This document shows positions 1 through 64,000 of a stretch of DNA of 64,000 nucleotides, one piece after another. Position 1 is the first letter of the stretch. Every line of letters begins with the position of its first letter. The position numbers and the translations under genes are program-made. The stretch comes from Thermoplasmata archaeon (GTDB lineage Archaea; Thermoplasmatota; DTKX01; DATEUP01): NCBI GenBank assembly GCA_041485285.1, contig JBGPJF010000004.1:24468-88467 (forward strand), in the 5' to 3' direction. Below the pieces are notes generated by a model. It saw nothing but the letters and a program-made list of their open reading frames with translations. It did not search any database and was not told where the DNA came from.

Positions 1-17
1 TCGTCGCCGACGGCCGC

Positions 18-2300
18 GTGATCCAGGGGCAGCCGCCGGAGGCGGACAAGTTCTTCATCAACGCTGGCGACAACACCTTCTCGCAAGTGGAGGCCGAGGC
101 AGGCCTCAAAGACTGGGGGATCAACAAGGGGTCAGCAGCGGCGGATTTCAACAAGGACGGGACGATGGACCTATGGGTCGCCAATGTCGCCGAGAATTCA
201 TCCCTCTACCGCAATGAGCCCGGACCCAACCATTGGTTTGAGGTATCGCTGACGGGCGTGGCGAGCGTGCGGCAGGGCGTGGGGGCCCGCGTGCTTGTCG
301 GGGCGGGAGGGCGCACCTTCGCGCACCAAGTGATCTTGGGTTCGTCGTACCTCTCACAGGACTCGCTCATCCAGCACTTCGGCATCGGAGGCGCGACCAC
401 GGTCGACCGGCTCACCGTGGAGTGGCCCTCGGGCGCGCGGCAGGAGTTCACCAACCTGAGCGCAGACCAGCTCGTCCACATCACGGAGTACGAGGGGAAC
501 GCTCCCGTGGCGCGGCCCGCGAATGTGACGGGAGACGCGGGCGTGCCGGTCACGCTTGATGGCACCAACTCCACCGATGACACGCGGATCGTTGCGTGGA
601 ATTGGACGTTCTCGGCGCCTTACCCGAACCTTACGCTGAACGGCTCGTCCCCCAAGATCACCTTCTACGACGGCCTCAATTTCACGGGGACGCTGAAGGT
701 GACGGACGCCTTTGGCAATTGGAACGCGGCAAATTTCTCGATCCGAATCCAGCCGGCGGGCCACCCGCTGGTTGACCTAGGGCCCGATCTGGCCGTCAAC
801 CAGAACGACACCGTGACGCTGTCGGCGACGCTGAAGGGGCCCGTGCAGCAGCCCGACTACGCGAACACCACTTTCGAGTGGGTCATCACGGGGCCGGGCG
901 GCCCTTGGGCCCTGTCGGGCCGCAATGTCACGCACACCTTCGTGCTGCCCGGGGTCTACACCGTGCAGGTGAACGCCACCGACCAGTTCGGGCTGTGGGG
1001 CCTCGACGAACTCTTCGTCACGACCGGCGACCCTGAGCCTCCGGTGATCGTGTTCAACCCGCCGGCATCGGTCCCCGAAGACACGCTGTTCACCCTCGAT
1101 GCGTCGCTCACCACCGACAATGACCCGTCGTTCCCGGGGTCCGGGCTCTTCTATTGGCGATTGAACGGCGCGCAGGGGCAATTCGAGATCAACACGGGGG
1201 CGGTGGCGGACTTTACCCTTCGCGACCCCGGCGCCGCGCACTTCGATCTGGAGGTGACGGACGCGTCGGGAAACCTCGCCTCGCGTTCGTTCATCATCGA
1301 GGCCATTGACGGGACGCCGCCGCGCGCCGACGGCGGCTCCGACCGCGTCGTGAGCGCGGGGTCGACCGTGCGCCTCGATGGGACGAACTCGTCGGACAAC
1401 GACCCGTCGCTGCTCGCGCGTGGAACCTTTGAGTGGACGTTCGAAGGCCCCGACGGAGCAAGCCGCGCCTACGGGCCGGTCACGGAGTTCATCGCCCAAA
1501 GCCCCGGCGTGACGCACGTGCACCTGAATGTCCGCGACCCCAGCGGGAACACGGCCGTGCCCGACGATGAGTTCACGATCACGGCGATCGACACGACCGC
1601 GCCCACGTTGCAGCCGCTCCCGGATTACGACGTGACGCTGGGCGACCCGGTGACTTTTGCCGCCGGGAATGTCACCGACAACGACCCGTCGTTCGCGACG
1701 ACGGCGACCTACCTGTGGCAGTTCCGCGACGGGACGGCCTTGATCACCCTTGGGGGGGCGGTCGTGAACCACACGTTCGTTTCGACGGGGGCGTTCCGCG
1801 TCGACATGTCGGTGCGGGATGCCGCCAGCAACTACGCGCGCGGCAACTTCACCGTGCGGGTGAGCGACCGCACGGCGCCGGTGGCGTTGGCCTCCGTCGC
1901 GAACGCGTCGTTCGTGGGGGACAGCGTCGAACTCAACGGCTCGGCGTCCACCGACAATGTGCGCATCGTGAGCTACGTTTGGACCTTTGAGCCCGCGGTG
2001 GAGGTCGAAAAGCTGAACGGAGCGCAGGTCCGTTGGACGTTTACAGCCGCGGGCAATTACACGCTGACGCTGACGGTCGAAGATGCCGCGGGGAACGCGG
2101 CAACCGCGCACTTTGCCATCGAGATCAAGCCGTCCCCGGCGCCCCCGCCGCCGCCCCCGCCCGACCACACCGGCGGAAACCAGTCGCAAGCGCAACCGAC
2201 GGACAACACGGCGCTGTCGGTCGTGGGCGCCGCGCTCGTGCTCGCGGCTGCGGCCGCCGCCGTCATGCTGTTCCGCCGGTGGCGGCGGGAGCAGGCTTAG
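18..2300 (+). CDS. Secreted/cell-surface protein: ASPIC/UnbV-like N-terminal region, multiple PKD-like repeats, poly-Pro linker, C-terminal TM anchor plus RRWRR tail. Probably 5'-truncated by the window edge: the frame is open back to nt 3.
   Basis: Motif 'EWPSGARQEFTNL...VLVGAGGRTFAHQVILGSSYLSQDS' is typical of the UnbV/ASPIC domain. Repeated 'VTLDGTNSTD..DNDPS' PKD-like modules. PPPPPPPD linker, then hydrophobic helix 'ALSVVGAALVLAAAAAAVMLF' followed by RRWRREQA. Confidence 0.6.
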   Translation: MIQGQPPEADKFFINAGDNTFSQVEAEAGLKDWGINKGSAAADFNKDGTMDLWVANVAENSSLYRNEPGPNHWFEVSLTGVASVRQGVGARVLVGAGGRTFAHQVILGSSYLSQDSLIQHFGIGGATTVDRLTVEWPSGARQEFTNLSADQLVHITEYEGNAPVARPANVTGDAGVPVTLDGTNSTDDTRIVAWNWTFSAPYPNLTLNGSSPKITFYDGLNFTGTLKVTDAFGNWNAANFSIRIQPAGHPLVDLGPDLAVNQNDTVTLSATLKGPVQQPDYANTTFEWVITGPGGPWALSGRNVTHTFVLPGVYTVQVNATDQFGLWGLDELFVTTGDPEPPVIVFNPPASVPEDTLFTLDASLTTDNDPSFPGSGLFYWRLNGAQGQFEINTGAVADFTLRDPGAAHFDLEVTDASGNLASRSFIIEAIDGTPPRADGGSDRVVSAGSTVRLDGTNSSDNDPSLLARGTFEWTFEGPDGASRAYGPVTEFIAQSPGVTHVHLNVRDPSGNTAVPDDEFTITAIDTTAPTLQPLPDYDVTLGDPVTFAAGNVTDNDPSFATTATYLWQFRDGTALITLGGAVVNHTFVSTGAFRVDMSVRDAASNYARGNFTVRVSDRTAPVALASVANASFVGDSVELNGSASTDNVRIVSYVWTFEPAVEVEKLNGAQVRWTFTAAGNYTLTLTVEDAAGNAATAHFAIEIKPSPAPPPPPPPDHTGGNQSQAQPTDNTALSVVGAALVLAAAAAAVMLFRRWRREQA

Positions 2301-3519
2301 GGGCAGGCGGCGGGGGCGGGGTGTCGCCCGGCCACAGCGCTTGGCGGCGCAAGATGAGGAAGACGGCCGCAAAGCGCGGGAGCGTATTCGGTCCAGGCGT
2401 GGGCTTGAACTCTTGGCCGCCGAGCGTGAAGGGCTTCGCGTTGGGGGCGGCGTTGACCTTGATGGGTTCATCGTCGAGCGCGACCGCATCGACAAGCGGG
2501 TCGAAGGCATCGAGCTTGTCGCGCGTGAGTGGCACGGCGCGCAGGCCGGACTTGCCGTGGAGGGAGCCGGGCGCGCGGATGAGGCGCTTCACGTCAGACG
2601 AAACGGGCTCGTCGCACCAGCCCTTCAGGCGGTTGAGGTGGTGGGCGAACAGGTGGCGGTAGGTCCCGGACCCGACGCCCACATGGATGTCGGCGACGCC
2701 TTGCGCGACCGACGCGATGCGGCTCGCAACGGACTGCGGGTTGCCTTCGAGCGCCTCGACGAGCGCCTTCGACTCCTTGGAGGCGATGCCAGTCGCTTCC
2801 GAGAGGTCCTTGGCCTTTTCGGTCGCCGGGCGCGTGTCGGCCGCGATCGCCTTGAACTGCTCCACCGTGGCGCGGGCAAGCCGCCCGCCCCAACCCCCCG
2901 CCTCGGACGACGAAATGCGCACGGACTTGATGGGGCGGCCAAACTTTCCCTCGACGGCTGCTTCGCCAACGAAGTCGTCGACCTCCGTCTTGCCCGTGAT
3001 GTAGTCGACAATCTCTCGGCGCATGGGCGAGGTCAGTTGCCGCACGCGCGGGTCGCGCACATGGCAGTGGTAGCCGCGGCTGCCCGAGAACACGAGGTGG
3101 AGATCCCGTTGCGCGTAGCCGAGATCCCCTACAAGGAACTCATCGACAAGCAGCTTGAACTTCACCTTGACCGCGGCGAGCATCTCGCCATACGACATCT
3201 TGTCGGCGCCTTCGAGGTGATCCGCATCGAGGTCGAAGATCAGGTCCGCGCCGACCCACCCCTTCTCGCCCATCGTGTGGGCGTTGGGGTGGTCGTAGTA
3301 GGCCGTCGAGTGGTAGACATGGGCCGGCGGCCGGCGCACCAGGTCGAGTTTCAGGAGGTCGGGAGAAGCGAACCCCAGGTGCCGGCGGAAGAAGGTCTCG
3401 TTGTGGTAAAGGAACCCGAATTCCCGCTGCTGGAAGCCCGCGGGCGGGGGGAGCGCGTGCTTCGCGTAATAGCCCTTGAACGATTCGTTCAGGAACGCCC
3501 AGGTCCGCTCCATCCCCAT
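2263..3519 (-). CDS. priS: DNA primase small (catalytic) subunit PriS
   Basis: Archaeo-eukaryotic primase motifs ('DLIFDLDADH', 'SGSRGYHCHV'). Its start overlaps the priL stop (ATG at 3517-3519, priL stop at 3521-3523), indicating a coupled operon. Confidence 0.85.
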   Translation of the reverse strand: MGMERTWAFLNESFKGYYAKHALPPPAGFQQREFGFLYHNETFFRRHLGFASPDLLKLDLVRRPPAHVYHSTAYYDHPNAHTMGEKGWVGADLIFDLDADHLEGADKMSYGEMLAAVKVKFKLLVDEFLVGDLGYAQRDLHLVFSGSRGYHCHVRDPRVRQLTSPMRREIVDYITGKTEVDDFVGEAAVEGKFGRPIKSVRISSSEAGGWGGRLARATVEQFKAIAADTRPATEKAKDLSEATGIASKESKALVEALEGNPQSVASRIASVAQGVADIHVGVGSGTYRHLFAHHLNRLKGWCDEPVSSDVKRLIRAPGSLHGKSGLRAVPLTRDKLDAFDPLVDAVALDDEPIKVNAAPNAKPFTLGGQEFKPTPGPNTLPRFAAVFLILRRQALWPGDTPPPPPAPKPAPAATGGTA

Positions 3520-3520
3520 C

Positions 3521-4627
3521 TCAATCGCCGTCCTTCTTTTCGCCCTTCGGCGCAGGCGGCGGCAGTTTGCCCGAGAGGCGGAGCCGCTTGCGGTAGTAGT
3601 TCAGGGGGTGGTTGATGGTCTCGCAGAGCTTGTCGGGGTTGAAGCAGATCCCGTACGTTTTCATCGTCGAGCACATCGGCGGCGTGTACTCGGTGCCCGA
3701 GATCTCCCCGATGATGTGCTGGATCTGGTACATCGACTTCGAGATGTTGAAGTCGGGCCACCTCGAGAAAAGCGAGATGAGGCCCTCCTTGTCGTAGCCG
3801 ATGGTGTGGAGGAAGGCGACCATGGTGAAGCGGCCCATGTGGGGGACGTTCTCGCTCTTGCCTGTCATCTCCATGAGGTGCTTGATGCACGGGGGGAACG
3901 ATTCTTCGTCAAGGACGCCGCCGGCCCCCTCGAACCGGGCCCGCGCCTCCTTTACGATTCCCGCAAGGCGCTCTGCGTCGACCTGCACTTTTTCGTAAAG
4001 CATCTCCGAGATTCGAAGCGGGATTTCGGAGTTCAGTTTGAAGCGGAAGGCCTCTTCGAGGATGCGGAACGCCTTGTCGCGCTCGAGGCGGACCATGCCC
4101 TTCTGCAGGTCTTGGTGGATGAGCACCCAATTCTTGTCCCCGATCATCGAGGCGATCTTGAGGTAGTCCGCGAAGTGGAGCCCGATGCGGCCGTCCTCGA
4201 TCTCGGCGAACTCGACGCCGAGGTAGTCGAGCACCTTGCGCACGCCGGGGGCGACCTCCGCTTGGTTGGCACCGCGGCGCGGGCCTTCCTGGGCGTTGAG
4301 GCGCTTGAGCCGCTTCTCGAGCATTTTGGCCTCGAACAGGCAGTACTTCTTCGTGAGGTAGGAATCGTTCACGGCGGAAACGAGGATGCGCGCGTAGAGG
4401 TAGGAAAGCACCTCTTCGAGCAGGTCGCGCTCGCGCCCGCCCGAGGAGAAGTCGGCGATCTCCTCGCCGCTTAGCGCCGCGTCGACCCGCGCCCACCCGC
4501 GCTTGCGGTCGCGCTCGAAGTTGCGGTTGGACACGAGGTCCTCGAGGGAGACTTCGTATTTCTGGGCGACTTCCCTGCCTTCCGGCAGGAACGGGAACAT
4601 CGCCCCGATTTCGAGCGCGCTTGCCAT
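3521..4627 (-). CDS. priL: DNA primase large subunit PriL
   Basis: Full-length similarity to archaeal PriL. The C-terminal Fe-S cysteine cluster region is present ('PPCIKHLM...CSTMKTYGICF...C'). Confidence 0.85.
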   Translation of the reverse strand: MASALEIGAMFPFLPEGREVAQKYEVSLEDLVSNRNFERDRKRGWARVDAALSGEEIADFSSGGRERDLLEEVLSYLYARILVSAVNDSYLTKKYCLFEAKMLEKRLKRLNAQEGPRRGANQAEVAPGVRKVLDYLGVEFAEIEDGRIGLHFADYLKIASMIGDKNWVLIHQDLQKGMVRLERDKAFRILEEAFRFKLNSEIPLRISEMLYEKVQVDAERLAGIVKEARARFEGAGGVLDEESFPPCIKHLMEMTGKSENVPHMGRFTMVAFLHTIGYDKEGLISLFSRWPDFNISKSMYQIQHIIGEISGTEYTPPMCSTMKTYGICFNPDKLCETINHPLNYYRKRLRLSGKLPPPAPKGEKKDGD

Positions 4628-4774
4628 CTCGCGCTCATCGAGCGGGAGCCGAAATAAGCCTTCGCTGGGGGGGAGTGAAAGCGTCCTGAACGGCCGGGGA
4701 GAGCGCCGCCCTTATCTCCTTTCCGGGCGTGTTGGCATCGGCGGCGGCATGGAAGTGCGATCGGGGGATGGGGA

Positions 4775-5473
4775 GTGAGCGGAACCAGGCAGCCCCCCTT
4801 GGCGGAGGGGCCACCCGACGACGAGGGAATCTCGGCCACTTTGTTGGTCGCGGTGGTTGTGGCCTCAGCTGTGGAGTTTTCGATCTCCTTCGCTTACTGC
4901 TTCGATCCAACGTTCCCGCGAATGGACCTATGGGTTCTTTCCATTTGGTTCCCCGCGGGCGCGGGTGTGGCGATCTTTCGGCCAAGGATGGTCCGAGAGC
5001 CCGCCGCCGGAGCAACGGCCCCGCGCATCCGTGGCCGACCACGATGGTCGGGGATGTGGCTCGCGACCATGTGGATGGTGGGTGCGCTGCTGCTCTCGAC
5101 GCCGAAGTCGCATTTCTCGATTGGCCTGGCGCTTCTTGCAGGTGTCTTCGGATCTTGCGGGATTGCCGTGGGGTGGGCGCTGCGGCCGACCGAGGTCCTC
5201 CTCCGCGACGATGGGATCAGCCTCCTCACCAACGGCCGGCTCTCGTGGGCCTTCCCGTGGTCGGAGGTCACGACAATTCGGAAGGGCGGATCGGTGATCG
5301 TGGGCCCAAAGGGCGCACCCGTACAGCAACCTTGGATCGACATCGAGCGCGGGGACGGGAAATCGGGAAGAATCTACGGGGAGCGCCTTCCGCGCGCGAC
5401 CTTCGAAACAGTCCTGACTCTCCTGAGGGCCGAGGCCCGAAACCGCCCGCACATAAAATGGATCGAGAAGTAG
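4775..5473 (+). CDS. Hypothetical membrane protein: two or three N-terminal TM helices plus a bPH-like soluble domain
   Basis: Hydrophobic segments 'LLVAVVVASAV', 'LWVLSIWFPAGAGVAIF', 'MWMVGALLLS', 'LALLAGVFGSCGIAVGWAL'. Sits between priL and pcn on the opposite strand. No recognisable family. Confidence 0.4.
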   Translation: MSGTRQPPLAEGPPDDEGISATLLVAVVVASAVEFSISFAYCFDPTFPRMDLWVLSIWFPAGAGVAIFRPRMVREPAAGATAPRIRGRPRWSGMWLATMWMVGALLLSTPKSHFSIGLALLAGVFGSCGIAVGWALRPTEVLLRDDGISLLTNGRLSWAFPWSEVTTIRKGGSVIVGPKGAPVQQPWIDIERGDGKSGRIYGERLPRATFETVLTLLRAEARNRPHIKWIEK

Positions 5474-5547
5474 CTGGCGCGCACTTCCTAATGACAGGAC
5501 CGAGCGTATGGCGGCGGGGCCGAACCCCCGGGGGGTGCGCAACCCGC

Positions 5548-6288
5548 CTATTCGCTCTCAATCCTCGGCGCGAGCAGGTACATGACTTGCCCGTCGCCCT
5601 CGGCGATCTTGAACTCGACACGGACGGGGTAATCATTTCCGAGGTTCAGCGTGACATCCTGCCCGGGCGGGATGGCGCGGATCATGTTGGAGAAGTAATC
5701 CAGCGAAAACAGCGATCGGGCCGTCTCCTTGGCCTCGAGCGACTTGAGCAGGTCCTTCTTGAGTTTCAGCGAGACCGAGTCCGTGTCGCCTTCGCAGGCA
5801 AGCTCGAAGCCGTCGGCAGCGACCTTGAGCGAGATGTGGTCGCTCACGGACTCCGAGGCGCGGATGCCTTGGCCGAGGTCGTCGACCGCAAGGGTGACCT
5901 TGGCGGGGTAGGTGAGGTTCGGCACTTTCGGGTCGCTCATGCCGGTCGTGTCGACAAGCGACATCCGCCTTGTGATGTTGGCGATGTTGAGGACGAGCTT
6001 GTTCTGGTCTTCGTTGTGCTCCATCGAGAGGATGTCGCCGGCCTTGGCGAGCTTCAGGACGTCCTTGAGCTTCTCGATGTCGATGCCAAGCTCGCCTGAG
6101 GTGGCCTTCAGCTCCTCGAAGGCGTCCTTGGAGAGCTTCAGTTCGACCATGGCGACGTGGGCGGGGTCGACGGCCTTGAGCGAGATGCCGTCTTGGCCAA
6201 CCCCCAGCTTGACTTCGTCGACGAGGGTCGAAACGACGTTGATGATCTCTTTCAGGATGTCCGCCTTCACTTTCGCCTTAAACGCCAT
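5548..6288 (-). CDS. pcn: DNA polymerase sliding clamp PCNA. The true start is the internal ATG at 6286-6288; the track ORF is extended upstream to 6834.
   Basis: Sequence 'MAFKAKVKADILKEIINVVSTLVDEVKLGVGQDGISLKAVDPAHVAMVELKL...' is a classic archaeal PCNA of about 246 aa. TATA-like 'gaatatgaatataagg' lies 35-45 nt upstream. Confidence 0.9.
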   Translation of the reverse strand: MAFKAKVKADILKEIINVVSTLVDEVKLGVGQDGISLKAVDPAHVAMVELKLSKDAFEELKATSGELGIDIEKLKDVLKLAKAGDILSMEHNEDQNKLVLNIANITRRMSLVDTTGMSDPKVPNLTYPAKVTLAVDDLGQGIRASESVSDHISLKVAADGFELACEGDTDSVSLKLKKDLLKSLEAKETARSLFSLDYFSNMIRAIPPGQDVTLNLGNDYPVRVEFKIAEGDGQVMYLLAPRIESE

Positions 6289-6414
6289 ATCCAGACCTCG
6301 TGACTTCGCCCCGATTGGCGAATATGAATATAAGGGGTGCGGGGGGGCGAGCGAACGCTGGGTGGGGCGAGCATTTTTGGGGGCGCTCCGCGTGGCGCGG
6401 TCGCGGTGAGTGGA

Positions 6415-6873
6415 ATGGTCGATGTTGGAACCAAGGCGCCGGACTTCACGCTGAAGGACCACGCGGGCAAGTCGGTGAAGCTTTCGGACTACAAGGGCAA
6501 GAAAGTGGTGCTGTATTTTTACCCGAAGGACTTCACGAGCGGCTGCACGAAGGAGTCGTGCGACTTCCGCGACCGGTCGGGCGAGTTCAAGAACACAGTG
6601 ATCCTCGGCGTGTCGAGCGACAGCGTGGACAGCCACGAAGACTTCCGCCACAAGTACAACCTGCCGTTCCAGCTGCTGTCGGACCCGGAGCAGGAAGTGC
6701 AGAAGAAGTATGGAGTGTGGGGGGAGAAGGCGATGTACGGGCGGAAATACATGGGGACCGTCAGGACGACGTACCTGATTGGGCCGGATGGGAAGGTTGC
6801 CAAGGCGTGGGACAGGGTCAAGGTGGATGGGCACGTGGATGAGGTGCTAGAGGCCGCAAAGGCCCTTGGGTGA
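6415..6873 (+). CDS. bcp: Thiol peroxidase / peroxiredoxin Bcp (AhpC/TSA family)
   Basis: Sequence 'APDFTLKDHAGKSVKLSDYKGKKVVLYFYPKDFTSGCTKESCDFRD' carries the peroxidatic Cys in an FTxGCT context. Start taken at the internal Met of 'MVDVGTKAPDF'. Confidence 0.85.
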   Translation: MVDVGTKAPDFTLKDHAGKSVKLSDYKGKKVVLYFYPKDFTSGCTKESCDFRDRSGEFKNTVILGVSSDSVDSHEDFRHKYNLPFQLLSDPEQEVQKKYGVWGEKAMYGRKYMGTVRTTYLIGPDGKVAKAWDRVKVDGHVDEVLEAAKALG

Positions 6874-7169
6874 GCGGGTGGGGTGAGCCCCAATTGAACG
6901 CCCCCCTCCAAATGCTCCCAAGGCCGGGACAATTGCGCGAACGCCGCGCCGTGACAGGGGCTATCCTGATCGCGACGGGCACGGGGTTCCTCTTTCTTGC
7001 CGCGTTTTTCTTCGTGGTGAGCTTCGGCACCATGTTCGACAGGTCGCAGGTTTCACAGATCTCGGGCGGGCTGATGTTCGTCGCCGGAACCGCAGGCTTC
7101 GGATTCCTCATCACGGGCATTGTTCACACCCTGAAGGGCGCCGTAACACGGAGGGACGCCGACCTTTAG
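6870..7169 (+). CDS. Small membrane protein (paralog A)
   Basis: Two TM helices. The C-terminal motif '...SQVSQISGGLMFVAGTAGFGFLITGIVHTLKGAVTRR' is shared with the ORF at 7375-7578. Confidence 0.4.
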   Translation: MSGWGEPQLNAPLQMLPRPGQLRERRAVTGAILIATGTGFLFLAAFFFVVSFGTMFDRSQVSQISGGLMFVAGTAGFGFLITGIVHTLKGAVTRRDADL

Positions 7170-7374
7170 GCCCGCCCGCGTTTGGTACCCGACGGAATTG
7201 TGCAGGGTCCGCGCCGCTGGCCGCAAGAACCATCATCAAGGCCGTTCAAGGCCACCAATCGTGGCGCCGCTTGTCGAACGAAGTGCACAGCGCCCCTTGA
7301 AGGGAGCGGGCGTTCGTGGCCCATCGCGGGGAAGGGTTTTACGCCGGGATCGGATACAGGTCGGCTGCTACATC

Positions 7375-7578
7375 ATGAGCCTATCGCTTCTCACTTGGCT
7401 CACCGGATTCGAGTTGCTGGATGCTTCGATCGATTGGTCATTCGCGCCACCCACGCCGTCTCAAGTGCTTCAAGGACAGGCGGGAGTTGCGCTCCTCTTC
7501 ATCGGCTTGATCTTGTTGCCCGTGGGGCTGGTGCACTTCTTGAGGGGAGTTGCCACACGCGCGGGCGGGGCGACTTAA
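7375..7578 (+). CDS. Small membrane protein (paralog B of 6870-7169)
   Basis: Sequence 'MSLSLLTWL...PSQVLQGQAGVALLFIGLILLPVGLVHFLRGVATRAG' aligns with the tail of paralog A (SQV.Q..G......G...GIVH.LKG..TR). Confidence 0.4.
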   Translation: MSLSLLTWLTGFELLDASIDWSFAPPTPSQVLQGQAGVALLFIGLILLPVGLVHFLRGVATRAGGAT

Positions 7579-7599
7579 ACGGTGCGAATCAACTTGAGC

Positions 7600-7700
7600 T
7601 CGGCCAATAAAGTGGGCACTAGTCCTACTCTCCCCACCGGTGCTCGCATCACACGCAGCTGGAGAGCCTGGTCTCCGGCTCATGCGGGCCCCGCGGTTGC
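7600..7700 (-). pseudogene. Degenerate third copy of the tfs 3' end (zinc-ribbon coding fragment), interrupted by in-frame stops
   Basis: Minus-strand translation gives '...PETRLSSCV*CEHRWGE*', compared with intact TFS '...PETRFYICVKCEHRWRENQ*'. The nucleotide motif 'ctc(t/c)ccaccggtgctcgca' is shared with 8075-8135 and 9222-9280. Confidence 0.45.
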
Positions 7701-7718
7701 ACGATCAGCCCTTACGGC

Positions 7719-8045
7719 TCATCGACGCCCTACTTCGGCCGCGTCGTCTTGCCCTTGGGGAGGGCCCTCGGCGCTTTTTTTTGCCGACGAGGAAACGTTT
7801 GTTCGGGGCGCTCGGCGCCGTTTCTCGGTCGGCCCTGCCCCCTCGGCCGCCCGACGGGCGTCGAGTGATGCGCGGAATTCGTTGAGCTGTTCCCAAAGCG
7901 AATCTTGGTCCGGCATGAAAGGAACCCCGTGGGCTTTCATTTCGTCGAGGAACTCCCACAAGCTGAGGCCCGCGGCGTGTGCGCACCATTGTGCGCTCGC
8001 CTCGCGGAGCTGGTACGTGCGCAGGGCGGCCTTAAGCGACATCAT
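7719..8045 (-). CDS. UPF0175-family (antitoxin-like) protein. This is an orphan and divergent copy: only the C-terminal core is present, with no cognate PIN partner.
   Basis: Sequence 'MMSLKAALRTYQLREASAQWCAHAAGLSLWEFLDEMKAHGVPFMPDQDSLWEQLNEFRASL' is about 55% identical to the core of the 8788-9136 product. The track ORF (7719-8240) extends upstream through the tfs fragment in another frame. Start taken at the tandem Met at 8045. Confidence 0.45.
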   Translation of the reverse strand: MMSLKAALRTYQLREASAQWCAHAAGLSLWEFLDEMKAHGVPFMPDQDSLWEQLNEFRASLDARRAAEGAGPTEKRRRAPRTNVSSSAKKSAEGPPQGQDDAAEVGRR

Positions 8046-8074
8046 TGGTTCAGCCTCGGCCGGCCCCGTCACGA

Positions 8075-8200
8075 TTACTGATTCTCTCTCCACCGGTGCT
8101 CGCACTTCACGCAGATGTAGAACCTCGTCTCCGGCCCGTCCGCGCCGCGCGTCTGCTGCATCATCCAGTGGGCCTCGTTGATGGAGCACTTCGTACCCAC
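8075..8200 (-). pseudogene. Second, well-preserved but start-less copy of the tfs 3' end (TFS C-terminal zinc-ribbon fragment)
   Basis: Minus-strand frame reads '(TAG)NLPPSHKVGTKCSINEAHWMMQQTRGADGPETRFYICVKCEHRWRENQ*', compared with TFS '...KTMCPKCSFNEAYWMMQQTRGADEPETRFYICVKCEHRWRENQ*'. The first Cys of the ribbon is lost and a stop sits directly upstream. About 85-90% nt identity to 9218-9345 over about 120 bp. Confidence 0.6.
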
Positions 8201-8303
8201 TTTGTGCGACGGAGGCAGATTCTACGGACGCCGCTGGCAACGCCTCTTTGCGCCCCCCATCGACAAGCGTCCATCCAAAGAGCGCACCGGCCGGCCGGAG
8301 CGT

Positions 8304-8810
8304 TCACCTGCGCGCCGCCTTCTCGCCCATCGCGACCAGGTCAAGGAAAAGCGCCGTGCTGATATGATAATCGAGTGCGAGGAGCTTGTCGAGCAGCGCC
8401 CGGAATTGGCCAAGTTCAATTCGGCCCAAAGCCACGTTGTCAAGGAGCACGAAGGGCGTCGATCGGATGGGCAAGCCGAGGTGCTTCGCCGCGCGGATTG
8501 CGTCGCCGTCGTCGATCACAGCGGTCGCGCCGGAGACCGCCCCGGCAAGGGCGATGACGCTGAGTTCGCCAGGGCCCAACACCGGCGGGGGGAGGCGGAG
8601 AGGAGGGGGTTCTCGGACCTCGATGGTGCGGGCGTCGATGAGCCGGCGAACGGCCAATGCTTCGCGGTAGCCCTTGCCCATCCCCGCTTCCACTTCGGCC
8701 AGCACCTGCGGCGTCGTGAGGATGGGGCGGAAGATACCGAGCGCGTCTAGGGTGCCGAGCTTGGCCATGAAGATCAGCGGCGACGCGTTAACGACGGCGG
8801 CGGCCATGGG
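8304..8810 (-). CDS. PIN-like nuclease domain protein (COG2405/DUF3368-type), probable toxin of a UPF0175 toxin-antitoxin pair
   Basis: Sequence 'MAAAVVNASPLIFMAKLGTLDAL...GELSVIALA...AVIDDGDAIRAAKHLGLPIRSTPFVLLD' has the DUF3368/PIN-like organisation. Its start (8810) overlaps the 3' end of the upstream UPF0175 gene (8788) by about 22 nt. Confidence 0.6.
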   Translation of the reverse strand, partial: PMAAAVVNASPLIFMAKLGTLDALGIFRPILTTPQVLAEVEAGMGKGYREALAVRRLIDARTIEVREPPPLRLPPPVLGPGELSVIALAGAVSGATAVIDDGDAIRAAKHLGLPIRSTPFVLLDNVALGRIELGQFRALLDKLLALDYHISTALFLDLVAMGEKAARR

Positions 8811-9136
8811 TGTGCTCCTTTTCCAATTTCTCGCGGAACTCGGCGAGCTGCTCGCGCATAAGGTCTTCGTCCGTCCGGAAGGGGACGCCACGCGCTTTCA
8901 ATTCGTCGAGAAACTCCCAGAGGCTGATGCCCGCCTGGTGGGCGGCTCCCCCGAAGCTGGCCTCCCCACGCTGGTACTGGAGCACTGCCTCGTCCGTGAG
9001 CACCTCGCGCACGCCCTTGTCGAGAGCCCGCCGTATCAGCGAGGACCGCTCCACCTTGAGGCGCTTGGCCGCCTCGGTGAGACGGTCCAGATCCTCGGCG
9101 GGGATCCGGATGGTCGTTATGCGCGCGGCTGCCACG
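8788..9136 (-). CDS. UPF0175-family antitoxin-like protein (ribbon-helix-helix-like N-terminus plus UPF0175 core)
   Basis: Sequence 'ITTIRIPAEDLDRLTEAAKRLKVERSSLIRRALDKGVREVLTDEAVLQYQRGEASFGGAAHQAGISLWEFLDELKARGVPF' matches the family. Putative GTG start at 9134-9136 lies about 24 nt downstream of an AT-rich TATA-like box ('gaattaata', plus strand 9157-9166). The track ORF is extended to 9282, into tfs. Confidence 0.6.
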
Positions 9137-9156
9137 GCGAATACGTACCTGTCTAC

Positions 9157-9166
9157 CGTATTAATT
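9157..9166 (-). promoter_or_regulatory. TATA-box-like element for the UPF0175/PIN operon, probably driving a leaderless transcript
   Basis: AT-rich 'AATTAATA' (minus-strand sense) in otherwise GC-rich DNA, about 24 nt upstream of the GTG start. Confidence 0.35.
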
Positions 9167-9217
9167 CTATCCTCGACTGCTCCGCCCGCAGGGGGCGCGC
9201 AACGATCGGGAGGTCGC

Positions 9218-9550
9218 CTATTGATTCTCTCTCCACCGGTGCTCGCACTTGACGCAGATGTAGAACCTCGTCTCCGGCTCATCGGCGCCCCGCGTCTGCT
9301 GCATCATCCAGTAGGCCTCGTTGAAGCTGCACTTGGGGCACATCGTCTTCGTTTTGGGAAGGATCCCCGGCGCATTCTTGTCGACGACGAGGCGCGCCTT
9401 CTCATTTTTCAGCGAGCGGGTCTTGTTCAGGTCGACCTCGGCCTTCGTGCCGGCCGTCTGGTGGCCGCACTTGCGGCAGACCATATGGCCGGCCTGGGGG
9501 AACATCAGCGATTTGCAGTTTGGACAAAACAGCTGAAGCGGCCTCCCCAT
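9218..9550 (-). CDS. tfs: Transcription factor S (TFS; RpoM-like transcript cleavage factor)
   Basis: N-terminal Zn ribbon 'CPNCKSLM...CRKCGH'. C-terminal TFIIS-type Zn ribbon 'CPKCSFNEAYWMMQQTRGADEPETRFYICVKCEHRW' with the acidic DE loop. Size 110 aa. Confidence 0.85.
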   Translation of the reverse strand: MGRPLQLFCPNCKSLMFPQAGHMVCRKCGHQTAGTKAEVDLNKTRSLKNEKARLVVDKNAPGILPKTKTMCPKCSFNEAYWMMQQTRGADEPETRFYICVKCEHRWRENQ

Positions 9551-9611
9551 TCGCGCTCACGCTGACGCGCGCACTTAAAGATTCGGTGCGTGGTGAGCGC
9601 GCGGCGCGCGC

Positions 9612-12224
9612 TCACTTCGGCGCATCGTCGCTCTTGTCGGCCCCGTCGTCGCCGCCCGCATCGCCCTCGCCCTCGGGCTCGTCGTCGCCTTCGCCCTCTT
9701 CGCCGGGCGGCGGGGCCGTCTCTTCGACCGCGCGGTATTCGCCGATCTCGGCCTCCGTTTCAAGGAGGCGCGCCACGCCGATCACACGGTCGCCTTCGTC
9801 GATGCGGATGACGCGGACGCCCTGCGTCGCGCGCCCGAGCACCGAGATTTCGGCGACCTTCGTGCGGATCATGATGCCTGACTTGGTGGTCACGAGGATC
9901 TGGTCGGCCTCCTCGATGCGGCGGATGGCAACGACGGGTCCGCCCTTGTCGGTGACCTTCATGTTCTTCACGCCGCCGGCGCCGCGGTTGGTCTTGCGGT
10001 ACGCCGCCACGGGCGAGCGCTTCCCGTAGCCCTGCTCGGTGATCGAGAGCAGCGTGTCGGCTTCCTTGAGCACGGCCGTGCCGATGACCTCGTCCCCCGC
10101 CTTGAGCCGAATCCCGCGGACGCCGTGGGCGTTGCGCCCCATCGCGCGCGCCTTCCTGGCTTCGAAGCGCGCGGCCTGCCCGAGCTTGGTGGCGATCATG
10201 ATCTCGTCGTCCTCCATGCACAGCCGCACATCGACGATGCGCTCGCCCTCGTCAAGGACCGTCGCGATAATCCCCGTGACCCGGGGGTTCGAAAACTCAT
10301 TGAGCGCCGTGCGCTTGATGGTGCCGCGGTTCGTGGTGAAAATGAGGAACTTGCCCTCCTCGAACTTCTCTACGGGGATGTGGGCCGCAATGGCCTCGCC
10401 CTGCTCCAGGCGCGGCAGGAGGTTGATGATGGGGAGACCCTTGGCTTGCCGCGTCCCTTCGGGAATCTGGAACGCCTTCAACCAATAGGCCCGGCCCTTC
10501 GAGGTGAAGAACATCAGGAAGTTGTGGTTCTTCACCGTGACAATCGACTCGATGAAATCGAGTTCCTTCGTCGTGGCCGCGATGCGGCCCTTCCCGCCGC
10601 GCTTCTGCGAGCGGTAGGCGTCGGGCGTCTGCCGCTTGATGTACCCCTCGTGCGAGATGGTCACGACGACCTCGACATTGGGCACGAGGTCTTCGAGCGA
10701 GACCTCCGCCAGGTCGTCGACGATCTGCGTGCGCCTTTCGTCGCCGAAGCGGTCCTTCAGCTCGGCGAGGTCGGCCTTGATGATTGCGAGCACCTCCTTG
10801 CGGTCCGAGAGGATCTTCTCGAGCCGCTGGATGAGCTTCTGGACGTCCGAGAGCTCCTGCTTGAGTTCCGTGATTTCGAGGTTCGTAAGCTTGCGCAGCG
10901 GCAGCTTGAGGATCTCGCGCGATTGGATCTCCGTGAAGAAGAAGTGGGAGATGAGGCTCTTCTCGGCCGCGTCGGCGTCCTTGCTCGCGCGGATGACCTT
11001 GATGACCGCATCGATCTGCTCGACGGCCTTGACGAGGCCCTCGAGGACATGCGCGCGGTCGCGGGCCTTGTTGAGGTCGAACTGCGTGCGCTTGGTGATG
11101 ACTACCTCGCGGAACTCGAGGAAGCGCGCCATCATCTGGCGCAGGGGCAGCACCTGCGGCTGGCCCTCGACGAGCGCCAGGTTGATCGCGCCGAAGGTGG
11201 CCTGCAGCTCCGTGTGCTTGTAGAGCTGGTTGAGGATGATCTCCGGGAAGACATCGCGGCGCAGTTCGATGACGATGCGCATGCCTTCCTTGTCGGACTC
11301 GTCGCGCAGGTCGGTGATCCCTTCGATCTTGCGGGCCTTTACGAGCTCCGCGATCTGCTCGAGGATCTTCGACTTGAGGACGGCGTAGGGGATCTCGTCG
11401 ACGACGATGCGGTTCTTGTCCTTCTCCATCGGCTCGATGTGCGTCTTGGCACGGACACGCATCTGGCCGCGGCCGGTGGTGTAGGCCTCGGCGATGCCGG
11501 CCCGCCCGTAGATGATGCCGCCGGTGGGGAAGTCGGGCCCGGGGATGATCTTGAAGAGCTCGTGGTCGGGCAGTTCCGGGTTGTCGATGAGCGCGGTGAA
11601 GCCATCGCAGAGCTCGGACATGTTGTGGGGAGGGATGTTCGTGGCCATCCCCACGGCGATGCCCTGCGAGCCGTTGAGGAGCAGGTTGGGCGCCTTGGCC
11701 GGGAGCACATCGGGCTCCTTCAGCGTCCCGTCGAAGTTGTCGCGCATCGGGACGGTGTCTTTGTCGATGTCCGCGAGCAGTTCGTCGGCCAGCTTGGTGA
11801 GCCGGGCCTCCGTGTAACGCATCGCCGCAGCGCTGTCCCCGTCGATGGAGCCGAAGTTGCCCTGGCCGTCGACGAGCGGGTAGCGCAGCGCGAAGGCCTG
11901 CGCCATGCGCACGAGCGCGTCGTAGACGGAGAGGTCGCCGTGCGGGTGGTATTTGCCGAGGACCTCTCCGACGATCCTCGCGCACTTCTTGTACGACCGG
12001 CTGGAGCCGAGCGAAAGCTCGTTCATGGCGTGCATGATGCGGCGGTGGACGGGCTTCAGGCCATCGCGGACATCGGGCAACGCTCGCCCGACGATGACGG
12101 ACATGGAGTAGTCGATGTACGACTCCTTCATCTCGGCCGTGAGCACGCGCGGGCGCACGATGAGGGCAAAGGGCGGGAGCGTCGCCTCGGGGCGCTTCTC
12201 GGGCGGAGGCGTTTCGTCAGCCAC
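9612..12224 (-). CDS. gyrA: DNA gyrase subunit A
   Basis: 870 aa. Motifs '[22 protein letters not shown]', active-site 'AMRYTEARL', and the GyrA-box region; C-terminal beta-pinwheel repeats; acidic tail. Confidence 0.95.
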
Positions 12225-12235
12225 GGCGGTCCCCC

Positions 12236-14224
<1,989 letters not shown>

Positions 14225-14265
14225 TTATTGCATGCTTGATTGGGCCATGATTTCAGGCCGAATTT

Positions 14266-14291
14266 AGTGCCATTTGCTTATAAAGGAGAAT
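14266..14291. promoter_or_regulatory. AT-rich divergent promoter region (TATA-like boxes) between gyrB and nob1
   Basis: Sequence 'gcttataaaggagaatataaataaac' lies within a roughly 280-bp locally AT-rich intergenic island in GC-rich DNA. Confidence 0.3.
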
Positions 14292-14455
14292 ATAAATAAA
14301 CTCTCCGGTTCCAATCCTTGATTTTGCGCCTGTTGCGATTGCCCTTTTCAGCTGCCTGGCCACGAGAAGTTTGGCCCTATTAAAAGGGTCAACGGGGTAG
14401 GCCGGACACGCCGAAACCGGGGTTTAAGGGGCAGGAAACCCGGTCTGGCGCGATC

Positions 14456-15034
14456 ATGGGCGGAAATCCGGGCGGGGACAAGGGCGCGCAGATTCCGCGC
14501 AGGCTGGTGTGCGACACATCCGTGCTGCTCGCAGGAGGCGACCCGCGCGGGACGCCCGACGACGAGGTGTACGTTACGCCCTCGGTGATGAATGAAGTGA
14601 AGCGGCCCGATGACCGGGAGCGGCTGGAGACGCTGCGGGAAATCGGGCTGAAGTTGCAGTCACCGGGCGCGCCATCGCTTGCAGCGGTGGACAAGGCCGC
14701 CGCCGCAACGGGCGACGGCCAGCGCCTCTCGCTTCCCGACAAGGAGCTGCTCGCGCTGGCGCTGGAGTTGAAGGCGGAGCTGCTCACCGACGACCGCTCG
14801 ATGCAGAACCTTGCGGCAACGATGGGGGTGCCCTACAAGGGCTACGCGCAGTCCGAGATCAAGGGCATCTGGCACTGGGAGAGTCAACTGAAGTGCATCG
14901 GCTGCGGGCGCATCTACGAGAACGAGATGCCGAGAAACGAGTGCATCGTGTGCGGTCACGAGATCCGCAAGAAGCACTGGCGCGTGCCGAAGGGCGAAGC
15001 GGCCGGCCCGCGGCGGCGCAACCCCTCACGGTGA
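14456..15034 (+). CDS. nob1: Nob1-like endonuclease (PIN domain plus C-terminal zinc ribbon). Probable 16S rRNA 3'-end (D-site) maturation nuclease.
   Basis: N-terminal PIN ('LVCDTSVLLAGG', 'LTDD') and C-terminal 'CIGCGRIY...CIVCGHEI' Zn ribbon. Size about 190 aa. Confidence 0.75.
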   Translation: MGGNPGGDKGAQIPRRLVCDTSVLLAGGDPRGTPDDEVYVTPSVMNEVKRPDDRERLETLREIGLKLQSPGAPSLAAVDKAAAATGDGQRLSLPDKELLALALELKAELLTDDRSMQNLAATMGVPYKGYAQSEIKGIWHWESQLKCIGCGRIYENEMPRNECIVCGHEIRKKHWRVPKGEAAGPRRRNPSR

Positions 15035-15087
15035 GCCGCCCCAAGGCTTTTGGGGGGTCGGCGGCCTTCGAGGCCGAAGGTGCTCGC

Positions 15088-16218
15088 GTGCCCGACGAAG
15101 CGTTCAAGGTCACTCCGTGGGAGGTCGAGGGCACCGTTGACTACGCGCGGCTGATCAAACAGTTCGGAGTCGACCCGCTGAACGCCGCGATGCTGGAGCG
15201 CCTGAGGAAGGCCGCGGGGGGCGAACTCCACCACCTCCTTCGCCGCGAGTACTTCATTTCGCACCGCGAGCTCGGGTGGGTCCTCGATGAGTACGCAAAA
15301 AAGAATCCGTTCTTCCTGTACACGGGGCGTGGTCCGTCGGGCCCGATCCACCTCGGGCACCTGATCCCGTGGATCGCGACCCAGTGGCTTCAGGAGAAGT
15401 TCAACGTCGATGTGTACTTCCAGCTCACCGACGACGAGAAGTTCCTGTTCAGCGACAAGCTCACGCTCGAAGACACGGCCAAGTGGACGGTCGAAAACGC
15501 GCTCGACTTCCTGGCGCTCGGCTACAAGCCCGGCAAGACGCACCTGATCTGGGACACGCGCCACGCGGGCATCATGTACCCGCAGGCGATCCGCGTGGCG
15601 AAGAAGCTCACCTACTCGACGGCCAAGGCCGTGTTTGGGTTCGAGCCGTCGTCGAATGTCGGGGAGATTTTCTACACGAGCATGCAGTCGGTGCCGGCGT
15701 TCTTGCCCTCCGTGCTCGCGGGGAAGAATATCCCGTGCCTCGTGCCGATGGGGATTGACCAGGACCCGCACTTCCGCATCGCGCGTGACATCCTGCCGAA
15801 GCTCGGCTACCTGAAGCCGGCGGCGCTCCACAGCAAGCTGCTGCCCGGCCTCACATCCCCGGGGACGAGCAAGATGAGCGCGTCGGACCCGAACAGCGCA
15901 ATCTATACGAACGAAACGCCGAAGCAGGTGCGCAACAAGGTCATGAAGTACGCGTTCTCGGGCGGGCAAGCTACGACGGAGGAGCACCGCAAGAAGGGCG
16001 GCGACACGAATGTGGACGCGTCGTACCGGTGGCTATCGCTGTTCGAGCCCGACGACCGCAAGATCGAGAAGATCGGCGAGGAGTACCGCAGCGGCAAGCT
16101 CCTGTCGGGCGAGATGAAGCAGCTGTTCGTCGACCACATCAACGCGTTCCTGCAGAAGCACCAGGAGCGGCGCGAGGCGCTGCGGCCGAAGTTGGAAGAC
16201 TTCATGCTGAAAGTGTAA
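15088..16218 (+). CDS. trpS: Tryptophan--tRNA ligase (archaeal/eukaryotic type). The track ORF starts at 14893 and overlaps nob1; the start is probably the GTG at 15088.
   Basis: Sequence 'VTPWEVEGTVDYARLIKQFG', the HIGH-like motif 'GRGPSGPIHLGHL', and 'KMSAS' (KMSKS variant). Confidence 0.85.
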   Translation: MPDEAFKVTPWEVEGTVDYARLIKQFGVDPLNAAMLERLRKAAGGELHHLLRREYFISHRELGWVLDEYAKKNPFFLYTGRGPSGPIHLGHLIPWIATQWLQEKFNVDVYFQLTDDEKFLFSDKLTLEDTAKWTVENALDFLALGYKPGKTHLIWDTRHAGIMYPQAIRVAKKLTYSTAKAVFGFEPSSNVGEIFYTSMQSVPAFLPSVLAGKNIPCLVPMGIDQDPHFRIARDILPKLGYLKPAALHSKLLPGLTSPGTSKMSASDPNSAIYTNETPKQVRNKVMKYAFSGGQATTEEHRKKGGDTNVDASYRWLSLFEPDDRKIEKIGEEYRSGKLLSGEMKQLFVDHINAFLQKHQERREALRPKLEDFMLKV

Positions 16219-16233
16219 AGCCTCCGGGCCGGA

Positions 16234-17136
16234 ATGCGCGCCGCTATGGCGCTCCGACGGCCTTTCGTGAAAGAGGAATCCGCAATTGCCTACGGCCGCC
16301 GCGAGGTGGCGGCCTGCGCGCGGCGACTCATCGAGTGGGCAAGGCGCGCGCCCAAAGGCCGCCCGGATGAGGAGTACATCCACGAGTTGCGCGTGCGCCT
16401 GCGGCGCGCGCGCGCTGCGATGCGCGCGTTCCGGCGGTTCTACGACAGCCCCGCGGTCTTCGAGCGGCGAGTGGCACCGCTGCGCCGCCTTTCGCGGGCA
16501 CTTGGCCCGATGCGGGACGCCGACGTGACAGCCGCCCTTTTCGATGAGGTGCTTCGGACCGTGCCCTATGCCCCCCGGTCGGTTTCGCGGGCGCTCGTCG
16601 CGCACCACCGCGCCCAGGAAGCGCGCTGGGGGCGCGTCAAGAGCGCGCTGGCCGGCGTCTGCCACCTCACGCCGACCGTGCTTTCGCCGCCCATCGCCGA
16701 AGCGGGCGAAGAGGGCTGGCGCGGATTGGCCAAGCACGCGCGCAAGACGCTTCGCCGCAAGCTGAACGACGTGGGCGCGCTCGCCCCCGCGGTCATCACG
16801 GGCAACCCCCCGGACCTCCACGCGCTGCGCATCGAGATCAAGCGCCTGCGCTACACGGTCGAGACCTTCGACGCGCTGCTCGGCGCCGACGGCCGGCTGT
16901 GGGGGGCGAAACTGCGCGAAATGCAGTCGACGCTGGGGCTTGTGCAGGACCATACGGTCGCCTTGGTGCAGGTGGAGGGCTTTCTCGCGAAAGCTCGCGA
17001 GCCCCTCGAGCGCGCATCGCTCGAGCTCGTCGGGCGCATCATTGAAGGCCGGCGCGCGGCGCACATCGAGCGGTTCCGCTGGCAGTGGCGAACGATCGAC
17101 CCGCGCCGCTTCGAGGCGGTGCTTTCGCGAAAGTAA
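16234..17136 (+). CDS. CHAD domain-containing protein
   Basis: Arg/His-rich helical protein with 'IHELRVRLRRARAAMRAFRRF' and 'LHALRIEIKRLRYTVETF', typical of CHAD. Confidence 0.45.
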   Translation: MRAAMALRRPFVKEESAIAYGRREVAACARRLIEWARRAPKGRPDEEYIHELRVRLRRARAAMRAFRRFYDSPAVFERRVAPLRRLSRALGPMRDADVTAALFDEVLRTVPYAPRSVSRALVAHHRAQEARWGRVKSALAGVCHLTPTVLSPPIAEAGEEGWRGLAKHARKTLRRKLNDVGALAPAVITGNPPDLHALRIEIKRLRYTVETFDALLGADGRLWGAKLREMQSTLGLVQDHTVALVQVEGFLAKAREPLERASLELVGRIIEGRRAAHIERFRWQWRTIDPRRFEAVLSRK

Positions 17137-17153
17137 CGGGTGGCACGGCGTGC

Positions 17154-17381
17154 CTACAGCCGGCCGGTCACAGCGAGCCACGCGAGGGCGCCCATGAGGA
17201 AACCGGCGGTGGTGAGCGCCAGCCCGACTACCAACCCGGTGAGCGTGCCGGAAGGCCCGGCGGCTTTAGAGGTCCACACGACACCTACAATGACGATGGC
17301 GCCGCTTACGACCAACCACCCCCCCGCGCATCCGGGTGTGGGTGTCACCGCTTTGCCACCGGCTGAGGGCATCGGAGCCAA
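17154..17381 (-). CDS. Small membrane protein (2 TM), directly abutting the uppS stop
   Basis: Hydrophobic 75-aa ORF. Its start at 17381 is adjacent to the uppS stop at 17382. Confidence 0.3.
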   Translation of the reverse strand: MAPMPSAGGKAVTPTPGCAGGWLVVSGAIVIVGVVWTSKAAGPSGTLTGLVVGLALTTAGFLMGALAWLAVTGRL

Positions 17382-18170
17382 TCATGTCCCCCGCCTTCGG
17401 TGCCGCGCCTGGTAGCTGCGGATCGCGCGCAGGAAGTCGATCTTGCGCATCCCGGGCCAGTTCACATCTGCGAAGTAGAGCTCGCTGTAGGCGTTTTGCC
17501 ACAGCAGGAAGTTCGAGATTCGCTCCTCGCCGCTCGTGCGCAGGATGAGGTCGGGGTCGGGGATCCCGTTCGTGTAGAGGTGCTTGGCGAAGATCTCCTC
17601 GGTGACATCCTCCGGCTTGAGTGAGCCGTCCTTGGCCGCGGCGGCAATCTTGCGAACCGCGTGCATGATCTCGTCGCGGCCGCCGTAGGCGACGGCGAGG
17701 TTGAGGAGGTAGTTCGAGTTGTCCTTGGTCTTCTCGGTCGCGTAGGCGATGGCCTCTTGGACCTTGGGCTCAAGGAGTGTGGTCTGCCCAATGACTTTGA
17801 CGCGGATGCCGTGCTGCTTCACGCGCGGGTCGTCGGCGAGCTTGCGGAAGTTCTCCTCGAACATGCGCATGAGGAGCTGGACCTCTTCGGGCCGGCGGCG
17901 CAGGTTCTCGGTGGAAAACGCGTACACGGTGAGGATCTTGATGTCGAGTTCGAGGCACCAGTTGAGGAGCTCTTCGAGTTTCTCGCGGCCGTAGGTGTGG
18001 CCGTCAAGGGGGTTGAGGCCGAGCGATTCGGCAAAACGGCGGTTGCCGTCCATGATGACGGCGACGTGGCGGGGGATGTCGCTAAGCTGGATCTCGGAGA
18101 GCAGGCGCTTCTCATATTGGCGGTAGGCCAGGCCCGAGACAGGGCCGTGGGTGTCTTGGGGCGGAGGCAA
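17382..18170 (-). CDS. uppS: Di-trans,poly-cis-decaprenyl/undecaprenyl diphosphate synthase (UppS, cis-prenyltransferase)
   Basis: Sequence 'PRHVAVIMDGNRRFAESLGL...LTVYAFSTENLRR...YGGRDEI...RTSGEERISNFLLWQNAYSELYF'. Confidence 0.8.
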   Translation of the reverse strand: MPPPQDTHGPVSGLAYRQYEKRLLSEIQLSDIPRHVAVIMDGNRRFAESLGLNPLDGHTYGREKLEELLNWCLELDIKILTVYAFSTENLRRRPEEVQLLMRMFEENFRKLADDPRVKQHGIRVKVIGQTTLLEPKVQEAIAYATEKTKDNSNYLLNLAVAYGGRDEIMHAVRKIAAAAKDGSLKPEDVTEEIFAKHLYTNGIPDPDLILRTSGEERISNFLLWQNAYSELYFADVNWPGMRKIDFLRAIRSYQARHRRRGT

Positions 18171-18290
18171 CGGGTCGCGCCACCCCCTCGCCCTTCTAAA
18201 AGGTTTGCCGGGAGGATCGGCGATGGACGATGCGGGCGGCTTGGAATGGAGGCCGGCTTCCGCGGGGTGGATGGGCTCTTTTCAGGTTGA

Positions 18291-18509
18291 TCATACAACC
18301 CTGGCGGCTTTCGCCGCCCGAATGTGACGGACCGCGTACGCCGAAGCGATGACCACGGCTGCGATGGCCAGTCCAACTCCGACGGCAAGGATGTCGAGCG
18401 ATCCGCTCGCGATCAACCCGAGGCCGTTGCCCGCGATCCCCACGATGATGAAGAACTTCGCAATGGCGGCCGCATCGCCAGCTTTGCCATCTTCAGGTTC
18501 GGCGCTCAT
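18291..18509 (-). CDS. Small membrane protein; 4-nt overlap with the upstream ORF
   Basis: Sequence 'IAKFFIIVGIAGNGLGLIASGSLDILAVGVGLAIAAVVIASAYAV'. Confidence 0.3.
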   Translation of the reverse strand: MSAEPEDGKAGDAAAIAKFFIIVGIAGNGLGLIASGSLDILAVGVGLAIAAVVIASAYAVRHIRAAKAARVV

Positions 18510-19486
18510 CGTGCCACGTCTGCCGCGTCGGGCCCCATCAGCGCCGCGCCGAGCGCCGCCACCGCTCCAATGAGGCCGCGTCCCTCGAGCGGCGTCTCGG
18601 CACCAATCGCGCGCGCAGTGGCGTCCGCGTGCTCGCGCGTCACAATCCCGGACCGCGCCCGCTCGCAGAAGGCCTCGGCCTCATGGTAGTTGTGGATGAG
18701 GAGGCCCTCGACCATGGCAAGGCCGGCCTCTTTCGACTTCGACATGGATTCGACGCGGTCGCGCAACTCGATCTTCACGGCCTCTTCCATCCACGGAGCG
18801 ACGGCGCCTTCGACGAGCGAAGCCACGCAGTTGGTGGTCTTCTCGGGGACGCCGGGGAAGAGTTGGACGACGCGCTGCCGCAGGACGGCCATGTCTTCGA
18901 TGCCCGCCGTGGCGTCGCGCGCAAGGGCCCAAGTGGCTCCGCCTTGCGGCGTGTCGGTGTCATCGATTCCAATCAAGATGTGGTGGAGGCCCGGCGTCAC
19001 GACTTCCATGTAAACGGGCTTGCTGCCGCCGGCCTCCTCGAGCCCCTGCGCGCGGAACTCGAGCGTCCCTGCCGCCATCCCGAGCGCCGCGGCGAGCCCG
19101 AGCCCCGCGCCCGCAAGCCCGCGCCAGCGCGTCACGACGTCCTTGCCGCGCATGAAACACTCTTCGAGCACCTCGCCGCCTTTGCCCGCATCGGCGGGGC
19201 CAAAGTGGGGCGATTCGCTCGTGCCCGGCTTCTCCGCGAGCGCGGCGTCAGTGATCAGCGTGTGGCCGTCGACGCGGGCGTCGATGACGGGGCCCCTGCC
19301 ACGGCGCCGGTTCGCCGCCGCCCATTCGGCCGCTCCTTGGACCGCGCGCTCCTCGACGATGCGCACGCGCTTGTGCGCGGCGTCCACCATCGTCACGACG
19401 CGCGTGGCGGCGCGCGGGCCGAGCAGTTTCGCGAGCTCATCGGGCGTGTAGGCGCGCCCCTCAAAGGCCGCGGCGCGGTCGGGCAC
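18506..19486 (-). CDS. TiaS-like Thr18-Cyt34 kinase domain (DUF1743-type) protein lacking the TiaS C-terminal tRNA-binding modules. The start is uncertain; it may be the internal Met of 'MEVVTPGLHHILIGIDDTDT'.
   Basis: Sequences 'HILIGIDDTDTPQGGATWALA' and 'EGRGLIGAVAALGAAL' match the TiaS N-terminal kinase-domain motifs (GIDDTDS...; KGRGLIGALAAVGA). No KH/OB/Zn-ribbon follows. Confidence 0.45.
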   Translation of the reverse strand: MPDRAAAFEGRAYTPDELAKLLGPRAATRVVTMVDAAHKRVRIVEERAVQGAAEWAAANRRRGRGPVIDARVDGHTLITDAALAEKPGTSESPHFGPADAGKGGEVLEECFMRGKDVVTRWRGLAGAGLGLAAALGMAAGTLEFRAQGLEEAGGSKPVYMEVVTPGLHHILIGIDDTDTPQGGATWALARDATAGIEDMAVLRQRVVQLFPGVPEKTTNCVASLVEGAVAPWMEEAVKIELRDRVESMSKSKEAGLAMVEGLLIHNYHEAEAFCERARSGIVTREHADATARAIGAETPLEGRGLIGAVAALGAALMGPDAADVAR

Positions 19487-19526
19487 ACGACCCCATCCCC
19501 GCGGGCGGATAAAAGCCCCGGCGGCC

Positions 19527-21026
19527 TCAGGGCGGCGGCGGGCCGGTCGAGTACGTTAACGTCGTGGGGGGCGGCAAGGACGGCGCCGACCACCCGATCG
19601 CCTGCCGCATCGCCGCGTCCGGGTCCGAAAGGCCGGTCTTCACGATGTTGCGCGCGCTTTGCTCAGCGTCCGAGGCCATCCGCAGGAATAGGAACAGCGC
19701 GAGCATGGTGAGGAAATTCCCCACGGCGGGCACGACCGCGAGCCACCACATCGCGCGCAAGATCCCGGCGAGGGCCGCTTGGAGTTCCGCCTGGCTTGAC
19801 CCGTTATGGAGGTTGACCGGCCCGACGATCGCGGGCAGCGCGAACGCGACGGCGATGTTGAGCACCGGCCCGGCCATCGAGAGCACGAGGAAAAGTTTCG
19901 TGACTTTCCGGCCGCGCTCGGTCATGAGCTCCTGCGCGAACGAGAAAAGCGCGAGTCCGGCAAGCAGGGCGCAGAGCAACGCGACGAACGAAGTGATTAC
20001 GGCCGAGCTGTACATCATGGAGAGCGCGGTGTTGAAGTCCGCGAGGTCGAGGGACGCGAGCTGGGCCTCGATGCCCGAGTTGGACGCGAGGTTCAGCAGG
20101 CCGAGGAAAACGTAGGCAAGCGAACTGCCCGCGGCGAGCCCCACGCCGCGGCCGACCGCGAGCTTGTGGCGCGCTCCAAAGGTCGAGCGGCCGCTGCTTA
20201 GCTTGACCATCCCGCCGTACCCGACGAGCACCGACGCCAGCCCGATGAGGAGGGCGATGACGAACAGCGCGTCGGAGGCTGCGATCGTCCGGTCAACTGC
20301 AGTGAGTTGGGAAAGGCTCCCCGAGCGGAGCGCGGCATCCATCTGGCCGACTGCGCTGACCAGGACAAGGTTGGAGAAAAGGCTGAGGAGGTTGAAGAAG
20401 AGGACTCCGTAGCAGGCGTAGCGCAAGAAGCGCAGGCCATCGAAGGTGTCGACGCCGGGCTGCTTGGGAATGAAGGGGAAGCCGACGGCGGGGACGTACC
20501 CGTAGTTCGTCGCCGCGTAGCCGTAGGGTGCGTACGCGCCCGGCATTCCGTAGGCGGGTGCTCCGTAGGGGGCGCCGTATGCGGGGGGCGCGCCGTAGGG
20601 GGAGCCGTAGGGGGAGGCATAGGGCGAACCATAGGGGTAGGGCGGGAGGATGGCGTAGGGCATGGCTGGCGCGCCGTACGCGGGGGGCTGCGGCGGGTAG
20701 GCCGGCGCAGCGGGGGGAGGCGGCGGGGTCCAAGGGGCCGCGGGCGCATCGCGCTGGGGCTGGGGGCCGCGTGCCGGGGCCGGTGAATAGGGCGTCGCAG
20801 GCCGCGTCGGGACCCCGGGAAGGGTCGCCGGCGGCCGCGGGGGAGGCGCCGCGGCGGGAGGCGGCGCGGGGCGCGGTGCGGAGGGCGAGGGCGGCATGTG
20901 ACTCGGCACGGGCGGGCGCGGAGGCACGGCGGGGGACGCCACGACGACCCGCGCCTTCACGGTAGGCGGCGGAGGCGCAGGCTCGGGCGGGGGCGTTACC
21001 CTGGGCTTCGCAGGAGGAGGGGACAA
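19527..21026 (-). CDS. Polytopic membrane protein with a long Pro/Tyr/Gly/Ala-rich low-complexity N-terminal region
   Basis: N-terminal approx. 190 aa is P-rich with YGAPAYG-type repeats. The C-terminal approx. 300 aa has about six hydrophobic helices. No family recognised. Confidence 0.5.
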   Translation of the reverse strand: MSPPPAKPRVTPPPEPAPPPPTVKARVVVASPAVPPRPPVPSHMPPSPSAPRPAPPPAAAPPPRPPATLPGVPTRPATPYSPAPARGPQPQRDAPAAPWTPPPPPAAPAYPPQPPAYGAPAMPYAILPPYPYGSPYASPYGSPYGAPPAYGAPYGAPAYGMPGAYAPYGYAATNYGYVPAVGFPFIPKQPGVDTFDGLRFLRYACYGVLFFNLLSLFSNLVLVSAVGQMDAALRSGSLSQLTAVDRTIAASDALFVIALLIGLASVLVGYGGMVKLSSGRSTFGARHKLAVGRGVGLAAGSSLAYVFLGLLNLASNSGIEAQLASLDLADFNTALSMMYSSAVITSFVALLCALLAGLALFSFAQELMTERGRKVTKLFLVLSMAGPVLNIAVAFALPAIVGPVNLHNGSSQAELQAALAGILRAMWWLAVVPAVGNFLTMLALFLFLRMASDAEQSARNIVKTGLSDPDAAMRQAIGWSAPSLPPPTTLTYSTGPPPP

Positions 21027-21154
21027 CGGACGTCGGCCTCAGGGCGGCGGGTTCCGCCGGGTGTCGATGGAGGGAGCTTCGCTTCAATGTTTTGGGCGAA
21101 GGAGGGGACAACAGGGGGACTGCGCGACGACCCCGAAGAGCGCCTGCATGCTGG

Positions 21155-24100
21155 CTACGGGTTGGGGCGCTGCCGTCGCGACCGAACGACCACGTAGGCG
21201 ACGCCGACAACCGCAGCGATCAGAAGGACCCAAACGACCGTTCCGCCGAGCGGGGATTCGGTGGGTCCCGCGGCGTAAACGGCCTCGAGCGTGGCCGGCC
21301 CGGTCGCAACGAACGTGCGGTTGAGCGGGGCTTCGCCATCGGACCACCTAAGGAACGCGTAGGAGTTCCCGAACAAGGCGCCCGTTGACCGCGCGTCGAT
21401 GGTATGGTTGGAATTCTCCAGCCACCAAAAGGTTGCGGACCGGGGCACGAGGACCCCGTCGACCCGGATGCCGATTCCGTCGGGGGAGGTGGTGATCAGC
21501 ACCCTGTGGGCCGTCTCAAAGGTCGCCACCAGGTCGAGCGGCCCATTCACGTTGAACAGCCGGTCCTTTGAGCCGCCGTCGGACCACGAGAGGAATCTGC
21601 GCGTGGTCGAATTGCTCCCCTGTGGGTCGGGAACGTAGAGGGAATAAGTCTTGAACGCGTCCCACCACAGCTGCAACGGGCTCTCCAATTCCTCGCCATC
21701 TACGGCGATGCGCAAGTTCGACGGGTGGGTGGCGATCGTCACCTCGAATTGGCGAGTGAAGAGGGCGGAGAGGGAAACGGGGCCATCGATCGAGAGGTGC
21801 AGGTCTGCCTGCGACCCGCCGGCCCACGACTTGAAGATGAAGCGCTCGCGGCCGACGGTCGTTGACGCGTCGGCCGACAGGTCATGGGACGACCCGGCCG
21901 ACCACCAGAACGACGTGGAGCCATTCCGGGCGACCCCATCGACCCGCACCACGGCGCCCTCCGCCGAAAGGGAGAGCGTGACGAGGTGCTCGACGCGGTA
22001 GGTCGCGGAGAAAGTGACGGGGCCCCGCGCAACGACCACGTGCGATGCGGCCAAACCGTCCGACCACGACTCGAAACGGTACCGGGTCCCGGGGGGGCCA
22101 TCAGCGTCGGAGGCTTCCAGCGTGTGACTCGACCCATTCTCCCACCAATCCTCATGCTGCGCGACGGCCGTCACGCCGTCCACCATGATCGAGACGTTGG
22201 CGGGCGCCGAGAGAATCGCGGTTCGGTAGAACGTGGCAAAGCGCGCCACGAACGTGGATGGCCCTGACGCAACCGCCAAGTGCGAGGCTGAGCCGCCATC
22301 CGACCACGCTAAGAATCGGTATTCCACGTCCCCGACCGCTTGCGGGGACTGCGCCGAAAGGGTGTGGAGCCATCCGCCTCTCCACCAAGAAGTGTTGGCA
22401 CTTCCGGTCTGAACGCCGTCGACCGCGAGCGCGCGGCCGGGCGGCTCGGTTGTCACCGTGACGAGATACTCCGGGTCGAACGATGCAAGGAGCATTGTGG
22501 GGGCGAGGGCGGTAACGCTGTGGTTCTGCGTGAGGCGGTCCGACCAGCCGGCGAAGGCGTAGCGAATGCCGCCGCTCTCGGCCTGCGTGGAATCCGCGCC
22601 CACGAGGTGGGAACTCCCCGCGGCCCACCAAAGGGACAACGGGGAAGGCTGGGCGGCCCCGTCCACCGTGATGTCCAGGCAGCACGGATCCGTGTAAATC
22701 TCGACGAGGAATGCCCGCGCAAAGCTCGCCGTCAGATTCGAGGGCGCTCCGCACACCACGCCGTGTGAGGCCGCACCGCCGTCGCTCCAATTTGCCAAAG
22801 CGAATTGTGTTGACCCCACAATCTGAGGCGACAGGGCGTCGAGGAGCGCCACGGCCCCCGCAAGGCACCAGACGTGCGTCGGCGTTTGGAACACGACCCC
22901 GTCGACGGAGAGGTCGAGCCCTGGGGGATCGGTGCGGAGGGTCAGGTTGTACCTGGTCTCGTACCGCGCAGTGATGTTCTTCGAGCCATCACACAAAACC
23001 GTGTGGTTCCGCGCGCCCCCGTCCGTCCAATTGGAGAACACGTAGCGGACGCTGTCATTTCCCTGGACGGCGGGAGCGTCGACGGCGAAGGAGTCGTTCA
23101 GGGAGCACCACACGGTTTTCGATGCCGCCTGGGGGAGCGAATCGACCGAAAGGGTGAGGTTGGGGGGGTTGGAATCGATCCGGACTTGGAGGGCTGAGAA
23201 ATTGAACTTCCAAAGGAAGGCGTCGTAGGAGCCCCCGAGGCTACGGTCGACCCCCGCCCCGCGCACGGGAAGGTCGGTCGAGTTGGTCCAACCGACGGCA
23301 TGAACGATTCCGGCGCGGTCCACGGCCAGGTCGATCACTTCATCAAGGCCGTCGCCCCCCAGCAGGCTCGAATAGAGGATCCCGCCACCAGCGGTGTCGA
23401 TCCGCGCAATGAACGCCTCGTCACTCCCATTGAAGGTCGTGTCCACCGCGTCGGCCGTGAAAAGGAAGGAGTCGGTGTAGCCGCTGAATCCCGAGACGGC
23501 GAGCCGATTGTCGGGGAGGGTGGCGACCCAGTTGCGGTAGTACCCGGGGCCGGCTCCGCCGAAGAACATGCAAAACTCGGCACCGGCCCCATCGCCCGTG
23601 AGCAGTGCAACAAACGAGGCGCGCGCGGGGCCGGGCTTTGGGCCGCTGCAATTGGTGGCGCCCCCGAGGAGGTCGTCGGACGTGCTGCCGCCGGACACGA
23701 CAATCTTCCCGTCCGAACGCAGGTCCATCGAGAGCACCCCGTCGTCCCCGCTTCCACCGATGAGGGTGGAAAAGACGAGCGCAGACCCGTTGGCGGCGAC
23801 GCGCGCCACGAAGCCGTCGACCGGGGCGCCGGTCGTGTTTAGGGCTCCCACGGTGGTAGGGAAGCCGTAGCCCTGCGTGCTTCCCGCGACGTACGCGGTC
23901 CCATCGCCGCCCACGACCACGGCGTTGGCGCGGTCGTATTCCGAGCTTCCCAAATACGTCGCGTAGTCGATGGAGGCCCCGCTTGCGTTGACCTTGAGAA
24001 CAAAAGCGTCGTCCTGCCCGTTTTCGGTGTTGTCGAAGGCGTTTGGGTCAAACGGGATTTCCCCCGAGCCGGCAGCGCCCACGAGGTAGGCGCCGCCTTG

Positions 24101-25402
24101 TCGATCGATCGCGAGCGTATTGGCGCCGGGAATGAAGGCGCCGCCGAGGAACGTCGAAAAAACCAACGCGTCCCCCGCGGCGTTCAGCTTGGTAAGGAAG
24201 ACCGAGGGGGTGGCCCCGTAGGTCGTGGAGTAGGCACCGGGCGTCGTTGGGAAATCAAACGAGTTGGTCTCCCCCACAACAAACGCCTGTCCGGCGGCGT
24301 CGACGGCAATCGCGTATCCGCCCTCATCATAACGACCTCCGAGCAGGGTCACCCAATCAGGCGCGCTGGCAGTAGCGTTGAACTTAGCGACCCATGCGTC
24401 GGTCGTTCCTTGGAAGCCGGAGTCGAAGCTGCCGGGGGTGACGGGGAAGTCGCTCGAATAGGTGATCCCGGAAGCATAGGTGTTGCCGGCGGGGTCGACG
24501 GCCACGGACCAAGCCTCGTCGCGGGCGCTGCCGCCGAAGTAGGTCCCGAACACAAGGGGGTCGATCGTTAGCGGCAGGGCCCGATCCACGCCGTCGCACG
24601 CGAACGAGAGCGTGTCGAGGCCCGCCAGTTCGAACGCACAGGCTAAATTCGGCCTGCCGTTCTGGAGGGCGACAGGCGGCGAGTCGCGCAGTTCTTGCGT
24701 CCCCACCGCCACAACAAGCGCTCCCTCATCATCGATGCGCAAGGACAGGGCGCCTTCGTACGCAACGCGGACCTTGGCCGGGTCAACACCGGCTTGCAGA
24801 TGGAATTCGTACTTCAACCCCGCGAGCCCAAGCGAATAGACCAGGTCGACCCCATCGAAGATGCCCGTGAAGCGGACGTGTTCGAAGGAAGCGAGGTCCC
24901 TTTGCCATTTGGCGGGGTCGTTTCCCCGAAAAACGTTCGTCGTTGCGCCGAGCTTGCCGGCCCCCTCCGGGTCGACCATGTTGCCGCCGGGGAAACGCAC
25001 CGTGACCGCGCGGTCAGAGCCGGACTGCACAAAGACGACCGTGCCGCGTCCAAAATGGACCGTCAACGAACCGCTGCGCGCCGTAAACGCATACTTTTCT
25101 CCCTGCCATTCACCGGGCGCCTGGAGGAAGCCCGGAGCGCGGCCTGCGATGGAGGGAGGCGCGCCCCCAGCCGCAAGAGGCCGCGGAGCAATTTCGGAAG
25201 GCGGCGACGCCATGGGTGCGTGCGCCGCGTGGTCGCTCGGCCTCACGGGGGGTTCGAGGGGTTCCGGCCCTGTCCAGAGCTGGCCGCCTGCGGCGGCGAG
25301 GACCATCCCGAGGACGACACCGCTTGCAAGCGCCGTTGATGATCTCGTTGAGAAGGCGCGTTTCGTCAAGATCGTCGAATACAGCCAGCCCTCGCCCGGC
25401 AT
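21155..25402 (-). CDS. Giant cell-surface protein. N-terminal signal, then SBBP (beta-propeller) repeats, then about 10 tandem Ig-like repeats of approx. 90 aa, then a C-terminal TM anchor.
   Basis: SBBP signatures 'FGGSARDEAWSVAVDPAGNTYASGITYSSDFPVT' repeated. Repeated '...Y.F..WSDG....H.V.......A.F' modules. C-terminus 'VVWVLLIAAVVGVAYVVVRSRRQRPNP'. Confidence 0.7.
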   Translation of the reverse strand: MPGEGWLYSTILTKRAFSTRSSTALASGVVLGMVLAAAGGQLWTGPEPLEPPVRPSDHAAHAPMASPPSEIAPRPLAAGGAPPSIAGRAPGFLQAPGEWQGEKYAFTARSGSLTVHFGRGTVVFVQSGSDRAVTVRFPGGNMVDPEGAGKLGATTNVFRGNDPAKWQRDLASFEHVRFTGIFDGVDLVYSLGLAGLKYEFHLQAGVDPAKVRVAYEGALSLRIDDEGALVVAVGTQELRDSPPVALQNGRPNLACAFELAGLDTLSFACDGVDRALPLTIDPLVFGTYFGGSARDEAWSVAVDPAGNTYASGITYSSDFPVTPGSFDSGFQGTTDAWVAKFNATASAPDWVTLLGGRYDEGGYAIAVDAAGQAFVVGETNSFDFPTTPGAYSTTYGATPSVFLTKLNAAGDALVFSTFLGGAFIPGANTLAIDRQGGAYLVGAAGSGEIPFDPNAFDNTENGQDDAFVLKVNASGASIDYATYLGSSEYDRANAVVVGGDGTAYVAGSTQGYGFPTTVGALNTTGAPVDGFVARVAANGSALVFSTLIGGSGDDGVLSMDLRSDGKIVVSGGSTSDDLLGGATNCSGPKPGPARASFVALLTGDGAGAEFCMFFGGAGPGYYRNWVATLPDNRLAVSGFSGYTDSFLFTADAVDTTFNGSDEAFIARIDTAGGGILYSSLLGGDGLDEVIDLAVDRAGIVHAVGWTNSTDLPVRGAGVDRSLGGSYDAFLWKFNFSALQVRIDSNPPNLTLSVDSLPQAASKTVWCSLNDSFAVDAPAVQGNDSVRYVFSNWTDGGARNHTVLCDGSKNITARYETRYNLTLRTDPPGLDLSVDGVVFQTPTHVWCLAGAVALLDALSPQIVGSTQFALANWSDGGAASHGVVCGAPSNLTASFARAFLVEIYTDPCCLDITVDGAAQPSPLSLWWAAGSSHLVGADSTQAESGGIRYAFAGWSDRLTQNHSVTALAPTMLLASFDPEYLVTVTTEPPGRALAVDGVQTGSANTSWWRGGWLHTLSAQSPQAVGDVEYRFLAWSDGGSASHLAVASGPSTFVARFATFYRTAILSAPANVSIMVDGVTAVAQHEDWWENGSSHTLEASDADGPPGTRYRFESWSDGLAASHVVVARGPVTFSATYRVEHLVTLSLSAEGAVVRVDGVARNGSTSFWWSAGSSHDLSADASTTVGRERFIFKSWAGGSQADLHLSIDGPVSLSALFTRQFEVTIATHPSNLRIAVDGEELESPLQLWWDAFKTYSLYVPDPQGSNSTTRRFLSWSDGGSKDRLFNVNGPLDLVATFETAHRVLITTSPDGIGIRVDGVLVPRSATFWWLENSNHTIDARSTGALFGNSYAFLRWSDGEAPLNRTFVATGPATLEAVYAAGPTESPLGGTVVWVLLIAAVVGVAYVVVRSRRQRPNP

Positions 25403-25459
25403 TATCTAGATTTGCCATCAGTCAGGTAGCGAGCGCGTGAGTGGGCGAGTGCAACGCCC

Positions 25460-26113
25460 TCACAGCTTCAGGTTCTCGCCGGGATTAAGGATCGTGACCT
25501 CGCCCCTGTACCCCCGCTTCTTCGCGTGCTCTTCGAACTCGAAGGGGTCGGCCTCGATCGCGGGCCACGTGCTGTAGTGCATCGGCACGGTCATCGGCGC
25601 CTCGACGAACGCGGCGGCCCACGCCGCCTCGCGAACGCCCATCGTGTAGCGGTCGCCGATCGGCAGGAGCGCGAGGTCGGGCTTGTACAGCTGGCCGATG
25701 AGCTTCATGTCGGAGAAGAGCGCCGTGTCGCCCGCGTGGTACACGGTCTTGCCCGATTCGATCACGGCACCGCAGGCGCCGCCGCCCCCGACGGTCGAAC
25801 CCGTGGGGGGCATGTAGTCGCCCGAGTGCACGGCTTCCACGAGGCGGATGCGCGAATTCTTGACCTTCACCGACCCCCCCTTGTTCATCTGCTCCGTCTT
25901 CACGCCCTGCGCGGCGAGGTACTCCCCGATTTCGTAGATCGCGCAGACCGTCGCATTGTTTTTCTTTGCAATCTCGACGGTGTCGCCGAGGTGGTCGGCG
26001 TGACCATGCGTCACCACGATGATGTCGCAACGGATTGAGTCGGCCTTGCGCTGCGTCTTCGGGTTGCCCGTGATGAACGGGTCGATCGCGATGCGGTCCT
26101 TCCCCTCAATCAA
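25460..26113 (-). CDS. Metal-dependent hydrolase, metallo-beta-lactamase fold (UPF0173 family)
   Basis: Motifs 'IVVTHGHADH', 'HAGDTALF', 'PIGDRYTMG'. Confidence 0.8.
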   Translation of the reverse strand: MIEGKDRIAIDPFITGNPKTQRKADSIRCDIIVVTHGHADHLGDTVEIAKKNNATVCAIYEIGEYLAAQGVKTEQMNKGGSVKVKNSRIRLVEAVHSGDYMPPTGSTVGGGGACGAVIESGKTVYHAGDTALFSDMKLIGQLYKPDLALLPIGDRYTMGVREAAWAAAFVEAPMTVPMHYSTWPAIEADPFEFEEHAKKRGYRGEVTILNPGENLKL

Positions 26114-26230
26114 CCAAGCCGCGTGTCCGATCCACTCCGCCTGCAGAACGATCCCCGCGCCGGGTGCGGCGGGAGGCCGGATAACCCTTTGGTGCGCCTT
26201 CCCCCGGTCGGGATTGAGGCTCAGAGCGTG

Positions 26231-28963
26231 CTAGCGCGCAGCCCGGTGGCGCCGCCAGACGTAGAGGCCGACCCCCAGCACCGCTATTGAGACAATTCCG
26301 AGGAACGCGAGGCTCAGGCCCGTTAGTTCGTCCCGGGTTACAATGAGCGGGTCGGGCCCGCTCATGTCATACGCTACTAGGAGGCGAATGGCGGCTTCGC
26401 GGTGAAGTCCCTCGGCCTCCGCTTCGATGCGAAGGTCGTAGTGGCCCCCTGGAAGAAAATTCGCGCCCTCGATGACGAAATTGCACGACCCGCCTACTGG
26501 GAGCGCCGCCGGGGTGCACGTCCCGACGAGGCCACGCGGCGCCCCGAGAAGGCGCACGGTGAGCGGGCCTCCGGCAAAGCCGTGCAAGCCGACCGCGTCG
26601 AGGGTGACGTTTGCTTGCCCATGTTCAAAAAACTGGGCGTAGCCCTGCCGCGGCGAGAGGACAAAGTCCGGGCCCGTGACGGGGCGGTAGATGGGCACCA
26701 AGGACACCGGACCTTCCACGTCTTCGAACCGGTCGCGTGGCCCGGGGGGCGTCCACCCAACAAATGCCAACTCGCCTGCGGCGTTTGATGTAACGAGGGG
26801 CGCTTGGATGTGGTGCAGCCCGACCCCGACCCACTCGGAGTAACTGCCCCCGTAGACCGTCCCATCGATCAAGATCCCTGGGTCAAACTGCGCGGAGGTA
26901 ACCGTGAGCAGGGCTTCGAGGCGCCATGCGGGTCGGTACGCTGTCCCGGGCCCGCAGGTTACGTTGATGTCCGTGCCGAGGTCGGCCGGCCACCCGAGGA
27001 ACGTCCACCGAAGGCCCTGGGGGGCCGCCGTCGGCGGCTGCGCGTGCAGGTGGAGGGTGCTACCGGCCGTGCACGCGTGGGTGGTATCGCGAAGAGCGGG
27101 GACGCCGTCAATGGTCGCGGAAGCCCCGTCGTACAAACCCCCCATTGAGATGAAGGACGTCGGCGCTAGCGTCAATTTGGCAACCCCGATTGTCTGGGGT
27201 GCACCGGGGGCTCCATCAAACACCGGGAGCCGCTGCAAGGCCGGGCCGGCGAACACCGACGAGGCAAAGTTCCCTGCAACGGCCACGGCCCCGTCCGGCA
27301 TGAGCGCGACCGCCTCGACCGTGTCTAACCCGTCGCCACCGAGGTAGGTCGATTCGTCGAGGTGGGTGCCGTCGGCGGACACACGCATTACAAACCCGTC
27401 GAAGGGGTCCAACTCGGAATCGTAGGCGCCCGGTGAGATGGGAATGAACCCGCGCGCGGTGCCGGCGATGTAAGCGGTCCCGTTGTTATCCAGCGCGAGG
27501 CCCGAGGCCGACGATCCCTCGCCGCCGAAGGTCGCGGCAAACTCGAGGCGGTCGCCTTCGGGGGCGAGCTTTGCAAGGAACAGGCCGGCGACGAGGTCCC
27601 CACCGGCAAAGGCGCCCGCGGTCTCGGGGAACGGCGCAAGGCCCGTGACTGAAATCGCACCCGCGGCGACCGCGGCGGGGATCCTTGCGGGGCTGTTCCC
27701 CGCGACGTACGCGGCTCCCGCCGCGTCGAGGGCGATTGCGCCCGCCTCCCCGCCCGCGCCACTTCCAAGCCCGGTCGAAAAGATCGCGCGAGTGCCATCG
27801 GCCGCGAGCTTGACGATGAAGATGCCCTCTCCATCTCCGCTCTGGGAGTTCGGTCCCACCGTCCAACGGAATCCGGCGAGTGAGGAGCCCGTCGCGAATG
27901 CGTTGCCGTTTGAGTCCACGGCAACGGCGGTGGCGGTGCTCAGGGGGCGCTCGAAGGCGGGTTCTTGCCAACTGGCGTTGCCGTCGAGGTACGTGGAAAA
28001 GGCGACGGAGCCACCATCCGCCGCGACCTTCATCATGAACGCGCGCTCCCCCGCGCGCCTCTCGACATCGTAGGCTCCCGGCGTTAGGGGAAACGGCTCC
28101 GCGTTCGGGAGCCCTTCTGGGTAGGTGCGCCCCACGAGGAATGCATGACCCTGGGCGTCCACCGCCAGGTCCTCCACCTCGCAGCCCGGGATCCGCGTGC
28201 TGAAGACCAGCGATGTGCCGTTGGGCGTCAACTTCGCAAGGTAGCTTCCGCCGCCGTCGTGCGAGAACGCGTTGGCGGTCGTGGGGAAGTGCGAATCCCT
28301 CGACCACCCCCCGATGTAGATGAAACCGTCGCGGTCGACGGCCGCCGAGGGTTGCCCGTCGTACCAGGAGCCGCCAATGCGGGCGACGAAATCGTAGGAG
28401 GCGCCCGAGCCGTTGATCTTGGCCACAAAAATCTGGCCGCCGCTGGTGTTGAGCGCGCCCGCGGTGGCCGAGAACGCCTCCGACAAGGTTACGCCAACAA
28501 TGATCACCGCCCCATCGGGGGCCACAACCATGTCCATAAGGCGGTCGGGGGCGTTGCCTCCGGCAAAAGCGATGTAGTGGACGGTCGCGGCCTCGGCAGG
28601 CGCGGGGACACCGACCGCGAGCAACAGGAACACCGCGGTTGAAGCGGCGGCGCGGGCGCCTCTCGAACGTCTCTGGGTCATGACCGTCCAGCCCCGCCTC
28701 GCCCTACGATGGAGAACCTCTTGTGGGGCCACGTATTGGAATTTTCGGTATGCCCGGCTCGGCAGCGACTTCGTTTTCAATCGGGGCGCCCCCACTTTTG
28801 GCGCCCGGGGGCGTTTCGGGCGGCCTCTGCGGAGGGCCTTTTCGGGGCCCGTCCCGCAGCCACCCCCAGGGGCACCGGAAAGCGGCCGCAAAAGGGGCGG
28901 GCGGGAACACGGAATTCGAAGCGAAATTCCTCCCAAAATGGCTGGAATCTGGCCAATGATCAC
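26231..28963 (-). CDS. Cell-surface protein with SBBP beta-propeller repeats and a C-terminal TM anchor
   Basis: Signal-like 'AAASTAVFLLLAVGVPAPAEA'. Repeated 'GG...D.G..IAVD..G..Y..G.T.S..FP' units. C-terminus 'LSLAFLGIVSIAVLGVGLYVWRRHRAAR'. Confidence 0.65.
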   Translation of the reverse strand: MIIGQIPAILGGISLRIPCSRPPLLRPLSGAPGGGCGTGPEKALRRGRPKRPRAPKVGAPRLKTKSLPSRAYRKFQYVAPQEVLHRRARRGWTVMTQRRSRGARAAASTAVFLLLAVGVPAPAEAATVHYIAFAGGNAPDRLMDMVVAPDGAVIIVGVTLSEAFSATAGALNTSGGQIFVAKINGSGASYDFVARIGGSWYDGQPSAAVDRDGFIYIGGWSRDSHFPTTANAFSHDGGGSYLAKLTPNGTSLVFSTRIPGCEVEDLAVDAQGHAFLVGRTYPEGLPNAEPFPLTPGAYDVERRAGERAFMMKVAADGGSVAFSTYLDGNASWQEPAFERPLSTATAVAVDSNGNAFATGSSLAGFRWTVGPNSQSGDGEGIFIVKLAADGTRAIFSTGLGSGAGGEAGAIALDAAGAAYVAGNSPARIPAAVAAGAISVTGLAPFPETAGAFAGGDLVAGLFLAKLAPEGDRLEFAATFGGEGSSASGLALDNNGTAYIAGTARGFIPISPGAYDSELDPFDGFVMRVSADGTHLDESTYLGGDGLDTVEAVALMPDGAVAVAGNFASSVFAGPALQRLPVFDGAPGAPQTIGVAKLTLAPTSFISMGGLYDGASATIDGVPALRDTTHACTAGSTLHLHAQPPTAAPQGLRWTFLGWPADLGTDINVTCGPGTAYRPAWRLEALLTVTSAQFDPGILIDGTVYGGSYSEWVGVGLHHIQAPLVTSNAAGELAFVGWTPPGPRDRFEDVEGPVSLVPIYRPVTGPDFVLSPRQGYAQFFEHGQANVTLDAVGLHGFAGGPLTVRLLGAPRGLVGTCTPAALPVGGSCNFVIEGANFLPGGHYDLRIEAEAEGLHREAAIRLLVAYDMSGPDPLIVTRDELTGLSLAFLGIVSIAVLGVGLYVWRRHRAAR

Positions 28964-28998
28964 CTTTTTATCCAGCCCCTTTCCATCAGAAACGCGGG

Positions 28999-29499
28999 AT
29001 GCACACTATGCCGGGGATTCTCGAAGCGGAACTGCCAGGGATCGGCCGGCGGTTCACGCTGCCCCTCGAATCGGGCGGTGAACTTGCCGTCGTCGTCCAC
29101 AAGAGCGGGGACAAAGACCTCTACTTCCGCGAGCCGGGCGGCGACGACCCGATCGCCGTGGAACTCGGGGACGGCGAGGCCAAACGCCTCGCCGCGGTGC
29201 TCACGGGCGGCTTCTGGCAACCCTCCCCGATTGACATGTTCCGCGCGGCACTCGCCAAAAAAGCGGGCCTCGAAACCGTCACGGTGCTCGGCGCGTCGCC
29301 GATTGTCGGCCGGAAGATCACCGACCTCGAAATCCGCCGCCGCACGGGCTGCTCGATCGTCGCGATCCTGCGCGAGGACGGCTCGTCTTTGCCGAACCCC
29401 GCCCCCGAAACCGCGGTCGAGGCCAACGACATCCTGGTCGTCATCGCCGACGCCGAAGGCGTCGCGAAGCTTGAGGACCTCGTCCACGCGGGCGCATGA
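28999..29499 (+). CDS. TrkA-C (RCK_C) domain regulatory protein
   Basis: Two RCK_C-like segments ('LEAELPGIGRRFTLPL...', 'VLGASPIVGRKITDLEIRRRTGCSIVAILREDG'). Directly upstream of a CPA2 antiporter gene. Confidence 0.7.
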   Translation: MHTMPGILEAELPGIGRRFTLPLESGGELAVVVHKSGDKDLYFREPGGDDPIAVELGDGEAKRLAAVLTGGFWQPSPIDMFRAALAKKAGLETVTVLGASPIVGRKITDLEIRRRTGCSIVAILREDGSSLPNPAPETAVEANDILVVIADAEGVAKLEDLVHAGA

Positions 29500-29608
29500 C
29501 CCCCGGCGGCACGCCCGCCCTCGCGCGCCCTTCGCGCGCGGAGCGCGGCTTAGCCCCTTCAACCCCCAACACCAACACGAAACAATCGGCGGCCCGGAGG
29601 TGAAGTAA

Positions 29609-31402
29609 GTGGCGTTCGACTTTCTCTCGCTCGCGGTCGTTACGATCGCCGCGTTCGTGGGCGCCGTCGTGGCGTCCAAGCTCGGCCAATCGGTGATCCT
29701 GGGCTACCTCGTCATCGGGATTGCCCTTGGCAACCTGAACACATGGTTTTTCCAGCCGCAGACGGGCGTGAACCTCGTCGAGTCGCCCACCGTCATCGCG
29801 CTCTCCGACCTCGGCATCGCATTCCTCCTGTTCTTCGTCGGGCTCGAGTTCTCCGTGCGGAAACTGCGCACCGCCGGCAAGCCCTCGACGATCCTCGCGT
29901 TCGTGGATTACGGCGTCCTGATCTTCTCCGGGTTCCTGGTCGGGGCCGCCTTCGGCTGGGGCCCGGTCGAGTCCCTGTTCCTCGGCGGCATCATGGCGAT
30001 GTCGTCGCTCGGGATCGCGGCCAAGAGCCTCATCGACCTCAAGCGGCTCGACGGCGCGCACCCGGAGACTGAGGTGCTCCTCGGGTCGATGGTCGTCGAG
30101 AACTTCCTGTCGATGATCCTGCTCACGATCTCCGTGGGGTGGGTCGCCGGCCAAGGCACCACCGTCGCCATCCTCCACTCCGTCCAGGGCGCCGCTATCA
30201 TCTACGGCGGGTTCCTCGCGGCCGCCGTCTTCCTCACGCCGCGGCTTGCCGCGGCCCTGTCGCGGATCAAGAACGAGGAGGTGTTCGTCCTCCTCGCCCT
30301 AACGTTGATCTTCGCCTCCGCCGGCCTTGCCGTCGGCTTCGGCACGCCGTTCATCCTCGGGACGTTCTTCATCGGCATGGCCTTTTCGGAGACGAAACTC
30401 ACCGACCGCCTCCAACTCAAGCTCTCCACCTTCCGCGACGCGTTCGTGGCCGTGTTCTTCGTCCACTTCGGCATGAACATCGCCGTCGACCTCATCCCTG
30501 GCGTGTTCCCGCTCCTCATGGTCTGCGTGGTCGTCGTGCTCATCGACGAGGTGCTCATCCTCTCGGCGTTCTCCGTGCTCCTCGGCTTTGGCAAGCGCGC
30601 GGCGGTCGCCATCGGCACCGCGGCCTGCGGCCGCAGCGAGGACGCGATCATCTACGCGTCGCTCGGCTCGAACCTCAGCCGCACCGAGGGGGGCGTCACG
30701 GTGCCGGCGCTTGCCCACTCGCGCGAGTTCTTCCCGCTTGCCGGCGGGCTTGCGCTCATCACTTCGGCCATCACCCCCGTGCTCATGCGGCGCAGCGAAT
30801 CGATCGCCTACGGCCTCGCGCGCTTCACGCCGCGCTCGATGCGCTTTGGCGGCCGCGTCATCGGCGCGATCTTCGGGGAATCGATCGGACCTCGCGCGCG
30901 CTCCCACCCGGCAACGCACGGCGACCCTGTCCTGCTCGCCCTCTGCGGAGCGTACCTGGTCCTCCTCGTCCCGCTCGCGTTCTCCTCGGGGCCCGGCCAC
31001 ACCGTCCTTGCGCCCTTTGTCCTGCTCATCTCCCTGTTCATCTGGCGCGAGGTGCGCATCGATGTCGAAGAGGCCGTCCCCAAGGTCGACTTCGCGCGCC
31101 TGCGCTTCCTTGTCCACGATGTCGCGTCGATCGCGCGCTACACGGCCTTCGTGGTGCTCATCCTGCTCCTGTTTGTCGACGCGGCCGCGTTCACCTTTGT
31201 CTACTCCTGGAAGTGGGCGGCCCTTGCGGGCGTCCTATGCCTGGCGGCCATTGGCCTCGCCTCCACCCGGATGATGCGCGCCATCACGCGGCCCCCGGCC
31301 CGGATGCTCGCCGACGACCTGCTCTCACGCGCCGAACTCGAGCGCCGCCACCGCCGCCGCAGCAGGGGGGAAAGCCGATCGAGCGCCCCAAAGAATTTAT
31401 GA
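29609..31402 (+). CDS. Monovalent cation:proton antiporter, CPA2 / Kef-type Na+(K+)/H+ exchanger
   Basis: GTG start. About 12 TM helices. N-terminal 'SKLGQSVILGYLVIGIALGNL' is typical of Kef/NapA-type exchangers. Confidence 0.8.
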   Translation: MAFDFLSLAVVTIAAFVGAVVASKLGQSVILGYLVIGIALGNLNTWFFQPQTGVNLVESPTVIALSDLGIAFLLFFVGLEFSVRKLRTAGKPSTILAFVDYGVLIFSGFLVGAAFGWGPVESLFLGGIMAMSSLGIAAKSLIDLKRLDGAHPETEVLLGSMVVENFLSMILLTISVGWVAGQGTTVAILHSVQGAAIIYGGFLAAAVFLTPRLAAALSRIKNEEVFVLLALTLIFASAGLAVGFGTPFILGTFFIGMAFSETKLTDRLQLKLSTFRDAFVAVFFVHFGMNIAVDLIPGVFPLLMVCVVVVLIDEVLILSAFSVLLGFGKRAAVAIGTAACGRSEDAIIYASLGSNLSRTEGGVTVPALAHSREFFPLAGGLALITSAITPVLMRRSESIAYGLARFTPRSMRFGGRVIGAIFGESIGPRARSHPATHGDPVLLALCGAYLVLLVPLAFSSGPGHTVLAPFVLLISLFIWREVRIDVEEAVPKVDFARLRFLVHDVASIARYTAFVVLILLLFVDAAAFTFVYSWKWAALAGVLCLAAIGLASTRMMRAITRPPARMLADDLLSRAELERRHRRRSRGESRSSAPKNL

Positions 31403-31456
31403 GACGATTCCCGTTGCGCGGCTCCGCCTCCACGAGGCGGCCTGGCTCAATTCCGT

Positions 31457-31528
31457 GCGGCTATAGTCTAGCGGTCAGGACTGGAGCTTCCCAAGCTCTA
31501 AACCCGGGTTCAAATCCCGGTGGCCGCA
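31457..31528 (+). tRNA. tRNA-Gly (anticodon CCC), no encoded CCA
   Basis: Cloverleaf by hand. Acceptor GCGGCTA/TGGCCGC plus discriminator A. D-stem AGTC/GACT. Anticodon stem GGAGC/GCTCT with loop TTCCCAA. T-arm CCGGG-TTCAAAT-CCCGG. Confidence 0.8.
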
Positions 31529-31602
31529 TTCCCTCTCCCCACGCGCACCGCGCGCCTCGCGAAAACGGAAACTATTTGGGCGGATGCCCGCCTGGCATTC
31601 GC

Positions 31603-34170
31603 GTGGCAGCCACCCCCCCGAAGCGGCGAGCGCTGGCGCTTGCTGTGGCGGCGCTGGTGGCCGTGAACATTCCGTTTGCCGGCGTGCTTGCGGCCCCCGC
31701 CCCCCTTGCCGTCACGCAGGTCCCCGTCAGCCTGTGGATCCACAGCGACTACACGCTCTCGATGGCGGGCAACGCGCAGGATAACCCCGCGGCCGACAGT
31801 CTAACGACCCTTCGTACTTGGACGATGTCCGACGGGTTCCAGAAGGACGAGTGCATCGAGGGCGTCGACATCGGCGGCGGGCACGTCGGTTTCCAGGTCG
31901 AACTCCAGCTCGCATGGGCCACGGGAATAAGTGCAACGCAAGAGCTCTCGTTCAAGGTCAAGGACGGGACGGTCGTGCTGGCAAACGGCACCTTCGGGGC
32001 CCCGCGGCCGGCGGGCTCCAACACGATTTGGAACCTCAACTTCACGGGCGAACGCAGCGGGTGCACCGTGCTGAGGGGCCACGCACTGGCCCTCGAAGTG
32101 CTTTCGACCGTCACGGCCGGGACGGCTTCCGCGACGGTTGCCAACATCCGCAACGCGCACATCGCGTTTGCCATTAGCGACCCGATCGCGCCGCTTGCCC
32201 ACACGGAAAGCCCCAAGGGCCCCGCGACCGCGTTTTACCCGAACGACATCGACGGCAACCGCGAGATCATCGTGAACGGGACGCTTGGAAACGCGTTCAC
32301 CGACGCGTTCGTGTCCGCCGTGCGCCTCACCTTCAAGGACCCCTCGGGCAACGCGGTCAACAACGCGACGGGCGTTGTCTCGAAGGACAACTGGACGTAC
32401 ACCTGGAGCTACCCGCGCAGCCCCGCTGGTGACTACAGCATCGCGGTCCAAGTCGAGGACACGCAGGGCCACCTGTACAACACCTCGACCGCGTTCACCT
32501 TCGTCGGCTACGGCCTGCAGATCAACGCGCAGGGGGCGGCCGGCGGGCAGGTGACCCGCTACACGACGCAAGGCGCGTGCGCCGCCTACGACCTCACCGT
32601 CACGAACATCGGGGGCGCCGCCACGAGCGTGAGCATGTTCAAGGAGACTGGCGACCCCCCGAGCTGGCACACGAACTTCACGAAGGCGACGCTCTCGCTT
32701 GACCCCGGTGAGTCGGACACCACGACGTTCAATGCGTGCCCCGACGCCCAACTTGGCCCCGGCACCTCGACCCAGATCACGGTCGTCGCGCGGGCCAACG
32801 ACGACCCCCTGCAGCTGGCCAAGGACAGCCTGGAGACCACGACGATCATCGAGCGCGAGATCGAGCTCGAGATCGCTCCCCCTTCGACGACCGCCAATGT
32901 TAAGCTCGCCGGGTTTGCCACCTACGACTTCACGATCACGAACCACGGCGGGCTCTCCACGGATGTCACCCTCAACGCCACCGCCGCGCCCTCGGGCTGG
33001 GACCGCGCGCTGAACGGCTCGGGGCTCGTCGAGGAGGCCGGCGGGTATCGCCTGCCGGGCCTTGCCGCCGGCGCTTCGGTGGTGCTCACCCTTTCCGTGC
33101 AGGCCCCGAGCGCGGCCACGCCCGACACGACGTTCGTGTGCACCGTCACGGCAAGGTCGGTCGAGAACGCCTCGGCCGTGTCCACCTTCGTGGCGACGAC
33201 CTTCCTCGTGCTCGGCATCGAAATCATCCAGACCTCGCTGCCCGTCCAGCCCGAGTCCGACCCAAACCGCGACGTGGACTATCAGTTCGAGCTCACGAAC
33301 ACCGACCCGCTGGCTAAGCACCTGGTCAACAACTCGGACATCTCGGTGTCCGAGCTGGGCACGCCGCAGACCATCAAGGGCGTCGACGGCGGCGACATCA
33401 CCATTTCCCCGCCCATCGACTGCTGCGACCCGGCCACCTCGCAGGTGGTCGGCATCACCGTCACGCTGCCGGCGCACGCGCGGTCGGGCAAGTACCAATT
33501 CACGCTCTCCGTCCAGTTCGACAACGACCCCACCCACGTCGCCACGCTGAACTTCACGCTGCTCGTGAAGCGGGTCGTCGACTACTTCCTCGTCATCGAC
33601 GGCAAGCCCTCGCAGATCATCCTTAACGGCACCGGCGCGACCGTCATCCATGCGGCGATCGTGAGCCAAGGCAACGCGCCGGTCTCCGTCGAGGTCACAG
33701 GCAAGATCATGAAAGGCGATACCGAGGACTCGTCGTGGACGCTGCGCCTGCTTGACGCCACGGGGTCGGAGCTTTCGTCCACCATCGTGCTGCAGCCGGG
33801 GGCCGAAATGCGCATCGGCATTTCGATCATGGCCTCGAGCGCATCGCTGAACGGCGAGCACCGCGACTTCACCTTCCACATGAACGAGGCGCTGTCGTCG
33901 CGCACGCCGTGGGACCTGGCCCCGCCCGTCGACCTTGTCGTCGACCTCGACCCGGCGACCGTGTTCACCCGGATGTGGCAGCAAAACGTGCTGCTCGTCG
34001 TCATGTTTGTGCTGCTCGCGTCGGTGGCCGCCTGGATGGCCAAGCGCGCGTTGGCCGGGGGGGCCCCTGCCAAGCCCGCGCCGCCGCCAGCCCCCAAGGT
34101 CCCCGAAAAGAAGCCCGCCGCCGAGAAGGGGACGGGGACTACGTCAGCAGCTGGGCCCCCGAAGGCGTGA
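31603..34170 (+). CDS. Cell-surface protein with CARDB/DUF11-like beta-sandwich repeats, a C-terminal TM helix and a Lys/Pro-rich tail. The track ORF (30139-34170) is artificially extended upstream through the tRNA and the antiporter gene.
   Basis: Proposed GTG start gives signal peptide 'VAATPPKRRALALAVAALVAVNIPFAGVLAAPAP'. Repeats 'LTVTNIGGAATSV', 'FTITNHGGLSTDV'. C-terminus 'VLLVVMFVLLASVAAWMAKRAL...KPAPPPAPKVPEKK'. Confidence 0.6.
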   Translation: MAATPPKRRALALAVAALVAVNIPFAGVLAAPAPLAVTQVPVSLWIHSDYTLSMAGNAQDNPAADSLTTLRTWTMSDGFQKDECIEGVDIGGGHVGFQVELQLAWATGISATQELSFKVKDGTVVLANGTFGAPRPAGSNTIWNLNFTGERSGCTVLRGHALALEVLSTVTAGTASATVANIRNAHIAFAISDPIAPLAHTESPKGPATAFYPNDIDGNREIIVNGTLGNAFTDAFVSAVRLTFKDPSGNAVNNATGVVSKDNWTYTWSYPRSPAGDYSIAVQVEDTQGHLYNTSTAFTFVGYGLQINAQGAAGGQVTRYTTQGACAAYDLTVTNIGGAATSVSMFKETGDPPSWHTNFTKATLSLDPGESDTTTFNACPDAQLGPGTSTQITVVARANDDPLQLAKDSLETTTIIEREIELEIAPPSTTANVKLAGFATYDFTITNHGGLSTDVTLNATAAPSGWDRALNGSGLVEEAGGYRLPGLAAGASVVLTLSVQAPSAATPDTTFVCTVTARSVENASAVSTFVATTFLVLGIEIIQTSLPVQPESDPNRDVDYQFELTNTDPLAKHLVNNSDISVSELGTPQTIKGVDGGDITISPPIDCCDPATSQVVGITVTLPAHARSGKYQFTLSVQFDNDPTHVATLNFTLLVKRVVDYFLVIDGKPSQIILNGTGATVIHAAIVSQGNAPVSVEVTGKIMKGDTEDSSWTLRLLDATGSELSSTIVLQPGAEMRIGISIMASSASLNGEHRDFTFHMNEALSSRTPWDLAPPVDLVVDLDPATVFTRMWQQNVLLVVMFVLLASVAAWMAKRALAGGAPAKPAPPPAPKVPEKKPAAEKGTGTTSAAGPPKA

Positions 34171-35047
34171 TCAGCACCGTGTGCTCGTGCTGGGACACGA
34201 AGCCGCTCCCCTTCTCGACGAGCACCGGGTACGCGTAGATCACGCCCGCGCTCTTCAGCAGCTTCACGCTCTTCTTGGGGTCTTTGCAGAGGTCCTTGCA
34301 CCACCGCGCCGCAAACGGCAGGAAGGGGTGCGCGCGCTCGATGGCGTCCATCAGCACGGCGGCGTCGGGGTCCTTGACCTTGCGCCGCCCCTGGAACCGG
34401 TAGATGTTGCCCGGCGGGCCGTTCAGCACCTCCCCGTCGCCGCTGGTGGCGAAGGGCTCGATGGCGAAGACCTCGTAGGCCCTTGCGACCTCCTTGCTCG
34501 TCGTCTTCACATTGGGCACCGACTTGCCCGCGTGGAGGAGGTTGCGGGCGATGAGGTGGCCCGTGAGGTTGGAGATCGGCTTGAACCCGAAGGCGCCGAT
34601 CGTCTGCTCGATCGCCTCGCCCACCTTGGCAAGCTGCATGTCGGGGCCGATGGTCTCGACGCCGGCGGCAAGGGCATCGCGCGAAGCGCGGACAAGTTGG
34701 GAAAAGCGCCGGCCTCCGCCGACCTCGACGGTGGCCGCCGAGTCCGCGGGGTACCCGTCGACGTGGGCGCCGATGTCGACCTTGTACACTTGGCCCGCCT
34801 CGAACACGCGCGCGTCGCCGATGTCCGGGGTGTAGTGGGCCGCCCAGAAGTCCGCCGACAGGTTGAGCGGGAAGGCGGGGGCGGCGCCCTCGGCTCGGAT
34901 GTACCCCTCGACCTTTTCGGCCACCTCTTCCAACTTCGACCCTGGCACGCAGAGGGAGATGGCCATGTCGCGTGCGCGCGCGGTGATCTTGCCGGCCTTG
35001 CGCCACTTTTCAATGGCGTCGTCCGAGAGGGGGCCGTCCTTGGCCAT
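34139..35047 (-). CDS. map: Methionine aminopeptidase, type 2 (archaeal). Start at the internal Met 'MAKDGPLSDD'; the track ORF is extended to 35629.
   Basis: Sequence 'WRKAGKITARARDMAISLCVPG...AAHYTPDIGDARVFEAGQVYKVDIGAHVDGYPADSA...HEHTVLIT'. Confidence 0.85.
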   Translation of the reverse strand: MAKDGPLSDDAIEKWRKAGKITARARDMAISLCVPGSKLEEVAEKVEGYIRAEGAAPAFPLNLSADFWAAHYTPDIGDARVFEAGQVYKVDIGAHVDGYPADSAATVEVGGGRRFSQLVRASRDALAAGVETIGPDMQLAKVGEAIEQTIGAFGFKPISNLTGHLIARNLLHAGKSVPNVKTTSKEVARAYEVFAIEPFATSGDGEVLNGPPGNIYRFQGRRKVKDPDAAVLMDAIERAHPFLPFAARWCKDLCKDPKKSVKLLKSAGVIYAYPVLVEKGSGFVSQHEHTVLITPSGAQLLT

Positions 35048-35121
35048 TGGAGTCCGGCGAGCACGAGCGTGGGGAAAAGCCCTTTGGGTCGCTTGCGCCG
35101 GCCGGTCGGGCCCCGCGCGGC

Positions 35122-35778
35122 TCACCGCAGCACTTCGAAGGCGCGCAGCGCCGAGCGAAGTTCGGCCTCGTTCAACTGCCCCGGCCTTCGCACCGTGACA
35201 GGGCGCACGGAGAAGTCCACGATCGCGCTCGGGATCCCCGCCGAAGGCAGCGGCGTGCGCACCTCGATGTCCGCCGCCTCGCGCGCGGCCGTGGACACAT
35301 CGCGCAGGTTCTCGGGGGGCGGGGAGCCGTGCTTGTTCGCGCTTGTCGAGGCGATCGGGTGGCAGGAGCGAAGGACCGCCCGCAGGAACGGGTGCGTGAT
35401 GACGCGCACCGCGACCGAGGTGTTCCCGTCCTCGTCGTGGCTCGGGAAGATGAGCGTCATCGGCACGCGCACCGCGTCCATGAGGCGGCCGAGGCCCCGT
35501 AGGCTCACGGCTTCGAGGTCTGCGAGCATCTCGACCGACGGCAGGTCGGGGAAGAGGTAGATGAACTGCTCCCGCGGGCGCTCCTTGAACGCGCACAGGC
35601 GGTTCATCGCGGCGTCGGCGTCGAACCACGCGTGCAGCCCGGGCACCGTGTCGGTGTCCGATAGGACAATGAGGCCAAGCTTCAGCGCCTGCTCGTACTG
35701 GGCCGCCGCGCCGCAGTGGCAGCCCGAGGCGGCGACCTCAGCCCTGGCTTCTTGGCAGGTGACGATCTTCCGGGCCAT
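35122..35778 (-). CDS. YrdC/Sua5-family protein (threonylcarbamoyl-AMP synthase-like, short form)
   Basis: Sequences 'LIVLSDTDTVPGLHAW' (TDTVYGL motif) and 'STSANKHGSPP' (SANxSG motif). Confidence 0.75.
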   Translation of the reverse strand: MARKIVTCQEARAEVAASGCHCGAAAQYEQALKLGLIVLSDTDTVPGLHAWFDADAAMNRLCAFKERPREQFIYLFPDLPSVEMLADLEAVSLRGLGRLMDAVRVPMTLIFPSHDEDGNTSVAVRVITHPFLRAVLRSCHPIASTSANKHGSPPPENLRDVSTAAREAADIEVRTPLPSAGIPSAIVDFSVRPVTVRRPGQLNEAELRSALRAFEVLR

Positions 35779-35825
35779 CTGGGGAAATTACGGCAATATT
35801 GCACTTGATCCTTTGCCCCCGAGGT

Positions 35826-36548
35826 TCAGGGCCGGATTTCATCCCACGTGGCGGCCCACGCGTCGAGCAGGTCGTCCCCGAACGACTTCTTGTGGGCGAG
35901 CAGCACCTTGGCCACTTCGCGCTCGTTGAGGACGGTGAAGTAGGTCTCGCGGCCCTCGCGCCTGCGGGAGAGGATCCCGCGCTTCTCGAGTTTCTTGAGG
36001 TGGTAGTGGAGGGTGGAGCCGGAGATCGAGAAGGCTTCGCGCACCTGCCCGAAGTTCAACCCCGGGTTGAGCAGCAGGTGCATAACGATGCGCCGCGGGA
36101 TTTCCTGGCGCAGCGCGCCGATGAGCTCGCGGTCCAAGCCCCCCATTTGGCCCGCGACGTAGTAGCGGCGGTAGATCCCGTCCTCGCGCTCGGTCACAAG
36201 CTCGAGGCGGACGAGTTCGCGCAGGTGGTACTCGACGGTGCCAAGCGGCAGCTGCAGGGCCTGCTGCACCCCGCGCAGGTGGGTGCCCGGGAAGTCGCGG
36301 ACGAACTCGAAGATGATCTGGCGCGTGGATCGCGGGGGCGTGCGGTCGCGGCGCGAGCGCAGCGGGGTCGGCGTCCCTCCCGGCGCCGGCCCCGGCGGCG
36401 GGGCGGGCGGCCCTGAAGGCGGAGGCGGGGGAGGCGGCGGGGCAGGCGGCGCAGGCGGGGGAGGCGGCGGGGCAGGCGGAGGCGCAGCGGCGGCCGCGGG
36501 CCCCGGCGTGGGCGTCGCTCTTCGCTCCGGGGCCCCGTCGTCTGCCAT
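35826..36548 (-). CDS. Transcriptional regulator with two tandem winged-helix (ArsR/TrmB-like) domains and an about 60-aa poly-proline N-terminal tail
   Basis: wHTH1 'FEFVRDFPGTHLRGVQQALQLPLGTVEYHLRELVRLELVTER'. wHTH2 'IVMHLLLNPGLNFGQVREAFSISGSTLHYHLKKLEKRGILSRR'. N-terminus 'PPPAPPPPPPAPPAPPPPPPPPSGPPAPPPGPAPG'. Confidence 0.65.
   Translation of the reverse strand: MADDGAPERRATPTPGPAAAAAPPPAPPPPPPAPPAPPPPPPPPSGPPAPPPGPAPGGTPTPLRSRRDRTPPRSTRQIIFEFVRDFPGTHLRGVQQALQLPLGTVEYHLRELVRLELVTEREDGIYRRYYVAGQMGGLDRELIGALRQEIPRRIVMHLLLNPGLNFGQVREAFSISGSTLHYHLKKLEKRGILSRRREGRETYFTVLNEREVAKVLLAHKKSFGDDLLDAWAATWDEIRP
36415..36500. repeat. Imperfect tandem repeat of about 30 nt (x2-3) inside the poly-Pro coding region of the regulator gene
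   Basis: Sequence 'aggcgggggaggcggcggggcaggcggcgc / aggcgggggaggcggcggggcaggcggaggcgc'. Codes PPPPAPPAPPPP on the minus strand. Likely length-polymorphic. Confidence 0.6.
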
Positions 36549-36647
36549 TTTTCCACCTCCTTTTCTGTTACGTTCTCAACCGGTCGCTTGCAGCCCTCCC
36601 CGCACGCGACCACCGTTTACTGCCGTTTCCTCACCTCCCCCCGGTCT

Positions 36648-36974
36648 TCACTTCATGATGAGCGACAGGTACAGCAGCAGCAGGATCACGAGGTCCACCA
36701 GCAGCAGCACCGTGTCGACGGGCACGATCGCCACGGCCGCGAAAATCGACAGGGCCGTGAGTAAGCCTTTGAGCGCGAAGGCGGCGAAGGCGGCGGTCAC
36801 CCAGATGAGGCGGCGGTTCCCGGTGCGGTGCAGCGACAGCCACGTTGTCCCGGCAAGCCCGATGGACAGCACGATCACGCCTGCAGCCAGCACCACGTCG
36901 ATTACACTCGTCACGCTCTCGTCCTCCGCGACCTTGCTTCCCTTGCCCGGTGCACGCGCGCGAAGCGCAAGCAA
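36648..36974 (-). CDS. Small membrane protein (3 TM)
   Basis: Sequence 'VIDVVLAAGVIVLSIGLAGTTWLSL...LIWVTAAFAAFALKGLLTALSIFAAVAIV...LLLVDLVILLLLYLSLIMK'. Confidence 0.4.
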   Translation of the reverse strand: MLALRARAPGKGSKVAEDESVTSVIDVVLAAGVIVLSIGLAGTTWLSLHRTGNRRLIWVTAAFAAFALKGLLTALSIFAAVAIVPVDTVLLLVDLVILLLLYLSLIMK

Positions 36975-36995
36975 GAGGGCCGCCTGCGGCGGACC

Positions 36996-38429
36996 TCAGT
37001 ACTTCTTCGCGCGCGCGTACACCGAGAAGAAGAACATCGCCGAAACGGCGGCAAGCGCCGCGGCAAACACCAGGGCCGACGGGCGGGGGGGCGCAGGCGG
37101 GGCAGGCGGGACGCCAAGCGGCGGCGGGGCCGGGTTCACCACGACGCCGGCAAGCGGGTCGAGGCCGACGGAGGCAAGCGTCGGCCCGGCGGGGGCCGCA
37201 AGGTAAAGCGTGAGCGTTTGGTTGTTGAGCGCGCGCGAGGCCGACACCTGCGCGAAGCGCTGCTGGCCGGAGGCGAGCGCCTGGTCGGCGAGCGTGAGCC
37301 ACGCGAAGTATCCGATGACCGCTCCCGTCGCGTTCACGGCGGTGACGCGCTCCAGGTCGGCGGGGGTGCTCGACGCGATCGGCGCATTCGAGAGGTTTCC
37401 GGCCGCGGGGTCCAGCCGTTCATAGCCGCCCGGGCCGGCCACGAGGTAGGTGGCGCCCGCGGCCTGCGCCTTCAGGTCGACCTGGAACGCGAGGTCGCTG
37501 CCGGGCAGCGTGCCGTTGAGGCGCATGCGCAGGTCGACCTTGAGCTCGAAGCCGCCGAGCACGGGCACCGGCAGCGGCCCCGGCGCGGTGCCGTTGCGCT
37601 GTGTGATGAGGAAGGAAAGCGAAGCTTCCGCACCCACGGGCGTTGGGCACCAAGTGCCCGTGAACTGAACGGGGGCCGACAGCGTGAAGCGAACGAAGCT
37701 GCCGAAGTCGGGCGAGGGGCCGACATCGAGCGACACAAGCGCCCACGGGGCCCCGCCAAGGTCGGCCGCGCACAGCGCTTCGGAGCCGTTGAACGCGCCG
37801 TTGCCGTCGGTGTCGGCAAACGCCACGGCCCGCTCAAAGGTCGCCTCGATGCCCGTGAGGGACCCGCCTGACGGCGCGAAGCGCAGTTGCGGTCGCGTCA
37901 AGTTCACGGTCGCGTTCATCCACGGGGAGGCAAGCTGCACTTGGCCTGGCCCCACCTGCAGGCGCGGCCGGTCGCCAAGCGGCGTCGGCTCGAAGTCCGA
38001 CGCAAGGTACGGCGGCGAGGTGAACGATGCGTTCTCGTCGAACGCCCCCGAAGGCGCCGAGGTGAGCCGCACCGTCAGCGTGTACGGCCCGTCAAGCTGC
38101 TTCTCGCTGATCGTGGGACCTTCAATGCGCACCGTCAGCACCGCAGCGCCGGCCTGCAGGTTGGCCTGCGATGAGGTGGATGCAACGACCGTGCCGCCCG
38201 CCGGCCAGATCAGGGTCGCATTGGCGAGGTAATTGCCCGTCGCCGGCGGCGAGAGCGCCAGCGTGATGTTGAGGTAGTCGTCGAGCCCGTTGCCGCTTGT
38301 GTCCACCGCGTCGAAGTCCGCGCGCACGATCGAGGCGGAGGGGTCTGCGTGCCCCGCGGGGACGAATGACGCGAGGAGCGCCAGCGCCGCAATGAAAATG
38401 GCGCGCGCCCGGGCCCGTCCATCCCCCAC
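36996..38429 (-). CDS. Secreted/surface protein with a C-terminal TM anchor (PAPPAPP linker, hydrophobic helix, KKY)
   Basis: Signal-like 'ARAIFIAALALLASFVPAGHADPSAS'. C-terminus 'PPAPPAPPRPSALVFAAALAAVSAMFFFSVYARAKKY'. Beta-rich and Asn-X-Thr rich. Confidence 0.5.
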   Translation of the reverse strand: MGDGRARARAIFIAALALLASFVPAGHADPSASIVRADFDAVDTSGNGLDDYLNITLALSPPATGNYLANATLIWPAGGTVVASTSSQANLQAGAAVLTVRIEGPTISEKQLDGPYTLTVRLTSAPSGAFDENASFTSPPYLASDFEPTPLGDRPRLQVGPGQVQLASPWMNATVNLTRPQLRFAPSGGSLTGIEATFERAVAFADTDGNGAFNGSEALCAADLGGAPWALVSLDVGPSPDFGSFVRFTLSAPVQFTGTWCPTPVGAEASLSFLITQRNGTAPGPLPVPVLGGFELKVDLRMRLNGTLPGSDLAFQVDLKAQAAGATYLVAGPGGYERLDPAAGNLSNAPIASSTPADLERVTAVNATGAVIGYFAWLTLADQALASGQQRFAQVSASRALNNQTLTLYLAAPAGPTLASVGLDPLAGVVVNPAPPPLGVPPAPPAPPRPSALVFAAALAAVSAMFFFSVYARAKKY

Positions 38430-38535
38430 GCAAGCGGCCTCCCCACACCAGGGCCGCCTCGAAAAGCCCCTGGCTCGCTACTAAAGCGTTGTCCTACAGG
38501 GGTCGAAAGCACCGCGTACGAGTCGCAATCGCGCA

Positions 38536-41500
38536 CTAGCACGGCGGCGGCGGGCTGTTCGGGTCGGCAAGGAACTCGCGCGGCACATTGCACCACTCGG
38601 GGTGGCTCGCCGGGTCGCGCGGGTTGAACCAGGGCGACGAGCGCGCCTCGATGACCGTCTTCCAGCCGTCGAGGTCGGGGTCGGCCTCGCGGCCGTTCAC
38701 GCCGGTGCGGTCGGCGTCGTCGAAGCCGAACATGGCCTCGTACCACCGAGGCAGCTGGTCGAAGTCCCGGTCCTTGAAGTACTGCACGAACCCGTCGACC
38801 GGGCCCTGGCAGTTCTGCGCCGCGGCGGTGATCTTCTTGCCCGGGTGCGTCGTGACTTCGTTGATCCCGTCGCCGTCGATATCGTCGCCGAACCAATACT
38901 CCTCGATGTTCGTGAACTGCTCGTTGTCGAGGTAGTCGTCGACCACGCCGTCGCCGTTGAAGTCCCGGCGCGTGATGACCGCGGGGTAGCTGCCGGAGCA
39001 GATGTCAATCGGCTGGCTCGAGTCGACCACGCGGCTGTAGTTCCAGCCGTCGTTGTCGGGGTCCTGGTTCGCGTCGCCCGGGTAGAGGGGGTCGAGGATC
39101 GGCTTGCCGGTCGTTGCGTTGCCAATCGCGTACTGGACTTCCCAGCCGTCCGGCATCCCGTCGCCGTCGGTGTCGGGGTCGAACGCGCTCGTCTTCTTCA
39201 CGGCCTCCACGGTGTTGTTGATCCCGTCGCGGTCGATGTCGCCCGTCGAGTCGCCGCGGCGGACCGGGTTCAGCGCGGTGGCATTGACCGATGGGTTTGT
39301 GGGACGCTTGGAGTGCCACAGGATCACCGGGTCGAGGTCCTTGTCGTCCGTGTAGAACTTCTGGTAATCGACGCGCGTCTGCGTGAAGTTGAAGCTGCCG
39401 TCCACGCGGATGACCGGGTGTCCGGGGTTGTCCCACGCGTCATAGTCCGAGTCGCCCATGCGCGGGTTCGTCGAGATGTGGTTGTAGGGGTCGCGGGCGT
39501 ACACGTACTCCTCCCAGTTCGTCCAGTTGTCCGCGAGGATGACGATGCCCGTGTCAGGGTCAACCTCGTGGGTCGCGTTGAGCTCCTTGTCGAGGTTCGT
39601 GCTGTAATCGGCGGGGTCCGCGGGGTTGAGCCCGTAATAGGACTCCCACCAGTCGGCCATCCCGTCGTGGTCGCCGTCGCAGGAGAGTGGGTTGGCGATG
39701 AACACGTGGTTGTACTTGTCGGGGACCGCTTCGTCGAGGTGCCCGCGGGGCGGGGTGTTGTAGAGGTACTCGTCGAGGTCGAAGAACCCGTCGTTGTCCG
39801 CGTCGGCAGAGCAGCCGTTCGAGGGGACATAGGGGTCGAACAGGTTGGCCTTCTCCCACCAGTCGGGCATCAGGTCGCCGTCGGTGTCCGCGTAGACCGG
39901 GAGCCGCGGGATGTAGAACTTGCCCGGCTGCTCGTTGGTGTCGATGACGCCGTCGCCGTCGGTGTCAAGGTCGATGGGGTTGAGGCGCAGGATGTACTCC
40001 TGCATGTTCGTGAGGCCGTCTCCGTCGAAGTCGTCGTTGACGTCGTCGATGAGGTTCCCGTTGGCGTCGGTCTCCTTGTAGGCGAGCGGGTAGATTCCAA
40101 GGAAGTCGAGCTCCCATTTGGTCGGCAGCCCGTCCCCGTCGATGTCGCTGTTGTCGAATTCGAAGCCGTCCGTGAGCCCGTCGCCGTCGGTGTCGGGGAT
40201 GGTGGGGTCGGTCGAGTCCACCTGCTCCTTGGCCGTGCCCGCGATGAAGTTGCCCGGAATCCAGTCCGTGTTGACCTCGAAGCCGTCTTGGAGTCCGTCG
40301 TTATCCGTATCTGGGTTTAATGGATCCGTACAGCGCGTCACGTTGTCCGTGAACCCAGGCAGGTAGAGCCGCATGCACTCTTCGAGGCCGCCCTCCACCA
40401 CGTGGGGCACCTCGTTGAAGTCGTCGAGCTTGTCGCCGTCGGAGTCCTTCAGGTTCGGGTTCGTCCCCTGGATGCCGGGCTTGCTCTCGTTGCGGTCGGT
40501 GAAGAGTTCGACCCAGTCGGAGAGGCCCTCGAGGTCGGTGTCGGCGTTGGTCGCGTTGGTCTTGTAGATCGTGACCTCGTTCCAGTCGCACAGGTCGTGC
40601 TCCTCGTCGACGCCCTCCGGCAGCCAGGACGAGGGCTCGGTGCCCGCCGGGCCGGCGGTCGGGACCTTGCCAAACGGCCCGTCGTCGATGACGCTGTCGC
40701 CGTCGTTGTCGATGTTGTCGTTCTGCTGGAACTTGGCGTCGCCGTCGTTGTCCACGCCGTCGAGGATCTCCTCGCAGGGCGCCGAGTTGCCATCGCCGTC
40801 TTCGTCATCGGGGTGGTCGTCGATGTCGGTGTCGGCCGTGGTGGCGTCGGTGCGGTAGGAGTAGGTCTTGCCCTCGACGCTGACCGTCCAGGTCTTGGTC
40901 ACTTCGTCGAAGTCGGAGAGGAAATCACCGTCGGTGTCGATGCGCCGCGGGTTGGTGTGGGCGTAGAACTCCTGGAGGTTCGTGAGCCCGTCGGGGGTGA
41001 CCACGCCGCGGGTCAGGTCAACGTCCTGCAGCGCGTCGTTGTGGCACGTGTCAAGGGTGTACTGCGCCTCCCAGCCGTCGGGCATCAGGTCTTGGTCCGT
41101 GTCGTTGTTGCGCGGGTTGAGGCGGCAGCCCGGGTTGTTGTACTCGTTGATGTTCGGAAGGCTGTCGTTGTCGGGGTCCTGGAATTTGTCCGAGCCGTTC
41201 AGCGGCAGCAGGCTGTAGAACACTTCCCAGCCGTCGTCCATCCCGTCGCCGTCGGTGTCGGGGCTGATCGGGTTGGTGCCGAGGATGAGGACTTCCTGCA
41301 TGTCGGCGGTGTTCCAGTCGGTGATCGGGACGCCTTCCTCGGGCACCGGGTAGGTGTCGTTGTCCGAGTCGGCCTGGTCGGGCCGCGTGTGGAGGTAGAA
41401 CTCGTCGATGTTGGTGCCGGCCAGCACGAAGTCGCTCGGCGACACATCGGGGGGGACTTCGCGCAGGCACGTGCCGTTGACGGGGTCGCGCGGCAGGCAC

Positions 41501-42732
41501 TGGCGGTTGGTGAGGGGGCTGTAGTACTCCTGGTAGCTGATCATGATCCCGTCGTTGTCGGGGTCGAGGTGGGCGTCGGTCGTGTTGACGGGGGAGAGGA
41601 AGAAGTCCCAGACCCACTGGAGCACGGTCGAGCCGTTGGTGGCAAGCGCGTGGCCCTTGCCGTAGTGGGCTTCGAACCCGTCCCACATGCCGTCGCCGTC
41701 GGTGTCGCGCAGGAGGGGGTTGGAGCCCGTGAGGCGCCCGCTTCCATCATAGTCGTGCCAGGTCTGGTATTCCTGGATGTTCGGGAACGTCTCGCCGCCG
41801 CGGACTTCGAGCCACCAGTTCTGCGCGTTGTCCGGGTCGACGTGGAAGAGCCCTTCGAGGTTGATGAGGTCGCCTTCGATCCAGCCGCCGGTGCGCTGCT
41901 GCCACGCGGCAAGCTGGGCGGGGCGGCTCGAGCCCGAGGTGAGTTCGACGCGCAGGTCGCACTCGTCGCGCGGGGTGTAGAGGGTCGCCAGCCCTTCCGA
42001 GCGGGTGGTGGTGTCGGTGACATGGACGTTGAGGGCGGAGGAGGGGTTGGTGTCGGGGTCGCCGTAGGTGCCGTTGTCCATCACGGCGGTGCGGTCGAAC
42101 CGCACGAGGAGGCCGTCGTAGGCGAGCTGGTTCTGCGAGAGGGCGCACACACCGAGGGTGGTGTACTGCGACTTCGGGGGGATCGAGAGGTTCGAGCGCA
42201 GGACCGAGTCCTGGTAGGAGTCGACGCGGTTGTTGTTGTTGAAGTCGTAGCCGTCGTTGTCGGGGTCTTCGTAGGCGTCGGTGGGGTCGACGGGGTCGAT
42301 GACCAGTTCGCGGGTCTCGCTGTTGCGGGTGTCCTTGTACTGGACTTCCCAGGGGTCGGGCATCCCGTCGCCGTCGGTGTCGACCTTGTTGACGTCGGTG
42401 CCGTAGATGTAGTTCTCATCGATGTCGAAGAGGCCGTCGTTGTCGCTGTCGATGCCGGGGATGTGGGGGGTGGGCTGGAGGGCCGAGAGAGGCTCCTGGC
42501 CGACGGGCTTGTACACGCCCGCGGTTTGCGAGGACAGGAACGCGGCCACGACAATCATGAGGAGGGAGGCGGCGATGAGTACCGCGACCACGAGGATTTC
42601 GAGGTTGAGCGTGGGGAGCCACGAGCCTTTCTCCTCGGTGGCAGGGGCCTCGGGGCCCAGCGTGGTTGCTCTCGAACCAACGGCCGGGGTCGCCACGATA
42701 TTTCCCTTCCCGCACCATCTTGTTGCATTCAA
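38536..42732 (-). CDS. Giant (1398 aa) surface protein built of calcium-binding thrombospondin-type-3-like Asp-rich repeats, with an N-terminal signal anchor
   Basis: More than 25 copies of 'DxDxDGxxDxxE'-type motifs ('DTDGDGMPDPWE', 'DTDGDGMDDGWEVFY', 'DSDNDTY', 'DPDNDG'). N-terminal TM 'LEILVVAVLIAASLLMIVVAAFL'. Confidence 0.7.
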   Translation of the reverse strand: MNATRWCGKGNIVATPAVGSRATTLGPEAPATEEKGSWLPTLNLEILVVAVLIAASLLMIVVAAFLSSQTAGVYKPVGQEPLSALQPTPHIPGIDSDNDGLFDIDENYIYGTDVNKVDTDGDGMPDPWEVQYKDTRNSETRELVIDPVDPTDAYEDPDNDGYDFNNNNRVDSYQDSVLRSNLSIPPKSQYTTLGVCALSQNQLAYDGLLVRFDRTAVMDNGTYGDPDTNPSSALNVHVTDTTTRSEGLATLYTPRDECDLRVELTSGSSRPAQLAAWQQRTGGWIEGDLINLEGLFHVDPDNAQNWWLEVRGGETFPNIQEYQTWHDYDGSGRLTGSNPLLRDTDGDGMWDGFEAHYGKGHALATNGSTVLQWVWDFFLSPVNTTDAHLDPDNDGIMISYQEYYSPLTNRQCLPRDPVNGTCLREVPPDVSPSDFVLAGTNIDEFYLHTRPDQADSDNDTYPVPEEGVPITDWNTADMQEVLILGTNPISPDTDGDGMDDGWEVFYSLLPLNGSDKFQDPDNDSLPNINEYNNPGCRLNPRNNDTDQDLMPDGWEAQYTLDTCHNDALQDVDLTRGVVTPDGLTNLQEFYAHTNPRRIDTDGDFLSDFDEVTKTWTVSVEGKTYSYRTDATTADTDIDDHPDDEDGDGNSAPCEEILDGVDNDGDAKFQQNDNIDNDGDSVIDDGPFGKVPTAGPAGTEPSSWLPEGVDEEHDLCDWNEVTIYKTNATNADTDLEGLSDWVELFTDRNESKPGIQGTNPNLKDSDGDKLDDFNEVPHVVEGGLEECMRLYLPGFTDNVTRCTDPLNPDTDNDGLQDGFEVNTDWIPGNFIAGTAKEQVDSTDPTIPDTDGDGLTDGFEFDNSDIDGDGLPTKWELDFLGIYPLAYKETDANGNLIDDVNDDFDGDGLTNMQEYILRLNPIDLDTDGDGVIDTNEQPGKFYIPRLPVYADTDGDLMPDWWEKANLFDPYVPSNGCSADADNDGFFDLDEYLYNTPPRGHLDEAVPDKYNHVFIANPLSCDGDHDGMADWWESYYGLNPADPADYSTNLDKELNATHEVDPDTGIVILADNWTNWEEYVYARDPYNHISTNPRMGDSDYDAWDNPGHPVIRVDGSFNFTQTRVDYQKFYTDDKDLDPVILWHSKRPTNPSVNATALNPVRRGDSTGDIDRDGINNTVEAVKKTSAFDPDTDGDGMPDGWEVQYAIGNATTGKPILDPLYPGDANQDPDNDGWNYSRVVDSSQPIDICSGSYPAVITRRDFNGDGVVDDYLDNEQFTNIEEYWFGDDIDGDGINEVTTHPGKKITAAAQNCQGPVDGFVQYFKDRDFDQLPRWYEAMFGFDDADRTGVNGREADPDLDGWKTVIEARSSPWFNPRDPASHPEWCNVPREFLADPNSPPPPC

Positions 42733-42988
42733 TCGCGATGGGTGCGATAGTTACACCGCCAGCGTGTGGGCGGAGTATCCGGGGATCAAAGCGTCCATAT
42801 ATGAAGGCTTCGAGCGGCGGCACCTTGGACTCAACAACGTGTAATCGCCGAAGAATTTCGGGCGTGCAGTTGGAATTTCCTCCGGGGCGGCGCGCGTCTA
42901 CTTCGGCGCGGCCGGTGGCGCTGCTGGATCTTGCGCTAGTGCCGTGATTCGAAACAGACTTCGGCATTTCACGGCGAAAGATTCGAAT

Positions 42989-43014
42989 CCATGGAGGGGG
43001 ATACCCCTCCATGG
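42989..43014 (+). promoter_or_regulatory. Perfect 11-bp-stem hairpin overlapping the transposase start codon (probable translational attenuation of transposase)
   Basis: Sequence 'CCATGGAGGGG-GATA-CCCCTCCATGG'. The 3' arm contains the ATG at 43011. Confidence 0.5.
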
Positions 43015-44111
43015 TCCTACACGTCCGTGAGATCTCGAACGACGAGGGCAACCGCCTCTCCCGCCTCGTGAAGCGAACGAACAACGTTGTCACGATGCGT
43101 CGCGCACAGGTTCTCCTTCATTCCGCCCAAGGATTCACTCCACCGAAGATCGGCGAGATGCTCTGGATCTCGACAGACTGGGTCCGGCACATCATCAAGG
43201 AGTTCAACGAGCAGGGGTTCGATTCCCTGCGCCCGAAGCCGCGCGGGGGCGGGCGCCCCCGCGTGTTCGACGACGAGATTCGACTGGAGATGGTCAACCT
43301 CGCCCTCACGCCACCCCGAACGCTCGGGTACCCTTTCGAGAAGTGGTCGCTGCGCAAGCTGCGCGAGGCGATCATCGAACAGGGAATCGTTGCGGACATC
43401 AGCGTCTCGAACGTCCAGAAGATCATGACGGAGGAGATGCTCGGCTACCAAGTCGTGAAGACCTGGAAGGAGAGCAAGGACCCCGACTTCCACGAGAAGA
43501 AGAGTCGGGTCGACCGCCTCACGCGCAAGCGCCACAACCCTCCCGTCGTGATCGCGTACGACGAGTTGGGGCCGCTCGAATTGCGGCCCATCAAGGGCGG
43601 GCACTGGGCGCGGTCGGGGCACCCCGACCGCGTGCCGGCCACGTACAAGCGGAAGGGCGGGACGAGGCAGTTCCTTGTGGCGTTCAATTTCTACAAAGGG
43701 ACTTTCTTCGGGCGCCTTCGAAAGCGCAAGCGCTCGAAGGAGATCTTCGCCTTTTTCCGGCTCGTCCGTCGGCACTACCCAGCGGACCAACGGATCTACC
43801 TGATCATGGACAACCTGTCGGCGCACCTCACGCCCGAAATCCGCGTGTGGGCCAAGGCCCACAAGGTTACGCTCGTCCAGACCCCGACGAACGCCTCGTG
43901 GTGCAACCCGATCGAGGCGCACTTTGCAAGCGTGCGGACGCTCGCCTTTTCGGGGACCAACCACCAAGATTGGAGCGCTGCGGGCCGCGCGCTCCACAAG
44001 GCGCTTCGATGGAAGAACTCGCACCGCAAGGAGATGCTGCAGGCGCGCGAGGACCGCCGGCGGAGGCGCCGGCGGCAGCTCTGGCGAGTACGGGCAAATG
44101 TAGGAGCCTAG
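43011..44111 (+). CDS. IS630-family transposase (HTH plus DDE domain)
   Basis: N-terminal HTH, 'DELGPLELRP', 'LIMDNLSAHLT', 'NASWCNPIEAHF' (DD(34)E-type). Confidence 0.85.
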   Translation: MVLHVREISNDEGNRLSRLVKRTNNVVTMRRAQVLLHSAQGFTPPKIGEMLWISTDWVRHIIKEFNEQGFDSLRPKPRGGGRPRVFDDEIRLEMVNLALTPPRTLGYPFEKWSLRKLREAIIEQGIVADISVSNVQKIMTEEMLGYQVVKTWKESKDPDFHEKKSRVDRLTRKRHNPPVVIAYDELGPLELRPIKGGHWARSGHPDRVPATYKRKGGTRQFLVAFNFYKGTFFGRLRKRKRSKEIFAFFRLVRRHYPADQRIYLIMDNLSAHLTPEIRVWAKAHKVTLVQTPTNASWCNPIEAHFASVRTLAFSGTNHQDWSAAGRALHKALRWKNSHRKEMLQAREDRRRRRRRQLWRVRANVGA

Positions 44112-44118
44112 TTATCGA

Positions 44119-44814
44119 TCACGGCACTAGTTCGCCGGGCTTGCCGTCGCGCCGAAGGAGCGCGCGGCGCGACCGGACGAAGCGTTGCACGGCGGTGGCG
44201 TGGCCGAGGACGGCGAAGGCAAGGAGGAGCGCGGTGATGGGCGTGATGATTTGGGGAGCCGAATAGGGCGGCCTCCACGGGACGTTCACGGCGAATGTGA
44301 CGGAGAGACCGGCGACGACCAGCACGCCTTGGAGGAGGGGGACGGCGGTAAGGAGCACGAGCCGGTCGACGCGACCGAGCACCCCGCGGTAGTCGCGCTT
44401 GAGGCCGACGGCCGAGGCTTGGGTCGCGATGTAGCTTGTGAGGAACACGCCGGTGAGGGCGAAGAAGCCCCAGCGCAGGTTGCCGAAGGCGGAGAACGCG
44501 AGGCCGCCGATGATGAAGAGGTCGCCGTAGCGGTCGAGGGCGTGGTCGAGGAAGTCGCCGGCCTTTGATGCCGTCCCCGCGCGACGCGCGACGAGGCCGT
44601 CGAGGCCGTCGAACACGCCGGAGACAAAGACGAGGAGCCCCCCTAGAATGAGCAGCCATGCGCTCGCGGCCGACGCGAGCGCGAAGCTCACGCCGGCTGC
44701 GCCCGCCAGGCCAACGGAGATCCAGCTGATGCGGTCGGCGCCGAGCGGGGCGAGGCGGTCAGCGAGCGGCCCGAGCACGGCCTCGCCGCGCGCGCGCTGC
44801 TTGTCTAGCACCAT
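44119..44814 (-). CDS. CDP-alcohol phosphatidyltransferase family protein (archaeal phospholipid synthase). Start at the internal Met 'MVLDKQ'. The last 3 codons plus stop lie inside the IS630 right inverted repeat.
   Basis: Sequence 'FDGLDGLVARRAGTASKAGDFLDHALDRYGD' is the D-G-x2-A-R-x8-G-x3-D-x3-D motif. About 6 TM helices. Confidence 0.75.
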   Translation of the reverse strand: MVLDKQRARGEAVLGPLADRLAPLGADRISWISVGLAGAAGVSFALASAASAWLLILGGLLVFVSGVFDGLDGLVARRAGTASKAGDFLDHALDRYGDLFIIGGLAFSAFGNLRWGFFALTGVFLTSYIATQASAVGLKRDYRGVLGRVDRLVLLTAVPLLQGVLVVAGLSVTFAVNVPWRPPYSAPQIITPITALLLAFAVLGHATAVQRFVRSRRALLRRDGKPGELVP

Positions 44815-45359
44815 GCGGGGGCCTCCTCGAGGTAGTCGATGCGGCCGGCGCGCAGCGAGGTGGCTTTCCCGGCGGCAACGCGCATGACCGCCCCGGCAGC
44901 ATGGGGCGCTCGCGCCCCGCCTGTCGAAAACTCGAACACGCGGCGCACCCCGAGCCGTTCGACGGCCTCGGTGGCGATCACGCCAACCGCCTCGGCGCAG
45001 ACATTCTCGCGGACCTTGGGCTCCGCCCACCCGCGCCGCCGCAGCCGCCGCGCCAAAAGCGGCGGCGGGCAGCGCAGTACGAGCGCGCAGTCGACCGACA
45101 GGAAGTGGGCGAGGTGCCCTTCGAGCACAAGGGGCGCCGCTTGGGGGAACGCCTTGGCGCGCTTCGACACCGCGCGGTCGAGCGCGTGCACATCGACCTC
45201 GAACGACCCGCGCCGTTGGTCGCGGGCGCCGAGCAGCCCCGCGCGCGCGGCCTCCGCGTTCAGCGAGAGCACCGGAACCCCGCGGCGAGAAAGCGCGGCG
45301 CCAACGGCGCTCTTGCCCGTGCCCGGCGTGCCGGTGAGTGCGACCCTCACAGGCCGCAA
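44805..45359 (-). CDS. P-loop nucleotide kinase, Fap7/adenylate-kinase-6-like
   Basis: Walker A 'LTGTPGTGKSAV' and a size of about 180 aa. Fap7 is the usual partner of Nob1 in small-subunit rRNA maturation. Confidence 0.55.
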   Translation of the reverse strand: MRPVRVALTGTPGTGKSAVGAALSRRGVPVLSLNAEAARAGLLGARDQRRGSFEVDVHALDRAVSKRAKAFPQAAPLVLEGHLAHFLSVDCALVLRCPPPLLARRLRRRGWAEPKVRENVCAEAVGVIATEAVERLGVRRVFEFSTGGARAPHAAGAVMRVAAGKATSLRAGRIDYLEEAPAWC

Positions 45360-45413
45360 TCAGCCGGGTCAAAGGCTTTAACTTTCGCCAGGGCGCTTGC
45401 AAGAATCGGTTCC

Positions 45414-46604
45414 ATGGCGAAACCGGCTTCGATCGACGAAATGACGGTGGGCGACGCGCTGGAACCCATCAAGGCGACGGTCGGCCAAGATGCCACGCTT
45501 GCCCAAGCCCTGGGCGCGATGAAGAAAAACGGGCTCCACGACCTCGCGGTGATGGGCCCGAAGGGCGAGCTGCTCGGAATCCTCTCCGACGAGACGCTGC
45601 TCAAGCGGCGGCGCCTCCCCCTCGGGTCGCACGTGTCGAACCTGCTGGTGGTCCCTCCGCGGATCACCACCGACGAGCCGCTGGCGAAGGGCGCGGAGGC
45701 GCTGCTCTCCAACGGCCTGCGGGAGCTGCCCGTCTTCCAGCCCGGGGGCAAGACCGTTGCCGGCCAGATCTCGCGGTGGGGGCTTCTCGAGATCCTGCGC
45801 CGCGACCCTGAAATCGCAAAGCTGCCGGCCCATGCGGTCATGACGCCCGACCCGGTCGTGGTGAAGGAGAGCGACACCATCGACCACGCCATCGACGAGA
45901 TGCGCAGGCTCGACGAGCCCACGATCCCAGTCGTGGACAAGGGCGGCGACTTGGTGGGCGTCGTGAGCGCGCGCGACATCCTGCGGTTGTACGCCGGTTG
46001 GGCGGCCCAGCCGCGGGTGCCGAAGGGCTCGGTCAAGGGCAAATCGGCCTCGAGGGCAACGGTCGAGGGCGTCATGACCTCGCCGGTGGTCGAGGCCAAC
46101 CGGGACGCAACCGTCGAAGAGCTTTCCTCGCTCATGCTCGAATCGAAGGCCTCCTCGGTCGTGATCACGGACAACGAGAAGCCGAAGGGCATCGTGACGA
46201 AGGGCGACTTGCTCGAACTTCTGGCGTCGGTTGCCCCGCGCGAGGGCTGCTTCCTGCAGGTCACGGGGCTCGAAGGCCACGACCCCTTTTTGCTCGAGGA
46301 CGTGTTCAGCGTGATCGAGCCGGGGATTCAGCGGATCGCCGTGCACGCGAAGCCCATGACGTTCAACGCGCATGTGATGGAGCACCACCGGACCTACGGA
46401 CACCGCGGCGAGGTGCGCGCGCGCCTGCAGACGGACCGCGGCCTGTTCACGGCCACGGCGGAAGACGAAGACGTGCTGCGGGCGGTCGACTCCGTGCTCC
46501 AGCGGCTGGAGAGCCAGGTGCGCCGCGACAAGGAGAAGCACCGCCCGAGCCCGAACAAGGCGCGCGCCGGCGCGATGCCGCGCGGGCGCGCGAAGCTGCA
46601 GTAG
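45414..46604 (+). CDS. Four-CBS-domain (two Bateman modules) protein fused to a C-terminal HPF/RaiA (ribosome hibernation factor, S30AE) domain
   Basis: CBS signatures four times ('LHDLAVMGPKGELLGILSDETLL', 'LPVFQPGGKTVAGQISRWGLL', 'IPVVDKGGDLVGVVSARDIL', 'VVITDNEKPKGIVTKGDLL'). The C-terminus 'FLQVTGLEG...GEVRARLQTDRGLFTATAEDEDVLRAVDSVLQRLESQVRRDKEKHR' aligns with E. coli HPF '...[34 protein letters not shown]'. Confidence 0.7.
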   Translation: MAKPASIDEMTVGDALEPIKATVGQDATLAQALGAMKKNGLHDLAVMGPKGELLGILSDETLLKRRRLPLGSHVSNLLVVPPRITTDEPLAKGAEALLSNGLRELPVFQPGGKTVAGQISRWGLLEILRRDPEIAKLPAHAVMTPDPVVVKESDTIDHAIDEMRRLDEPTIPVVDKGGDLVGVVSARDILRLYAGWAAQPRVPKGSVKGKSASRATVEGVMTSPVVEANRDATVEELSSLMLESKASSVVITDNEKPKGIVTKGDLLELLASVAPREGCFLQVTGLEGHDPFLLEDVFSVIEPGIQRIAVHAKPMTFNAHVMEHHRTYGHRGEVRARLQTDRGLFTATAEDEDVLRAVDSVLQRLESQVRRDKEKHRPSPNKARAGAMPRGRAKLQ

Positions 46605-46625
46605 GCGCGGTCGGGAGGGGCTCCC

Positions 46626-46943
46626 TTGGAGCGGGCCCCCGCCGAAAGCCGTCCGGACGCCACGCCCCACAAGGGCTCTTCGAAGAGAGCCTATGCGGCC
46701 GTCGGCGCGGGCCTCTCGGTGTGCGCCGCGGCCCTCACTTTCGTGGTCGCGAACATGACCTCGTGGATTCTATTCCACGACCCTGGCGCCTTTCCTGCCT
46801 CGAACTATGGGCGAATTGATGCGGTCGGCCTCATCCTGTTCTGGGCGATCGACGGGACAGTCATCGCGATCACCGCACTGATCTGGGTTCGCGGTGTGTT
46901 TGCGCCCGACCCTCTGTCTCCGCTCGCGCTCCGCGACCCCTAG
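46626..46943 (+). CDS. Small membrane protein
   Basis: Sequences 'LSVCAAALTFVVANMTSWILF' and 'AVGLILFWAIDGTVIAITALIWV'. Confidence 0.35.
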   Translation: MERAPAESRPDATPHKGSSKRAYAAVGAGLSVCAAALTFVVANMTSWILFHDPGAFPASNYGRIDAVGLILFWAIDGTVIAITALIWVRGVFAPDPLSPLALRDP

Positions 46944-47965
46944 CGCGGCTCCGGCAATCCCCACTGCTTGGCCTGCACCGCCTGCGCGCGTTCGACCGCC
47001 ACGGTGCCGACGGCCCGGTAGTCCTTGACCTCGTTCAGCGACGTCGAAAACGGCTTGCCTTCCACGGATGCCGCGATACCCGCAACCGTCTCCGCGAGCG
47101 CCAAGAGGTTGTACCCGCCCTCGAGCACGAACACCGCGGGCATCTTGGCGTTCTGGCGCGCGAACTTCGCCACGCGCGTGCACAGGTCGATGTACGCCCC
47201 CGAGGTGAGCGTGAGCCCCGCGAGCGGGTCCTCGTAGTGCGCGTCGAGGCCGAGCGACACGATCACGGCTTTCGGCTTGGACTGCTCGAGGACGGGGAGC
47301 AGCACGCGGTCCCACGCGAGGCGGAAGGTGGCGTCGCCCGACCCCTCGGGGAGCGGGATGTTCACGATGCGGCCCACGCCCGCGCCTTCGCCGACTTCCT
47401 CGACGCTCCCGGAGTTGGGGTAGATCCCTTCTTGGTGGGTCGAGAGGTACACAATGTCCTTGCGCGACTGGAAGATCTCCTGCGTCCCGTTGCCGTGGTG
47501 CACATCGAGGTCGACGATGGCCACGGGGGAAAGGCCCTCCTCCTTCGAGAGGTGGTGCGCGGTGACAGCGGCGTTGTTGAAGTAGCAGAACCCGCCGGCA
47601 AAGGCGGTGCCCGCGTGGTGCCCGGGGGGACGCGTGAGCGCGAAGGCCTCCTCGTTCTTTGACATCGCGTGGCGCGCGGCGGCAAGGGCGGCCCCCGCCG
47701 CGATGAGCGCCAGCTGGTAGGTGCCTGGCCGAATGAACGTGTCCGCGTCGTAGGCGCCTTCCTTCGTGTGCATGATCTTCTCGACGAAGGCCTCGTCGTG
47801 CACGTGGCACACATCGCGCTTGCCTGCAGGGGCGGGTTTGATGAACCCGTCCAGGCGCCCTTCCGTCTCCAGCCGATCGACAATTGCCTGGAGCCGCTCC
47901 GGCCGTTCGGGGTGGCCGGCCCACTGGACATGCTCCAGCGACCGAGGGTGATAGACGAACTTCAC
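46940..47965 (-). CDS. Histone deacetylase / acetoin-utilisation AcuC-family deacetylase
   Basis: Motifs 'RPPGHHAG', 'GFCYFNNAA', 'VDLDVHHGNGTQ', 'SLGLDAHYEDPLAGL'. Confidence 0.8.
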   Translation of the reverse strand: MKFVYHPRSLEHVQWAGHPERPERLQAIVDRLETEGRLDGFIKPAPAGKRDVCHVHDEAFVEKIMHTKEGAYDADTFIRPGTYQLALIAAGAALAAARHAMSKNEEAFALTRPPGHHAGTAFAGGFCYFNNAAVTAHHLSKEEGLSPVAIVDLDVHHGNGTQEIFQSRKDIVYLSTHQEGIYPNSGSVEEVGEGAGVGRIVNIPLPEGSGDATFRLAWDRVLLPVLEQSKPKAVIVSLGLDAHYEDPLAGLTLTSGAYIDLCTRVAKFARQNAKMPAVFVLEGGYNLLALAETVAGIAASVEGKPFSTSLNEVKDYRAVGTVAVERAQAVQAKQWGLPEPR

Positions 47966-48058
47966 GGCCTCTTTCCCACCGAACTTGAACGGTTTTATCT
48001 AACTGGACGCATATACCCTTAAGGGAAGGCTGGCCTTCGGGATTCAGGCCTTCAAGTA

Positions 48059-48502
48059 GTGACCCCGGGGGGGTTCGGAACGGTCGGAGATGAGATCCTA
48101 AAGCGGGCCCGCCGACCCGGCGGGGCCCCCGCGAAACCCCGCATTATCCCCAACCTGGCTGCCCCCCCAGCGGCGCCAAGGCCCCCCCCGGCGCCTCCGC
48201 CCCCGGTCCTCACCGTCAACCCCAACGCCGTAGTCACGCGCCGCGACCTAGAGGTCGTGGCCTCAGTCTGGAACCTCTCGGAGGAGCTCTTCGGCCGTCT
48301 GGAGGGGATGAAGCTCTCCGACCTGCAGGTCGCCACCTCGATCTCGAAGGACTTCAAGCGTGACCTGATCGCGGTCGTCGAGCGCCGGCTGTCCCCGCGC
48401 AAGGTGCGCCCAGGCGGCACCAGCGACAGCGGGATGGACGACGGCGGCGGGCCCGCTCCAACGGGCGGCGGCGGCGGGGCCGTCGGCGGCGGCGACATGT
48501 AA
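48059..48502 (+). CDS. Hypothetical protein (Pro-rich N-terminus, Gly-rich C-terminus); coding status uncertain
   Basis: Only ORF in the 600-bp gap between the HDAC and rps6e genes. No recognisable domain. Confidence 0.3.
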   Translation: MTPGGFGTVGDEILKRARRPGGAPAKPRIIPNLAAPPAAPRPPPAPPPPVLTVNPNAVVTRRDLEVVASVWNLSEELFGRLEGMKLSDLQVATSISKDFKRDLIAVVERRLSPRKVRPGGTSDSGMDDGGGPAPTGGGGGAVGGGDM

Positions 48503-48600
48503 GGCCAGCGCGCCAATTGCAGCGTCGCTGGAACCCCCCAACGCTTATATCGAAAGGCAGGATTGCCCGCACCTTGCAGCCTTGCTTTCAGGTGTAGCCG

Positions 48601-49056
48601 ATGGTCGAATTCGTCGCCGTGGTGTCGGACCCCAAGGGTGGGAAGTCCTTCCAGTCGAAGGTCGTCGGGCACCTTGCCAATTCGCTCGTCGGCAAGAAGA
48701 TCGGCGACGAGATCGACGGCATCTTCGTCCAGCTCCCCGGCTACAAGCTGAAGATTACGGGCGGCTCCGACCGCGCCGGGTTCCCGATGATCGCCGCGCT
48801 GCCGGGAACGCGCTACCGCCGGCTGCTTGCCACCAAGGGCCCTGGGTTCCGCTCGACCACGCGCCACAAGAAGAAGCGCGACAAGCCGACGCACGAGGCG
48901 GGCCTGCGCAAGAAGAAGCCCGTGCGCGGCAACACAATTTCCCCGGAGACCTCGCAGGTCAACCTGAAGATCACGACCCGCGGCGCCAAGCCGATTGAGG
49001 ACCTCCTCAAGGCCGAGGCGAAGAAGGCGGACGAGAAGGGCCCGGAGAAGAAGTAG
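48601..49056 (+). CDS. rps6e: 30S ribosomal protein S6e
   Basis: Sequence 'VGKKIGDEIDGIFVQLPGYKLKITGGSDRAGFPM...KKKRDKPTHEAGLRKKKPVRGNTISPETSQVNLKI'. TATA-like 'cttatatc' about 45 nt upstream. Confidence 0.9.
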   Translation: MVEFVAVVSDPKGGKSFQSKVVGHLANSLVGKKIGDEIDGIFVQLPGYKLKITGGSDRAGFPMIAALPGTRYRRLLATKGPGFRSTTRHKKKRDKPTHEAGLRKKKPVRGNTISPETSQVNLKITTRGAKPIEDLLKAEAKKADEKGPEKK

Positions 49057-49891
49057 CGCGGGTGCCGCGGGACGCGATGGCGTCGCGGTCGAACCCCCGC
49101 ACCACGCGCAGCAGGTCGAGGGCGCTTTCCACATCGAGGTCGACCAGGCGCGAGGCGACCGGCGACCAGAACTTCTCGATGTGCCCCTCGGTGGCCTCGA
49201 GCACGACGAAGGGCTGCTCGGGGCCGAACAGCCACCGTTCCGCCCCCACTTCTTCGAGGGCGCGGCGCGCGTGCGCGCCGGCCGGCGCGCCCCACTCGGG
49301 CGTCCCGTCGTCCTGCCCGCTGCGCCGGAGCAGGCTGCGCAGCGCCGCCTCTTCCTGCGAGGGGAGCCCGAGCGACTCGGGGGTCGCCCCCCCGAGGAAG
49401 CGGGAACGCTTGGGCGCAAGCAGGAGCACACCGCTCTCCTTGCACGTCCACGCGCAGCGGACGCCGACCACCTGCACCGCCCAGAGCACGTTCACATTCA
49501 CGTAGACCGCAAGCTCGAGGGGGTAGCGCTCGTCGGAGGAGCGCGCGCGCACTTCCATCCCGGCGCCGAGCGCCCCGGAATGGGGCGCACGGATCCAGTA
49601 GATCCGCACGCCGGTGGCTTCGAGGCTGCCGGCCGACGCAAGCGCCCGCCGCACGACGCCGACGGCGCGCGCGTAGGCCGCGCAGTACGCGGAAAACCAG
49701 AACGCGGCGAGCGCGAGCCACAGGAGCGGGCTCTGAATGGCCGCAAGCCCGCGGGCCGCGCTCCACCCGAGCACGACGAGGGCAAACACGCCGAACCCGA
49801 CGGCGGCGATTGCAAGCTGCGCGCGGCGCGCGCCCGGCAGCGACTGGAGGCGCGGGACTTCGGCGTCGACATCGCCGTCCAGTGTTGACAT
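49007..49891 (-). CDS. Hypothetical membrane-associated protein (convergent with rps6e; start uncertain)
   Basis: Two N-terminal TM helices ('LAIAAVGFGVFALVVLGW', 'LLWLALAAFWFSAYCAAYA'), then a soluble domain. No family. Confidence 0.3.
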   Translation of the reverse strand: MSTLDGDVDAEVPRLQSLPGARRAQLAIAAVGFGVFALVVLGWSAARGLAAIQSPLLWLALAAFWFSAYCAAYARAVGVVRRALASAGSLEATGVRIYWIRAPHSGALGAGMEVRARSSDERYPLELAVYVNVNVLWAVQVVGVRCAWTCKESGVLLLAPKRSRFLGGATPESLGLPSQEEAALRSLLRRSGQDDGTPEWGAPAGAHARRALEEVGAERWLFGPEQPFVVLEATEGHIEKFWSPVASRLVDLDVESALDLLRVVRGFDRDAIASRGTRATSSPGPSRPPSSPRP

Positions 49892-50055
49892 GGCCGCCTC
49901 CTGCTCCGCGCCCGACCCTTGCCAAAGCGGCCCGGGGGGAAAACGGTTTGCTCGTCCGCGCGCCGCCCCGCATCCAGCGCGAGAAATCCGCGGGGGTGCG
50001 GGAAAACCGGGAAATACCCCTTGCCCCTTCCGCCACCTCCCAAGGAAGGCGCCGC

Positions 50056-51291
50056 GTGAAGGTTCCCCAAGCCCCTGAGATCAACATTGGCGTCGTGGGC
50101 CACGTCGACCACGGCAAGACGACGCTCACCAAGGCGCTCACGGGCGAATGGACGGACCGGCACAGCGAGGAAGTCAAGCGCGGCATCTCGATCAAGCTCG
50201 GCTACGCCGACGCGGCGTTCTACAGGTGCGAGAACGAGGAGGGCGCGAAGGCCTACTCGGTGAAGAGCGAGTGCCCGCACTGCGGCAAGCCCACGAAGCT
50301 CATCCGGACCGTCTCCTTCGTCGACGCGCCGGGCCACGAGACGCTGATGGCGACCATGCTCACCGGCGCGTCGCTGATGGACGGCGCGCTCCTGCTGGTG
50401 GCGGCCAACGAAAAGTGCCCCCAGCCCCAGACCAAGGAGCACCTCGTCGCCCTGCAGATCGCGGGCATCGAGAAGATCGTCGTCGTGCAGAACAAAGTCG
50501 ACCTCGTCACCATCGAGCGGGCGAAGGAATCGTACAAGGAAATCCAGGCGTTCCTCAAGGGCACCGGCGCCGAGAAGGCGCCGATCATCCCCGTCTCGGC
50601 GCACCACGACGTGAACATCGACGCGCTGCTCGAAGCGATCGACAAGACGATCCCGTCGCGCGAAAACGACCCGAAGCAGGCGGCGAGGATGTATGTCTCG
50701 CGCTCTTTTGACGTGAACCGCCCCGGCACGCGCCCGAGCGACCTGCGCGGCGGCGTGTTCGGCGGATCGCTGATCCAAGGGTCGCTCAAGGTCGGCGACG
50801 AGGTGGAGATCGTCCCGGGCCGCAAGGTCGAGGAAGAGGGCCGCACGCGCTGGGAAAACTTGCAGACAAAGATCGTCTCGCTCATGGTCGGCGGCCAGTC
50901 GGTCGCCGAGACCCACTCGGGCGGCCTCATCGCGGTCGGCACGGCCATCGACCCGGCGTTCACGAAGGCCGACTCGCTGGTCGGACGCATGCTCGGGCGT
51001 CCCGGCTCGCTGCCGAAGCAGATTCAGAAGACGACGATCGAGGCCCACCTGCTCGACTACGTGGTGGGCGCGGGCGAGGACATCAAGGTCGAGAAAATCC
51101 GGACCGCGGAGTTGCTGATGCTCTCGATTGGCGCGGCGACCGATGTCGGGACGGTCAAGGGGATGTCCGGCACGAAGATCGACCTCGACCTCAAGATGCC
51201 CGTGTGCGCCGAGCTGGGCGACCGGGTGGCAATCTCGCGGCGGTTCGGCGCCAGGTGGCGGCTGATCGGCCACGGCCTGATCCTCAAGTGA
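50056..51291 (+). CDS. eif2g: Translation initiation factor 2 subunit gamma (aIF2-gamma)
   Basis: GTG start. G1 motif 'GVVGHVDHGKTTL'. The zinc knuckle 'CPHCGKPTK' is typical of a/eIF2-gamma. 'DAPGHE', 'NKVD'. Confidence 0.9.
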   Translation: MKVPQAPEINIGVVGHVDHGKTTLTKALTGEWTDRHSEEVKRGISIKLGYADAAFYRCENEEGAKAYSVKSECPHCGKPTKLIRTVSFVDAPGHETLMATMLTGASLMDGALLLVAANEKCPQPQTKEHLVALQIAGIEKIVVVQNKVDLVTIERAKESYKEIQAFLKGTGAEKAPIIPVSAHHDVNIDALLEAIDKTIPSRENDPKQAARMYVSRSFDVNRPGTRPSDLRGGVFGGSLIQGSLKVGDEVEIVPGRKVEEEGRTRWENLQTKIVSLMVGGQSVAETHSGGLIAVGTAIDPAFTKADSLVGRMLGRPGSLPKQIQKTTIEAHLLDYVVGAGEDIKVEKIRTAELLMLSIGAATDVGTVKGMSGTKIDLDLKMPVCAELGDRVAISRRFGARWRLIGHGLILK

Positions 51292-51303
51292 GGGGGCGCG
51301 GCG

Positions 51304-51690
51304 GTGGGGGGAGCCGCGCCGCGCGAGCGCATCGTGCTTGTCGATGCAAACGGCCTCTTTACGGCCGCGAGGCTGCGGCTGGACATCATGAAGAAGTTGC
51401 AGAAGGCGGCGCCGGGGTGGACGGCGGTCGTCCCCGAGAGCGTGGTGCGCGAGCTCGAGGTCGTGGGGCACCGGAAGTTCGCAGGCGAAGCGCGTGCGCT
51501 CGCAGAGCGACTGCCACTACTCGCGAACGAAGGTCGGGGGGACGCCGCTATCCTCGCGGCAGCGGTCGCGGGCCCCAAGCGCGCGGTGCTTACGAACGAC
51601 CGGGCGCTGCGCGTGGCGTTGCGCGCCAAAGGCGTGCCGGTCTTGTTCGTCCGCGGAAGCGCGACGATCGAAGTGGACGGCGCCCTATAG
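51304..51690 (+). CDS. PIN domain protein (the conserved PIN ORF that follows eIF2-gamma in archaea)
   Basis: Sequence 'IVLVDANGLF...LTNDRAL' with PIN acidic residues. Conserved synteny with eif2g. Confidence 0.7.
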   Translation: MGGAAPRERIVLVDANGLFTAARLRLDIMKKLQKAAPGWTAVVPESVVRELEVVGHRKFAGEARALAERLPLLANEGRGDAAILAAAVAGPKRAVLTNDRALRVALRAKGVPVLFVRGSATIEVDGAL

Positions 51691-51722
51691 TTGCGTGCGC
51701 GACCCGCGGCCGCGCTCGATGA

Positions 51723-52232
51723 TTAGGCGGGTGGCGGCCCCAAGCGCTCCGAGATCTTGTGGTGGGCGAAGCGCATCAGCTGCCTAAGTTCGTGCACGTA
51801 TTCCCGCTCGGAAATGACCTTGCCAAGCGTCGGGCCATCGACGATTGCGCTGAGTTCGGGTCCCGCATCGAGGTACCAATGGAAGTCGGCAACGGACGGG
51901 TGCTTACGGTTGGCGCCCTCCGACCAATGACTGCGGGTGACCTGCGCGAAATGGATGCGGGCGCCAAGAGTTTCCCGACGGGAATAGTGCGTGGCGATCA
52001 CCCAGGTGGGTCCGAGTTCGAAGAAAGGAGAGGGGCGCGCCCGGTTTACCCAAGAGAGGAAGGGCAAACCGTTTGCCGCGTTTAGGGTCCCGAACAAGAA
52101 CAACCCCGCGATGGCGAGGTCCACAGCGGCGTCGAGTTCGTTCTCGGGCTCGCGGATTTCGACGCGGCGGATGCGACCGGCCGTGGGCGCGCCAGGGGGT
52201 GCGGATGCAGACGAATCGTTGCCAACTTCCAT
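51723..52232 (-). CDS. Hypothetical protein
   Basis: ORF with typical codon usage. No recognisable domain. Confidence 0.3.
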   Translation of the reverse strand: MEVGNDSSASAPPGAPTAGRIRRVEIREPENELDAAVDLAIAGLFLFGTLNAANGLPFLSWVNRARPSPFFELGPTWVIATHYSRRETLGARIHFAQVTRSHWSEGANRKHPSVADFHWYLDAGPELSAIVDGPTLGKVISEREYVHELRQLMRFAHHKISERLGPPPA

Positions 52233-52370
52233 GGGGGGCCCCGTCGCTGATGACTACGTGCCCGGCCTGATGAAGATTCGCGCGCGGTGAACCGCCGTCA
52301 TCCTCCTCAGCATTGAATAGCGAAGGCCCCGATGGCCGCCGGGCAAGCGCGCGCGGGAAGGTAGACGGAA

Positions 52371-52727
52371 GTGAGCGTGGCGGTGGCGGCGGTAAGTGAC
52401 ATGTTCTTCGCGTCAAAGCTGAAGGAAGCCGCCAAGGCGTCGGGCACCGAGCTTGTCTTCAGCAAGTCGCTTTCGGACACCGTCGAGAAGGCCGCCACCT
52501 CGAAGGCCAAGGTCATCCTCCTCGACCTGAACGGCGACGACTACTCGCGTCTCGATGCCGTCCGCGCCCTCAAGGCCGACCCGCGCACGCGTGGCGCGAC
52601 AACGATTGGCTACCTCTCCCATGTCATGACTGAGCTCAAGCTCGAGGCCGAGGCCGCCGGCTGCGACCGAATCCTCGCCCGTTCGGCCTTCGTGAAGCTC
52701 CTGCCGAGCCTGCTTGCCGAGGCGTGA
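52371..52727 (+). CDS. Stand-alone response-regulator receiver (CheY-like) domain protein
   Basis: Sequence 'KVILLDLNGDDYSRLDAVRALK...TTIGYLSH...AFVKLL' fits the REC topology, with Asp in the phospho-acceptor position, Thr/Ser, and Lys. The N-terminal acidic pair is degenerate (SD). Confidence 0.45.
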   Translation: MSVAVAAVSDMFFASKLKEAAKASGTELVFSKSLSDTVEKAATSKAKVILLDLNGDDYSRLDAVRALKADPRTRGATTIGYLSHVMTELKLEAEAAGCDRILARSAFVKLLPSLLAEA

Positions 52728-52792
52728 CCGCGCGGCTCAGTCAATTAGTTCCACCAATTTGATATAATAACGAACGGCGAGAAGAGAGCACG

Positions 52793-54199
52793 ATGGCCCC
52801 CCGCGCGGCGCGCCTCTGGATCGCGGCGCTTTTGGTTTGCCTGCTTGCGCCATCGCTTGCGGCCGCCGACGACCAGGGCAGCGTCGGCGCGACGGTGAAG
52901 CTCGACCAAAGCGCGCTGACCGCGAGCATGTATCACGTGACGGCGGATTTGCGGGTTCCATTCACCGGCACCGTCCACATCACGACGGACCGCGGACACC
53001 GCGTTGCCCTCACCCTGACGGTGGTCGGCGGCAGCTGGGTTTCCGACATCGCCCCCTCGCCGTTCCCGCCCTCGCAGACGACGACCGATGTCCGCGTCAC
53101 GGGGTGGGTCGAGGTGCCGCGCCAAGTCGCCGAAGGCGTCTACTCCCTAGCGCTGCGCGCCAGGGACAATGATACCATCTTCCCGATCGACACGCAGGCC
53201 CCGTTCACGGTCTCGGTCTTCCGCGGCCCGCTTGCGATCTTCCCCGCGGCCGAGGGGAAAACGCTCTTGCCGGGCGGCGCCGCCCGCTGGAACCTGACGC
53301 TGCGGAACCTTGGCTCGTTCGACTTCGACTTCGATGAGGCGTTCACGGTCCCGACCGGCTTCACCTATTCGGTCGTGAACCCGGGCATCCAGATCCTCAA
53401 CGCGGGCGACGAGGCGTACGTGCTCGTGACGGTCCGCGCGGGCGCGACGGTGATTGCGGGGGACTACACCTGGTCGGTCGCGGTCTCCTCCAGCTCGAAC
53501 CCCGAGGTCTCCACCTCCACCACCATCCCCTACTCGGTCGACCGCATTGTCGCGACGCCCCCCACGGGCACGCCTGACTTCCTCGGACAGTACTGGGTGG
53601 CGATCAGCATCGGCATGTTCGCGGTCGGAATCGTCGCGTACTTCTCGCTCACCGAAGTCGGGTACCTCGCCCTCTCGTTCTCCGTCCTCGTCCCCCTATT
53701 CACCCGCATCCGCCACGAGAAAGTCCTCGACAACTTCACGCGCGGGCAGATCTTCGGCTACATCCAGGCCAACCCCGGCGCGCACTACTCCGCGATCCAG
53801 CAGGTGCTCGACATCGAAAACGGGGTGCTGGCGTACCACCTGCGCGTCCTGCTGCGCGAGGAGTTCGTGGTGGCGCGCAACGAAGGCGTGTTCAAACGCT
53901 TCTATCCGCGCGACTACAAGATCCCGAAGGGCCGCACGCTGCTCACGCGCCTCCAAGTCGACATCCTCGAAGCGGTCGAGAAGTCGCCGGGCATCTCGCA
54001 GCGCGATGTCGCGTACGCGCTTGGCGAGTCGAAGCAGGTGATTTCGTACAATGTGGGCGTCCTGCGCGAGGCCGGCATCCTCAGCGGGGAGCGGCGCGGC
54101 CGCGAGGTGCTCCTGCGCGCCGTTGGCCCCACGAGCGGCAAGCGCGACCCCGAAGACGTCGCAGGCGCGACCGCCCCGTCCGACCTCACTTCGCTCTGA
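52793..54199 (+). CDS. Membrane-anchored transcription regulator: signal peptide, extracellular CARDB-like beta-sandwich domains, 2 TM helices, then a cytoplasmic tandem winged-helix (ArsR/MarR-like) pair
   Basis: Signal 'LWIAALLVCLLAPSLAAA'. 'NLTLRNLGSFDFDFDEAFTVPTGFTYSV'. TM helices 'YWVAISIGMFAVGIVAYFSL' and 'GYLALSFSVLVPLF'. wHTH1 'IFGYIQANPGAHYSAIQQVLDIENGVLAYHLRVLLREEFV'. wHTH2 'ILEAVEKSPGISQRDVAYALGESKQVISYNVGVLREAGIL'. Confidence 0.6.
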   Translation: MAPRAARLWIAALLVCLLAPSLAAADDQGSVGATVKLDQSALTASMYHVTADLRVPFTGTVHITTDRGHRVALTLTVVGGSWVSDIAPSPFPPSQTTTDVRVTGWVEVPRQVAEGVYSLALRARDNDTIFPIDTQAPFTVSVFRGPLAIFPAAEGKTLLPGGAARWNLTLRNLGSFDFDFDEAFTVPTGFTYSVVNPGIQILNAGDEAYVLVTVRAGATVIAGDYTWSVAVSSSSNPEVSTSTTIPYSVDRIVATPPTGTPDFLGQYWVAISIGMFAVGIVAYFSLTEVGYLALSFSVLVPLFTRIRHEKVLDNFTRGQIFGYIQANPGAHYSAIQQVLDIENGVLAYHLRVLLREEFVVARNEGVFKRFYPRDYKIPKGRTLLTRLQVDILEAVEKSPGISQRDVAYALGESKQVISYNVGVLREAGILSGERRGREVLLRAVGPTSGKRDPEDVAGATAPSDLTSL

Positions 54200-54392
54200 G
54201 ATCGCGGCCCGTCCAAGTGGGCCACCACTTTTCTTAATATAGCAGGCGCCCACGGCAGCGGTGCAGGAGCTTGAGCGCGTGCGAAATTTGACGCCTGGGT
54301 GGGACGGAAAAACGGCTGGAGTGCCTGGCCGACCGCCCCTCAAGGGTTAAATATCGTACGCACGATCGAGCGACCGCCAGGAGCCAATCCGT

Positions 54393-55301
54393 ATGCAAGC
54401 CAGCAAGAGAATTGCACAGACATCGATCGCGTTCATGGTTGTCGTCTCGGCCTTCCTGGCCCTCGTGCCTGCCGCATCGGCTCAGAACCCGGTTCCCGTC
54501 ATCGCCCTTACCCTGACGCCCGGCGAGCGCGTTGCTGAAATCACAGCGTCGTCCCCCAAGGCCGTTCAGTTCAACGGGAACGCAACGTTCGACAAGCTCA
54601 GCTTCGAGCGCGGGCAGGTCTCGATCTTGGCGACCGTGTCGACCGGGTGGGTTACGACCGTTTCGCCGGCCTCCATCACGGTCACGAACCAGCGCTCCAT
54701 CATCTACACGGTCACGGTCGTAGTCCCGGCGGGCGCGCTCGCGACCGAGATCGGGCAGCTGTTGGTCACCGGCCGCATCAGCGCGGGCGGGCTGCAGTCC
54801 CAAGCCCAGGCGCAGGCGATTGTCTCGCCGGCCGCCTACTTCCGCACGATCGCGTCCTCGACCACGCCGTTCATGGAGAGCGGGTACTCGACGCAGGTCG
54901 TCGCCGTGTTCAAGATCTACAATGAAGGCAACGTGCGCGACCAAGTCAAAGTCAACATCAAGAACCTCGAGGACCTCTCGGCGGCTCAATGGGTCGTCCA
55001 GATGTCGCGCACCTCGTTCACAATCGAACCCACCCTGTTCCAGGACATCCAGGTGACCATCGCGCTGCCGAAGGTGTGGCAGTTCACCTCGGACAACAAG
55101 GTCACCGTGATCGACCTCCAGGTCTCGTCGGGCGGCGCCGTGGAAGCTGGCGGCTCGTTCACCGACTCGCTCCCGATCTTCATCCGCACCGTCGGGTTCT
55201 CGGTGCCGGGCTTCGACGCGACCTTTGCCGTACTCGGCGTGTGCGCGGCGGCGCTGGGCGCGGGGATGGCAAGCGGAAAGCGCCGGCGGATCATCAAGTG
55301 A
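54393..55301 (+). CDS. Secreted surface protein with a PGF-CTERM archaeosortase (ArtA) sorting signal
   Basis: Signal peptide 'IAFMVVVSAFLALVPAASAQ'. C-terminus 'FSVPGFDATFAVLGVCAAALGAGMASGKRRRIIK' is PGF, then a TM helix, then a basic tail. Confidence 0.65.
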   Translation: MQASKRIAQTSIAFMVVVSAFLALVPAASAQNPVPVIALTLTPGERVAEITASSPKAVQFNGNATFDKLSFERGQVSILATVSTGWVTTVSPASITVTNQRSIIYTVTVVVPAGALATEIGQLLVTGRISAGGLQSQAQAQAIVSPAAYFRTIASSTTPFMESGYSTQVVAVFKIYNEGNVRDQVKVNIKNLEDLSAAQWVVQMSRTSFTIEPTLFQDIQVTIALPKVWQFTSDNKVTVIDLQVSSGGAVEAGGSFTDSLPIFIRTVGFSVPGFDATFAVLGVCAAALGAGMASGKRRRIIK

Positions 55302-55363
55302 GGGCGCGCTCCTCCTTGAAGGGCCAAACCACGAGCGGACGCTTTGGGAGTTGAACCGGACGG

Positions 55364-56494
55364 ATGTCGCGCAGCATCCACGACGAGGAAATCCTGCACG
55401 ATGACGAGCGTGCAAGCGACGCCGACGCCGCCATCGGCGCGTTCTCGAAGAAGACGATGACGATGCTCATCGTGGTGCTCGTCGTGGTCGGCGCGGTCGC
55501 GGGCGTCATCGTGCTCTTCTCGGTCGACGAGGGCGCCGCCCAGAGCGTCGTGCTGACCGGCCCCAGCCGCACCGACGACCTGCTTACCTTCGCGTACACG
55601 ATCAAGACGGACCGGGCCCCCGCGACGGGCGCGACGGCGCTCACCATCACCCACGACGGCGCCACCGTGCATTCGCGCAGCTTCGCGGCCGGGGGCGGCG
55701 GCGGGCGGATCGACGTCCACCTTGCGGAATTCACAGTGGCCAACGGCGACTACCTGTTCAAGCTCCAATACAAGGACAGGACGGGCACCGCCACGTACAC
55801 GATCGGGACGCCCGAGACCACGAACTTCATCGTGACGGCCATCGGCGCCCCGAGCGTGCCTCCAGGCGCTGAGGCGGCCACGACGGTCTACGGCGCCGGA
55901 GGCGGCGACGCGCACATCGGAGCGATCGCCTACTCCGTGTACTTCTTCAGCGACATCTCGGCAAACCTCCAGACAAAGGCCCCCCCGGGTTCGATGCTCG
56001 CGATGCAGGTGAGCAAGAATGGGATCGCCATTGACGTGCCCCTGAATGTGTCGGTCGAGGGCAAGACCTTCTACACGCACAATTTCACCGTGGGAGCAGC
56101 CGAGCCGGGCAATTTCACCGTGGATGCCACATTCACCAACCAGTGGGTCAAGCCCGACTCCCCCATCAAGACGCTCACGCTCTCGAACAGGACCTTCGTG
56201 CAAAACCGCCCCTACGCGTGCGTGGTGGGCTCGCCGTACCACGGCAACAACGCCAACAGTTACACGATAACCGCGGACGCAAGCTGCTCGCATGACGACA
56301 TTGCCATCGTCCAATTCACCTGGTATTTCGGCGACAACACCCAGCCGGTGACCAACGGCGCGATCCCCACCGAGACGCACACGTATCCGTCGAGCACGAT
56401 TTCGCGCAGCTACACCGGGTCCGTCTGCGCCTATGACACGCACTCCGGGGAGCCCGACTGCGTGGACTTCACGGTCACGACTTCGCAGACGTGA
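55364..56494 (+). CDS. Secreted protein with an N-terminal signal-anchor and a C-terminal PKD domain
   Basis: TM 'MLIVVLVVVGAVAGVIVLF'. C-terminal 'IVQFTWYFGDNTQPVTNGAIPTETHTYPSSTISRSYTGSVCAYD' is PKD-like. Confidence 0.55.
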   Translation: MSRSIHDEEILHDDERASDADAAIGAFSKKTMTMLIVVLVVVGAVAGVIVLFSVDEGAAQSVVLTGPSRTDDLLTFAYTIKTDRAPATGATALTITHDGATVHSRSFAAGGGGGRIDVHLAEFTVANGDYLFKLQYKDRTGTATYTIGTPETTNFIVTAIGAPSVPPGAEAATTVYGAGGGDAHIGAIAYSVYFFSDISANLQTKAPPGSMLAMQVSKNGIAIDVPLNVSVEGKTFYTHNFTVGAAEPGNFTVDATFTNQWVKPDSPIKTLTLSNRTFVQNRPYACVVGSPYHGNNANSYTITADASCSHDDIAIVQFTWYFGDNTQPVTNGAIPTETHTYPSSTISRSYTGSVCAYDTHSGEPDCVDFTVTTSQT

Positions 56495-56497
56495 CCA

Positions 56498-57247
56498 TCA
56501 GTCCGAAGGTGTAGCCGCTGCCGCAGCGGCCGCGTACAGGTCGCCCCTGCTCCCTTTTGCGCGGCCGAAGCGCTTGGCGAAGAGGAACGTGAGGTTCTTC
56601 CGCCCGTCGCGCCAGCTCGAGAGCACGGCCTCGCCGATGCGCACGCGGTAGTCGATTTGGACTTCGAGGGCCTTGCCCTTGCGCGCGCGGAACGCTTCGA
56701 TCTTGAGTTCCTCCGAGAAGGGCATCCCGTCGGCGGTGAGGGTGAGGTCCTTCAGCAGTTCGCGGCGGAACACCCACATGCCGCTCTGCGAGTCCTTGAT
56801 GGGCACGCGGAAGAGCACGCGCGTGGTGACGGAGAGCACGAAATTGCCGAACCGGTGCCCGCCGCTCATCGCTTCCTTGCGCAGGTTCGATAGCCGGTCG
56901 CACGTGATGAAGTCGAGGCCCGCGGAAACGAGGCGGTCTGCAAGTTCGCCGATGCGCTCCGCGGGGTAGGTGAGGTCGCCGTCGAGGGTGGCGATGAAGT
57001 CGCCTTTGGCCTCGAGGAAGCCGGTCTTGTAGGCGCGGCCGTAGCCTTTGCGGGGCTCGACGATGACGCGGGCGCCTTTGGCGCGGGCGATGTCCTGCGT
57101 GTTGTCGGCGGAGTTGCCGTCGACGATGATCACTTCGAGCACGCCTTCGGGGATCTCGTCGAGGACGCCGCCGATGGATTTGCCCTCATTCAGGGTGGGG
57201 ATGACCACGCTCGTGCGCGAGAGGGGGGTGCGCGCTGCGTCGGCCAT
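56498..57247 (-). CDS. Family-2 glycosyltransferase (dolichyl-phosphate hexosyltransferase-like, Dpm1 type)
   Basis: Sequence 'VVIPTLNEGKSIGGVL...VIIVDGNSADNT...LDGDLTYP...QSGMWVFRRELL'. Confidence 0.8.
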   Translation of the reverse strand: MADAARTPLSRTSVVIPTLNEGKSIGGVLDEIPEGVLEVIIVDGNSADNTQDIARAKGARVIVEPRKGYGRAYKTGFLEAKGDFIATLDGDLTYPAERIGELADRLVSAGLDFITCDRLSNLRKEAMSGGHRFGNFVLSVTTRVLFRVPIKDSQSGMWVFRRELLKDLTLTADGMPFSEELKIEAFRARKGKALEVQIDYRVRIGEAVLSSWRDGRKNLTFLFAKRFGRAKGSRGDLYAAAAAAATPSD

Positions 57248-57457
57248 CGCGCCCCGAGCGGCGGGCCGACTTTAAGGTTTAGGGGGCCGATGCGCGAAAG
57301 CGCAACCGCAGGACGGAATTCGGTAGCGAGAAGTCTGACCCGGTTGTCGTTTTGAAACGCACCAAAATGGGCACCCTTCTCCGTTTGCCCATCCCCACCG
57401 GTAGTGAGGGGCCTTGAACGACATCCTTAACACCTATGGGTTCTACATAGTCCCTAT

Positions 57458-57658
57458 ATGGCGACACCCAAGGTAACCACAATCCAGCTCCCCCCAAAGG
57501 TGCGCGACCGCCTGAAGGGCTACGGGTTGAAGGGTCAGTCGTACGCCGACGTCGTCGTCCAGCTGATGAACCGCGTTGACTACGAGGAATTCATGGAACG
57601 GCAGTACCGGCGGCTGGCCAAGCGGAAGGACTTCACGCCGCTCGACGAGATCGCATGA
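57458..57658 (+). CDS. Small antitoxin-like protein partnered with a RelE/ParE toxin
   Basis: 66 aa. The stop overlaps the toxin start by 4 nt (ATGA). 'TIQLPPKVRDRLKGYGLKGQSYADVVVQLM'. Confidence 0.55.
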   Translation: MATPKVTTIQLPPKVRDRLKGYGLKGQSYADVVVQLMNRVDYEEFMERQYRRLAKRKDFTPLDEIA

Positions 57659-57930
57659 CGTTCCAGGTCTCCCTCCACCGGGAGGCGCGCAAATTTCTGG
57701 AGCGAGTTCAGCGGACGCAAGGGCAGCGAATCAAAGCCGGGCTCCGGGCGGTGGAGGTCGACCCCTTCACGCCGCGCTCGGGCGCAGACATCAAACGGCT
57801 CGACGGGACGCGCGGGCGCGACGACCTGTATCGGCTACGCGTCGGGAAATTTCGCGCGGTTTACCAGGTTGACGGCAGCGACGTCCTCGTCCCCGAGATC
57901 TGGGAGCGCGGCCACGGCTACGACATTTAG
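57655..57930 (+). CDS. RelE/ParE-family toxin
   Basis: Sequence 'FQVSLHREARKFLERV...RIKAGLRAVEVDPF...GADIKRLDGTRGRDDLYRLRVGKFRAVYQVDGSDVLVPEIWERGHGYDI' is the canonical RelE/ParE signature. Confidence 0.75.
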   Translation: MTFQVSLHREARKFLERVQRTQGQRIKAGLRAVEVDPFTPRSGADIKRLDGTRGRDDLYRLRVGKFRAVYQVDGSDVLVPEIWERGHGYDI

Positions 57931-57956
57931 CCACAGTGAGGGGGAGCGCACAGGAG

Positions 57957-59075
57957 CTAGTCCGTCCCAGGGGCGCCAGGGGCAGCGCCCGCGTCCCATG
58001 GGGGCGAGATCGCCGATGCCTTGGGGGCCTTGCCGACCAGCATCGCCGCGATCGCCGCCATGATCTCCTTGCGCACCCCATCGGCCCACGGCGAGAGCCC
58101 GCTGCCGCCGGACCCGCCGTTGGCGCTCCCCTCCGCGCGTTCAGCCGTGAACCCCGCGGCCGCGGCGTGGCCCCCGCCGTCCCACGCAACCCCGTGCGCC
58201 TTCGTCTTGAAGTCGCGGTAGAGCGCGCCGAGGTTTACGCCCGCCTCGGCCGCGCCGCGCGTGGCGCGCGAAGAGCCGCGCACCTTGCGGCCGTGCTCGG
58301 AGAAGGCGACGGCGATGTCCGCGCCGGCGGAGAGCAAAAGGACGGAGCAGTTCGATTCGAAAGCGGACACCACGGTCCAGGCCACGAACCACTCGCCGAC
58401 CTTTTCCCACTGGGTGCGCTGGAGCCCTTTGAGCTGCGCGGTAATCTCCGAGGGGTCGCGGTCGGCTTCCTCGACGAGCGCTCGGGCGAATTGGTAGGTG
58501 CCCGCCTTCGGCACGCTCGGCGCGCGGAAGAGTTCGGCGACCGACGCGAACACCTCCTCGTCGTTGTACTTGAACCGCCCCGTGTCGGTGAGGATGCCGG
58601 CAAGGAGCGCGACCTCCGCACGCTCGGTGACATGCGCGCCCGCGCGCCGCACGAGGAACAGGGCCATCTCGCAGGTCGCCTTGTACCGCGCGTCCGACCA
58701 GTAATAGGGCGTCCCCGCGAAGTTCGAGGGCTGGTGGTGGTCCATGAAGATCGCCGTGGCAAATTGCTGCGGGTCCTTGCAGTTGAGCTGCGACGCCGAG
58801 GTCGCGTCGCAGACCACGACGGTCTCGTACTCCTCGACGCGCGGGTTGATCGTGACCTTGATTCCGAGGGCGTCGACCACGCGTTGCGCAGACCTGTTGA
58901 GGCCTTCGAACGCGCCCACCGTCACGTGAGGGAACGCTTCTGCGAGCGCGACGGCCGCGCCGATTGCATCGGGGTCCGCGTTGACGTGGCCGACCGCGAG
59001 CGTCTTCTTCGAGGCGCGCAGGCGCGTGATGATGTGGTCGACGAGCGCCAGGTCTTCGTGCTTCGGTTCGCGCAA
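57957..59075 (-). CDS. DHH-family phosphoesterase (NrnA/RecJ-like core, DHH plus DHHA1) with a Gly/Ala-rich C-terminal tail
   Basis: Motifs 'VGHVNADPDAIGAA', 'VVVCDATS', 'IFMDHHQP', DHHA1 'GGGHAAAAGF'. Confidence 0.75.
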   Translation of the reverse strand: MREPKHEDLALVDHIITRLRASKKTLAVGHVNADPDAIGAAVALAEAFPHVTVGAFEGLNRSAQRVVDALGIKVTINPRVEEYETVVVCDATSASQLNCKDPQQFATAIFMDHHQPSNFAGTPYYWSDARYKATCEMALFLVRRAGAHVTERAEVALLAGILTDTGRFKYNDEEVFASVAELFRAPSVPKAGTYQFARALVEEADRDPSEITAQLKGLQRTQWEKVGEWFVAWTVVSAFESNCSVLLLSAGADIAVAFSEHGRKVRGSSRATRGAAEAGVNLGALYRDFKTKAHGVAWDGGGHAAAAGFTAERAEGSANGGSGGSGLSPWADGVRKEIMAAIAAMLVGKAPKASAISPPWDAGAAPGAPGTD

Positions 59076-59191
59076 GGGAGGGTCGCTTCCTGATTAGGGG
59101 CCGCGCCTTGGGCGGCTTTGTTTCGCCTTCCATCGGCGGGGGGCCAATATGTAGTTTCGGCTGGATCGCCGGGTTGCGGAGGATGCCCATT

Positions 59192-59698
59192 TCAGGCGAC
59201 GTGGATGAACACACCATTTGCCCTTGACGCCGCCGCCTCGTAGAAATCGTGGAGCTGTCTTAGGTCGGCAAGGCAAATTGCATAGCTCTCTTCCTTGAGC
59301 TTCTGCCAGCGCACCTCTCCCGCCTGATCGTCGCGCGCAACATCCGTCGCGAAGACGATTCGGTGCACGGCCTTCTCCAGCGCGACGACCCGGTCCCTCC
59401 GTAGGCCCGCTGCGGCTTCGCGCACCTCGGCAGGCTCGAGGTGGCAGAGGCCGTCATCACGAGGGCGGGCCCTCGGCCCGGCGATGGCCAACCGCGCGCC
59501 GGCCAGCTCGTCGCCTGGTTGCTCGCACACATAGTCGTAAAGGAAACCGAATACCTTGTCAAAAGAGACGGATGGAAGGGGCTTTCCGCCGCTCCGCTCG
59601 AAGGCGGAGTAGTCCTCGTGCCGGGATGTCTCGATCCACCGGCGCAGGAGGGGCATTCGCGAAGCCTCGATCTCTTCGAAGTTGTAATTGATCCCCAT
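59192..59698 (-). CDS. Hypothetical protein, YfbM/DUF1877-like
   Basis: About 168 aa with 'MGINYNF...' N-terminus and an overall profile reminiscent of DUF1877. Weak. Confidence 0.35.
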   Translation of the reverse strand: MGINYNFEEIEASRMPLLRRWIETSRHEDYSAFERSGGKPLPSVSFDKVFGFLYDYVCEQPGDELAGARLAIAGPRARPRDDGLCHLEPAEVREAAAGLRRDRVVALEKAVHRIVFATDVARDDQAGEVRWQKLKEESYAICLADLRQLHDFYEAAASRANGVFIHVA

Positions 59699-59737
59699 CG
59701 CAAGCCCCCCGAAGTCGGGCCTTGGCGCGCCGGCCCG

Positions 59738-60082
59738 TTACCCCGACTGCACGGCCTCATTCAATTCGTTGCGCAGCCGCTCGTAGAGCCCCTGCAGCTG
59801 CTTCTCCTGCTTCTCGACGCCCTTGACCTTGATCTCGAGTTCCTCTTTGCGCTCGCCGAGCGCGGCCTTGATCCCGGCGACGTCGTCGGTCTTGATGAGC
59901 AGGGCTCCCGCGGCCTTGTACAGGGTCGACCCTTGCGGCAGCCCGTCGATCTCTTCCAGCGCGAACTCGATCTCGTTGACGGCCGACTGGTACTGCTGCC
60001 GCTGCTGGGCCATCATCTGCAGCTGCTGGTAGAGCTGCTGGTACTTCGCAAGCTTCTCCTGGATTTCACGAGGAACGGCCAT
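59738..60082 (-). CDS. pfdB: Prefoldin subunit beta. Start at the internal Met 'MAVPREIQEK'.
   Basis: Sequence 'IQEKLAKYQQLYQQLQMMAQQRQQYQSAVNEIEFALEEI...LYKAAGALLIKTDDVAGIKAALGERKEELEIKVKGVEKQEKQLQ' has the coiled-coil, beta-hairpin, coiled-coil layout. Confidence 0.8.
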   Translation of the reverse strand: MAVPREIQEKLAKYQQLYQQLQMMAQQRQQYQSAVNEIEFALEEIDGLPQGSTLYKAAGALLIKTDDVAGIKAALGERKEELEIKVKGVEKQEKQLQGLYERLRNELNEAVQSG

Positions 60083-60154
60083 GAGTATCGCTCCGGTTCT
60101 TGAGCCAGCCTGGGTAAGAGGGCGGCCCACTTGAAACCATCGGGGGGCGCTCGG

Positions 60155-60436
60155 TCAATCCTCGCCGGCGGCCGCGGCCACATCGAGGGCCAGCGCGGCG
60201 GCCCGCAGGTACGAGTTTACGGCAGCGCGCAGGGACGTCACCGTGTCGGCTTCGATGCGGATTTCGACGGCGCCACCCTTTCCACGGCGCACGAAAATGC
60301 GCGCGCCCGGGAGCGCCCCGCCCTGCTCCGGCGACAGCGACTGGTGAAGCGCTCGCAGGTTCGCCTCGCCCGCCTTCCCGCGCGGCGCCGTCGCGGTGAA
60401 CACCGCGACGTGGCGAGCCTCTTTCTTGGCGCCCAT
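60155..60436 (-). CDS. pcc1: KEOPS complex subunit Pcc1-like
   Basis: Sequence 'AEANLRALHQSLSPE...RIFVRRGKGGAVEIRIEADTVTSLRAAVNSYLRAAALALDV' compares with Pyrococcus Pcc1 '...ALRGTVNSYLRWIKAAIDV'. Adjacent to pfdB, as in many archaea. Confidence 0.6.
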   Translation of the reverse strand: MGAKKEARHVAVFTATAPRGKAGEANLRALHQSLSPEQGGALPGARIFVRRGKGGAVEIRIEADTVTSLRAAVNSYLRAAALALDVAAAAGED

Positions 60437-60538
60437 GGTCAGCCCCCCTGCTATCCCTTCCTTTACTCTTATCTACTAGCATGCAAGAATATCCAGTCGA
60501 GGCGACGGCCAATTTCCGACCTGAAGGGCAAAGTGAAA

Positions 60539-60754
60539 ATGACGCTGTCGGAACCCGAGGTAACCCTCCCGCACGCGGACCTTTTCTGCCCCGCGTGCCA
60601 AACCGTCCGCCGCCACGATTTCCTCAACCCCGAAGACCCCACGCGCGTCCGCTGCGAGAAGTGCGGGGGCACGCGCGACCTGAACGCCTGGGAGCCCGAG
60701 GAGAGCGAGATCAGCCTTGCCGGCTATTCGCCCAGCGACGACGACGAGAGCTGA
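60539..60754 (+). CDS. Small zinc-ribbon protein with an acidic C-terminal tail
   Basis: Sequence 'CPACQTVRRHDF...RCEKCGGTRDLNAWEPEESEISLAGYSPSDDDES'. Start at the internal ATG 60539. Confidence 0.45.
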   Translation: MTLSEPEVTLPHADLFCPACQTVRRHDFLNPEDPTRVRCEKCGGTRDLNAWEPEESEISLAGYSPSDDDES

Positions 60755-60787
60755 CGCTGCCAGCGTGAGCGGGATGGGGGCGGCCCT

Positions 60788-61426
60788 TTGAGCGAAGAAT
60801 CCACCGACGGCTCGTCGCCGCTGGACGCGGTCTTCGAGAAGGCCGTGCGGCCGTACCTCACCACCGACGCCCTGCGGAAAGATTTCGCCGCCGACACGCC
60901 CGTCATCGTCATGGGCAAGGGCGACGACCTGCCGACCGAGACGCGCAAACTCCAAGGCGGCGGAACGCTCACGGTCCCCGTGCTTGCCGCCCTCAAAGAC
61001 TCGAAATTCGCCTCGAAGAGTACCGTCGGGGCGTTCGATTTCTCATCGATGGACGCCGACGCCGTCGCGCTCATGCTCCCCAAGGGCGGCACGGGCACGA
61101 GCGACATCCGCGTGGTTACGAAAGCCGGAAGCGGCGCCCTGCTGGTCGCCGACCTCGACGGGATGCTCGAAGGCGTCGTGGCGCTTGCCGACAACCCCGC
61201 GATGTCCGCGTTCCCCGGCGGCTCGTTCCTCATGGACGCCTTGCGCACCGGCATCAGCCAGGCCAAAGAGGAACTGCGCGGCGCGCTCACGACGCCCGAC
61301 GCCACCGGCAAGAGCCTGCTGGACCAGCTCCACGATGCGGCGCCCGAAGCGCAGCCTTCCCAGGCCAAAGGAAGCCGCTCCGCGAAAGCCCCCAAGGTCG
61401 CGGGCACCGGGGGTAAGCACCGGTAG
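60788..61426 (+). CDS. Hypothetical protein
   Basis: 212-aa ORF with a Lys/Ala-rich C-terminus. No recognisable domain. Confidence 0.35.
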   Translation: MSEESTDGSSPLDAVFEKAVRPYLTTDALRKDFAADTPVIVMGKGDDLPTETRKLQGGGTLTVPVLAALKDSKFASKSTVGAFDFSSMDADAVALMLPKGGTGTSDIRVVTKAGSGALLVADLDGMLEGVVALADNPAMSAFPGGSFLMDALRTGISQAKEELRGALTTPDATGKSLLDQLHDAAPEAQPSQAKGSRSAKAPKVAGTGGKHR

Positions 61427-61466
61427 GGTTTATCCGCCTCCCCGTTGTGCCTGAAAATGGCAGGCA

Positions 61467-64000
61467 ATGGCTGATCGGTCGAAGTCGGTAGAGGTTGCTG
61501 GCATCAGGGTGACCGCCGACACGGTGGTCACGGACATCCAGCGCCTGCACACCCTCGGCCTGTTCAACTACGAGGCATTCCGCGACATCATCCTCCCCCT
61601 GGAGTGCATCAATAACGCCCTCGAGGGCGTCCGCCGGCGCTATTATTCGGGCGCATGGACGGGGGACAAGGCGGTTTACACGGCCGACCAAGCCGCCCTC
61701 GTCTTGGATTTCACCGTGCGCCTGCACGAAGAAGAGATCTTTCCCAATTTCGAAGCCCATTACCAGATACTGAGCCCCGTCCCGATGTTTGCCTATGAAG
61801 GGTTTGGGCGCCTCGTTGCGGCGCTCGAGGTGGCGGCGAGCCAACGCCTATTCGATGGGAACAGCGCGTGGCTCTTCAGGTCGCTCGTCGCGCGGCTCGG
61901 CCCCGCCCCCGCAACGCCCCGCGACTTCGAGAGCCTCGCAGCCTCGCCCAACCAGCTGCGCCCGCTGTTCGAGGATTTCCACGGGAAGAAAGAATGGAAA
62001 AGCGCCAGCATCCGGACGCCTTCGCTCGACGAGGTCCAACGGATCCAGACGTACCCACGCGAGGCCGCCATCCTCCTTTGGATCTGGGCGCCCCGATGGC
62101 GGGCCGTCCTCGACGAGGCCCTGGGCGTCCCGGGCCTATCGGCGCGCGTCCGCGAGGACGGAGCGTACGAGGAACATGCAGTGGAGCCTGAGCGTGCCCT
62201 GTTCGAGGCGGGCCTTTTCCCCTACGCCACATTTGCCTACGTCGCGCGCCGCTCGATGACCTCGCACGGGGTGCTGCAGGAGCTTTCCGAATTTGAAACC
62301 CGGGTGCTGCGGAGCCCCCGTTCATCGCGCGGCAGCGAGGAGGCGCACGTCGAGCCGGACGCGGGCGCAAGGCGCGCGGAGTTTGCGCTTGGCATTCAGG
62401 CCTACGTGAACAAATTCGTGCACGAACTTGCGGGGACCGCCCCTGAGGCGTGCGCGGAGGCTGTACAAGTCATCACGCCGGGGGCGGTGGAGGGCTCCGC
62501 CCTCGTGCTGCTGGCGCTCGAGCGGATCAAGGAGGCCGGCGCAACGAGCCTCGGCGTCGGCCCCCAGGGCGCGGGAAAAACACCGAAGGGGGCGGTCGGC
62601 ATGCTCCTGAAAACGCGGCCCTCGTTCGAAGAGCCTCGGGCGTCGGTTGTGGAATCGCTCAAGAAAACCTCGGCGCAGACGCTCCTCGTCGCGGGGTGTG
62701 TCGCGTACCCGTGGAGGCAATTCTTCGAAGAGGCCCTGGCGATGCCGGGTTTTGCGCTGTTCATAGAGGCGGTGTACGGGCTCGGGAAGCGTGCGCCCGC
62801 GGAGGAGGGCGAAGACCCCGACAACTTCGAGAAGATCTCGGATTGGGGCGTCCTCCTCAAGGTCCCCGACTGCAACGACCCGACATGCGGCGTGGTGGAC
62901 CGCACCGCCGTCGAATCGGCGGCCACAGCGCTGGGGAACGGGGGGGTCCGCAAAGTCATCGAGACCTTCGAGCGGCGCGTGAAGCTCGGGCGCCCCGACG
63001 CCATCTTCCTCGTCCAGGCGGCGCTCGGCCTCAACCGCAAGGAAGTGGAAGCTCGAGTGGCAAAGCGCTCGCAGCTTGGAATCAAAGCCCTCGGCGGCCT
63101 GCCGGGGACGGCCGATGTGGAGGCCCGCCATGGGCAGATTCTGACGTTCGCGCGCGGAGCAGCCAAGGGGGGCAAGATCAAACGCGAGAGCGAAGAGGCG
63201 GCGGCCGCCGTCGCTCTTCAGAACCTCGCGGCGGTGGCCGGCCTCAGCTCGCCGGCCCGCCTCGAATGGCGCTTCGAGATCCGCCCCGCGGCAGTGAAGG
63301 CCCTCGGCGACGGGACCTTCAAGGTCGCCGACACGGAGTGCCGGATCAGCGTGCTCGGGCGGCGCCCAGAACTCATCATCTCGAAGGGCGACAAACGGGT
63401 CGCGCGTCCGCCGCCGATGATCACGAGCGCGAAGTGGTTCCTCGAATTCAAGGCCCAACAGAAAGAGCTCGGGGAAGTCGCGGACCGCTACAAGAGCGCG
63501 TTCGAACTCCTCATGTGCGACGGCTCGATGCTCTCGGAGGCGGAACTGCGCTTCCTCGACGGCGACTTCGCCGCGCGCGAGATTCTTCCGACGCTCGTGC
63601 TGTGGGACGGGAAGCGGAAGCTCCACCTTGGCCCGCCGAAAGACGCGCCGGCCCCGGCGAAGATCGCCCACCCCGCCGCGCTTGCGGTCGCGGGCCTGCT
63701 CAAGCAAGCCCAGACGCTCGTCGAGGAGAGCGGCATTGAACAGGCCTTCGAGCAGGTGGAGCGCAAGTACTTCGTACCTGGCGAGGGCGAGGGCGGCCGC
63801 CTGTCCACGCGCTTCGCGGGGGAGACGGGCGGCTGGATGCAATTACCCGCACGCCTGCGCAAGCGGGGCTGGAAGTGGGTCGATGAAAGTGATTCGTATC
63901 GCAGACTCTGGGGGGGGTACTCGGTCTTCATCGAGCGCCCCGCGCCCGCCTACCCGCAGTACCGCATGCGCGGGCTGTACTTCGAAAGGTCCGACGCGAA
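61467..64000 (+). CDS. Large uncharacterised, predominantly alpha-helical protein (over 844 aa, 3'-truncated by the window end). Not listed in the ORF track because no stop codon occurs before nt 64000.
   Basis: Manual translation from ATG 61467 in frame 3 (start position divisible by 3) is open to the window end: 'MADRSKSVEVAGIRVTADTVVTDIQRLHTLGLFNYEAFRDIILPLE...WDGKRKLHLGPPKD...RLWGGYSVFIERPAPAYPQYRMRGLYFERSDA'. An in-frame TGA lies at 61452-61454 just upstream. Antisense frames across the region are abnormally open, which is typical of a GC-rich coding region. Confidence 0.65.
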   Translation, partial: MADRSKSVEVAGIRVTADTVVTDIQRLHTLGLFNYEAFRDIILPLECINNALEGVRRRYYSGAWTGDKAVYTADQAALVLDFTVRLHEEEIFPNFEAHYQILSPVPMFAYEGFGRLVAALEVAASQRLFDGNSAWLFRSLVARLGPAPATPRDFESLAASPNQLRPLFEDFHGKKEWKSASIRTPSLDEVQRIQTYPREAAILLWIWAPRWRAVLDEALGVPGLSARVREDGAYEEHAVEPERALFEAGLFPYATFAYVARRSMTSHGVLQELSEFETRVLRSPRSSRGSEEAHVEPDAGARRAEFALGIQAYVNKFVHELAGTAPEACAEAVQVITPGAVEGSALVLLALERIKEAGATSLGVGPQGAGKTPKGAVGMLLKTRPSFEEPRASVVESLKKTSAQTLLVAGCVAYPWRQFFEEALAMPGFALFIEAVYGLGKRAPAEEGEDPDNFEKISDWGVLLKVPDCNDPTCGVVDRTAVESAATALGNGGVRKVIETFERRVKLGRPDAIFLVQAALGLNRKEVEARVAKRSQLGIKALGGLPGTADVEARHGQILTFARGAAKGGKIKRESEEAAAAVALQNLAAVAGLSSPARLEWRFEIRPAAVKALGDGTFKVADTECRISVLGRRPELIISKGDKRVARPPPMITSAKWFLEFKAQQKELGEVADRYKSAFELLMCDGSMLSEAELRFLDGDFAAREILPTLVLWDGKRKLHLGPPKDAPAPAKIAHPAALAVAGLLKQAQTLVEESGIEQAFEQVERKYFVPGEGEGGRLSTRFAGETGGWMQLPARLRKRGWKWVDESDSYRRLWGGYSVFIERPAPAYPQYRMRGLYFERSDA

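Follow-up and report, generated by a model that had tools for sequence, protein, structure and literature searches.

The DNA immediately downstream of tfs, the gene of transcription factor S, in the window (the whole 64-kb stretch analyzed here) is probably a nested pair of insertion scars, left by cassettes of toxin-antitoxin (TA) genes only that would have been inserted serially by single crossover of the Campbell type. The site just 3′ of tfs would act as a recombination hot spot for small UPF0175/PIN TA cassettes in a clade of uncultured Thermoplasmata. Each incoming cassette would bring along a piece of the tfs 3′ coding region, and a single crossover between this piece and the resident tfs would rebuild the gene with the incoming 3′ end, place the cassette directly behind it and displace the previous 3′ end downstream, where it would be 5′-truncated and promoterless and would then decay. 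A UPF0175 cassette, today represented by an orphan antitoxin gene, would have been inserted first and would have left copy 3 beside the ancestral convergent neighbor. Later, a cassette of about 1.1 kb with an RHH-UPF0175 antitoxin and a PIN toxin would have arrived from a related lineage, with copy 2 then left joined to the orphan. What moves would be the TA pair itself and not the stump of a large element. All features of the region are listed in Table 1.

Table 1. Features of the tfs region and its flanks, in window coordinates.
Feature	Position	Strand	Remarks
PCNA	5548-6300	-	Beyond bcp; Pfam PCNA_N/PCNA_C
bcp (peroxiredoxin)	6415-6873	+	Conserved downstream flank of the slot; Pfam AhpC-TSA, E 6e-44
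Two small predicted membrane-protein ORFs	6870-7169 and 7375-7578	+	Convergent with tfs; ancestral downstream neighbors of the slot
tfs 3′ copy 3	7619-7780	-	Codons ~58-110, pseudogene fragment; 72% identity over 162 nt; three in-frame stops
Cassette 2, orphan UPF0175 antitoxin-like gene	7719-8045	-	No RHH domain, no toxin partner
tfs 3′ copy 2	8075-8191 (wider 8075-8218)	-	Codons 73-110 and stop; 91% nucleotide identity to 9218-9334
Spacer, toxin stop to copy 2	8192-8303	-	Taken as distal end of cassette 1
Cassette 1 toxin, 167 aa	8304-8807	-	Predicted PIN fold, COG2405/DUF3368 type; ATG start
Cassette 1 antitoxin, 115 aa	8788-9135	-	RHH (CopG-like) and UPF0175 (COG2886) fusion; GTG start; gene call in L101
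Intergenic, tfs stop to antitoxin start	9136-9217	-	TATA-like box ATAGAATTAATA at 9159-9170
Intact tfs, 110 aa	9218-9550	-	Last 116-162 nt (9218-9379) form repeat copy 1
gyrA	9612-12224	-	Conserved upstream flank of the slot; 88-94% aa identity and same position in L001, L002, L003, L014, L017

Three copies of the tfs 3′ end

The three copies are all minus-strand and point the same way, and each of them reaches the stop codon. Compared with the reference copy at 9219-9334, identity within the 116-nt core of the repeat (8076-8191 and 7620-7735; family D1) is 91% for copy 2 and 70% for copy 3, and the longer alignment of copy 3 (family D2) pairs it with 9218-9379. Stretches of perfect identity of 22-29 nt occur inside the repeats. 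With TFS as query, tblastn matched residues 64-110 to copy 2 (8078-8218) with E 2e-23 and residues 58-108 to copy 3 (7628-7780) with E 1e-11, while no further match below E 0.3 was found in the window beyond these two. The triplication reported in a preliminary description of this DNA is thus real, and the fragment translations quoted there are correct: copy 2, an open 41-codon GTG ORF with TAG in front, has lost the first Cys, and copy 3 contains in-frame stops. In copy 2, the catalytic DE is also changed to DG. The first ~27 nt of its wider match (8192-8218, tfs codons 64-72) are only ~48% identical to tfs, a doubtful residual similarity, and the firm 5′ edge of copy 2 is therefore placed near 8191. 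A gap of 40 nt separates copy 3 from the stop codon of the convergent gene at 7375-7578, and this is the convergent geometry of intact tfs at empty sites of relatives (29 nt in L002, overlapping in L003). The whole arrangement recurs with 99.99-100% identity in contigs of five other samples or metagenome assemblies (L101-L103, L105, L106), which rules out an assembly artifact.

An archaeal TFS was defined by a full-length score above the curated cutoff, by two zinc ribbons, one N-terminal and one C-terminal and of the TFIIS type, and by an acidic loop with DE. The product of the intact gene belongs to this family, with 94.5 bits against TIGR01384 TFS_arch (NCBIfam, cutoff 64.75), a Zn_ribbon_TFIIS match at E 9e-20 (Pfam) and the acidic loop RGADEPET. 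In Sulfolobales, full-length TFS paralogues without the acidic loop are inhibitors of RNA polymerase. The intact TFS reached 39 bits against the TFS4 model NF047723 (cutoff 120). A TFS4-like inhibitor, which is a full-length paralogue with both domains, was rejected as an identity for copies 2 and 3, as these cover only residues ~64-110 and ~58-110, respectively, and copy 3 carries stops.

Between tfs and copy 2, seven codon differences are synonymous and three are non-synonymous. Among them is an AGC/TCC serine switch that also occurs in the functional tfs of L004 and L019. The synonymous excess has P = 0.0003 if the fragment alone decays neutrally and P = 0.005 if the functional copy drifts at synonymous sites too, and the divergence is thus taken to have arisen mostly while both ends were functional, in different genomes. 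With regard to these differences, tfs and copy 2 look like two once-functional alleles rather than the products of a duplication in place.

Genes between the copies

The antitoxin of cassette 1 exceeds the Pfam cutoffs for both of its domains (UPF0175, 41.4 bits versus 27.9; RHH_1, 27.3 bits versus 20.5), and as a small gene directly upstream of the toxin it has the layout of a UPF0175 type II antitoxin. Its orthologue in L001 is 81% identical. The two genes overlap by 20 nt, which corrects the 22 nt given earlier. The TATA-like box is found ~30 nt upstream of the GTG start, so positioned that the transcript is probably leaderless or near-leaderless. In six tfs-linked lineages, the antitoxin is preceded by the conserved motif ATAGAATTAATACG, which has a similar form at non-tfs loci, and the 50-70 nt from the tfs stop to the box show no conservation. 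We infer that the box serves as a promoter.

The toxin had been described as PIN/DUF3368-like. Against DUF3368 (PF11848), the protein itself reached only 12.6 bits (E 0.13), below the gathering score of 27.3; a precomputed PF11848 match, its strength unstated, is carried by 21 of 21 toxin homologues. The AlphaFold2 model (pLDDT 94.4, pTM 0.90) has a PIN fold, as its best Foldseek matches are the PIN domains 1o4w (AF0591), 2mdt (SSO1118) and 3ix7, with a probability of 1.00 and E 1e-4 to 5e-4. Of these, 2mdt is the solved structure of the COG2405 group (PMC5499597). Of the acidic active-site residues, E39, E82 and D100/D101 are conserved. At the first position, the window protein and most of its clade have Asn, and others have Asp. 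The spacer behind the toxin matched nothing among the other loci compared except identical contigs, and L009, L010 and L014 have spacers related neither to it nor to one another.

The orphan of cassette 2 scored 26.7 bits against UPF0175, slightly under the Pfam cutoff of 27.9, and is conserved over roughly its first 65 codons only; the tail of its ORF overlaps copy 3 in a different frame. An orthologue stands directly behind the intact tfs in L017.

Insertion of a transposon or casposon, with terminal inverted repeats and a short target-site duplication, was rejected, since no inverted repeats flank either insert and the duplications are 117-162 nt long.

The site in related genomes

The order gyrB-gyrA-tfs-slot-bcp-PCNA is kept in the relatives (uncultured Thermoplasmata), and bcp-PCNA synteny was found in all of them; all genomes are metagenome assemblies, with several key contigs of only 1-1.5 kb. 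The content of the slot varies. It is empty in six lineages and filled with an RHH-UPF0175 antitoxin and a DUF3368 PIN toxin in six. Empty slots, or slots with a membrane-protein gene only, are those of L002, L003/L020/L021, L004, L019 and L022, while TA genes are present in L001, L009, L010-13, L014/15, L097 and the window, and the slot of L017 holds an orphan antitoxin alone. At the matching position, L002, L003 and L010 have small convergent membrane-protein genes. In the window, both such ORFs previously called paralogous are present, but their paralogy is weak (E 5e-4), and the one at 7375-7578 has no gene call in public records.

A tfs fragment follows the TA pair in at least four of the six filled lineages (window, L009, L010-13, L014/15; possibly L097), and none was found in the six TA-free lineages or among about 75 more distant tfs loci. 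Every fragment is 5′-truncated, retains the stop-codon end and adjoins the ancestral convergent neighbor. Depending on the lineage, the fragments start at codons 29, 44, 58, ~64-73 or 82, and the repeats span 87, ~117-144, ~160, at least 100 or 246 nt, values that erosion or independent joints could both give.

Filled and empty alleles differ abruptly at the tfs stop codon: the tfs end of L097 is ~96% identical to that of the empty-site L002 up to this codon and unrelated beyond. Furthermore, copy 2 and the orphan are colinear with the intact tfs end and orphan of L017 (80% over 351 nt), and the tfs end and TA pair of the window align with L001 at 80%. In the window, an L001-like unit therefore sits upstream of an L017-like unit, and the TA cassette and a new tfs end lie upstream of an older tfs end. 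Together with the empty and differently filled sites, the homology break and the colinearity uphold the earlier proposal of serial insertion scars at the tfs 3′ end; the repeats are neither a chance similarity nor a conserved ancestral feature. Against this reading, L001 and L017 carry a cassette without a tfs fragment, which calls for secondary deletions; these are plausible, as both also lack the membrane-protein genes.

A twofold tandem segmental duplication within this genome, in which the tfs 3′ end plus antitoxin (with or without toxin) was copied in place and decayed unevenly with no horizontal input, is very unlikely. It would explain why tfs pieces and UPF0175 genes recur in one and the same order (families D1 and D3), why every fragment has its closest match in the tfs of the genome that carries it, and why GC content is uniform across the region, although uniform GC content is also as expected if the donors were relatives. 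However, the orphan and the UPF0175 part of the cassette 1 antitoxin are only 59% identical as proteins (73% as nucleotides, family D3), compared to 91% for the adjacent tfs pieces, so that the parts of the supposed unit differ in age. Each unit has a separate orthologue, in L001 for tfs-TA and in L017 for tfs-orphan, the array ends in a tfs copy and not in cargo (A-B-A-B′-A), and no second TA pair follows the fragment in L010, in L014 or at the distal end of the window arrangement. The synonymous excess is likewise improbable for a functionless duplicate made in place (P 0.005 or less). The nested duplication that the preliminary description had offered as a second explanation is contradicted on these grounds.

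Serial insertion also agrees with the relationships of the TA genes. L014 is the closest host (GyrA 94%, TFS 98% identical), yet it has the most divergent cassette, with a PIN identity of 60% versus 70-71% for L001, L009 and L010; by these comparisons, the TA and host phylogenies disagree. The same TA family is found at unrelated loci, one of which, L008, belongs to the MAG that also contains the empty-site contig L002, and the family thus moves. As no flanking repeats were found at its non-tfs loci, it can move by another route too. The window tfs end is nearer to the L014 tfs end than copy 2 is, so that either of the two may be the 'native' one.

One could instead assume a single ancient insertion, inherited vertically as tfs-TA-(long tfs fragment), with erosion and loss since then and with gene conversion keeping fragment and tfs similar. 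The tfs-linked PINs of the window, L001, L009, L010 and L097 do form one clade with about 70% mutual identity, and erosion could yield the series of fragment lengths (82, 67+, 51, 47 and 29 codons, and none). We nevertheless regard this history as quite unlikely: the six empty-site lineages are interspersed with those that bear TA genes, L002 with its close match to the TA-bearing L097 included, the most divergent cassette sits in the closest host, two different cassettes are present in the window, and seven synonymous differences with a sharp 5′ edge are unlike gene conversion.

Least probable of all, and close to negligible, is that the fragments were kept for a function, be it as a mini zinc-ribbon peptide acting in the secondary channel of RNA polymerase in a TFS4-like manner, or as a regulatory or terminator element of the TA operon. 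The intact reading frame of copy 2, its few amino-acid changes and the synonymous excess could be read in this way, but copy 2 is without one of the four zinc-binding cysteines, the N-terminal domain and a recognizable promoter. The fragments of L010 and L014, like copy 3, carry stops or have lost the stop codon, the length varies from lineage to lineage down to the missing fragments of L001 and L017, and Rfam gave no match in the region. The functional 29-aa peptide considered in the preliminary description is likewise unlikely.

Proposed route of insertion

In archaea and bacteria, the hallmarks of integration by tyrosine recombinases are that direct repeats include the target's 3′ end, that the gene is restored, that one site is used repeatedly and that tandem arrays form (PMC6563490, PMC5704250). 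The tfs repeats hold the target 3′ end and rebuild the gene as in an attL-element-attR arrangement, relatives with empty sites exist, and the 22-29 nt stretches of perfect identity could be a core. Two integrase-encoding elements, proviruses or integrative plasmids with the tfs 3′ end in their attP, might have integrated serially and later lost everything but the addictive TA genes. This is unlikely, as neither an integrase nor another element gene was found in the slot (about 15 contigs from at least 12 lineages), and precomputed Pfam calls within 6 kb on each side of the window slot include no integrase or recombinase. Six filled sites with the same two-gene unit and the same promoter would not result from independent decay, and although copy 2 goes back to a young event (91% identity, three amino-acid changes), what was inserted then already consists of TA genes only. 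Moreover, the repeats are 87-246 nt long and variable, compared to 29-69 bp for crenarchaeal att sites (PMC6563490). No TFS-like stretch was confirmed in IMG/VR or in INPHARED/GenBank phages, a weak negative given that these collections are poor in soil Thermoplasmata elements, and the matches in PLSDB were full-length tfs genes on haloarchaeal megaplasmids. Hence, the inserts are no longer seen as the 'minimal remnants' of larger integrase-bearing elements that they had been called: the same ~1-kb pair with a conserved promoter recurs in all six filled lineages, no tfs end was confirmed in the virus and phage records searched, and no integrase accompanies the slot.

For the serial single crossovers favored here, only end products are seen, neither an excised circle nor a free episome or donor genome having been found, and we infer both the crossover step and its enzyme. 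We favor circles that are excised between the flanking repeats and inserted by homologous recombination of the host, because the repeats are long, differ in length by lineage and come with no integrase. The main sub-alternative is an integrase that would act in trans, by analogy with bacterial cis-mobilizable elements (CIMEs). Once in place, an insert would plausibly, judging by other type II TA systems, be retained through post-segregational killing by the TA pair.

Going further, the UPF0175/PIN pair and its captured tfs 3′ piece might form a self-sufficient, integrase-free mobile cassette, a speculative possibility that we hold to be rather doubtful. Host homologous recombination between the tfs repeats would then excise a ~1-kb circle and re-insert it likewise into the tfs of related cells, with the TA pair enforcing retention. 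If so, a piece of a conserved housekeeping gene would be used as a portable homology handle by a minimal selfish element, which could do without its own recombinase and would offer a route for TA spread among related archaea.

As to the joints, a single family of circles would predict that they are conserved. The 5′ ends of the fragments vary and the spacers are unrelated, which means that joints either erode or each arose independently by an illegitimate event.

Comparison with known systems

A close known system is found in streptococci, where CIMEs accrete in tandem at the 3′ end of a protein gene (ICESt1/ICESt3-related; Pavlovic et al. 2004, reviewed in PMC5704250). The inserts at tfs share the structure of CIMEs, being flanked by att-like repeats and free of integration and transfer genes. 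However, CIMEs are recognized as decayed ICEs or IMEs that depend on a related integrase and a short fixed att core, whereas the inserts at tfs show no trace of a parent element or an integrase and invariably carry one two-gene TA pair as cargo, their repeats vary by lineage between 87 and 246 nt, and the host is an archaeon.

In archaea, integrated elements bordered by partial duplicates of their target gene were surveyed in Thaumarchaeota (PMC6563490), including cases with the 3′-distal part of protein-coding genes and tandem arrays; 'gene capture' at crenarchaeal tRNA genes was described by She et al. (cited in PMC6563490). Such elements share with the tfs slot the target-derived direct repeats, empty sites in relatives, a stop codon supplied by the insert and reuse of the site. 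They measure kilobases to tens of kilobases, encode integrases or Cas1 and have att or target-site duplications of 13-69 bp (PMC6563490), compared to inserts of about 0.3-1.1 kb with TA genes only at tfs, and tfs is not among the targets reported in that survey. The arrangement would appear to be a modest novelty among insertion scars of an already known type, in an uncultured soil archaeon, and as far as could be found, the repeated association of this TA type with one housekeeping gene end and its fragments has no description in the literature.

In Microcystis aeruginosa PCC 7806, a TA module lies between two 152-bp direct repeats downstream of an orthocaspase gene (PMC7935541). As with the tfs cassettes, a two-gene TA module with long direct repeats stands immediately downstream of a host gene, has no recombinase and varies among strains. 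The PCC 7806 repeats differ in that they are identical, intergenic, contain inverted repeats and are not copies of the end of the neighboring gene, and no nested series was reported for them.

The known kin of the TA genes themselves are the type II pairs of COG2886 (UPF0175) and COG2405 (DUF3368 PIN) (Makarova et al. 2009, PMC2701414; Matelska et al. 2017, PMC5499597). Cassette 1 has in common with them the antitoxin gene upstream of and overlapping the toxin gene, the UPF0175 domain, the PIN fold with its 2mdt match, the archaeal enrichment and the mobility between loci, but differs from them by the extra N-terminal RHH domain of its antitoxin and by a first PIN acidic residue that is mostly Asn instead of Asp in its clade.

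Repeated 3' end of tfs

The 3' end of tfs occurs three times in the window, within the layout summarized in the table below. Measured against the end of the intact gene (copy 1), identity amounts to 91% for copy 2 (116 nt aligned) and 72% for copy 3 (162 nt aligned). Within the repeats, stretches of 22–29 nt match perfectly. With TFS as the query, tblastn recovered both 5'-truncated fragments with E values of 2e-23 and 1e-11, respectively, and no further match in the 64 kb beyond these and tfs itself. The similarity is far above chance, which bears out the repeated gene end reported in the preliminary description, and the translations quoted there were reproduced. Since the same arrangement was present at 99.99–100% identity in contigs from five other samples, it is no assembly artefact. 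An extension of copy 2 upstream past codon 64, based on 'RSL' and 'AKRR' resemblances, was rejected due to misfitting spacing.

Gene layout of the tfs 3'-end region (window coordinates)
Feature	Position	Strand	Remark
gyrA	9612-12224	minus	
tfs	9218-9550	minus	
Intergenic stretch, 82 nt	between tfs and antitoxin gene	minus	contains ATAGAATTAATA box at 9159-9170
RHH-UPF0175 antitoxin gene	8788-9135	minus	
Toxin gene	8304-8807	minus	20-nt overlap with antitoxin gene
Spacer, ~110 nt	between toxin gene and tfs copy 2		
tfs copy 2	8075-8191, possibly to 8218	minus	
Orphan UPF0175 gene	7719-8045	minus	
tfs copy 3	7619-7780	minus	
Two small membrane-protein ORFs, then bcp		plus	convergent with tfs-side genes
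PCNA	beyond bcp	minus	

Caution is needed in annotation, as the copy-2 ORF (41 codons, window 8075-8200) scores 57 bits against the Pfam model Zn_ribbon_TFIIS, for which the cutoff is 21, so that an automatic pipeline would label a pseudogene fragment as a zinc-ribbon protein. Searching a set of 5.8 billion proteins for other short ORFs of this kind gave no candidates, with the 41-aa copy-2 query probably being too short. The intact TFS exceeds the NCBIfam equivalog cutoff.

Identity of the toxin–antitoxin pair

The cassette-1 antitoxin scored above the Pfam cutoffs for both UPF0175 and RHH_1. The toxin of the window is below the DUF3368 cutoff (E 0.13); the Pfam DUF3368 match is present in all 21 of 21 toxin homologues. 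Its AlphaFold2 model (pLDDT 94) gave PIN domains as the best structural matches, including 2mdt, a solved structure of the COG2405/DUF3368 group (PMC5499597). UPF0175 has been found solely adjacent to COG2405 (PMC5499597), and COG2886-PIN pairs are a predicted toxin–antitoxin (TA) family of archaea and cyanobacteria (PMC2701414). At the first acidic position of the PIN site (motif VV-D/N-ASPLIF), the window toxin and most tfs-linked relatives carry Asn, while several other family members carry Asp; judged by this residue, the nuclease of the window may be attenuated or inactive. The ATAGAATTAATA box, a conserved TATA-like element, is the putative promoter of the TA operon.

Slot contents in related genomes

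Four Thermoplasmata MAG contigs came from a TFS scan with one genome per species, and about a dozen others from protein look-ups and a metagenome scan (L-numbers denote these contigs or loci). All of these relatives keep the gene order gyrB-gyrA-tfs-[slot]-bcp-PCNA-primase, and the content of the slot just 3' of tfs differs between them.

Content of the slot between tfs and bcp
Slot content	Contigs
Empty	L004
Gap of ~650 nt, no TA gene, no tfs fragment	L019
Small convergent membrane-protein gene only	L002, L003/L020/L021, L022
TA pair alone	L001
Orphan UPF0175 alone	L017
TA pair, then tfs fragment from codon 44 (cut by contig end)	L009
TA pair, then tfs fragment, codons 29-110, one stop	L010-L013
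TA pair, then tfs fragment, codons 82-110	L014/L015
TA pair, then tfs fragment (probable)	L097
Double arrangement (two cassettes, two tfs fragments)	window

According to a self-search of 91 tfs loci, extra tfs pieces are confined to TA-bearing contigs. With this distribution and the varying slot content, the arrangement is not a conserved ancestral feature, the finding that the preliminary description had named as fatal to its proposal. Simple vertical inheritance is also argued against by the cassettes themselves, as the closest host (L014; GyrA 94%, TFS 98%) holds the most divergent one (PIN 60%, antitoxin 72%), whereas the cassettes of the more distant L001, L009, and L010 reach 70–71% for PIN and 79–81% for the antitoxin.

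Full-length tfs genes vary as well. L014:2039-2371 (also L015:1670-1999) is a second full-length paralogue, inserted between gyrA and the orthologous tfs; it is 62% identical to the window TFS, with an acidic loop RKADEAPT, and has a promoter-like box of its own, CCTTAAGTG. As the window lacks this paralogue, tfs copy number varies at the locus in addition to the fragments. In L023 (983-1368) lies a tfs whose 3' end matches that of L022 at 99% identity but whose N-terminal zinc ribbon is shorter by about 12 codons (frameshifted ORF pair). It adjoins a short-chain dehydrogenase/enoyl-reductase-like gene in place of gyrA and is either a pseudogene at another locus or part of a chimeric contig.

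Probable insertions that bring a replacement gene end

The preliminary description had proposed either insertion scars or nested duplication at the tfs end. Duplication of the unit in place would yield the repeats, but the two antitoxins of the window share only 59% protein identity, compared with 91% DNA identity for the adjoining tfs pieces, and the array runs A-B-A-B'-A; the duplication alternative was therefore not borne out. Insertion is supported by four lines of evidence. First, L097 and the empty-site contig L002 share about 96% identity across the tfs end as far as the stop codon and are unrelated beyond it. Second, one collinear alignment (80% over 351 nt) joins window copy 2, the short intergenic stretch, and the orphan antitoxin to their counterparts in L017, where the tfs end is the intact one; the tfs end plus TA pair of the window aligns to L001 (80%). 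These alignments indicate that the window has an L001-like unit and, downstream of it, an L017-like unit in which the former gene end remains joined to its old neighbor. Third, copy 3 as well as the L010 and L014 fragments face the downstream gene in the same tight convergent geometry as intact tfs at empty sites.

Fourth, ten codons differ between tfs and copy 2, seven of which are synonymous. One of the differences is an AGC/TCC serine switch, and the TCC/TCG state is found in the functional tfs of L004 and L019. In simulated neutral decay of a fragment, at least seven synonymous codons were obtained at P = 0.0003, or at P = 0.005 if the functional copy was also allowed to drift at synonymous sites. 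This excess indicates that most of the divergence accumulated while each end still belonged to a functional gene, and so in separate genomes. The L014 fragment showed a similar but weaker tendency (5:5; P 0.016 and 0.12). Sliding identity across tfs between the window and L014 fell at the stop codon, with no clear step within the gene that would mark a recombination breakpoint.

Possible route of insertion

The observed products match those expected if the resident tfs underwent one crossover with a cassette-linked tfs 3' piece: an intact gene, the cargo, and a copy that lacks its 5' part but retains the stop codon. Repeated crossovers would stack, leaving the oldest copy farthest from the gene. 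Host homologous recombination could also excise the segment between repeats as a circle of about 1 kb, which could then re-insert into a related tfs.

A self-encoded integrase is argued against by several observations: no recombinase gene was found in or near the slot, the cargo is TA-only throughout, including that of the recent copy-2 insertion, and viral or phage records gave no tfs end (in IMG/VR, none of 99 pattern matches to the TFS alignment was confirmed; INPHARED, no match). In PLSDB, the matches were all full-length tfs genes of haloarchaeal megaplasmids and have no relevance here. Furthermore, the tfs repeats span 87–246 nt and differ in length between lineages, in contrast to the 13–69 bp of archaeal att sites (cited in PMC6563490). 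Together, these points favor host homologous recombination. An integrase acting in trans, as for bacterial CIMEs (PMC5704250), is the alternative. The single-crossover model has its weak points: neither joints nor spacers are related from one lineage to another, L001 and L017 carry cargo without a tfs fragment, and neither an excised circle nor a donor was seen. To look for a donor context, the window spacers (8201-8303, 7781-7870, 7560-7625) and the spacers of L009, L010, and L014 were compared by BLAST with every fetched locus; all matches were at chance level. The composition profile contains no GC anomaly over the cassettes and thus has no bearing on a foreign origin. The boldest reading, less likely than not, is a TA cassette that lacks an integrase and spreads by means of a captured homology handle. 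If cassettes do move by host homologous recombination on a gene-end handle, this would be a very simple form of selfish-gene spread in archaea, and the route is testable at read level.

Relation to known systems

Archaea and bacteria are both known for elements that integrate into the 3'-distal portion of protein genes, rebuild the gene, and use one site repeatedly in tandem (PMC6563490, PMC5704250), and a TA pair flanked by direct repeats of 152 bp is known from Microcystis (PMC7935541). New here are tfs as the target gene, an insertion hot spot for which our literature searches found no earlier report, the recurrent TA-only cargo without a recombinase, the long and variable gene-end repeats, and a two-step insertion record within one genome, in which the graded scars (intact end, 91% copy, 72% copy) represent two successive events. 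The movement of TA modules between genomes is poorly understood, and the label 'mobile' derives mostly from patchy distribution. Here, its end products are kept at single-gene resolution for one two-gene unit and one gene end in several lineages, with empty sites in close relatives.

The TA family also resides at unrelated loci without tfs pieces, including one in the MAG that supplies L002. Direct repeats of at least 25 nt bracket neither the pair at the non-tfs loci L006, L008, L016, L098, and L100 nor the cargo of L001 and L017; duplication of an upstream gene end is thus not general for the family. At L008:3361-4530 (JBGPNV010000024.1, the MAG of L002), the family shares an island with HicB, VapBC, and an IS66 transposase. 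There, two families of short repeats spaced by an identical 983-nt offset (3011/3994 and 3520/4503) suggest that a degenerate second antitoxin copy may follow the toxin gene, recalling the orphan of the window. In L006 (1-706 and 5843-7273), from another relative, the family is part of a TA-rich island with a second UPF0175/DUF3368 pair, HEPN/nucleotidyltransferase, and HicA.

Other elements of the region

The sole Rfam match over the whole window is a tRNA-Gly at 31457-31528 (ARAGORN: 31456-31529). A perfect GC-rich hairpin, GTGAGCGCGC...GCGCGCTCAC (9593-9615), overlaps the gyrA stop codon and sits just upstream of the promoter-like box of tfs, CTTTAAGTG (~9575-9583, minus strand). Where copy 3 has its 5' edge, the plus strand carries eight consecutive T (7776-7783), about 200 nt downstream of the ORF 7375-7578; this run could be an archaeal oligo-T terminator for that plus-strand ORF.

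Follow-up and report, generated by a model that had tools for sequence, protein, structure and literature searches.

The 64-kb stretch of DNA analysed in this work (64,000 nucleotides, hereafter the window) carries on its forward strand, at positions 45414..46604, a hibA/AHA-type gene that opens with the ATG at 45414, closes with the stop codon ending at 46604 and encodes 396 amino acids. These are exactly the coordinates given in a first-pass annotation made from the raw letters; the gene is intact and the peptide strings quoted there are present in its translation. Public data contain a protein 100% identical to the product, together with about 25 close relatives of the same length, 396 amino acids. 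A longer open reading frame starting at 44901 was rejected, as it overlaps the kinase gene on the opposite strand and is unsupported by the homologues, nearly all of which have 396 amino acids and an MAK or MAR start. The two divergent genes are separated by 63 bp (45351..45413), where a single AT-rich box, CTTTAACTTT, can be read at 45376-45385. Its distance is about 34 nt to the ATG of hibA and about 30 nt to that of the kinase gene, which would suit an archaeal TATA element driving near-leaderless transcription both ways. A scan for sigma-70 promoters and intrinsic terminators around the gene, of a kind inapplicable to archaea, returned no promoter and one terminator-like site, no more than in shuffled sequences. 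That the host is an archaeon had been claimed and holds: the nearest genome matches are Thermoplasmatota/Thermoplasmata MAGs, the flanking genes are archaeal (S6e, aIF2-gamma and a Fap7-like gene), and the organism is an uncultured, mesophile-like Thermoplasmatota archaeon of 66% GC. Translation genes do lie nearby, as had also been noted, with S6e at 48601-49056 and aIF2-gamma within 49810-51291; the Fap7-like gene belongs to the same translation-related setting, which speaks for the hibernation-factor reading. Over the entire window, scans for tRNAs and Rfam families yielded only a tRNA-Gly(CCC) at 31456-31529, and no convincing terminal inverted repeats were detected around an IS630-type transposase.

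The product had been read as four CBS domains and a Ribosomal_S30AE domain joined in one protein, and both calls pass the Pfam gathering score. On the whole protein CBS is found in four stretches (E 2e-38), and PF02482 scores 29.6 bits on the whole protein and 32.0 bits on the C-terminal 122 amino acids, for a gathering score of 23.7. The N-terminal part (residues ~9-272, 45438..46229, + strand) is a CBS tetrad made of two Bateman modules; the AF2 model contains four CBS units with a pLDDT of ~90 across the CBS cores, and Foldseek matches the tetrad to SriA/B/D, Dri, MJ1225 and AMPK-gamma, with target-normalised TM scores of 0.6-0.77. When the full-length model was compared with the PDB (entries to 2026-04-08), Foldseek returned CBS-tetrad proteins alone and no HibA entry. 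The C-terminal domain was modelled separately, because the CBS module dominates this full-length alignment. This domain (46245..46544, + strand) is HPF/RaiA-like by PF02482, by a profile search of the PDB and by its fold model. A profile of the C-terminal 122 amino acids alone recovered Thermus HPF (E 4e-7), then HPF/RaiA/YfiA proteins and both solved archaeal CBS-HPF chains, with noise from E ~0.4, so that the match greatly exceeds chance. Its model (pLDDT 84.7; strands 6-10, 40-52, 55-66 and 70-77; helices 17-35 and 80-101) gave 38 top Foldseek matches in the PDB that are all HPF/RaiA/pY/YfiA. The S30AE/HPF identity of the C-terminal region is therefore recovered by profile searches, and the idea of a different alpha/beta fold is not borne out, the predicted fold matching HPF/RaiA/pY specifically. 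The NCBIfam equivalog model for HPF/YfiA (TIGR00741), however, gives 28.2-31.3 bits, below its cutoff of 40.9. As the Pfam domain passes and the equivalog fails, we consider that the domain is homologous to, but the protein no equivalog of, bacterial HPF/YfiA.

Among solved structures the best sequence match is HibA of Pyrococcus abyssi (9sr9_H), which phmmer aligns in a single stretch (residues 21-377 versus 15-376, E 1.8e-20); the second solved archaeal CBS-HPF chain, the haloarchaeal-looking 9l96_a, matches with E 4e-16, and our literature search found no paper describing the PDB code 9L96. A more distant member of the family, P0072, is 34% identical to the window protein over 379 amino acids in BLASTP (E 3e-64). 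The C-domain profile recovers 347 cluster representatives, 133 of them at E<=1e-10; among the best 150, 107 are at least 354 amino acids long with the domain at their C-terminal end, and three to four CBS stretches were found in each of the ten representatives sampled. Within the 64-kb window, a family HMM and a six-frame search detected no second CBS/HPF paralogue, CBS-tetrad gene or Sri-like cluster. On these sequence comparisons, membership of the window gene in the HibA/AHA archaeal ribosome hibernation factors is confirmed. The first-pass call counts as a true positive, since it derived both the architecture and the likely role from raw sequence, but the fusion was already known, and archaeal hibernation factors are no longer as poorly defined as that annotation assumed.

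Actually, the fusion of four CBS domains to HPF was described by several groups in 2025-2026, and the same family goes under three names: HibA (PMC13324472), AHA (a Haloferax volcanii preprint, PMC12934967) and "Hib" (the Sri preprint). Members are found in 42-47% of archaeal genomes, the hosts being archaea with a few Patescibacteria exceptions, and among the ribosome hibernation factors of archaea this one now ranks as the most widespread. HibA is represented by P. abyssi PAB0961 and Thermococcus barophilus F0LKU5 (PDB 9SR9-9SRF and 9T7H; Madru et al., Nat Commun 2026, PMC13324472), and AHA by H. volcanii HVO_2384 (Souza et al., bioRxiv 2026, PMC12934967). These homologues were studied by ribosome cryo-EM and were found to inhibit translation in vitro, and their deletion mutants show delayed regrowth and loss of 70S or of ribosomal proteins (PMC13324472, PMC12934967). 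The published HibA and AHA structures are 70S complexes, not 100S dimers. In AHA the HPF domain occupies the 30S A/P-site region while the CBS tetrad lies on the 50S and places its loop 3 in the peptidyl-transferase centre (PMC12934967); this direct contact of the CBS module with the large subunit and the peptidyl-transferase centre was unforeseen in the first-pass annotation. Structures on the ribosome, measurements of nucleotide binding, knockouts and phylogenomic surveys of thousands of archaeal genomes are thus already available for the family. As it is so well described, the window adds just one more member, from an uncultured Thermoplasmatota lineage, and what the field still has to explain is the loading of the factor onto ribosomes and its release from them.

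The window protein resembles HibA by its collinear match over both modules and by a conserved T-D-x-G hairpin in the HPF-like domain. Its motif R335-x-R337-x-x-T340-D-R-G343 matches the 30S-contact residues R336, T339, D340 and G342 of P. abyssi, and in the HibA structures the matching hairpin residues contact h31, h29 and uS9 (PMC13324472). The HPF-like domain is also the better conserved half of the protein in the clade, with a mean column identity of 73%, versus 70% overall. Most members of the clade have K or R at the position of K313, which lies in the alpha1-beta2 loop. The domain is followed by a basic tail (residues 378-396, 46545..46601, + strand), PSPNKARAGAMPRGRAKLQ, whose sequence is kept across the clade (RPSP.KAR.G...G.AK) and which the models leave disordered. 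Close to the mRNA exit channel, the equivalent tail of P. abyssi HibA (378-386) contacts h23, uS7, uS11 and eS28 (PMC13324472), and the tail of the window protein may contact the ribosome likewise. The extended loop of CBS3 (residues ~195-216, 45996..46061, + strand) is the counterpart of the HibA 'PTC loop' and of AHA 'loop 3'; it aligns with P. abyssi 190-207, is of similar length, and is the only internal segment modelled with low confidence (pLDDT <50 at 197-210). Its sequence is conserved within the clade (YAGWAAQ.RVPKGS) but not with respect to P. abyssi, and its insertion into the peptidyl-transferase centre would follow only by analogy with HibA and AHA.

Unlike these shared features, overall identity to the characterised HibA is low, about three quarters of the positions aligned by phmmer across both modules being different, and the host is not a hyperthermophilic member of the Thermococcales. 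When the HibA ribosome contacts (Supplementary Data 1) were mapped through the phmmer alignment, which is unreliable in loops, identity was not enriched at 30S contacts (13 of 45, versus 13 of 62 other C-domain positions) nor at 50S/PTC contacts, which include the CBS3 loop (2 of 28, versus 64 of 227 non-contact N-domain positions). Conservation of contact residues was therefore discarded as additional support for an identical binding mode, and the divergence of the 50S/PTC contacts suggests that large-subunit binding in particular may differ from that of P. abyssi. AHA, compared by its published description, is a 4xCBS-HPF fusion of the same family; it is an acidic protein of a halophile, whereas the window protein is not acidic and has a strongly basic tail.

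The tetrad has canonical G-h-h-S/T-x-x-D motifs in CBS3 and CBS4 (residues 141-272, 45834..46229, + strand; GVVSARD at 182-188 and GIVTKGD at 259-265), which form the predicted adenine-nucleotide site or sites, while the equivalent segments of CBS1 (GILSDET) and CBS2 (GQISRWG) lack the Asp. Positions G182, D188, G259, T262 and D265 are invariant across 19 homologues, and P. abyssi HibA aligns with the same pattern, canonical in CBS3/CBS4 only. The nucleotide sites of HibA and AHA lie between CBS3 and CBS4 (PMC13324472, PMC12934967), and the affinity of HibA decreases from AMP (Kd 12 uM) through ADP to ATP (PMC13324472). By analogy, the CBS3/CBS4 pair of the window protein is most likely an AMP site that takes ADP and ATP with lower affinity. 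AMPK gamma and the archaeal MJ1225 are likewise folded as CBS tetrads, in which sites 3 and 4 bind adenylates, but they carry no HPF domain, and AMPK gamma works in a kinase heterotrimer, not on the ribosome.

Among CBS-tetrad proteins, the closest structures to the window tetrad are those of the Sri and Dri proteins (9znf_4, a SriA/B complex, E 2e-21; 9zng, 9zni, 9e6q and 9e7f). SriA-D, or ARC-P/ARC-A, of Methanosarcina and Methanolobus, and Dri of Thermoproteota, are evolutionarily related ribosome-binding modules composed of CBS tetrads only; the Sri proteins act as tandem pairs encoded by clustered genes, and Dri consists of two tetrads. They differ from the window protein by the absence of an HPF/RaiA domain, and their genomic occurrence is anti-correlated with that of Hib/AHA. 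The C-terminal domain for its part shares its fold and detectable sequence homology (PF02482, TIGR00741) with bacterial HPF/RaiA (YfiA, pY) and plastid PSRP1, and the characterised archaeal homologues use the same 30S binding site as bacterial HPF/RaiA. The bacterial proteins are either standalone (~95-115 amino acids) or extended by a C-terminal dimerisation domain (long HPF), and none has an N-terminal CBS tetrad, whereas in the window protein the HPF-like domain lies behind a 270-amino-acid CBS tetrad and is followed only by the 19-amino-acid basic tail. The beta2-beta3 hairpin is also longer in the window protein, with strands of 13 and 12 residues, in keeping with insertions specific to archaea that have been reported for HibA.

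Taken together, we consider it highly probable that the window gene encodes a HibA/AHA-family factor of an uncultured high-GC Thermoplasmatota, which would clamp idle 70S ribosomes through its HPF and CBS modules and bind adenylates at CBS3/CBS4. By analogy with the homologues, the HPF/RaiA-like domain and the basic tail would be lodged in the 30S channel for mRNA and tRNA, and the CBS tetrad would occupy the tRNA sites of the 50S, its long CBS3 loop possibly reaching the peptidyl-transferase centre. With the HPF module on one subunit and the CBS tetrad on the other, a single polypeptide would clamp the idle 70S, block translation and, under starvation or stress, preserve the pool of ribosomes.

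The proposal of an adenylate-sensing CBS-HPF hibernation factor made in the first-pass annotation agrees with the HibA and AHA experiments; its further suggestion that the CBS domains gate the factor does not fit as well, since ribosome binding by HibA shows no clear effect of AMP or ATP. A gated switch, in which the AMP-bound form would silence ribosomes and ATP at CBS3/CBS4 would release them, so that the energy charge would set the hibernating fraction, is suggested by the conservation of the canonical nucleotide motifs, by the affinity order of HibA and by the two AMP molecules found at the CBS3/CBS4 junction of ribosome-bound AHA (PMC12934967). AHA levels are constant across growth phases (PMC12934967), which suggests post-translational control, and ATP is reported to trigger the mobilisation of the related CBS-only ARC/Sri system from the ribosome. 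However, 5 mM AMP or ATP left HibA binding and conformational classes unchanged, save for one weakly populated extra state with ATP, and the authors were unable to conclude to a direct role of ATP in release (PMC13324472). We therefore regard adenylate gating as possible but doubtful. A main role away from the ribosome appears very improbable. The protein would then be a CBS-tetrad regulator, for example one that sequesters or regulates DNA replication/recombination proteins or acts in transcription as the CBS-tetrad factor HhpR does, with its HPF-like domain repurposed as an interaction module. Replication and recombination proteins were indeed pulled down with HibA in Thermococcales (PMC13324472), and HhpR is an example of the transcription factors to which CBS tetrads have given rise, but the NCBIfam HhpR match of the window protein (38.7 bits) is far below the cutoff of 520. 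Moreover, the fact that the HPF-like domain is the better conserved half and keeps its 30S-contact hairpin motif argues against such a repurposing, as does the presence of the same architecture on the ribosomes of two distant archaea with matching phenotypes.

Acetylation could be the missing regulatory input of the hibernation factor, as adenylates alone exerted no visible control of ribosome binding. Convergent with hibA and directly downstream lies a gene (46940..47965, - strand) for an HDAC6-like class II deacetylase (PF00850, E 4.5e-86), the best PDB matches of which are catalytic domains of HDAC6, a protein-lysine deacetylase (E 1e-88). Pairwise protein comparisons and Pfam at homologue loci found a convergent HDAC neighbour also at L002, L003, L004, L071/72, L073 and L076; the pairing is kept at hibA homologues of only 31% (L073) and 34% (L076) identity, where the other neighbours differ, and at L076 a GNAT gene lies 58 nt upstream of the hibA homologue on the same strand. 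In H. volcanii, HVO_2384 is reported to be acetylated at K311/K313, within the region of the HPF domain, and to co-purify with a variant of the Pat2 GNAT that is inactive (PMC12607858); the numbering of 9l96_a does not match these lysines. Reversible lysine acetylation may thus control the availability of the factor or its affinity for ribosomes, the adjacent HDAC6-like enzyme being the eraser and a GNAT encoded elsewhere or next door the writer. We nevertheless hold this to be unlikely, because the pairing is absent at five other homologue loci (L005, L074/75, L079/80, L081 and L083), convergent genes are not co-transcribed, HVO_2384 was not acetylated by Pat2 in vitro (PMC12607858), and enzymes of the HDAC family also act on polyamines and small molecules. 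Furthermore, the loci with the pairing could all belong to one phylum, in which case inherited gene order suffices as an explanation. The two main papers on the HibA/AHA family mention neither acetylation of the factor nor the neighbourhood of its gene. The conserved deacetylase neighbour and the acetylation of the Haloferax orthologue provide a modest, testable lead on the loading and release of the factor; if it were true, acetylation would switch the hibernation factor in the Thermoplasmatota lineage of the window.

On the other side of hibA, the divergent gene (44805..45350, - strand) encodes a Fap7/AK6-like putative kinase (AAA_18, Pfam E 3e-20), which scores below the cutoff of the NCBIfam model PRK03839 ('putative kinase'). 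Its best PDB match is 4cvn (E 1e-17), deposited as 'putative adenylate kinase' and which we take to be P. abyssi Fap7, and human AK6/CINAP chains match too. This Fap7-like gene is conserved beside hibA at L002, L004 and L071.

The hibA gene of the window is an intact ORF at 45414–46604 (+) of 396 codons plus a stop, and its translation contains the peptide strings quoted in the first-pass annotation, which had placed at this position a fusion of four CBS domains to an HPF/RaiA ribosome-hibernation domain. We take ATG 45414 as the start codon because the additional 5' stretch of an alternative longer ORF, starting at 44901, overlaps a well-supported opposite-strand gene and has no counterpart in homologues: about 25 close relatives are 396 amino acids long and start with MAK or MAR, and the extra 5' part is not common to them. 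Pfam detects four CBS stretches (E 2e-38) and PF02482 Ribosomal_S30AE, the latter above its gathering score of 23.7 (whole protein, 29.6 bits; last 122 amino acids alone, 32.0 bits), so that both the coordinates, which are exact, and the four-CBS/HPF architecture are borne out well beyond chance. The NCBIfam HPF/YfiA equivalog model aligns at residues 300–376 with 28–31 bits, under its cutoff of 40.9. When all solved structures were searched with the full-length product, the best match was 9sr9_H (E 1.8e-20), a 392-amino-acid chain deposited under the name 'Dehydrogenase' that aligns in a single collinear stretch (residues 21–377 of the hibA product with 15–376). 9SR9 and its sister entries are ribosome structures with Pyrococcus abyssi HibA. 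Exactly this architecture was described for HibA (Madru et al., bioRxiv Oct 2025, Nat Commun Apr 2026; PMC13324472), the same architecture for AHA (Souza et al., bioRxiv Feb 2026; PMC12934967), and a SriA-RaiA/HPF fusion called 'Hib' is mentioned in the Sri preprint (PMC13004131). The CBS tetrad–HPF architecture is already known as that of the HibA/AHA family, independently reported by several groups; the original call was correct, and would have ranked as a strong discovery before late 2025. We consider it highly probable that the window protein belongs to this family and acts as a hibernation factor.

The first-pass annotation had proposed recovery of S30AE/HPF by the C-terminal region as the check on its claim, and such recovery was obtained in three ways. 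A profile made from the C-terminal 122 residues only of 19 homologues was run against all PDB sequences; its top matches were Thermus thermophilus HPF (E 4e-7), and down to E ~0.4 nearly all remaining matches were HPF, RaiA, YfiA, protein Y or 'S30' chains, together with two archaeal CBS–HPF chains, while unrelated proteins (Pol I, arrestin) did not begin to appear before that level. The AlphaFold2 model of the domain (mean pLDDT 84.7) has the topology beta1-alpha1-beta2-beta3-beta4-alpha2. Compared with the PDB by Foldseek, this model had hibernation factors as its best 38 matches out of 38, with target-normalised TM-scores up to 0.81 (plastid pY; HPF of Vibrio, Coxiella, Listeria, Borrelia and E. 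coli; mycobacterial MPY/RafH; RaiA/YfiA), and the earliest unrelated match was a dsRBD-type protein (E 6e-3). The idea that the C-terminal region is some other ferredoxin-like fold is ruled out by the profile search, the predicted topology and the Foldseek matches.

The HibA/AHA/Hib family is carried by 42–47% of archaeal genomes or species (PMC13324472, PMC12934967, PMC13004131). Against 1.84 billion cluster representatives, the C-domain profile gave 347 matches at E<=1e-3 and 133 at E<=1e-10, and 107 of the best 150 of these 347 were proteins of at least 354 amino acids with the HPF-like domain at the C-terminal end. Three to four CBS stretches were present in all ten sampled CBS–HPF family members (within the homologue proteins P0057–P0203). 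The Pfam S30AE threshold was passed by just three of ten sampled fusions, and four had no S30AE match whatsoever; this weak detection explains why the annotation of most members stops at the CBS domains, and it leads censuses built on domain hits to count too few of them. The JGI pipeline labels close relatives 'CBS domain-containing protein/ribosome-associated translation inhibitor RaiA'.

In the full-length model (pLDDT 82) the CBS tetrad is followed by the HPF-like domain at 280–375, and the sole internal low-confidence segment, residues 197–210 within CBS3, corresponds in the alignment to P. abyssi residues 190–207, the 'PTC loop', which is the 'loop 3' of AHA. The beta3–beta4 hairpin motif of the HPF domain, R335-x-R337-x-x-T340-D341-R-G343, matches P. 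abyssi R336, T339, D340 and G342, which touch h31, h29 and uS9 (PMC13324472), and the conserved basic tail, residues 378–396, is the counterpart of the HibA tail, which runs along h23, uS7, uS11 and eS28 toward the mRNA exit channel (PMC13324472). All the published ribosome contacts of P. abyssi HibA in the PTC state were transferred onto the window protein, with loop alignments that are unreliable; identity was 13/45 for contact residues versus 13/62 for non-contact positions in the C-domain (30S contacts), and 2/28 versus 64/227 in the N-domain (50S/PTC contacts). These counts indicate that the core 30S-binding hairpin is conserved and that the large-subunit interface, the CBS3 loop especially, is not conserved residue-wise. 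Placement of the window protein on the 30S is a safe inference from homology; a detailed 50S/PTC engagement as in P. abyssi is not. Experiments on the homologues HibA and AHA lead us to propose, as the most likely mechanism, that the HPF-like domain and tail would fill the decoding and mRNA channel of the 30S, the tRNA sites on the 50S would be taken by the CBS tetrad, and one chain would clamp idle 70S ribosomes and protect them. Work on homologues includes cryo-EM, with three conformations seen, and inhibition of translation in vitro, for which the C-terminal domain is required (PMC13324472, PMC12934967). Deleting the hibA gene of Thermococcus barophilus leaves ~60% fewer 70S ribosomes and delays regrowth (PMC13324472), and deletion of the AHA gene in Haloferax volcanii depletes ribosomal proteins, lowers viability ~4-fold and puts the strain at a competitive disadvantage (PMC12934967).

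Both CBS3 (GVVSARD, 182–188) and CBS4 (GIVTKGD, 259–265) carry an intact, invariant copy of the ribose/phosphate motif G-h-h-S/T-x-x-D, whereas CBS1 (GILSDET) and CBS2 (GQISRWG) have degenerate versions, as in P. abyssi HibA. This pattern agrees with the location of adenylates, which in both HibA and AHA were observed nowhere but between CBS3 and CBS4 (PMC13324472, PMC12934967), and adenylate binding at the predicted CBS3/CBS4 site of the window protein is likely. HibA binds AMP with a Kd of 12 uM (PMC13324472) and two AMP molecules are present in AHA (PMC12934967). The part of the earlier interpretation that held is an archaeal CBS–HPF hibernation factor, but its more specific idea, gating by energy charge, is unproven, as HibA binding showed no visible change with AMP or ATP (PMC13324472). 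The related CBS-only ARC complex is reported to be released by ATP.

The GC content of the window is 62–71%, and the nearest species-representative genomes with the gene are Thermoplasmatota/Thermoplasmata MAGs (identity 66, 64 and 50%). A block of genes for a CDP-alcohol transferase, a kinase, HibA, an HDAC, S6e and aIF2-gamma is conserved as far as 51% HibA identity. The transferase (44119–44814, -) is archaetidylinositol-phosphate-synthase-like. The kinase gene (44805–45350, -), divergent from hibA and kept beside it across the clade, encodes a Fap7/AK6-like putative adenylate kinase whose best PDB match, 4cvn (E 1e-17), was deposited as 'putative adenylate kinase' and is presumably P. abyssi Fap7; Fap7/AK6-type kinases are small-subunit biogenesis factors. 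The 63-bp spacer (45351–45413) contains a single AT-rich box, CTTTAACTTT (45376–45385), and because this box lies ~30–34 nt from each start codon, it suggests a shared bidirectional TATA region with near-leaderless transcripts for both genes. Beyond the HDAC gene lie genes for a 147-amino-acid hypothetical protein (48059–48502, +), S6e (48601–49056, +), aIF2-gamma (within 49810–51291, +) and a PIN_9 protein (51304–51690, +). The mechanical aIF2-gamma ORF has 493 amino acids, with the GTPase domain from residue 91, and the orthologue at homologue locus L071 has 412; translation probably begins ~80 codons farther downstream. On the opposite strand, an ORF (49007–49891, 294 amino acids, high GC3, no family match) overlaps the 5' region of the aIF2-gamma ORF.

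The HDAC6-like deacetylase gene (PF00850; 46940–47965, -) is convergent against the 3' end of hibA, and HDAC genes placed in this way are found in relatives at L002 (7201–8220), L003 (1371–2390), L004 (7200–8882), L071 (5199–6218), L073 (4728–5687) and L076 (4205–5212). The convergent pair persists at HibA identities of 31% (L073) and 34% (L076/L077), where the remaining neighbours differ; the L076 HDAC is 52% identical to that of the window, and hibA is preceded there, at a distance of 58 nt and on the same strand, by a GNAT acetyltransferase gene. In H. volcanii, acetylation of AHA at K311/K313 and co-purification with an inactive variant of the GNAT Pat2 have been reported (PMC12607858). 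The pairing is absent at five other homologue loci, inherited synteny could explain it since every locus with the pair may come from a single phylum, and neither the HibA paper (PMC13324472) nor the AHA paper (PMC12934967) speaks of the factor being acetylated or of the genes around it. Control of the hibernation factor by acetylation is, in our opinion, quite improbable. In the window 335 nt (46605–46939) separate hibA from the HDAC gene, versus 7–21 nt in L002, L003 and L071; the additional DNA holds a 105-amino-acid ORF (46626–46943, +; a lower GC3 of 0.79, two predicted hydrophobic helices, no family match), which may encode a small membrane protein specific to the lineage or else be non-coding insert DNA.

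On the other side of the transferase gene, an IS630-type transposase gene (43011–44111, +; 366 amino acids, DDE_3 and HTH domains) falls between it and a gene for a 1398-amino-acid repeat protein (38536–42732, -). Around the transposase gene, no terminal inverted repeats of convincing quality were detected; the equivalent position in L071 and L072 is free of it, and it therefore looks like a lineage-specific insertion. The 1398-amino-acid ORF (GC3 0.93), whose lone Pfam match is one bacterial TSP3 repeat, probably encodes a large secreted or surface protein, and a similar protein of ~1354 amino acids occupies the equivalent position in L071/L072. HVO_0163-type regulators with N-terminal HTH and winged-helix (MarR/ArsR-like) domains are encoded at 35826–36548 (-) and 52793–54199 (+), the latter of 468 amino acids with a ~310-residue N-terminal region that has no family match. 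At L083 (1848–4287), the locus of a distant homologue (P0061, 428 amino acids) with a standalone 165-amino-acid CBS-pair protein nearby, the gene for a SAM synthetase shares 17 nt with the start of the hibA-like gene, an arrangement worth noting because CBS modules can bind SAM.

Follow-up and report, generated by a model that had tools for sequence, protein, structure and literature searches.

The window, by which we mean the whole 64-kb stretch of Thermoplasmata archaeon DNA that was analyzed (64,000 nucleotides), carries between positions 52,371 and 56,494 four open reading frames on the forward strand at the coordinates of the first-pass annotation, all with homologs and a third-position GC of 0.86-0.89. 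The second of these, at 52793..54199, encodes a predicted type I single-pass membrane protein of 468 aa, the parts of which were assigned using Pfam, NCBIfam, an AF2 model (pLDDT 86.7), and 59 homologs. A signal peptide (aa 1-26, 52793-52870; modeled as a signal-peptide-like helix at aa 4-26) precedes an ectodomain of two Ig-like beta-sandwiches (aa 32-249, 52886-53539), and two modeled helices follow, a transmembrane helix (aa 263-285, 53579-53647) and a juxtamembrane helix with the conserved sequence TEVG...PLFTR (aa 288-305, 53654-53707). The C-terminal part is a tandem of winged-helix domains, wHTH1 (aa 308-372, 53714-53908) and wHTH2 (aa 386-443, 53948-54121), ending in a disordered acidic tail (aa 449-468). 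In Pfam, wHTH1 matches PF24266 (aa 316-376, E = 1.2e-11) and wHTH2 matches HTH_24/MarR_2 (aa 384-431), and sequence matches in the PDB are 5DUK and ArsR proteins. The predicted cytoplasmic part has a pI of 9.8 (the family median for this module is ~10) compared with 4.7 for the ectodomain. Pfam and the structural model thus bear out the signal peptide, sandwich ectodomain, and paired winged helices described earlier, and the best reading of the sequence is, as first proposed, a one-component, membrane-tethered wHTH transcription factor with an extracytoplasmic beta-sandwich domain.

The surface-protein cassette and its neighbors

Downstream of the regulator, 54393..55301 (+) encodes a choice-of-anchor T surface protein of 302 aa, identified by NCBIfam NF041740 (E = 4.8e-40; score 137 bits, cut-off 70) and by alignment with 9 orthologs and paralogs. 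The protein starts with a signal peptide, contains two beta-sandwiches, and closes with a C-terminal tail made up of PGF (aa 272-274), a transmembrane segment, and KRRR. An earlier label of PGF-CTERM protein processed by ArtA holds as far as a secreted beta-sandwich protein with a PGF motif is concerned, but no NCBIfam C-terminal sorting-signal model matched the tail and no archaeosortase gene lies within the 64-kb window, leaving PGF-CTERM as a motif-level assignment.

Profile comparison by hhalign places the ectodomain of the regulator in the same family (99.1%, E = 1e-18), and two regulator homologs, P0024 and P0031, exceed the NF041740 cut-off. This sequence evidence makes the ectodomain a choice-of-anchor T domain of divergent sequence that is anciently paralogous to the surface protein or proteins encoded directly downstream. 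The beta-sandwich fold suggested for it in the first-pass annotation is retained; an identity with CARDB is rejected, as no Pfam CARDB match was found. One regulator homolog is named only as a choice-of-anchor T protein by NCBI, and paralogous ectodomains end in a plain transmembrane segment or PGF-like anchor in place of the wHTH module.

The last gene, 55364..56494 (+), encodes a 376-aa protein recognized by PKD_4 and a family HMM. It had been described as a secreted PKD protein; the PKD-like stretch is present at the C terminus (aa 298-343), but the protein is not simply secreted, having a predicted type II (N-terminally anchored) arrangement with a cytoplasmic peptide of ~30 aa bearing a conserved M-(S/A)-RSIHDE, a transmembrane anchor (aa 32-54), and an ectodomain of uncharacterized type ahead of the PKD-like domain. 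The PKD_4 match of the window protein (E = 6.8e-4) is below the Pfam cut-off, and orthologs bear unmarked PKD_4 matches. The order regulator, one to six choice-of-anchor T genes, and membrane-anchored PKD protein recurs in 13 of 17 distinct subfamily loci, including lineages with 33-37% identity; the other 4 lack a downstream cassette. In 12 distinct loci the PKD family HMM picked up its gene behind the choice-of-anchor T genes, and in L006, where the locus ends, the gene is marked only by a weak precomputed PKD_4 match. These three kinds of gene form a conserved cassette, and the proposed linkage of the regulator to a surface protein and a PKD protein extends across deep lineages.

The first gene, 52371..52727 (+), encodes 118 aa from a GTG start. 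Its AF2 model (pLDDT 92.3) has a (beta-alpha)5 fold, and Foldseek gives TM-scores of 0.80-0.85 to the receiver domains of KdpE, DivK, and Spo0F. The 118-aa start is favored over the 108-aa public gene call because homologs keep the beta1 strand. Nothing exceeded Pfam or NCBIfam thresholds, and a precomputed Pfam match is present in 0 of 55 homologs. In the alignment of homologs Asp10 and Asp52 are conserved, the phospho-acceptor Asp among them, whereas an invariant His84 stands where CheY has Ala88 and an invariant Arg104-Ser105 where CheY has Lys109-Pro110. The description of a stand-alone CheY-like receiver is therefore upheld for the fold, but qualified by the subthreshold database scores and by the Arg-Ser replacement.

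The original proposal made all four genes an envelope module; under this reading the receiver would pass phosphorylation signals to the membrane regulator, and the regulator would control a surface protein processed by ArtA together with a PKD protein that is secreted. The receiver gene shares the regulator's strand and lies 65 bp upstream of it, both in the window and in two related loci (L003 and L004), its fold is CheY-like with the phospho-acceptor Asp conserved, and REC genes have been noted beside ArsR-type HTH genes in Thaumarchaea (PMC5847659). However, its place beside the regulator is confined to close relatives, and L005 and L006 lack it upstream of the regulator; aIF2-gamma/PIN synteny is present wherever the receiver is, so the linkage is explained by shared ancestry. 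The conserved promoter of the regulator also sits between the two genes, the lysine corresponding to Lys109 is an invariant arginine, the window ORFs scanned include no histidine kinase, and the ArtA step depends on the motif-level PGF-CTERM assignment. We consider the four-gene module very unlikely. A convergent GT2 glycosyltransferase gene at 56498..57247 (-), resembling AglJ and dolichyl-phosphate hexose transferases (PF00535, E = 2.6e-25; best NCBIfam models AglJ and DPhHxTase, each below cut-off), adjoins the cassette in close relatives only, being present in L001-L004 and not in L005 or L006. By gene order and sequence, it and the receiver-like ORF are neighbors by lineage-specific synteny rather than core parts of the cassette.

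Membrane topology of the regulator

Two transmembrane helices had been assigned to the regulator together with cytoplasmic wHTH domains, a combination that contradicts itself because a signal peptide plus two membrane spans would make the wHTH pair extracellular. Comparison of 85 distinct family modules instead indicates one transmembrane helix (aa 263-285) and a juxtamembrane helix (aa 288-305) with the consensus TE-x-G ... P-L-Y/F-T-R/K, in which Glu288, Pro301-Leu302, and Arg/Lys305 are near-invariant, and the two-helix assignment was rejected. In the window protein helix 288-305 is hydrophobic along its whole 18-residue length, and it could in principle span the membrane.

If both helices were true spans, the wHTH pair would be an extracellular module that does not bind DNA, and the two hydrophobic helices, with only Thr-Glu between them in the window protein, are compatible with such an arrangement. 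In most relatives, however, the position after TE-x-G, where the juxtamembrane helix begins, is Lys or Arg (52 of 85), and hydrophobic residues run there for only 9-12 positions; the distant members P0052, P0054, and P0059 have just a single hydrophobic span. Mean net charge per sequence goes from -0.96 before the transmembrane helix to +2.01 past the juxtamembrane helix, and the module also occurs free of any export signal, in a soluble paralog within the window and in a free-standing 77-aa PDB relative (5DUK). We give an extracellular wHTH pair almost no credence and predict from sequence and model that it is cytoplasmic.

Promoter- and operator-like elements

A promoter-like element of the regulator gene lies at 52740..52769 (+), where GTCAA-N6-CCACCAATTT is followed by the TATA box ATATAATA (52762-52769) in a block conserved among orthologs. 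Standard archaeal spacing from TATA box to start predicts a leaderless mRNA beginning at or beside the ATG at 52793. A second copy (GTCMA-N6-CCACCA and TATA, TTAATATA) occupies 54211..54241 (+), 12 bp past the regulator stop codon. These two, matched in spacing, are the only copies in the window and flank the regulator gene; each of 8 orthologous loci likewise has two, placed identically. Six orthologous loci preserve CCACCACTTTTCTTAATATA, part of the downstream copy, without change, and the window contains it only once; 54211..54241 is a candidate distal promoter or operator facing the surface-protein gene. Its T-run could also act as the regulator gene's terminator; a 6-bp hairpin is found there in the window and is not conserved among orthologs.

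The core of the element, CACCAAT with TATA, is present upstream of regulators with 33-37% identity. In more general form, CACCA(A/C)YY with TATA occurs 33 times in 1.2 Mb of loci, 24 of them immediately before a family regulator gene or shortly past its end. Ahead of family genes the core motif is enriched 6-fold (23 of 75 loci versus ~4 expected), counts that include close kin, are not phylogenetically independent, and represent roughly 5-6 deep lineages. Element copies before and after its own gene suggest that the regulator is autoregulated. The CCACCA element might instead bind another factor or be a specialized BRE.

The choice-of-anchor T gene has a proximal promoter of its own at 54342..54383 (+), in which AAGGGTTAAATAT (TATA box 54347-54354) is joined by a conserved block containing CGATCG and by a Shine-Dalgarno-like GGAG (54380-54383) 10 nt ahead of the ATG. 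In L001, L002, L004, L005, L007, L009, and L010 the orthologous gene is preceded at 40-50 bp by AAGGGTTAWATATYG; the L005 lineage is at 37% identity.

A proposed circuit and a family of wHTH-tailed proteins

Transmembrane transcription regulators had been called uncommon in archaea, which is contradicted by a count of ~4 per archaeal genome (Demey et al. 2023, PMC10269533). That they are essentially uncharacterized is still a fair statement, the literature found describing ArnR/ArnR1 of Sulfolobus as the archaeal examples that have been studied (PMC6396743). What is already known, then, is that such regulators are common; this family is large and unstudied, and through it gene expression is probably tied to cell-surface state.

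At a probability of about 0.55, we favor a model in which a type I single-pass transmembrane regulator senses a paralogous surface assembly and feedback-controls its own cassette. A Sec signal peptide would export the two Ig-like sandwiches, leaving the transmembrane helix, the juxtamembrane helix, and the basic ArsR/MarR-type wHTH pair in the membrane and cytoplasm. The ectodomain may bind or compete with the paralogous surface proteins, and possibly the PKD protein as well, and thereby report the state or occupancy of the assembly, with the signal running through the transmembrane and juxtamembrane segments. The membrane-held wHTH pair would then bind GTCMA-N6-CCACCA(A/C)T beside a TATA box, at its own leaderless promoter and, in this lineage, at a second copy ahead of the surface-protein genes, resulting in feedback control of cassette expression. 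Bacterial and archaeal membrane-bound regulators work from the membrane (PMC10269533, PMC6396743), and the wHTH pair is proposed to act there just as the DNA-binding parts of ToxR, CadC, and ArnR do.

The transmembrane and dual-wHTH module is always C-terminal, in Thermoplasmatota proteins of ~170-2,740 aa that fall into at least 237 clusters; genomes have several copies each, and the ectodomains are very diverse, reaching ~2,500 aa. Family-wide, the recognition helix of wHTH1 is almost invariant, which fits a shared DNA site, and the motifs R317-G318 and A326-N327-P328-G329 are invariant across paralogs, while wHTH2 varies at positions typical of specificity determinants. A near-invariant helix in many paralogs per genome counts against gene-specific targets for each.

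One possibility, tentative and on the unlikely side, is that the module is another "choice of anchor" that tethers or clusters surface proteins, its cytoplasmic domain dimerizing, binding a common partner, or binding the nucleoid nonspecifically, rather than a gene-specific regulator. Its position at the end of every protein, behind ectodomains so diverse and in several copies per genome, its replacement by plain or PGF-like anchors in paralogs, the NCBI name of the homolog mentioned above, and the invariant wHTH1 features, which suit a common partner better than diverse operators, all agree with an anchor. A basic double ArsR/MarR-type wHTH of 160 residues would nonetheless be a costly one, the conserved cis-element is specifically tied to the promoters of family genes, and the variability of wHTH2 is that of specificity determinants.

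Notch-like regulated proteolysis, in which a surface event leads to a cut of the membrane-tethered precursor in or near TE-x-G ... P-L-Y and a free dual-wHTH fragment regulates in the cytoplasm, is improbable to our minds. It would suit a type I protein whose DNA-binding module is C-terminal, ectodomains that at up to ~2,500 aa resemble adhesins or receptors more than small-ligand sensors, and the soluble paralog, in which the module functions off the membrane; the near-invariant juxtamembrane motif, common to all ectodomain types and containing a helix-breaking Pro, could be a processing site. That segment could equally well be a signal-transmitting or membrane-interface helix, however, cleaved forms are without support, and neither the cassette nor the set of window ORFs scanned revealed a site-2 protease or rhomboid gene.

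The soluble paralog belongs to a second arrangement at 35826..38429 on the minus strand, which the first-pass annotation considered related. It is a real conserved unit, but is related to the regulator locus only through the wHTH module. A 477-aa surface protein (36996-38429), a small 3-TM protein of 108 aa (36648-36974), and the 240-aa soluble dual-wHTH paralog (35826-36548; PF24266, E = 3.2e-18, plus HTH_20 and HTH_24; family HMM, E = 8.8e-23) keep this three-gene order in L087 and L088. The poly-Pro stretch described as a tail of the paralog is N-terminal. In L089 the pair formed by the small membrane protein and the wHTH protein is kept, at 38% and 49% identity.

Predicted membrane topology and DNA-binding module of the regulator

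All four genes of the cluster at 52371-56494 exist as the first-pass annotation described them, with third-position GC of 0.86 to 0.89; independent gene callers return the last three at the same coordinates and call the first one 10 codons shorter. They lie in DNA of 64 to 71% G+C, in a window that also carries archaeal housekeeping genes for aIF2-gamma, a PIN_9 protein, ribosomal protein S6e, the small and large primase subunits, and gyrase A and B. The exact sequence of the second gene product, the regulator (52793-54199, plus strand, 468 amino acids [aa]), is also present on a 90-kb public contig, where it is annotated "predicted transcriptional regulator" and its two downstream neighbors "hypothetical protein."

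Pfam assigned aa 316-376 of the regulator to HTH_HVO_0163_N (PF24266; E = 1.2e-11) and aa 384-431 to HTH_24/MarR_2 (HTH_24, E = 4.8e-10), and PF24266, HTH_24, HTH_20, and MarR_2 all scored over their cut-offs, as expected for the DNA-binding domain of a transmembrane transcription regulator. NCBIfam added ArsR/SmtB-type similarity, and PDB sequence searches paired the first winged helix-turn-helix domain (wHTH1) with 5DUK (E = 6e-6), a putative DNA-binding protein of 77 aa that stands alone, and the second (wHTH2) with ArsR regulators. The arCOG/COG assignment may be COG3398 and COG2512. In an AF2 model built on 55 homologs (mean pLDDT 86.7), the N-terminal helix at aa 4-26 represents the signal peptide, with SLAAAD after it. 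The model continues with two beta-sandwiches (32-249), one helix at 263-285 and another at 288-305, a winged helix at 308-372 and a second one at 386-443, and a disordered tail. When the whole model was compared by Foldseek, only generic tandem Ig/FnIII proteins (RbmA, MG domains, S-layer domains) were returned; the exported part is thus modeled as a tandem Ig/FnIII-like pair, a result that is silent on function.

The signal peptide and ectodomain proposed in the first-pass annotation stand, but its combination of two transmembrane (TM) helices with cytoplasmic wHTH domains does not, since with an even number of spans behind the exported part the wHTH pair would lie outside the cell. Comparison of 85 distinct modules (juxtamembrane helix plus wHTH1 and wHTH2), taken from 80 genome loci together with the loci collected first, favors a single TM. 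In this alignment a variable hydrophobic span of about 20 residues is followed by a near-invariant Thr/Ser-Glu-x-Gly, then by Lys or Arg in 52 of the 85 modules, and after that position by only 9 to 12 hydrophobic residues that end in Pro-Leu-Tyr/Phe-Thr-Arg/Lys and a basic cluster. Members with one hydrophobic span exist (the homologs P0052, P0054, and P0059), a TM immediately precedes the module in essentially all complete members, and over the 15 residues ahead of the TM net charge per sequence is -0.96, against +2.01 over residues 304-312. In the window protein, AF2 and hydropathy scans agree on a hydrophobic helix at aa 263-285; because its Lys/Arg positions are occupied by hydrophobic residues (TEVGYLALSFSVLVPLFTR), the juxtamembrane helix that follows mimics a second TM. 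From these alignments we conclude that the regulator is a predicted single-pass protein, with its ectodomain outside and its wHTH pair inside.

A surface-protein cassette and its kinship with the regulator ectodomain

The gene downstream of the regulator (54393-55301) encodes a choice-of-anchor T protein that matches NF041740 over profile positions 3-258 of 259 (137.3 bits, cut-off 70 bits; E = 4.8e-40). Against the same NCBIfam model the window regulator gave no match, also when its ectodomain was searched alone; orthologous regulators scored 28 to 87 bits, with P0024 and P0031 above the 70-bit cut-off, and P0024 is named choice-of-anchor T by NCBI. BLASTP found no significant match between the regulator ectodomain and the downstream protein (E = 0.49), so that profile-profile comparison was needed: profiles of 13 regulator ectodomains and 10 downstream proteins aligned over 229 columns at 99.1% probability (E = 1e-18). 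Cross-matches of custom HMMs confirm the kinship at every locus. Judged by sequence, the regulator ectodomain is homologous to NF041740 proteins without being a formal member. It differs from them in that its "anchor" is a TM plus a 160-residue DNA-binding module, not a sorting signal.

The linkage of regulator and surface-protein genes suggested in the first-pass annotation is conserved. In 13 of the 17 distinct loci whose regulator carries a choice-of-anchor T-type ectodomain, the regulator gene is followed by one to six tandem choice-of-anchor T genes and then by a PKD-family gene, and these 13 loci reach lineages in which regulator identity is only 33 to 37%. Two or more choice-of-anchor T genes occur in L006, L012/L013/L016, and L018 (L numbers denote loci with relatives in other genomes or contigs); the cassette is absent from L011, L014, L017, and L019. 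Tandem paralogs end in tails that are either PGF-like or a plain TM with basic residues, and this variation is the "choice of anchor." Both the architecture of the regulator and its cassette are well supported.

Two details of the cassette proteins had to be revised. The tripartite tail on which the 54393-55301 product was called a PGF-CTERM protein is present, as PGF, a hydrophobic helix, and KRRR (...SVPGFDATFAVLGVCAAALGAGMASGKRRRIIK), but a match to a curated sorting model is not: C-terminal sorting models found nothing in the whole protein or its tail at E values up to 10. In a scan covering five C-terminal tails, those of three close orthologs matched no sorting model and the PGF-CTERM model matched none of the five; the tail of a distant homolog passes Loki-CTERM (21.4 bits, cut-off 19.9). 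Among the 26 window ORFs scanned none is an archaeosortase candidate, and the only multi-TM ORF in the window is a Na+/H+ exchanger. The PKD protein (55364-56494), thought to be secreted, is instead membrane anchored, with an N-terminal cytoplasmic peptide, a TM at aa 32-54, and a C-terminal PKD-like domain that stays below the Pfam thresholds in the window (PKD_4, 20.1 bits against 27; PKD, 18.6 against 23.5) and matches PKD_4 at E <= 1e-5 in the orthologs of L003 to L005. Across the PKD family, the cytoplasmic peptide ahead of the TM anchor is conserved as M-(S/A)-R-S-I-H-D-E (encoded at 55364-55390 in the window, L003:8587-8613, and L004:8596-8622), and it could contact the cytoplasmic part of the regulator.

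The receiver-like gene (52371-52727, plus strand, 118 aa), which had been counted as part of the module, drops out of it. It lies beside the cassette only in L001 to L004, as does the GT2 gene on the other side (56498-57247, minus strand), and in those loci aIF2-gamma/PIN synteny is retained as well; in L005 and L006, unrelated genes take the place of both. Its product had no match to PF00072 at E <= 0.1, its NCBIfam response-regulator matches (E = 0.007 to 0.04) fall far under the cut-offs, and a precomputed Pfam domain is lacking in all 55 of its homologs. The AF2 model is a (beta-alpha)5 CheY fold (pLDDT 92.3) with Foldseek TM-scores of 0.80 to 0.85 against KdpE, DivK, Spo0F, and CheY. Canonical receivers use Asp12/Asp13, Asp57, Thr/Ser87, and Lys109 (PMC5847659). 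The window protein keeps Asp10 (equivalent to Asp13) and Asp52 (Asp57), Ser83 is mostly kept in the family, and position 9 is Ser, where many homologs have Asp or Glu; invariant His84 and Arg104-Ser105 stand where canonical receivers have Ala88 and Lys109-Pro110, and with Lys109 replaced by Arg the catalytic set is incomplete. The protein is a divergent, possibly noncanonical receiver, and no histidine kinase is encoded among the 26 scanned ORFs of the window. JGI, NCBI, and Logan calls start the gene at ATG 52401 (108 aa), which cuts off beta1 and an acidic residue kept by all homologs, making GTG 52371 the likelier start. These comparisons mend the public annotation in three respects: the "hypothetical protein" labels, the truncated receiver gene call, and one regulator whose name reflects its ectodomain alone.

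Two small genes (57458-57930) with weak DUF7557 and ParE_toxin matches, inserted between the GT2 gene and a DHH-family gene, form a toxin-antitoxin-like pair that is missing from that place in L003.

A candidate operator and the proposed mode of action

The 65-bp gap 5' of the regulator gene contains GTCAA-N6-CCACCAATTT-G-ATATAATA. The TATA box is centered about 27 nucleotides 5' of the ATG, which by archaeal promoter geometry predicts a leaderless mRNA. A second composite copy, GTCCA-N6-CCACCACTTTTC-TTAATATA, follows 12 bp past the regulator stop with identical spacing. The stretch CCACCACTTTTCTTAATATA is invariant in six orthologous loci in which the surrounding intergenic DNA cannot be aligned. 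The window contains exactly two copies of GTCMA-N6-CCACCA. Each of 8 orthologous loci likewise has exactly two, at the matching positions, and L017 has one, 5' of its distant regulator; the remaining approximately 1 Mb holds two stray matches, about the number expected by chance.

The core of this element, CACCAAT(T/C) with a TATA box, also lies 5' of the regulator in L005, L006, L011, L017, and L018, and 5' of a subfamily with a different ectodomain in L024, L027, L040, L042, and L049. It is found in 23 of 75 family promoters, where about 4 would be expected, and 24 of the 33 sites with core plus TATA in 1.2 Mb flank a family regulator gene; these counts take in related loci and correspond to roughly five or six independent deep lineages. 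A third conserved block, AAGGGTTAWATATYG followed by GGAG, forms the proximal promoter and ribosome-binding site of the choice-of-anchor T gene and is kept even in L005. The plus strand of the entire 64-kb, 66% G+C window has just eight pure-A/T octamers, and three of them fall in the regulator locus (52762-52769, 54234-54241, and 54347-54354), which makes the TATA boxes of this locus unusually strong for this genome. A terminator-like hairpin at 54215-54230 was considered as the cause of conservation and ruled out, as its stem is not kept in orthologs. An Rfam search of 52000-57500 returned no match, and a sigma-70 promoter scan, a model not fit for an archaeon, found none.

Upstream of one family member (L078, approximately 235-255), the core occurs as a perfect palindrome, ATTGGTGCACCAAT, adjoining an AT-rich box, which hints that CACCAAT is the half-site of a dimeric operator.

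We consider it somewhat better than an even bet, at roughly 55%, that the regulator controls transcription from the membrane, senses surface proteins homotypically, and regulates its own gene through the CCACCA element, a function inferred from its architecture and genomic setting. It would remain at the membrane while acting on transcription, its ectodomain would sense paralogous surface proteins through homotypic contact, and autoregulation would pass through the CCACCA element. DNA binding and regulation by the module have indirect support in its predicted basic character (pI 9.8, family median approximately 10, versus 4.7 for the ectodomain) and in the conserved promoter-proximal motif tied to family genes. 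The rival view of the module as a nonregulatory anchor or tether we regard as improbable. Its main point in favor is the invariance of wHTH1 (53714-53908, aa 308-372) across paralogs. The unusual signature R317-G318, I320, G322, A326-N327-P328-G329, N343-G344, H349, L353 includes residues R317, G318, P328, G329, G344, and L353 which, with L339, are identical in all 85 modules, and H349 is kept in 84; wHTH2 is much less conserved, and its recognition helix varies at 414, 422, and 423. Such invariance suggests that all paralogs share one partner or site. Less probable still is proteolytic release of the dual-wHTH part, a putative step for which a cell lacking a nucleus has no need; the 26 ORFs of the window that were scanned include no site-2 protease.

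A family of putative exported sensors and its relation to known systems

A phmmer search with residues 283-449 against 1.84 billion representatives recovered 237 clusters at E <= 1e-30 and 2,176 at E <= 1e-10; the module was C-terminal in 150 of 150 among the matches listed, in proteins of 168 to 2,280 aa. In one genome per GTDB species, the titles of relatives were all Thermoplasmatota/Thermoplasmata, Methanomassiliicoccales, Marine Group III, Methanobacteriota, or "uncultured archaeon" metagenome-assembled genomes. Module-bearing ORFs in this genome scan span 341 to 2,744 aa, apart from four shorter ones (185 to 196 aa) that appear split, and among the 70 complete long ORFs an N-terminal hydrophobic segment is present in 63. 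PKD or CARDB ectodomains occur in other members, and single genomes (e.g., CP070751, CP070739, CP070629, and JAHFTX01) hold at least three copies.

The module stands alone in a short ORF in a few genomes (L084:3-2025, L022:7980-8537, L055:7986-8573, and L060:5815-6369), and in L084, from Marine Group III, it overlaps the end of an upstream ORF with a choice-of-anchor T-like ectodomain. Frameshifts or assembly errors may be the cause, or the genes may truly be split.

A second dual-wHTH arrangement, at 35826-38429 on the minus strand, comprises, in gene order, a surface protein of 477 aa, a 3-TM protein of 108 aa, and a soluble dual-wHTH paralog of 240 aa. The first-pass annotation had the three components right and misplaced the poly-Pro region, which is N-terminal and not a tail. 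The trio is retained in L087 and L088, and the small membrane protein plus wHTH pair in L089; the pairing holds at 38% and 49% identity (36648-36974 and 35826-36548 in the window; L087:4635-5693; L088:4632-5621; L089:625-1517). The 3-TM protein (87 to 108 aa, no Pfam match) is always encoded directly upstream of the soluble paralog, and together they may correspond, as two proteins, to the fused membrane regulator.

Like eukaryotic Notch-type factors, the regulator combines a signal peptide, a repeat-rich ectodomain, a single TM, and an intracellular transcription-factor part, and ectodomains in its family can be very large and adhesin-like, although there is no homology. In ArnR of Sulfolobus acidocaldarius the HTH is N-terminal, the TM helices are C-terminal, and there is a HAMP-like region; the protein is not known to carry a large exported domain. 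This crenarchaeal protein is set apart from the regulator by its domain order, and no sequence relationship was detected; an N-terminal TM domain of ArnR is mentioned elsewhere (PMC4858521). ArnR and ArnR1, the characterized archaeal transmembrane regulators in the literature searched, resemble the regulator as membrane-bound one-component HTH proteins that control cell-surface structure genes (PMC6396743).

Transmembrane regulators had been called uncommon in archaea; in fact there are about four per archaeal genome, 56% of them single pass (Demey et al. 2023, PMC10269533), and that census text mentions neither Thermoplasmata nor the architecture seen here. With ToxR, TcpP, and CadC, the regulator shares an extracytoplasmic domain, a TM, and a DNA-binding domain in one polypeptide, a presumed action on DNA from the membrane, and membership in the commonest, single-pass class (PMC10269533). 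It lacks the type II orientation of ToxR and CadC (N-terminal cytoplasmic OmpR-type wHTH, TM, C-terminal periplasmic sensor): the order is reversed, with a cleavable signal peptide, an N-terminal ectodomain, and a C-terminal tandem of ArsR/MarR-type wHTH domains. Through PF24266, wHTH1 resembles dual-HTH proteins such as HVO_0163, called an ArsR-type transcription protein (PMC10294847). Unlike the regulator, 5DUK and the window paralog, which has no signal peptide or TM, are not membrane tethered, and none of these proteins has a described target.

Two-component systems are almost absent from the Thermoplasmata genomes covered by a 2018 survey, which counted 3 kinases and 4 response regulators among 11 genomes (PMC5847659). 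A family that couples exported domains directly to DNA-binding output, in at least 237 clusters and several copies per genome, would account for a major part of how these archaea, most of them uncultured, sense their environment. More tentatively, Thermoplasmatota might possess a large family of type I receptor-transcription factors, Notch-like and specific to the lineage, in which hypervariable, adhesin-sized ectodomains of up to approximately 2,500 aa would be joined through one conserved TM/juxtamembrane switch to a common dual-wHTH output that reads a shared CACCAAT-type operator beside the TATA box. If so, the sensor in the choice-of-anchor T subfamily would be a decoy-like paralog of the surface proteins it controls, and surface assembly would feed back directly on transcription, a logic undescribed for archaea. 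In the literature searched we found no description of the type I orientation with C-terminal dual ArsR/MarR-type wHTH, of a Thermoplasmatota expansion with hypervariable ectodomains, or of the sensor/target paralogy and candidate operator, and the family is undescribed in the "dark matter" paper, the type IV pili paper, and the choice-of-anchor, HVO_0163, and Thermoplasmata literature that was searched. The present locus offers an uncommonly concrete test case, with a sensor paralogous to a neighboring surface protein, a conserved three-gene cassette, and a well-delimited candidate operator.

Large surface proteins are plentiful elsewhere in the window (3-2297, 21158-25405, 31402-34167, and 38536-42732) and include one with five PKD domains and ASPIC/UnbV, a DUF7948/SBBP/PEGA protein of approximately 1,400 aa, an NPCBM_assoc protein, and a 1,398-aa protein packed with TSP3-like Asp-rich repeats. 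Adjoining the giant TSP3-repeat gene is a DDE_3 transposase gene (42948-44108) with HTH_23/HTH_32, probably IS630-like.
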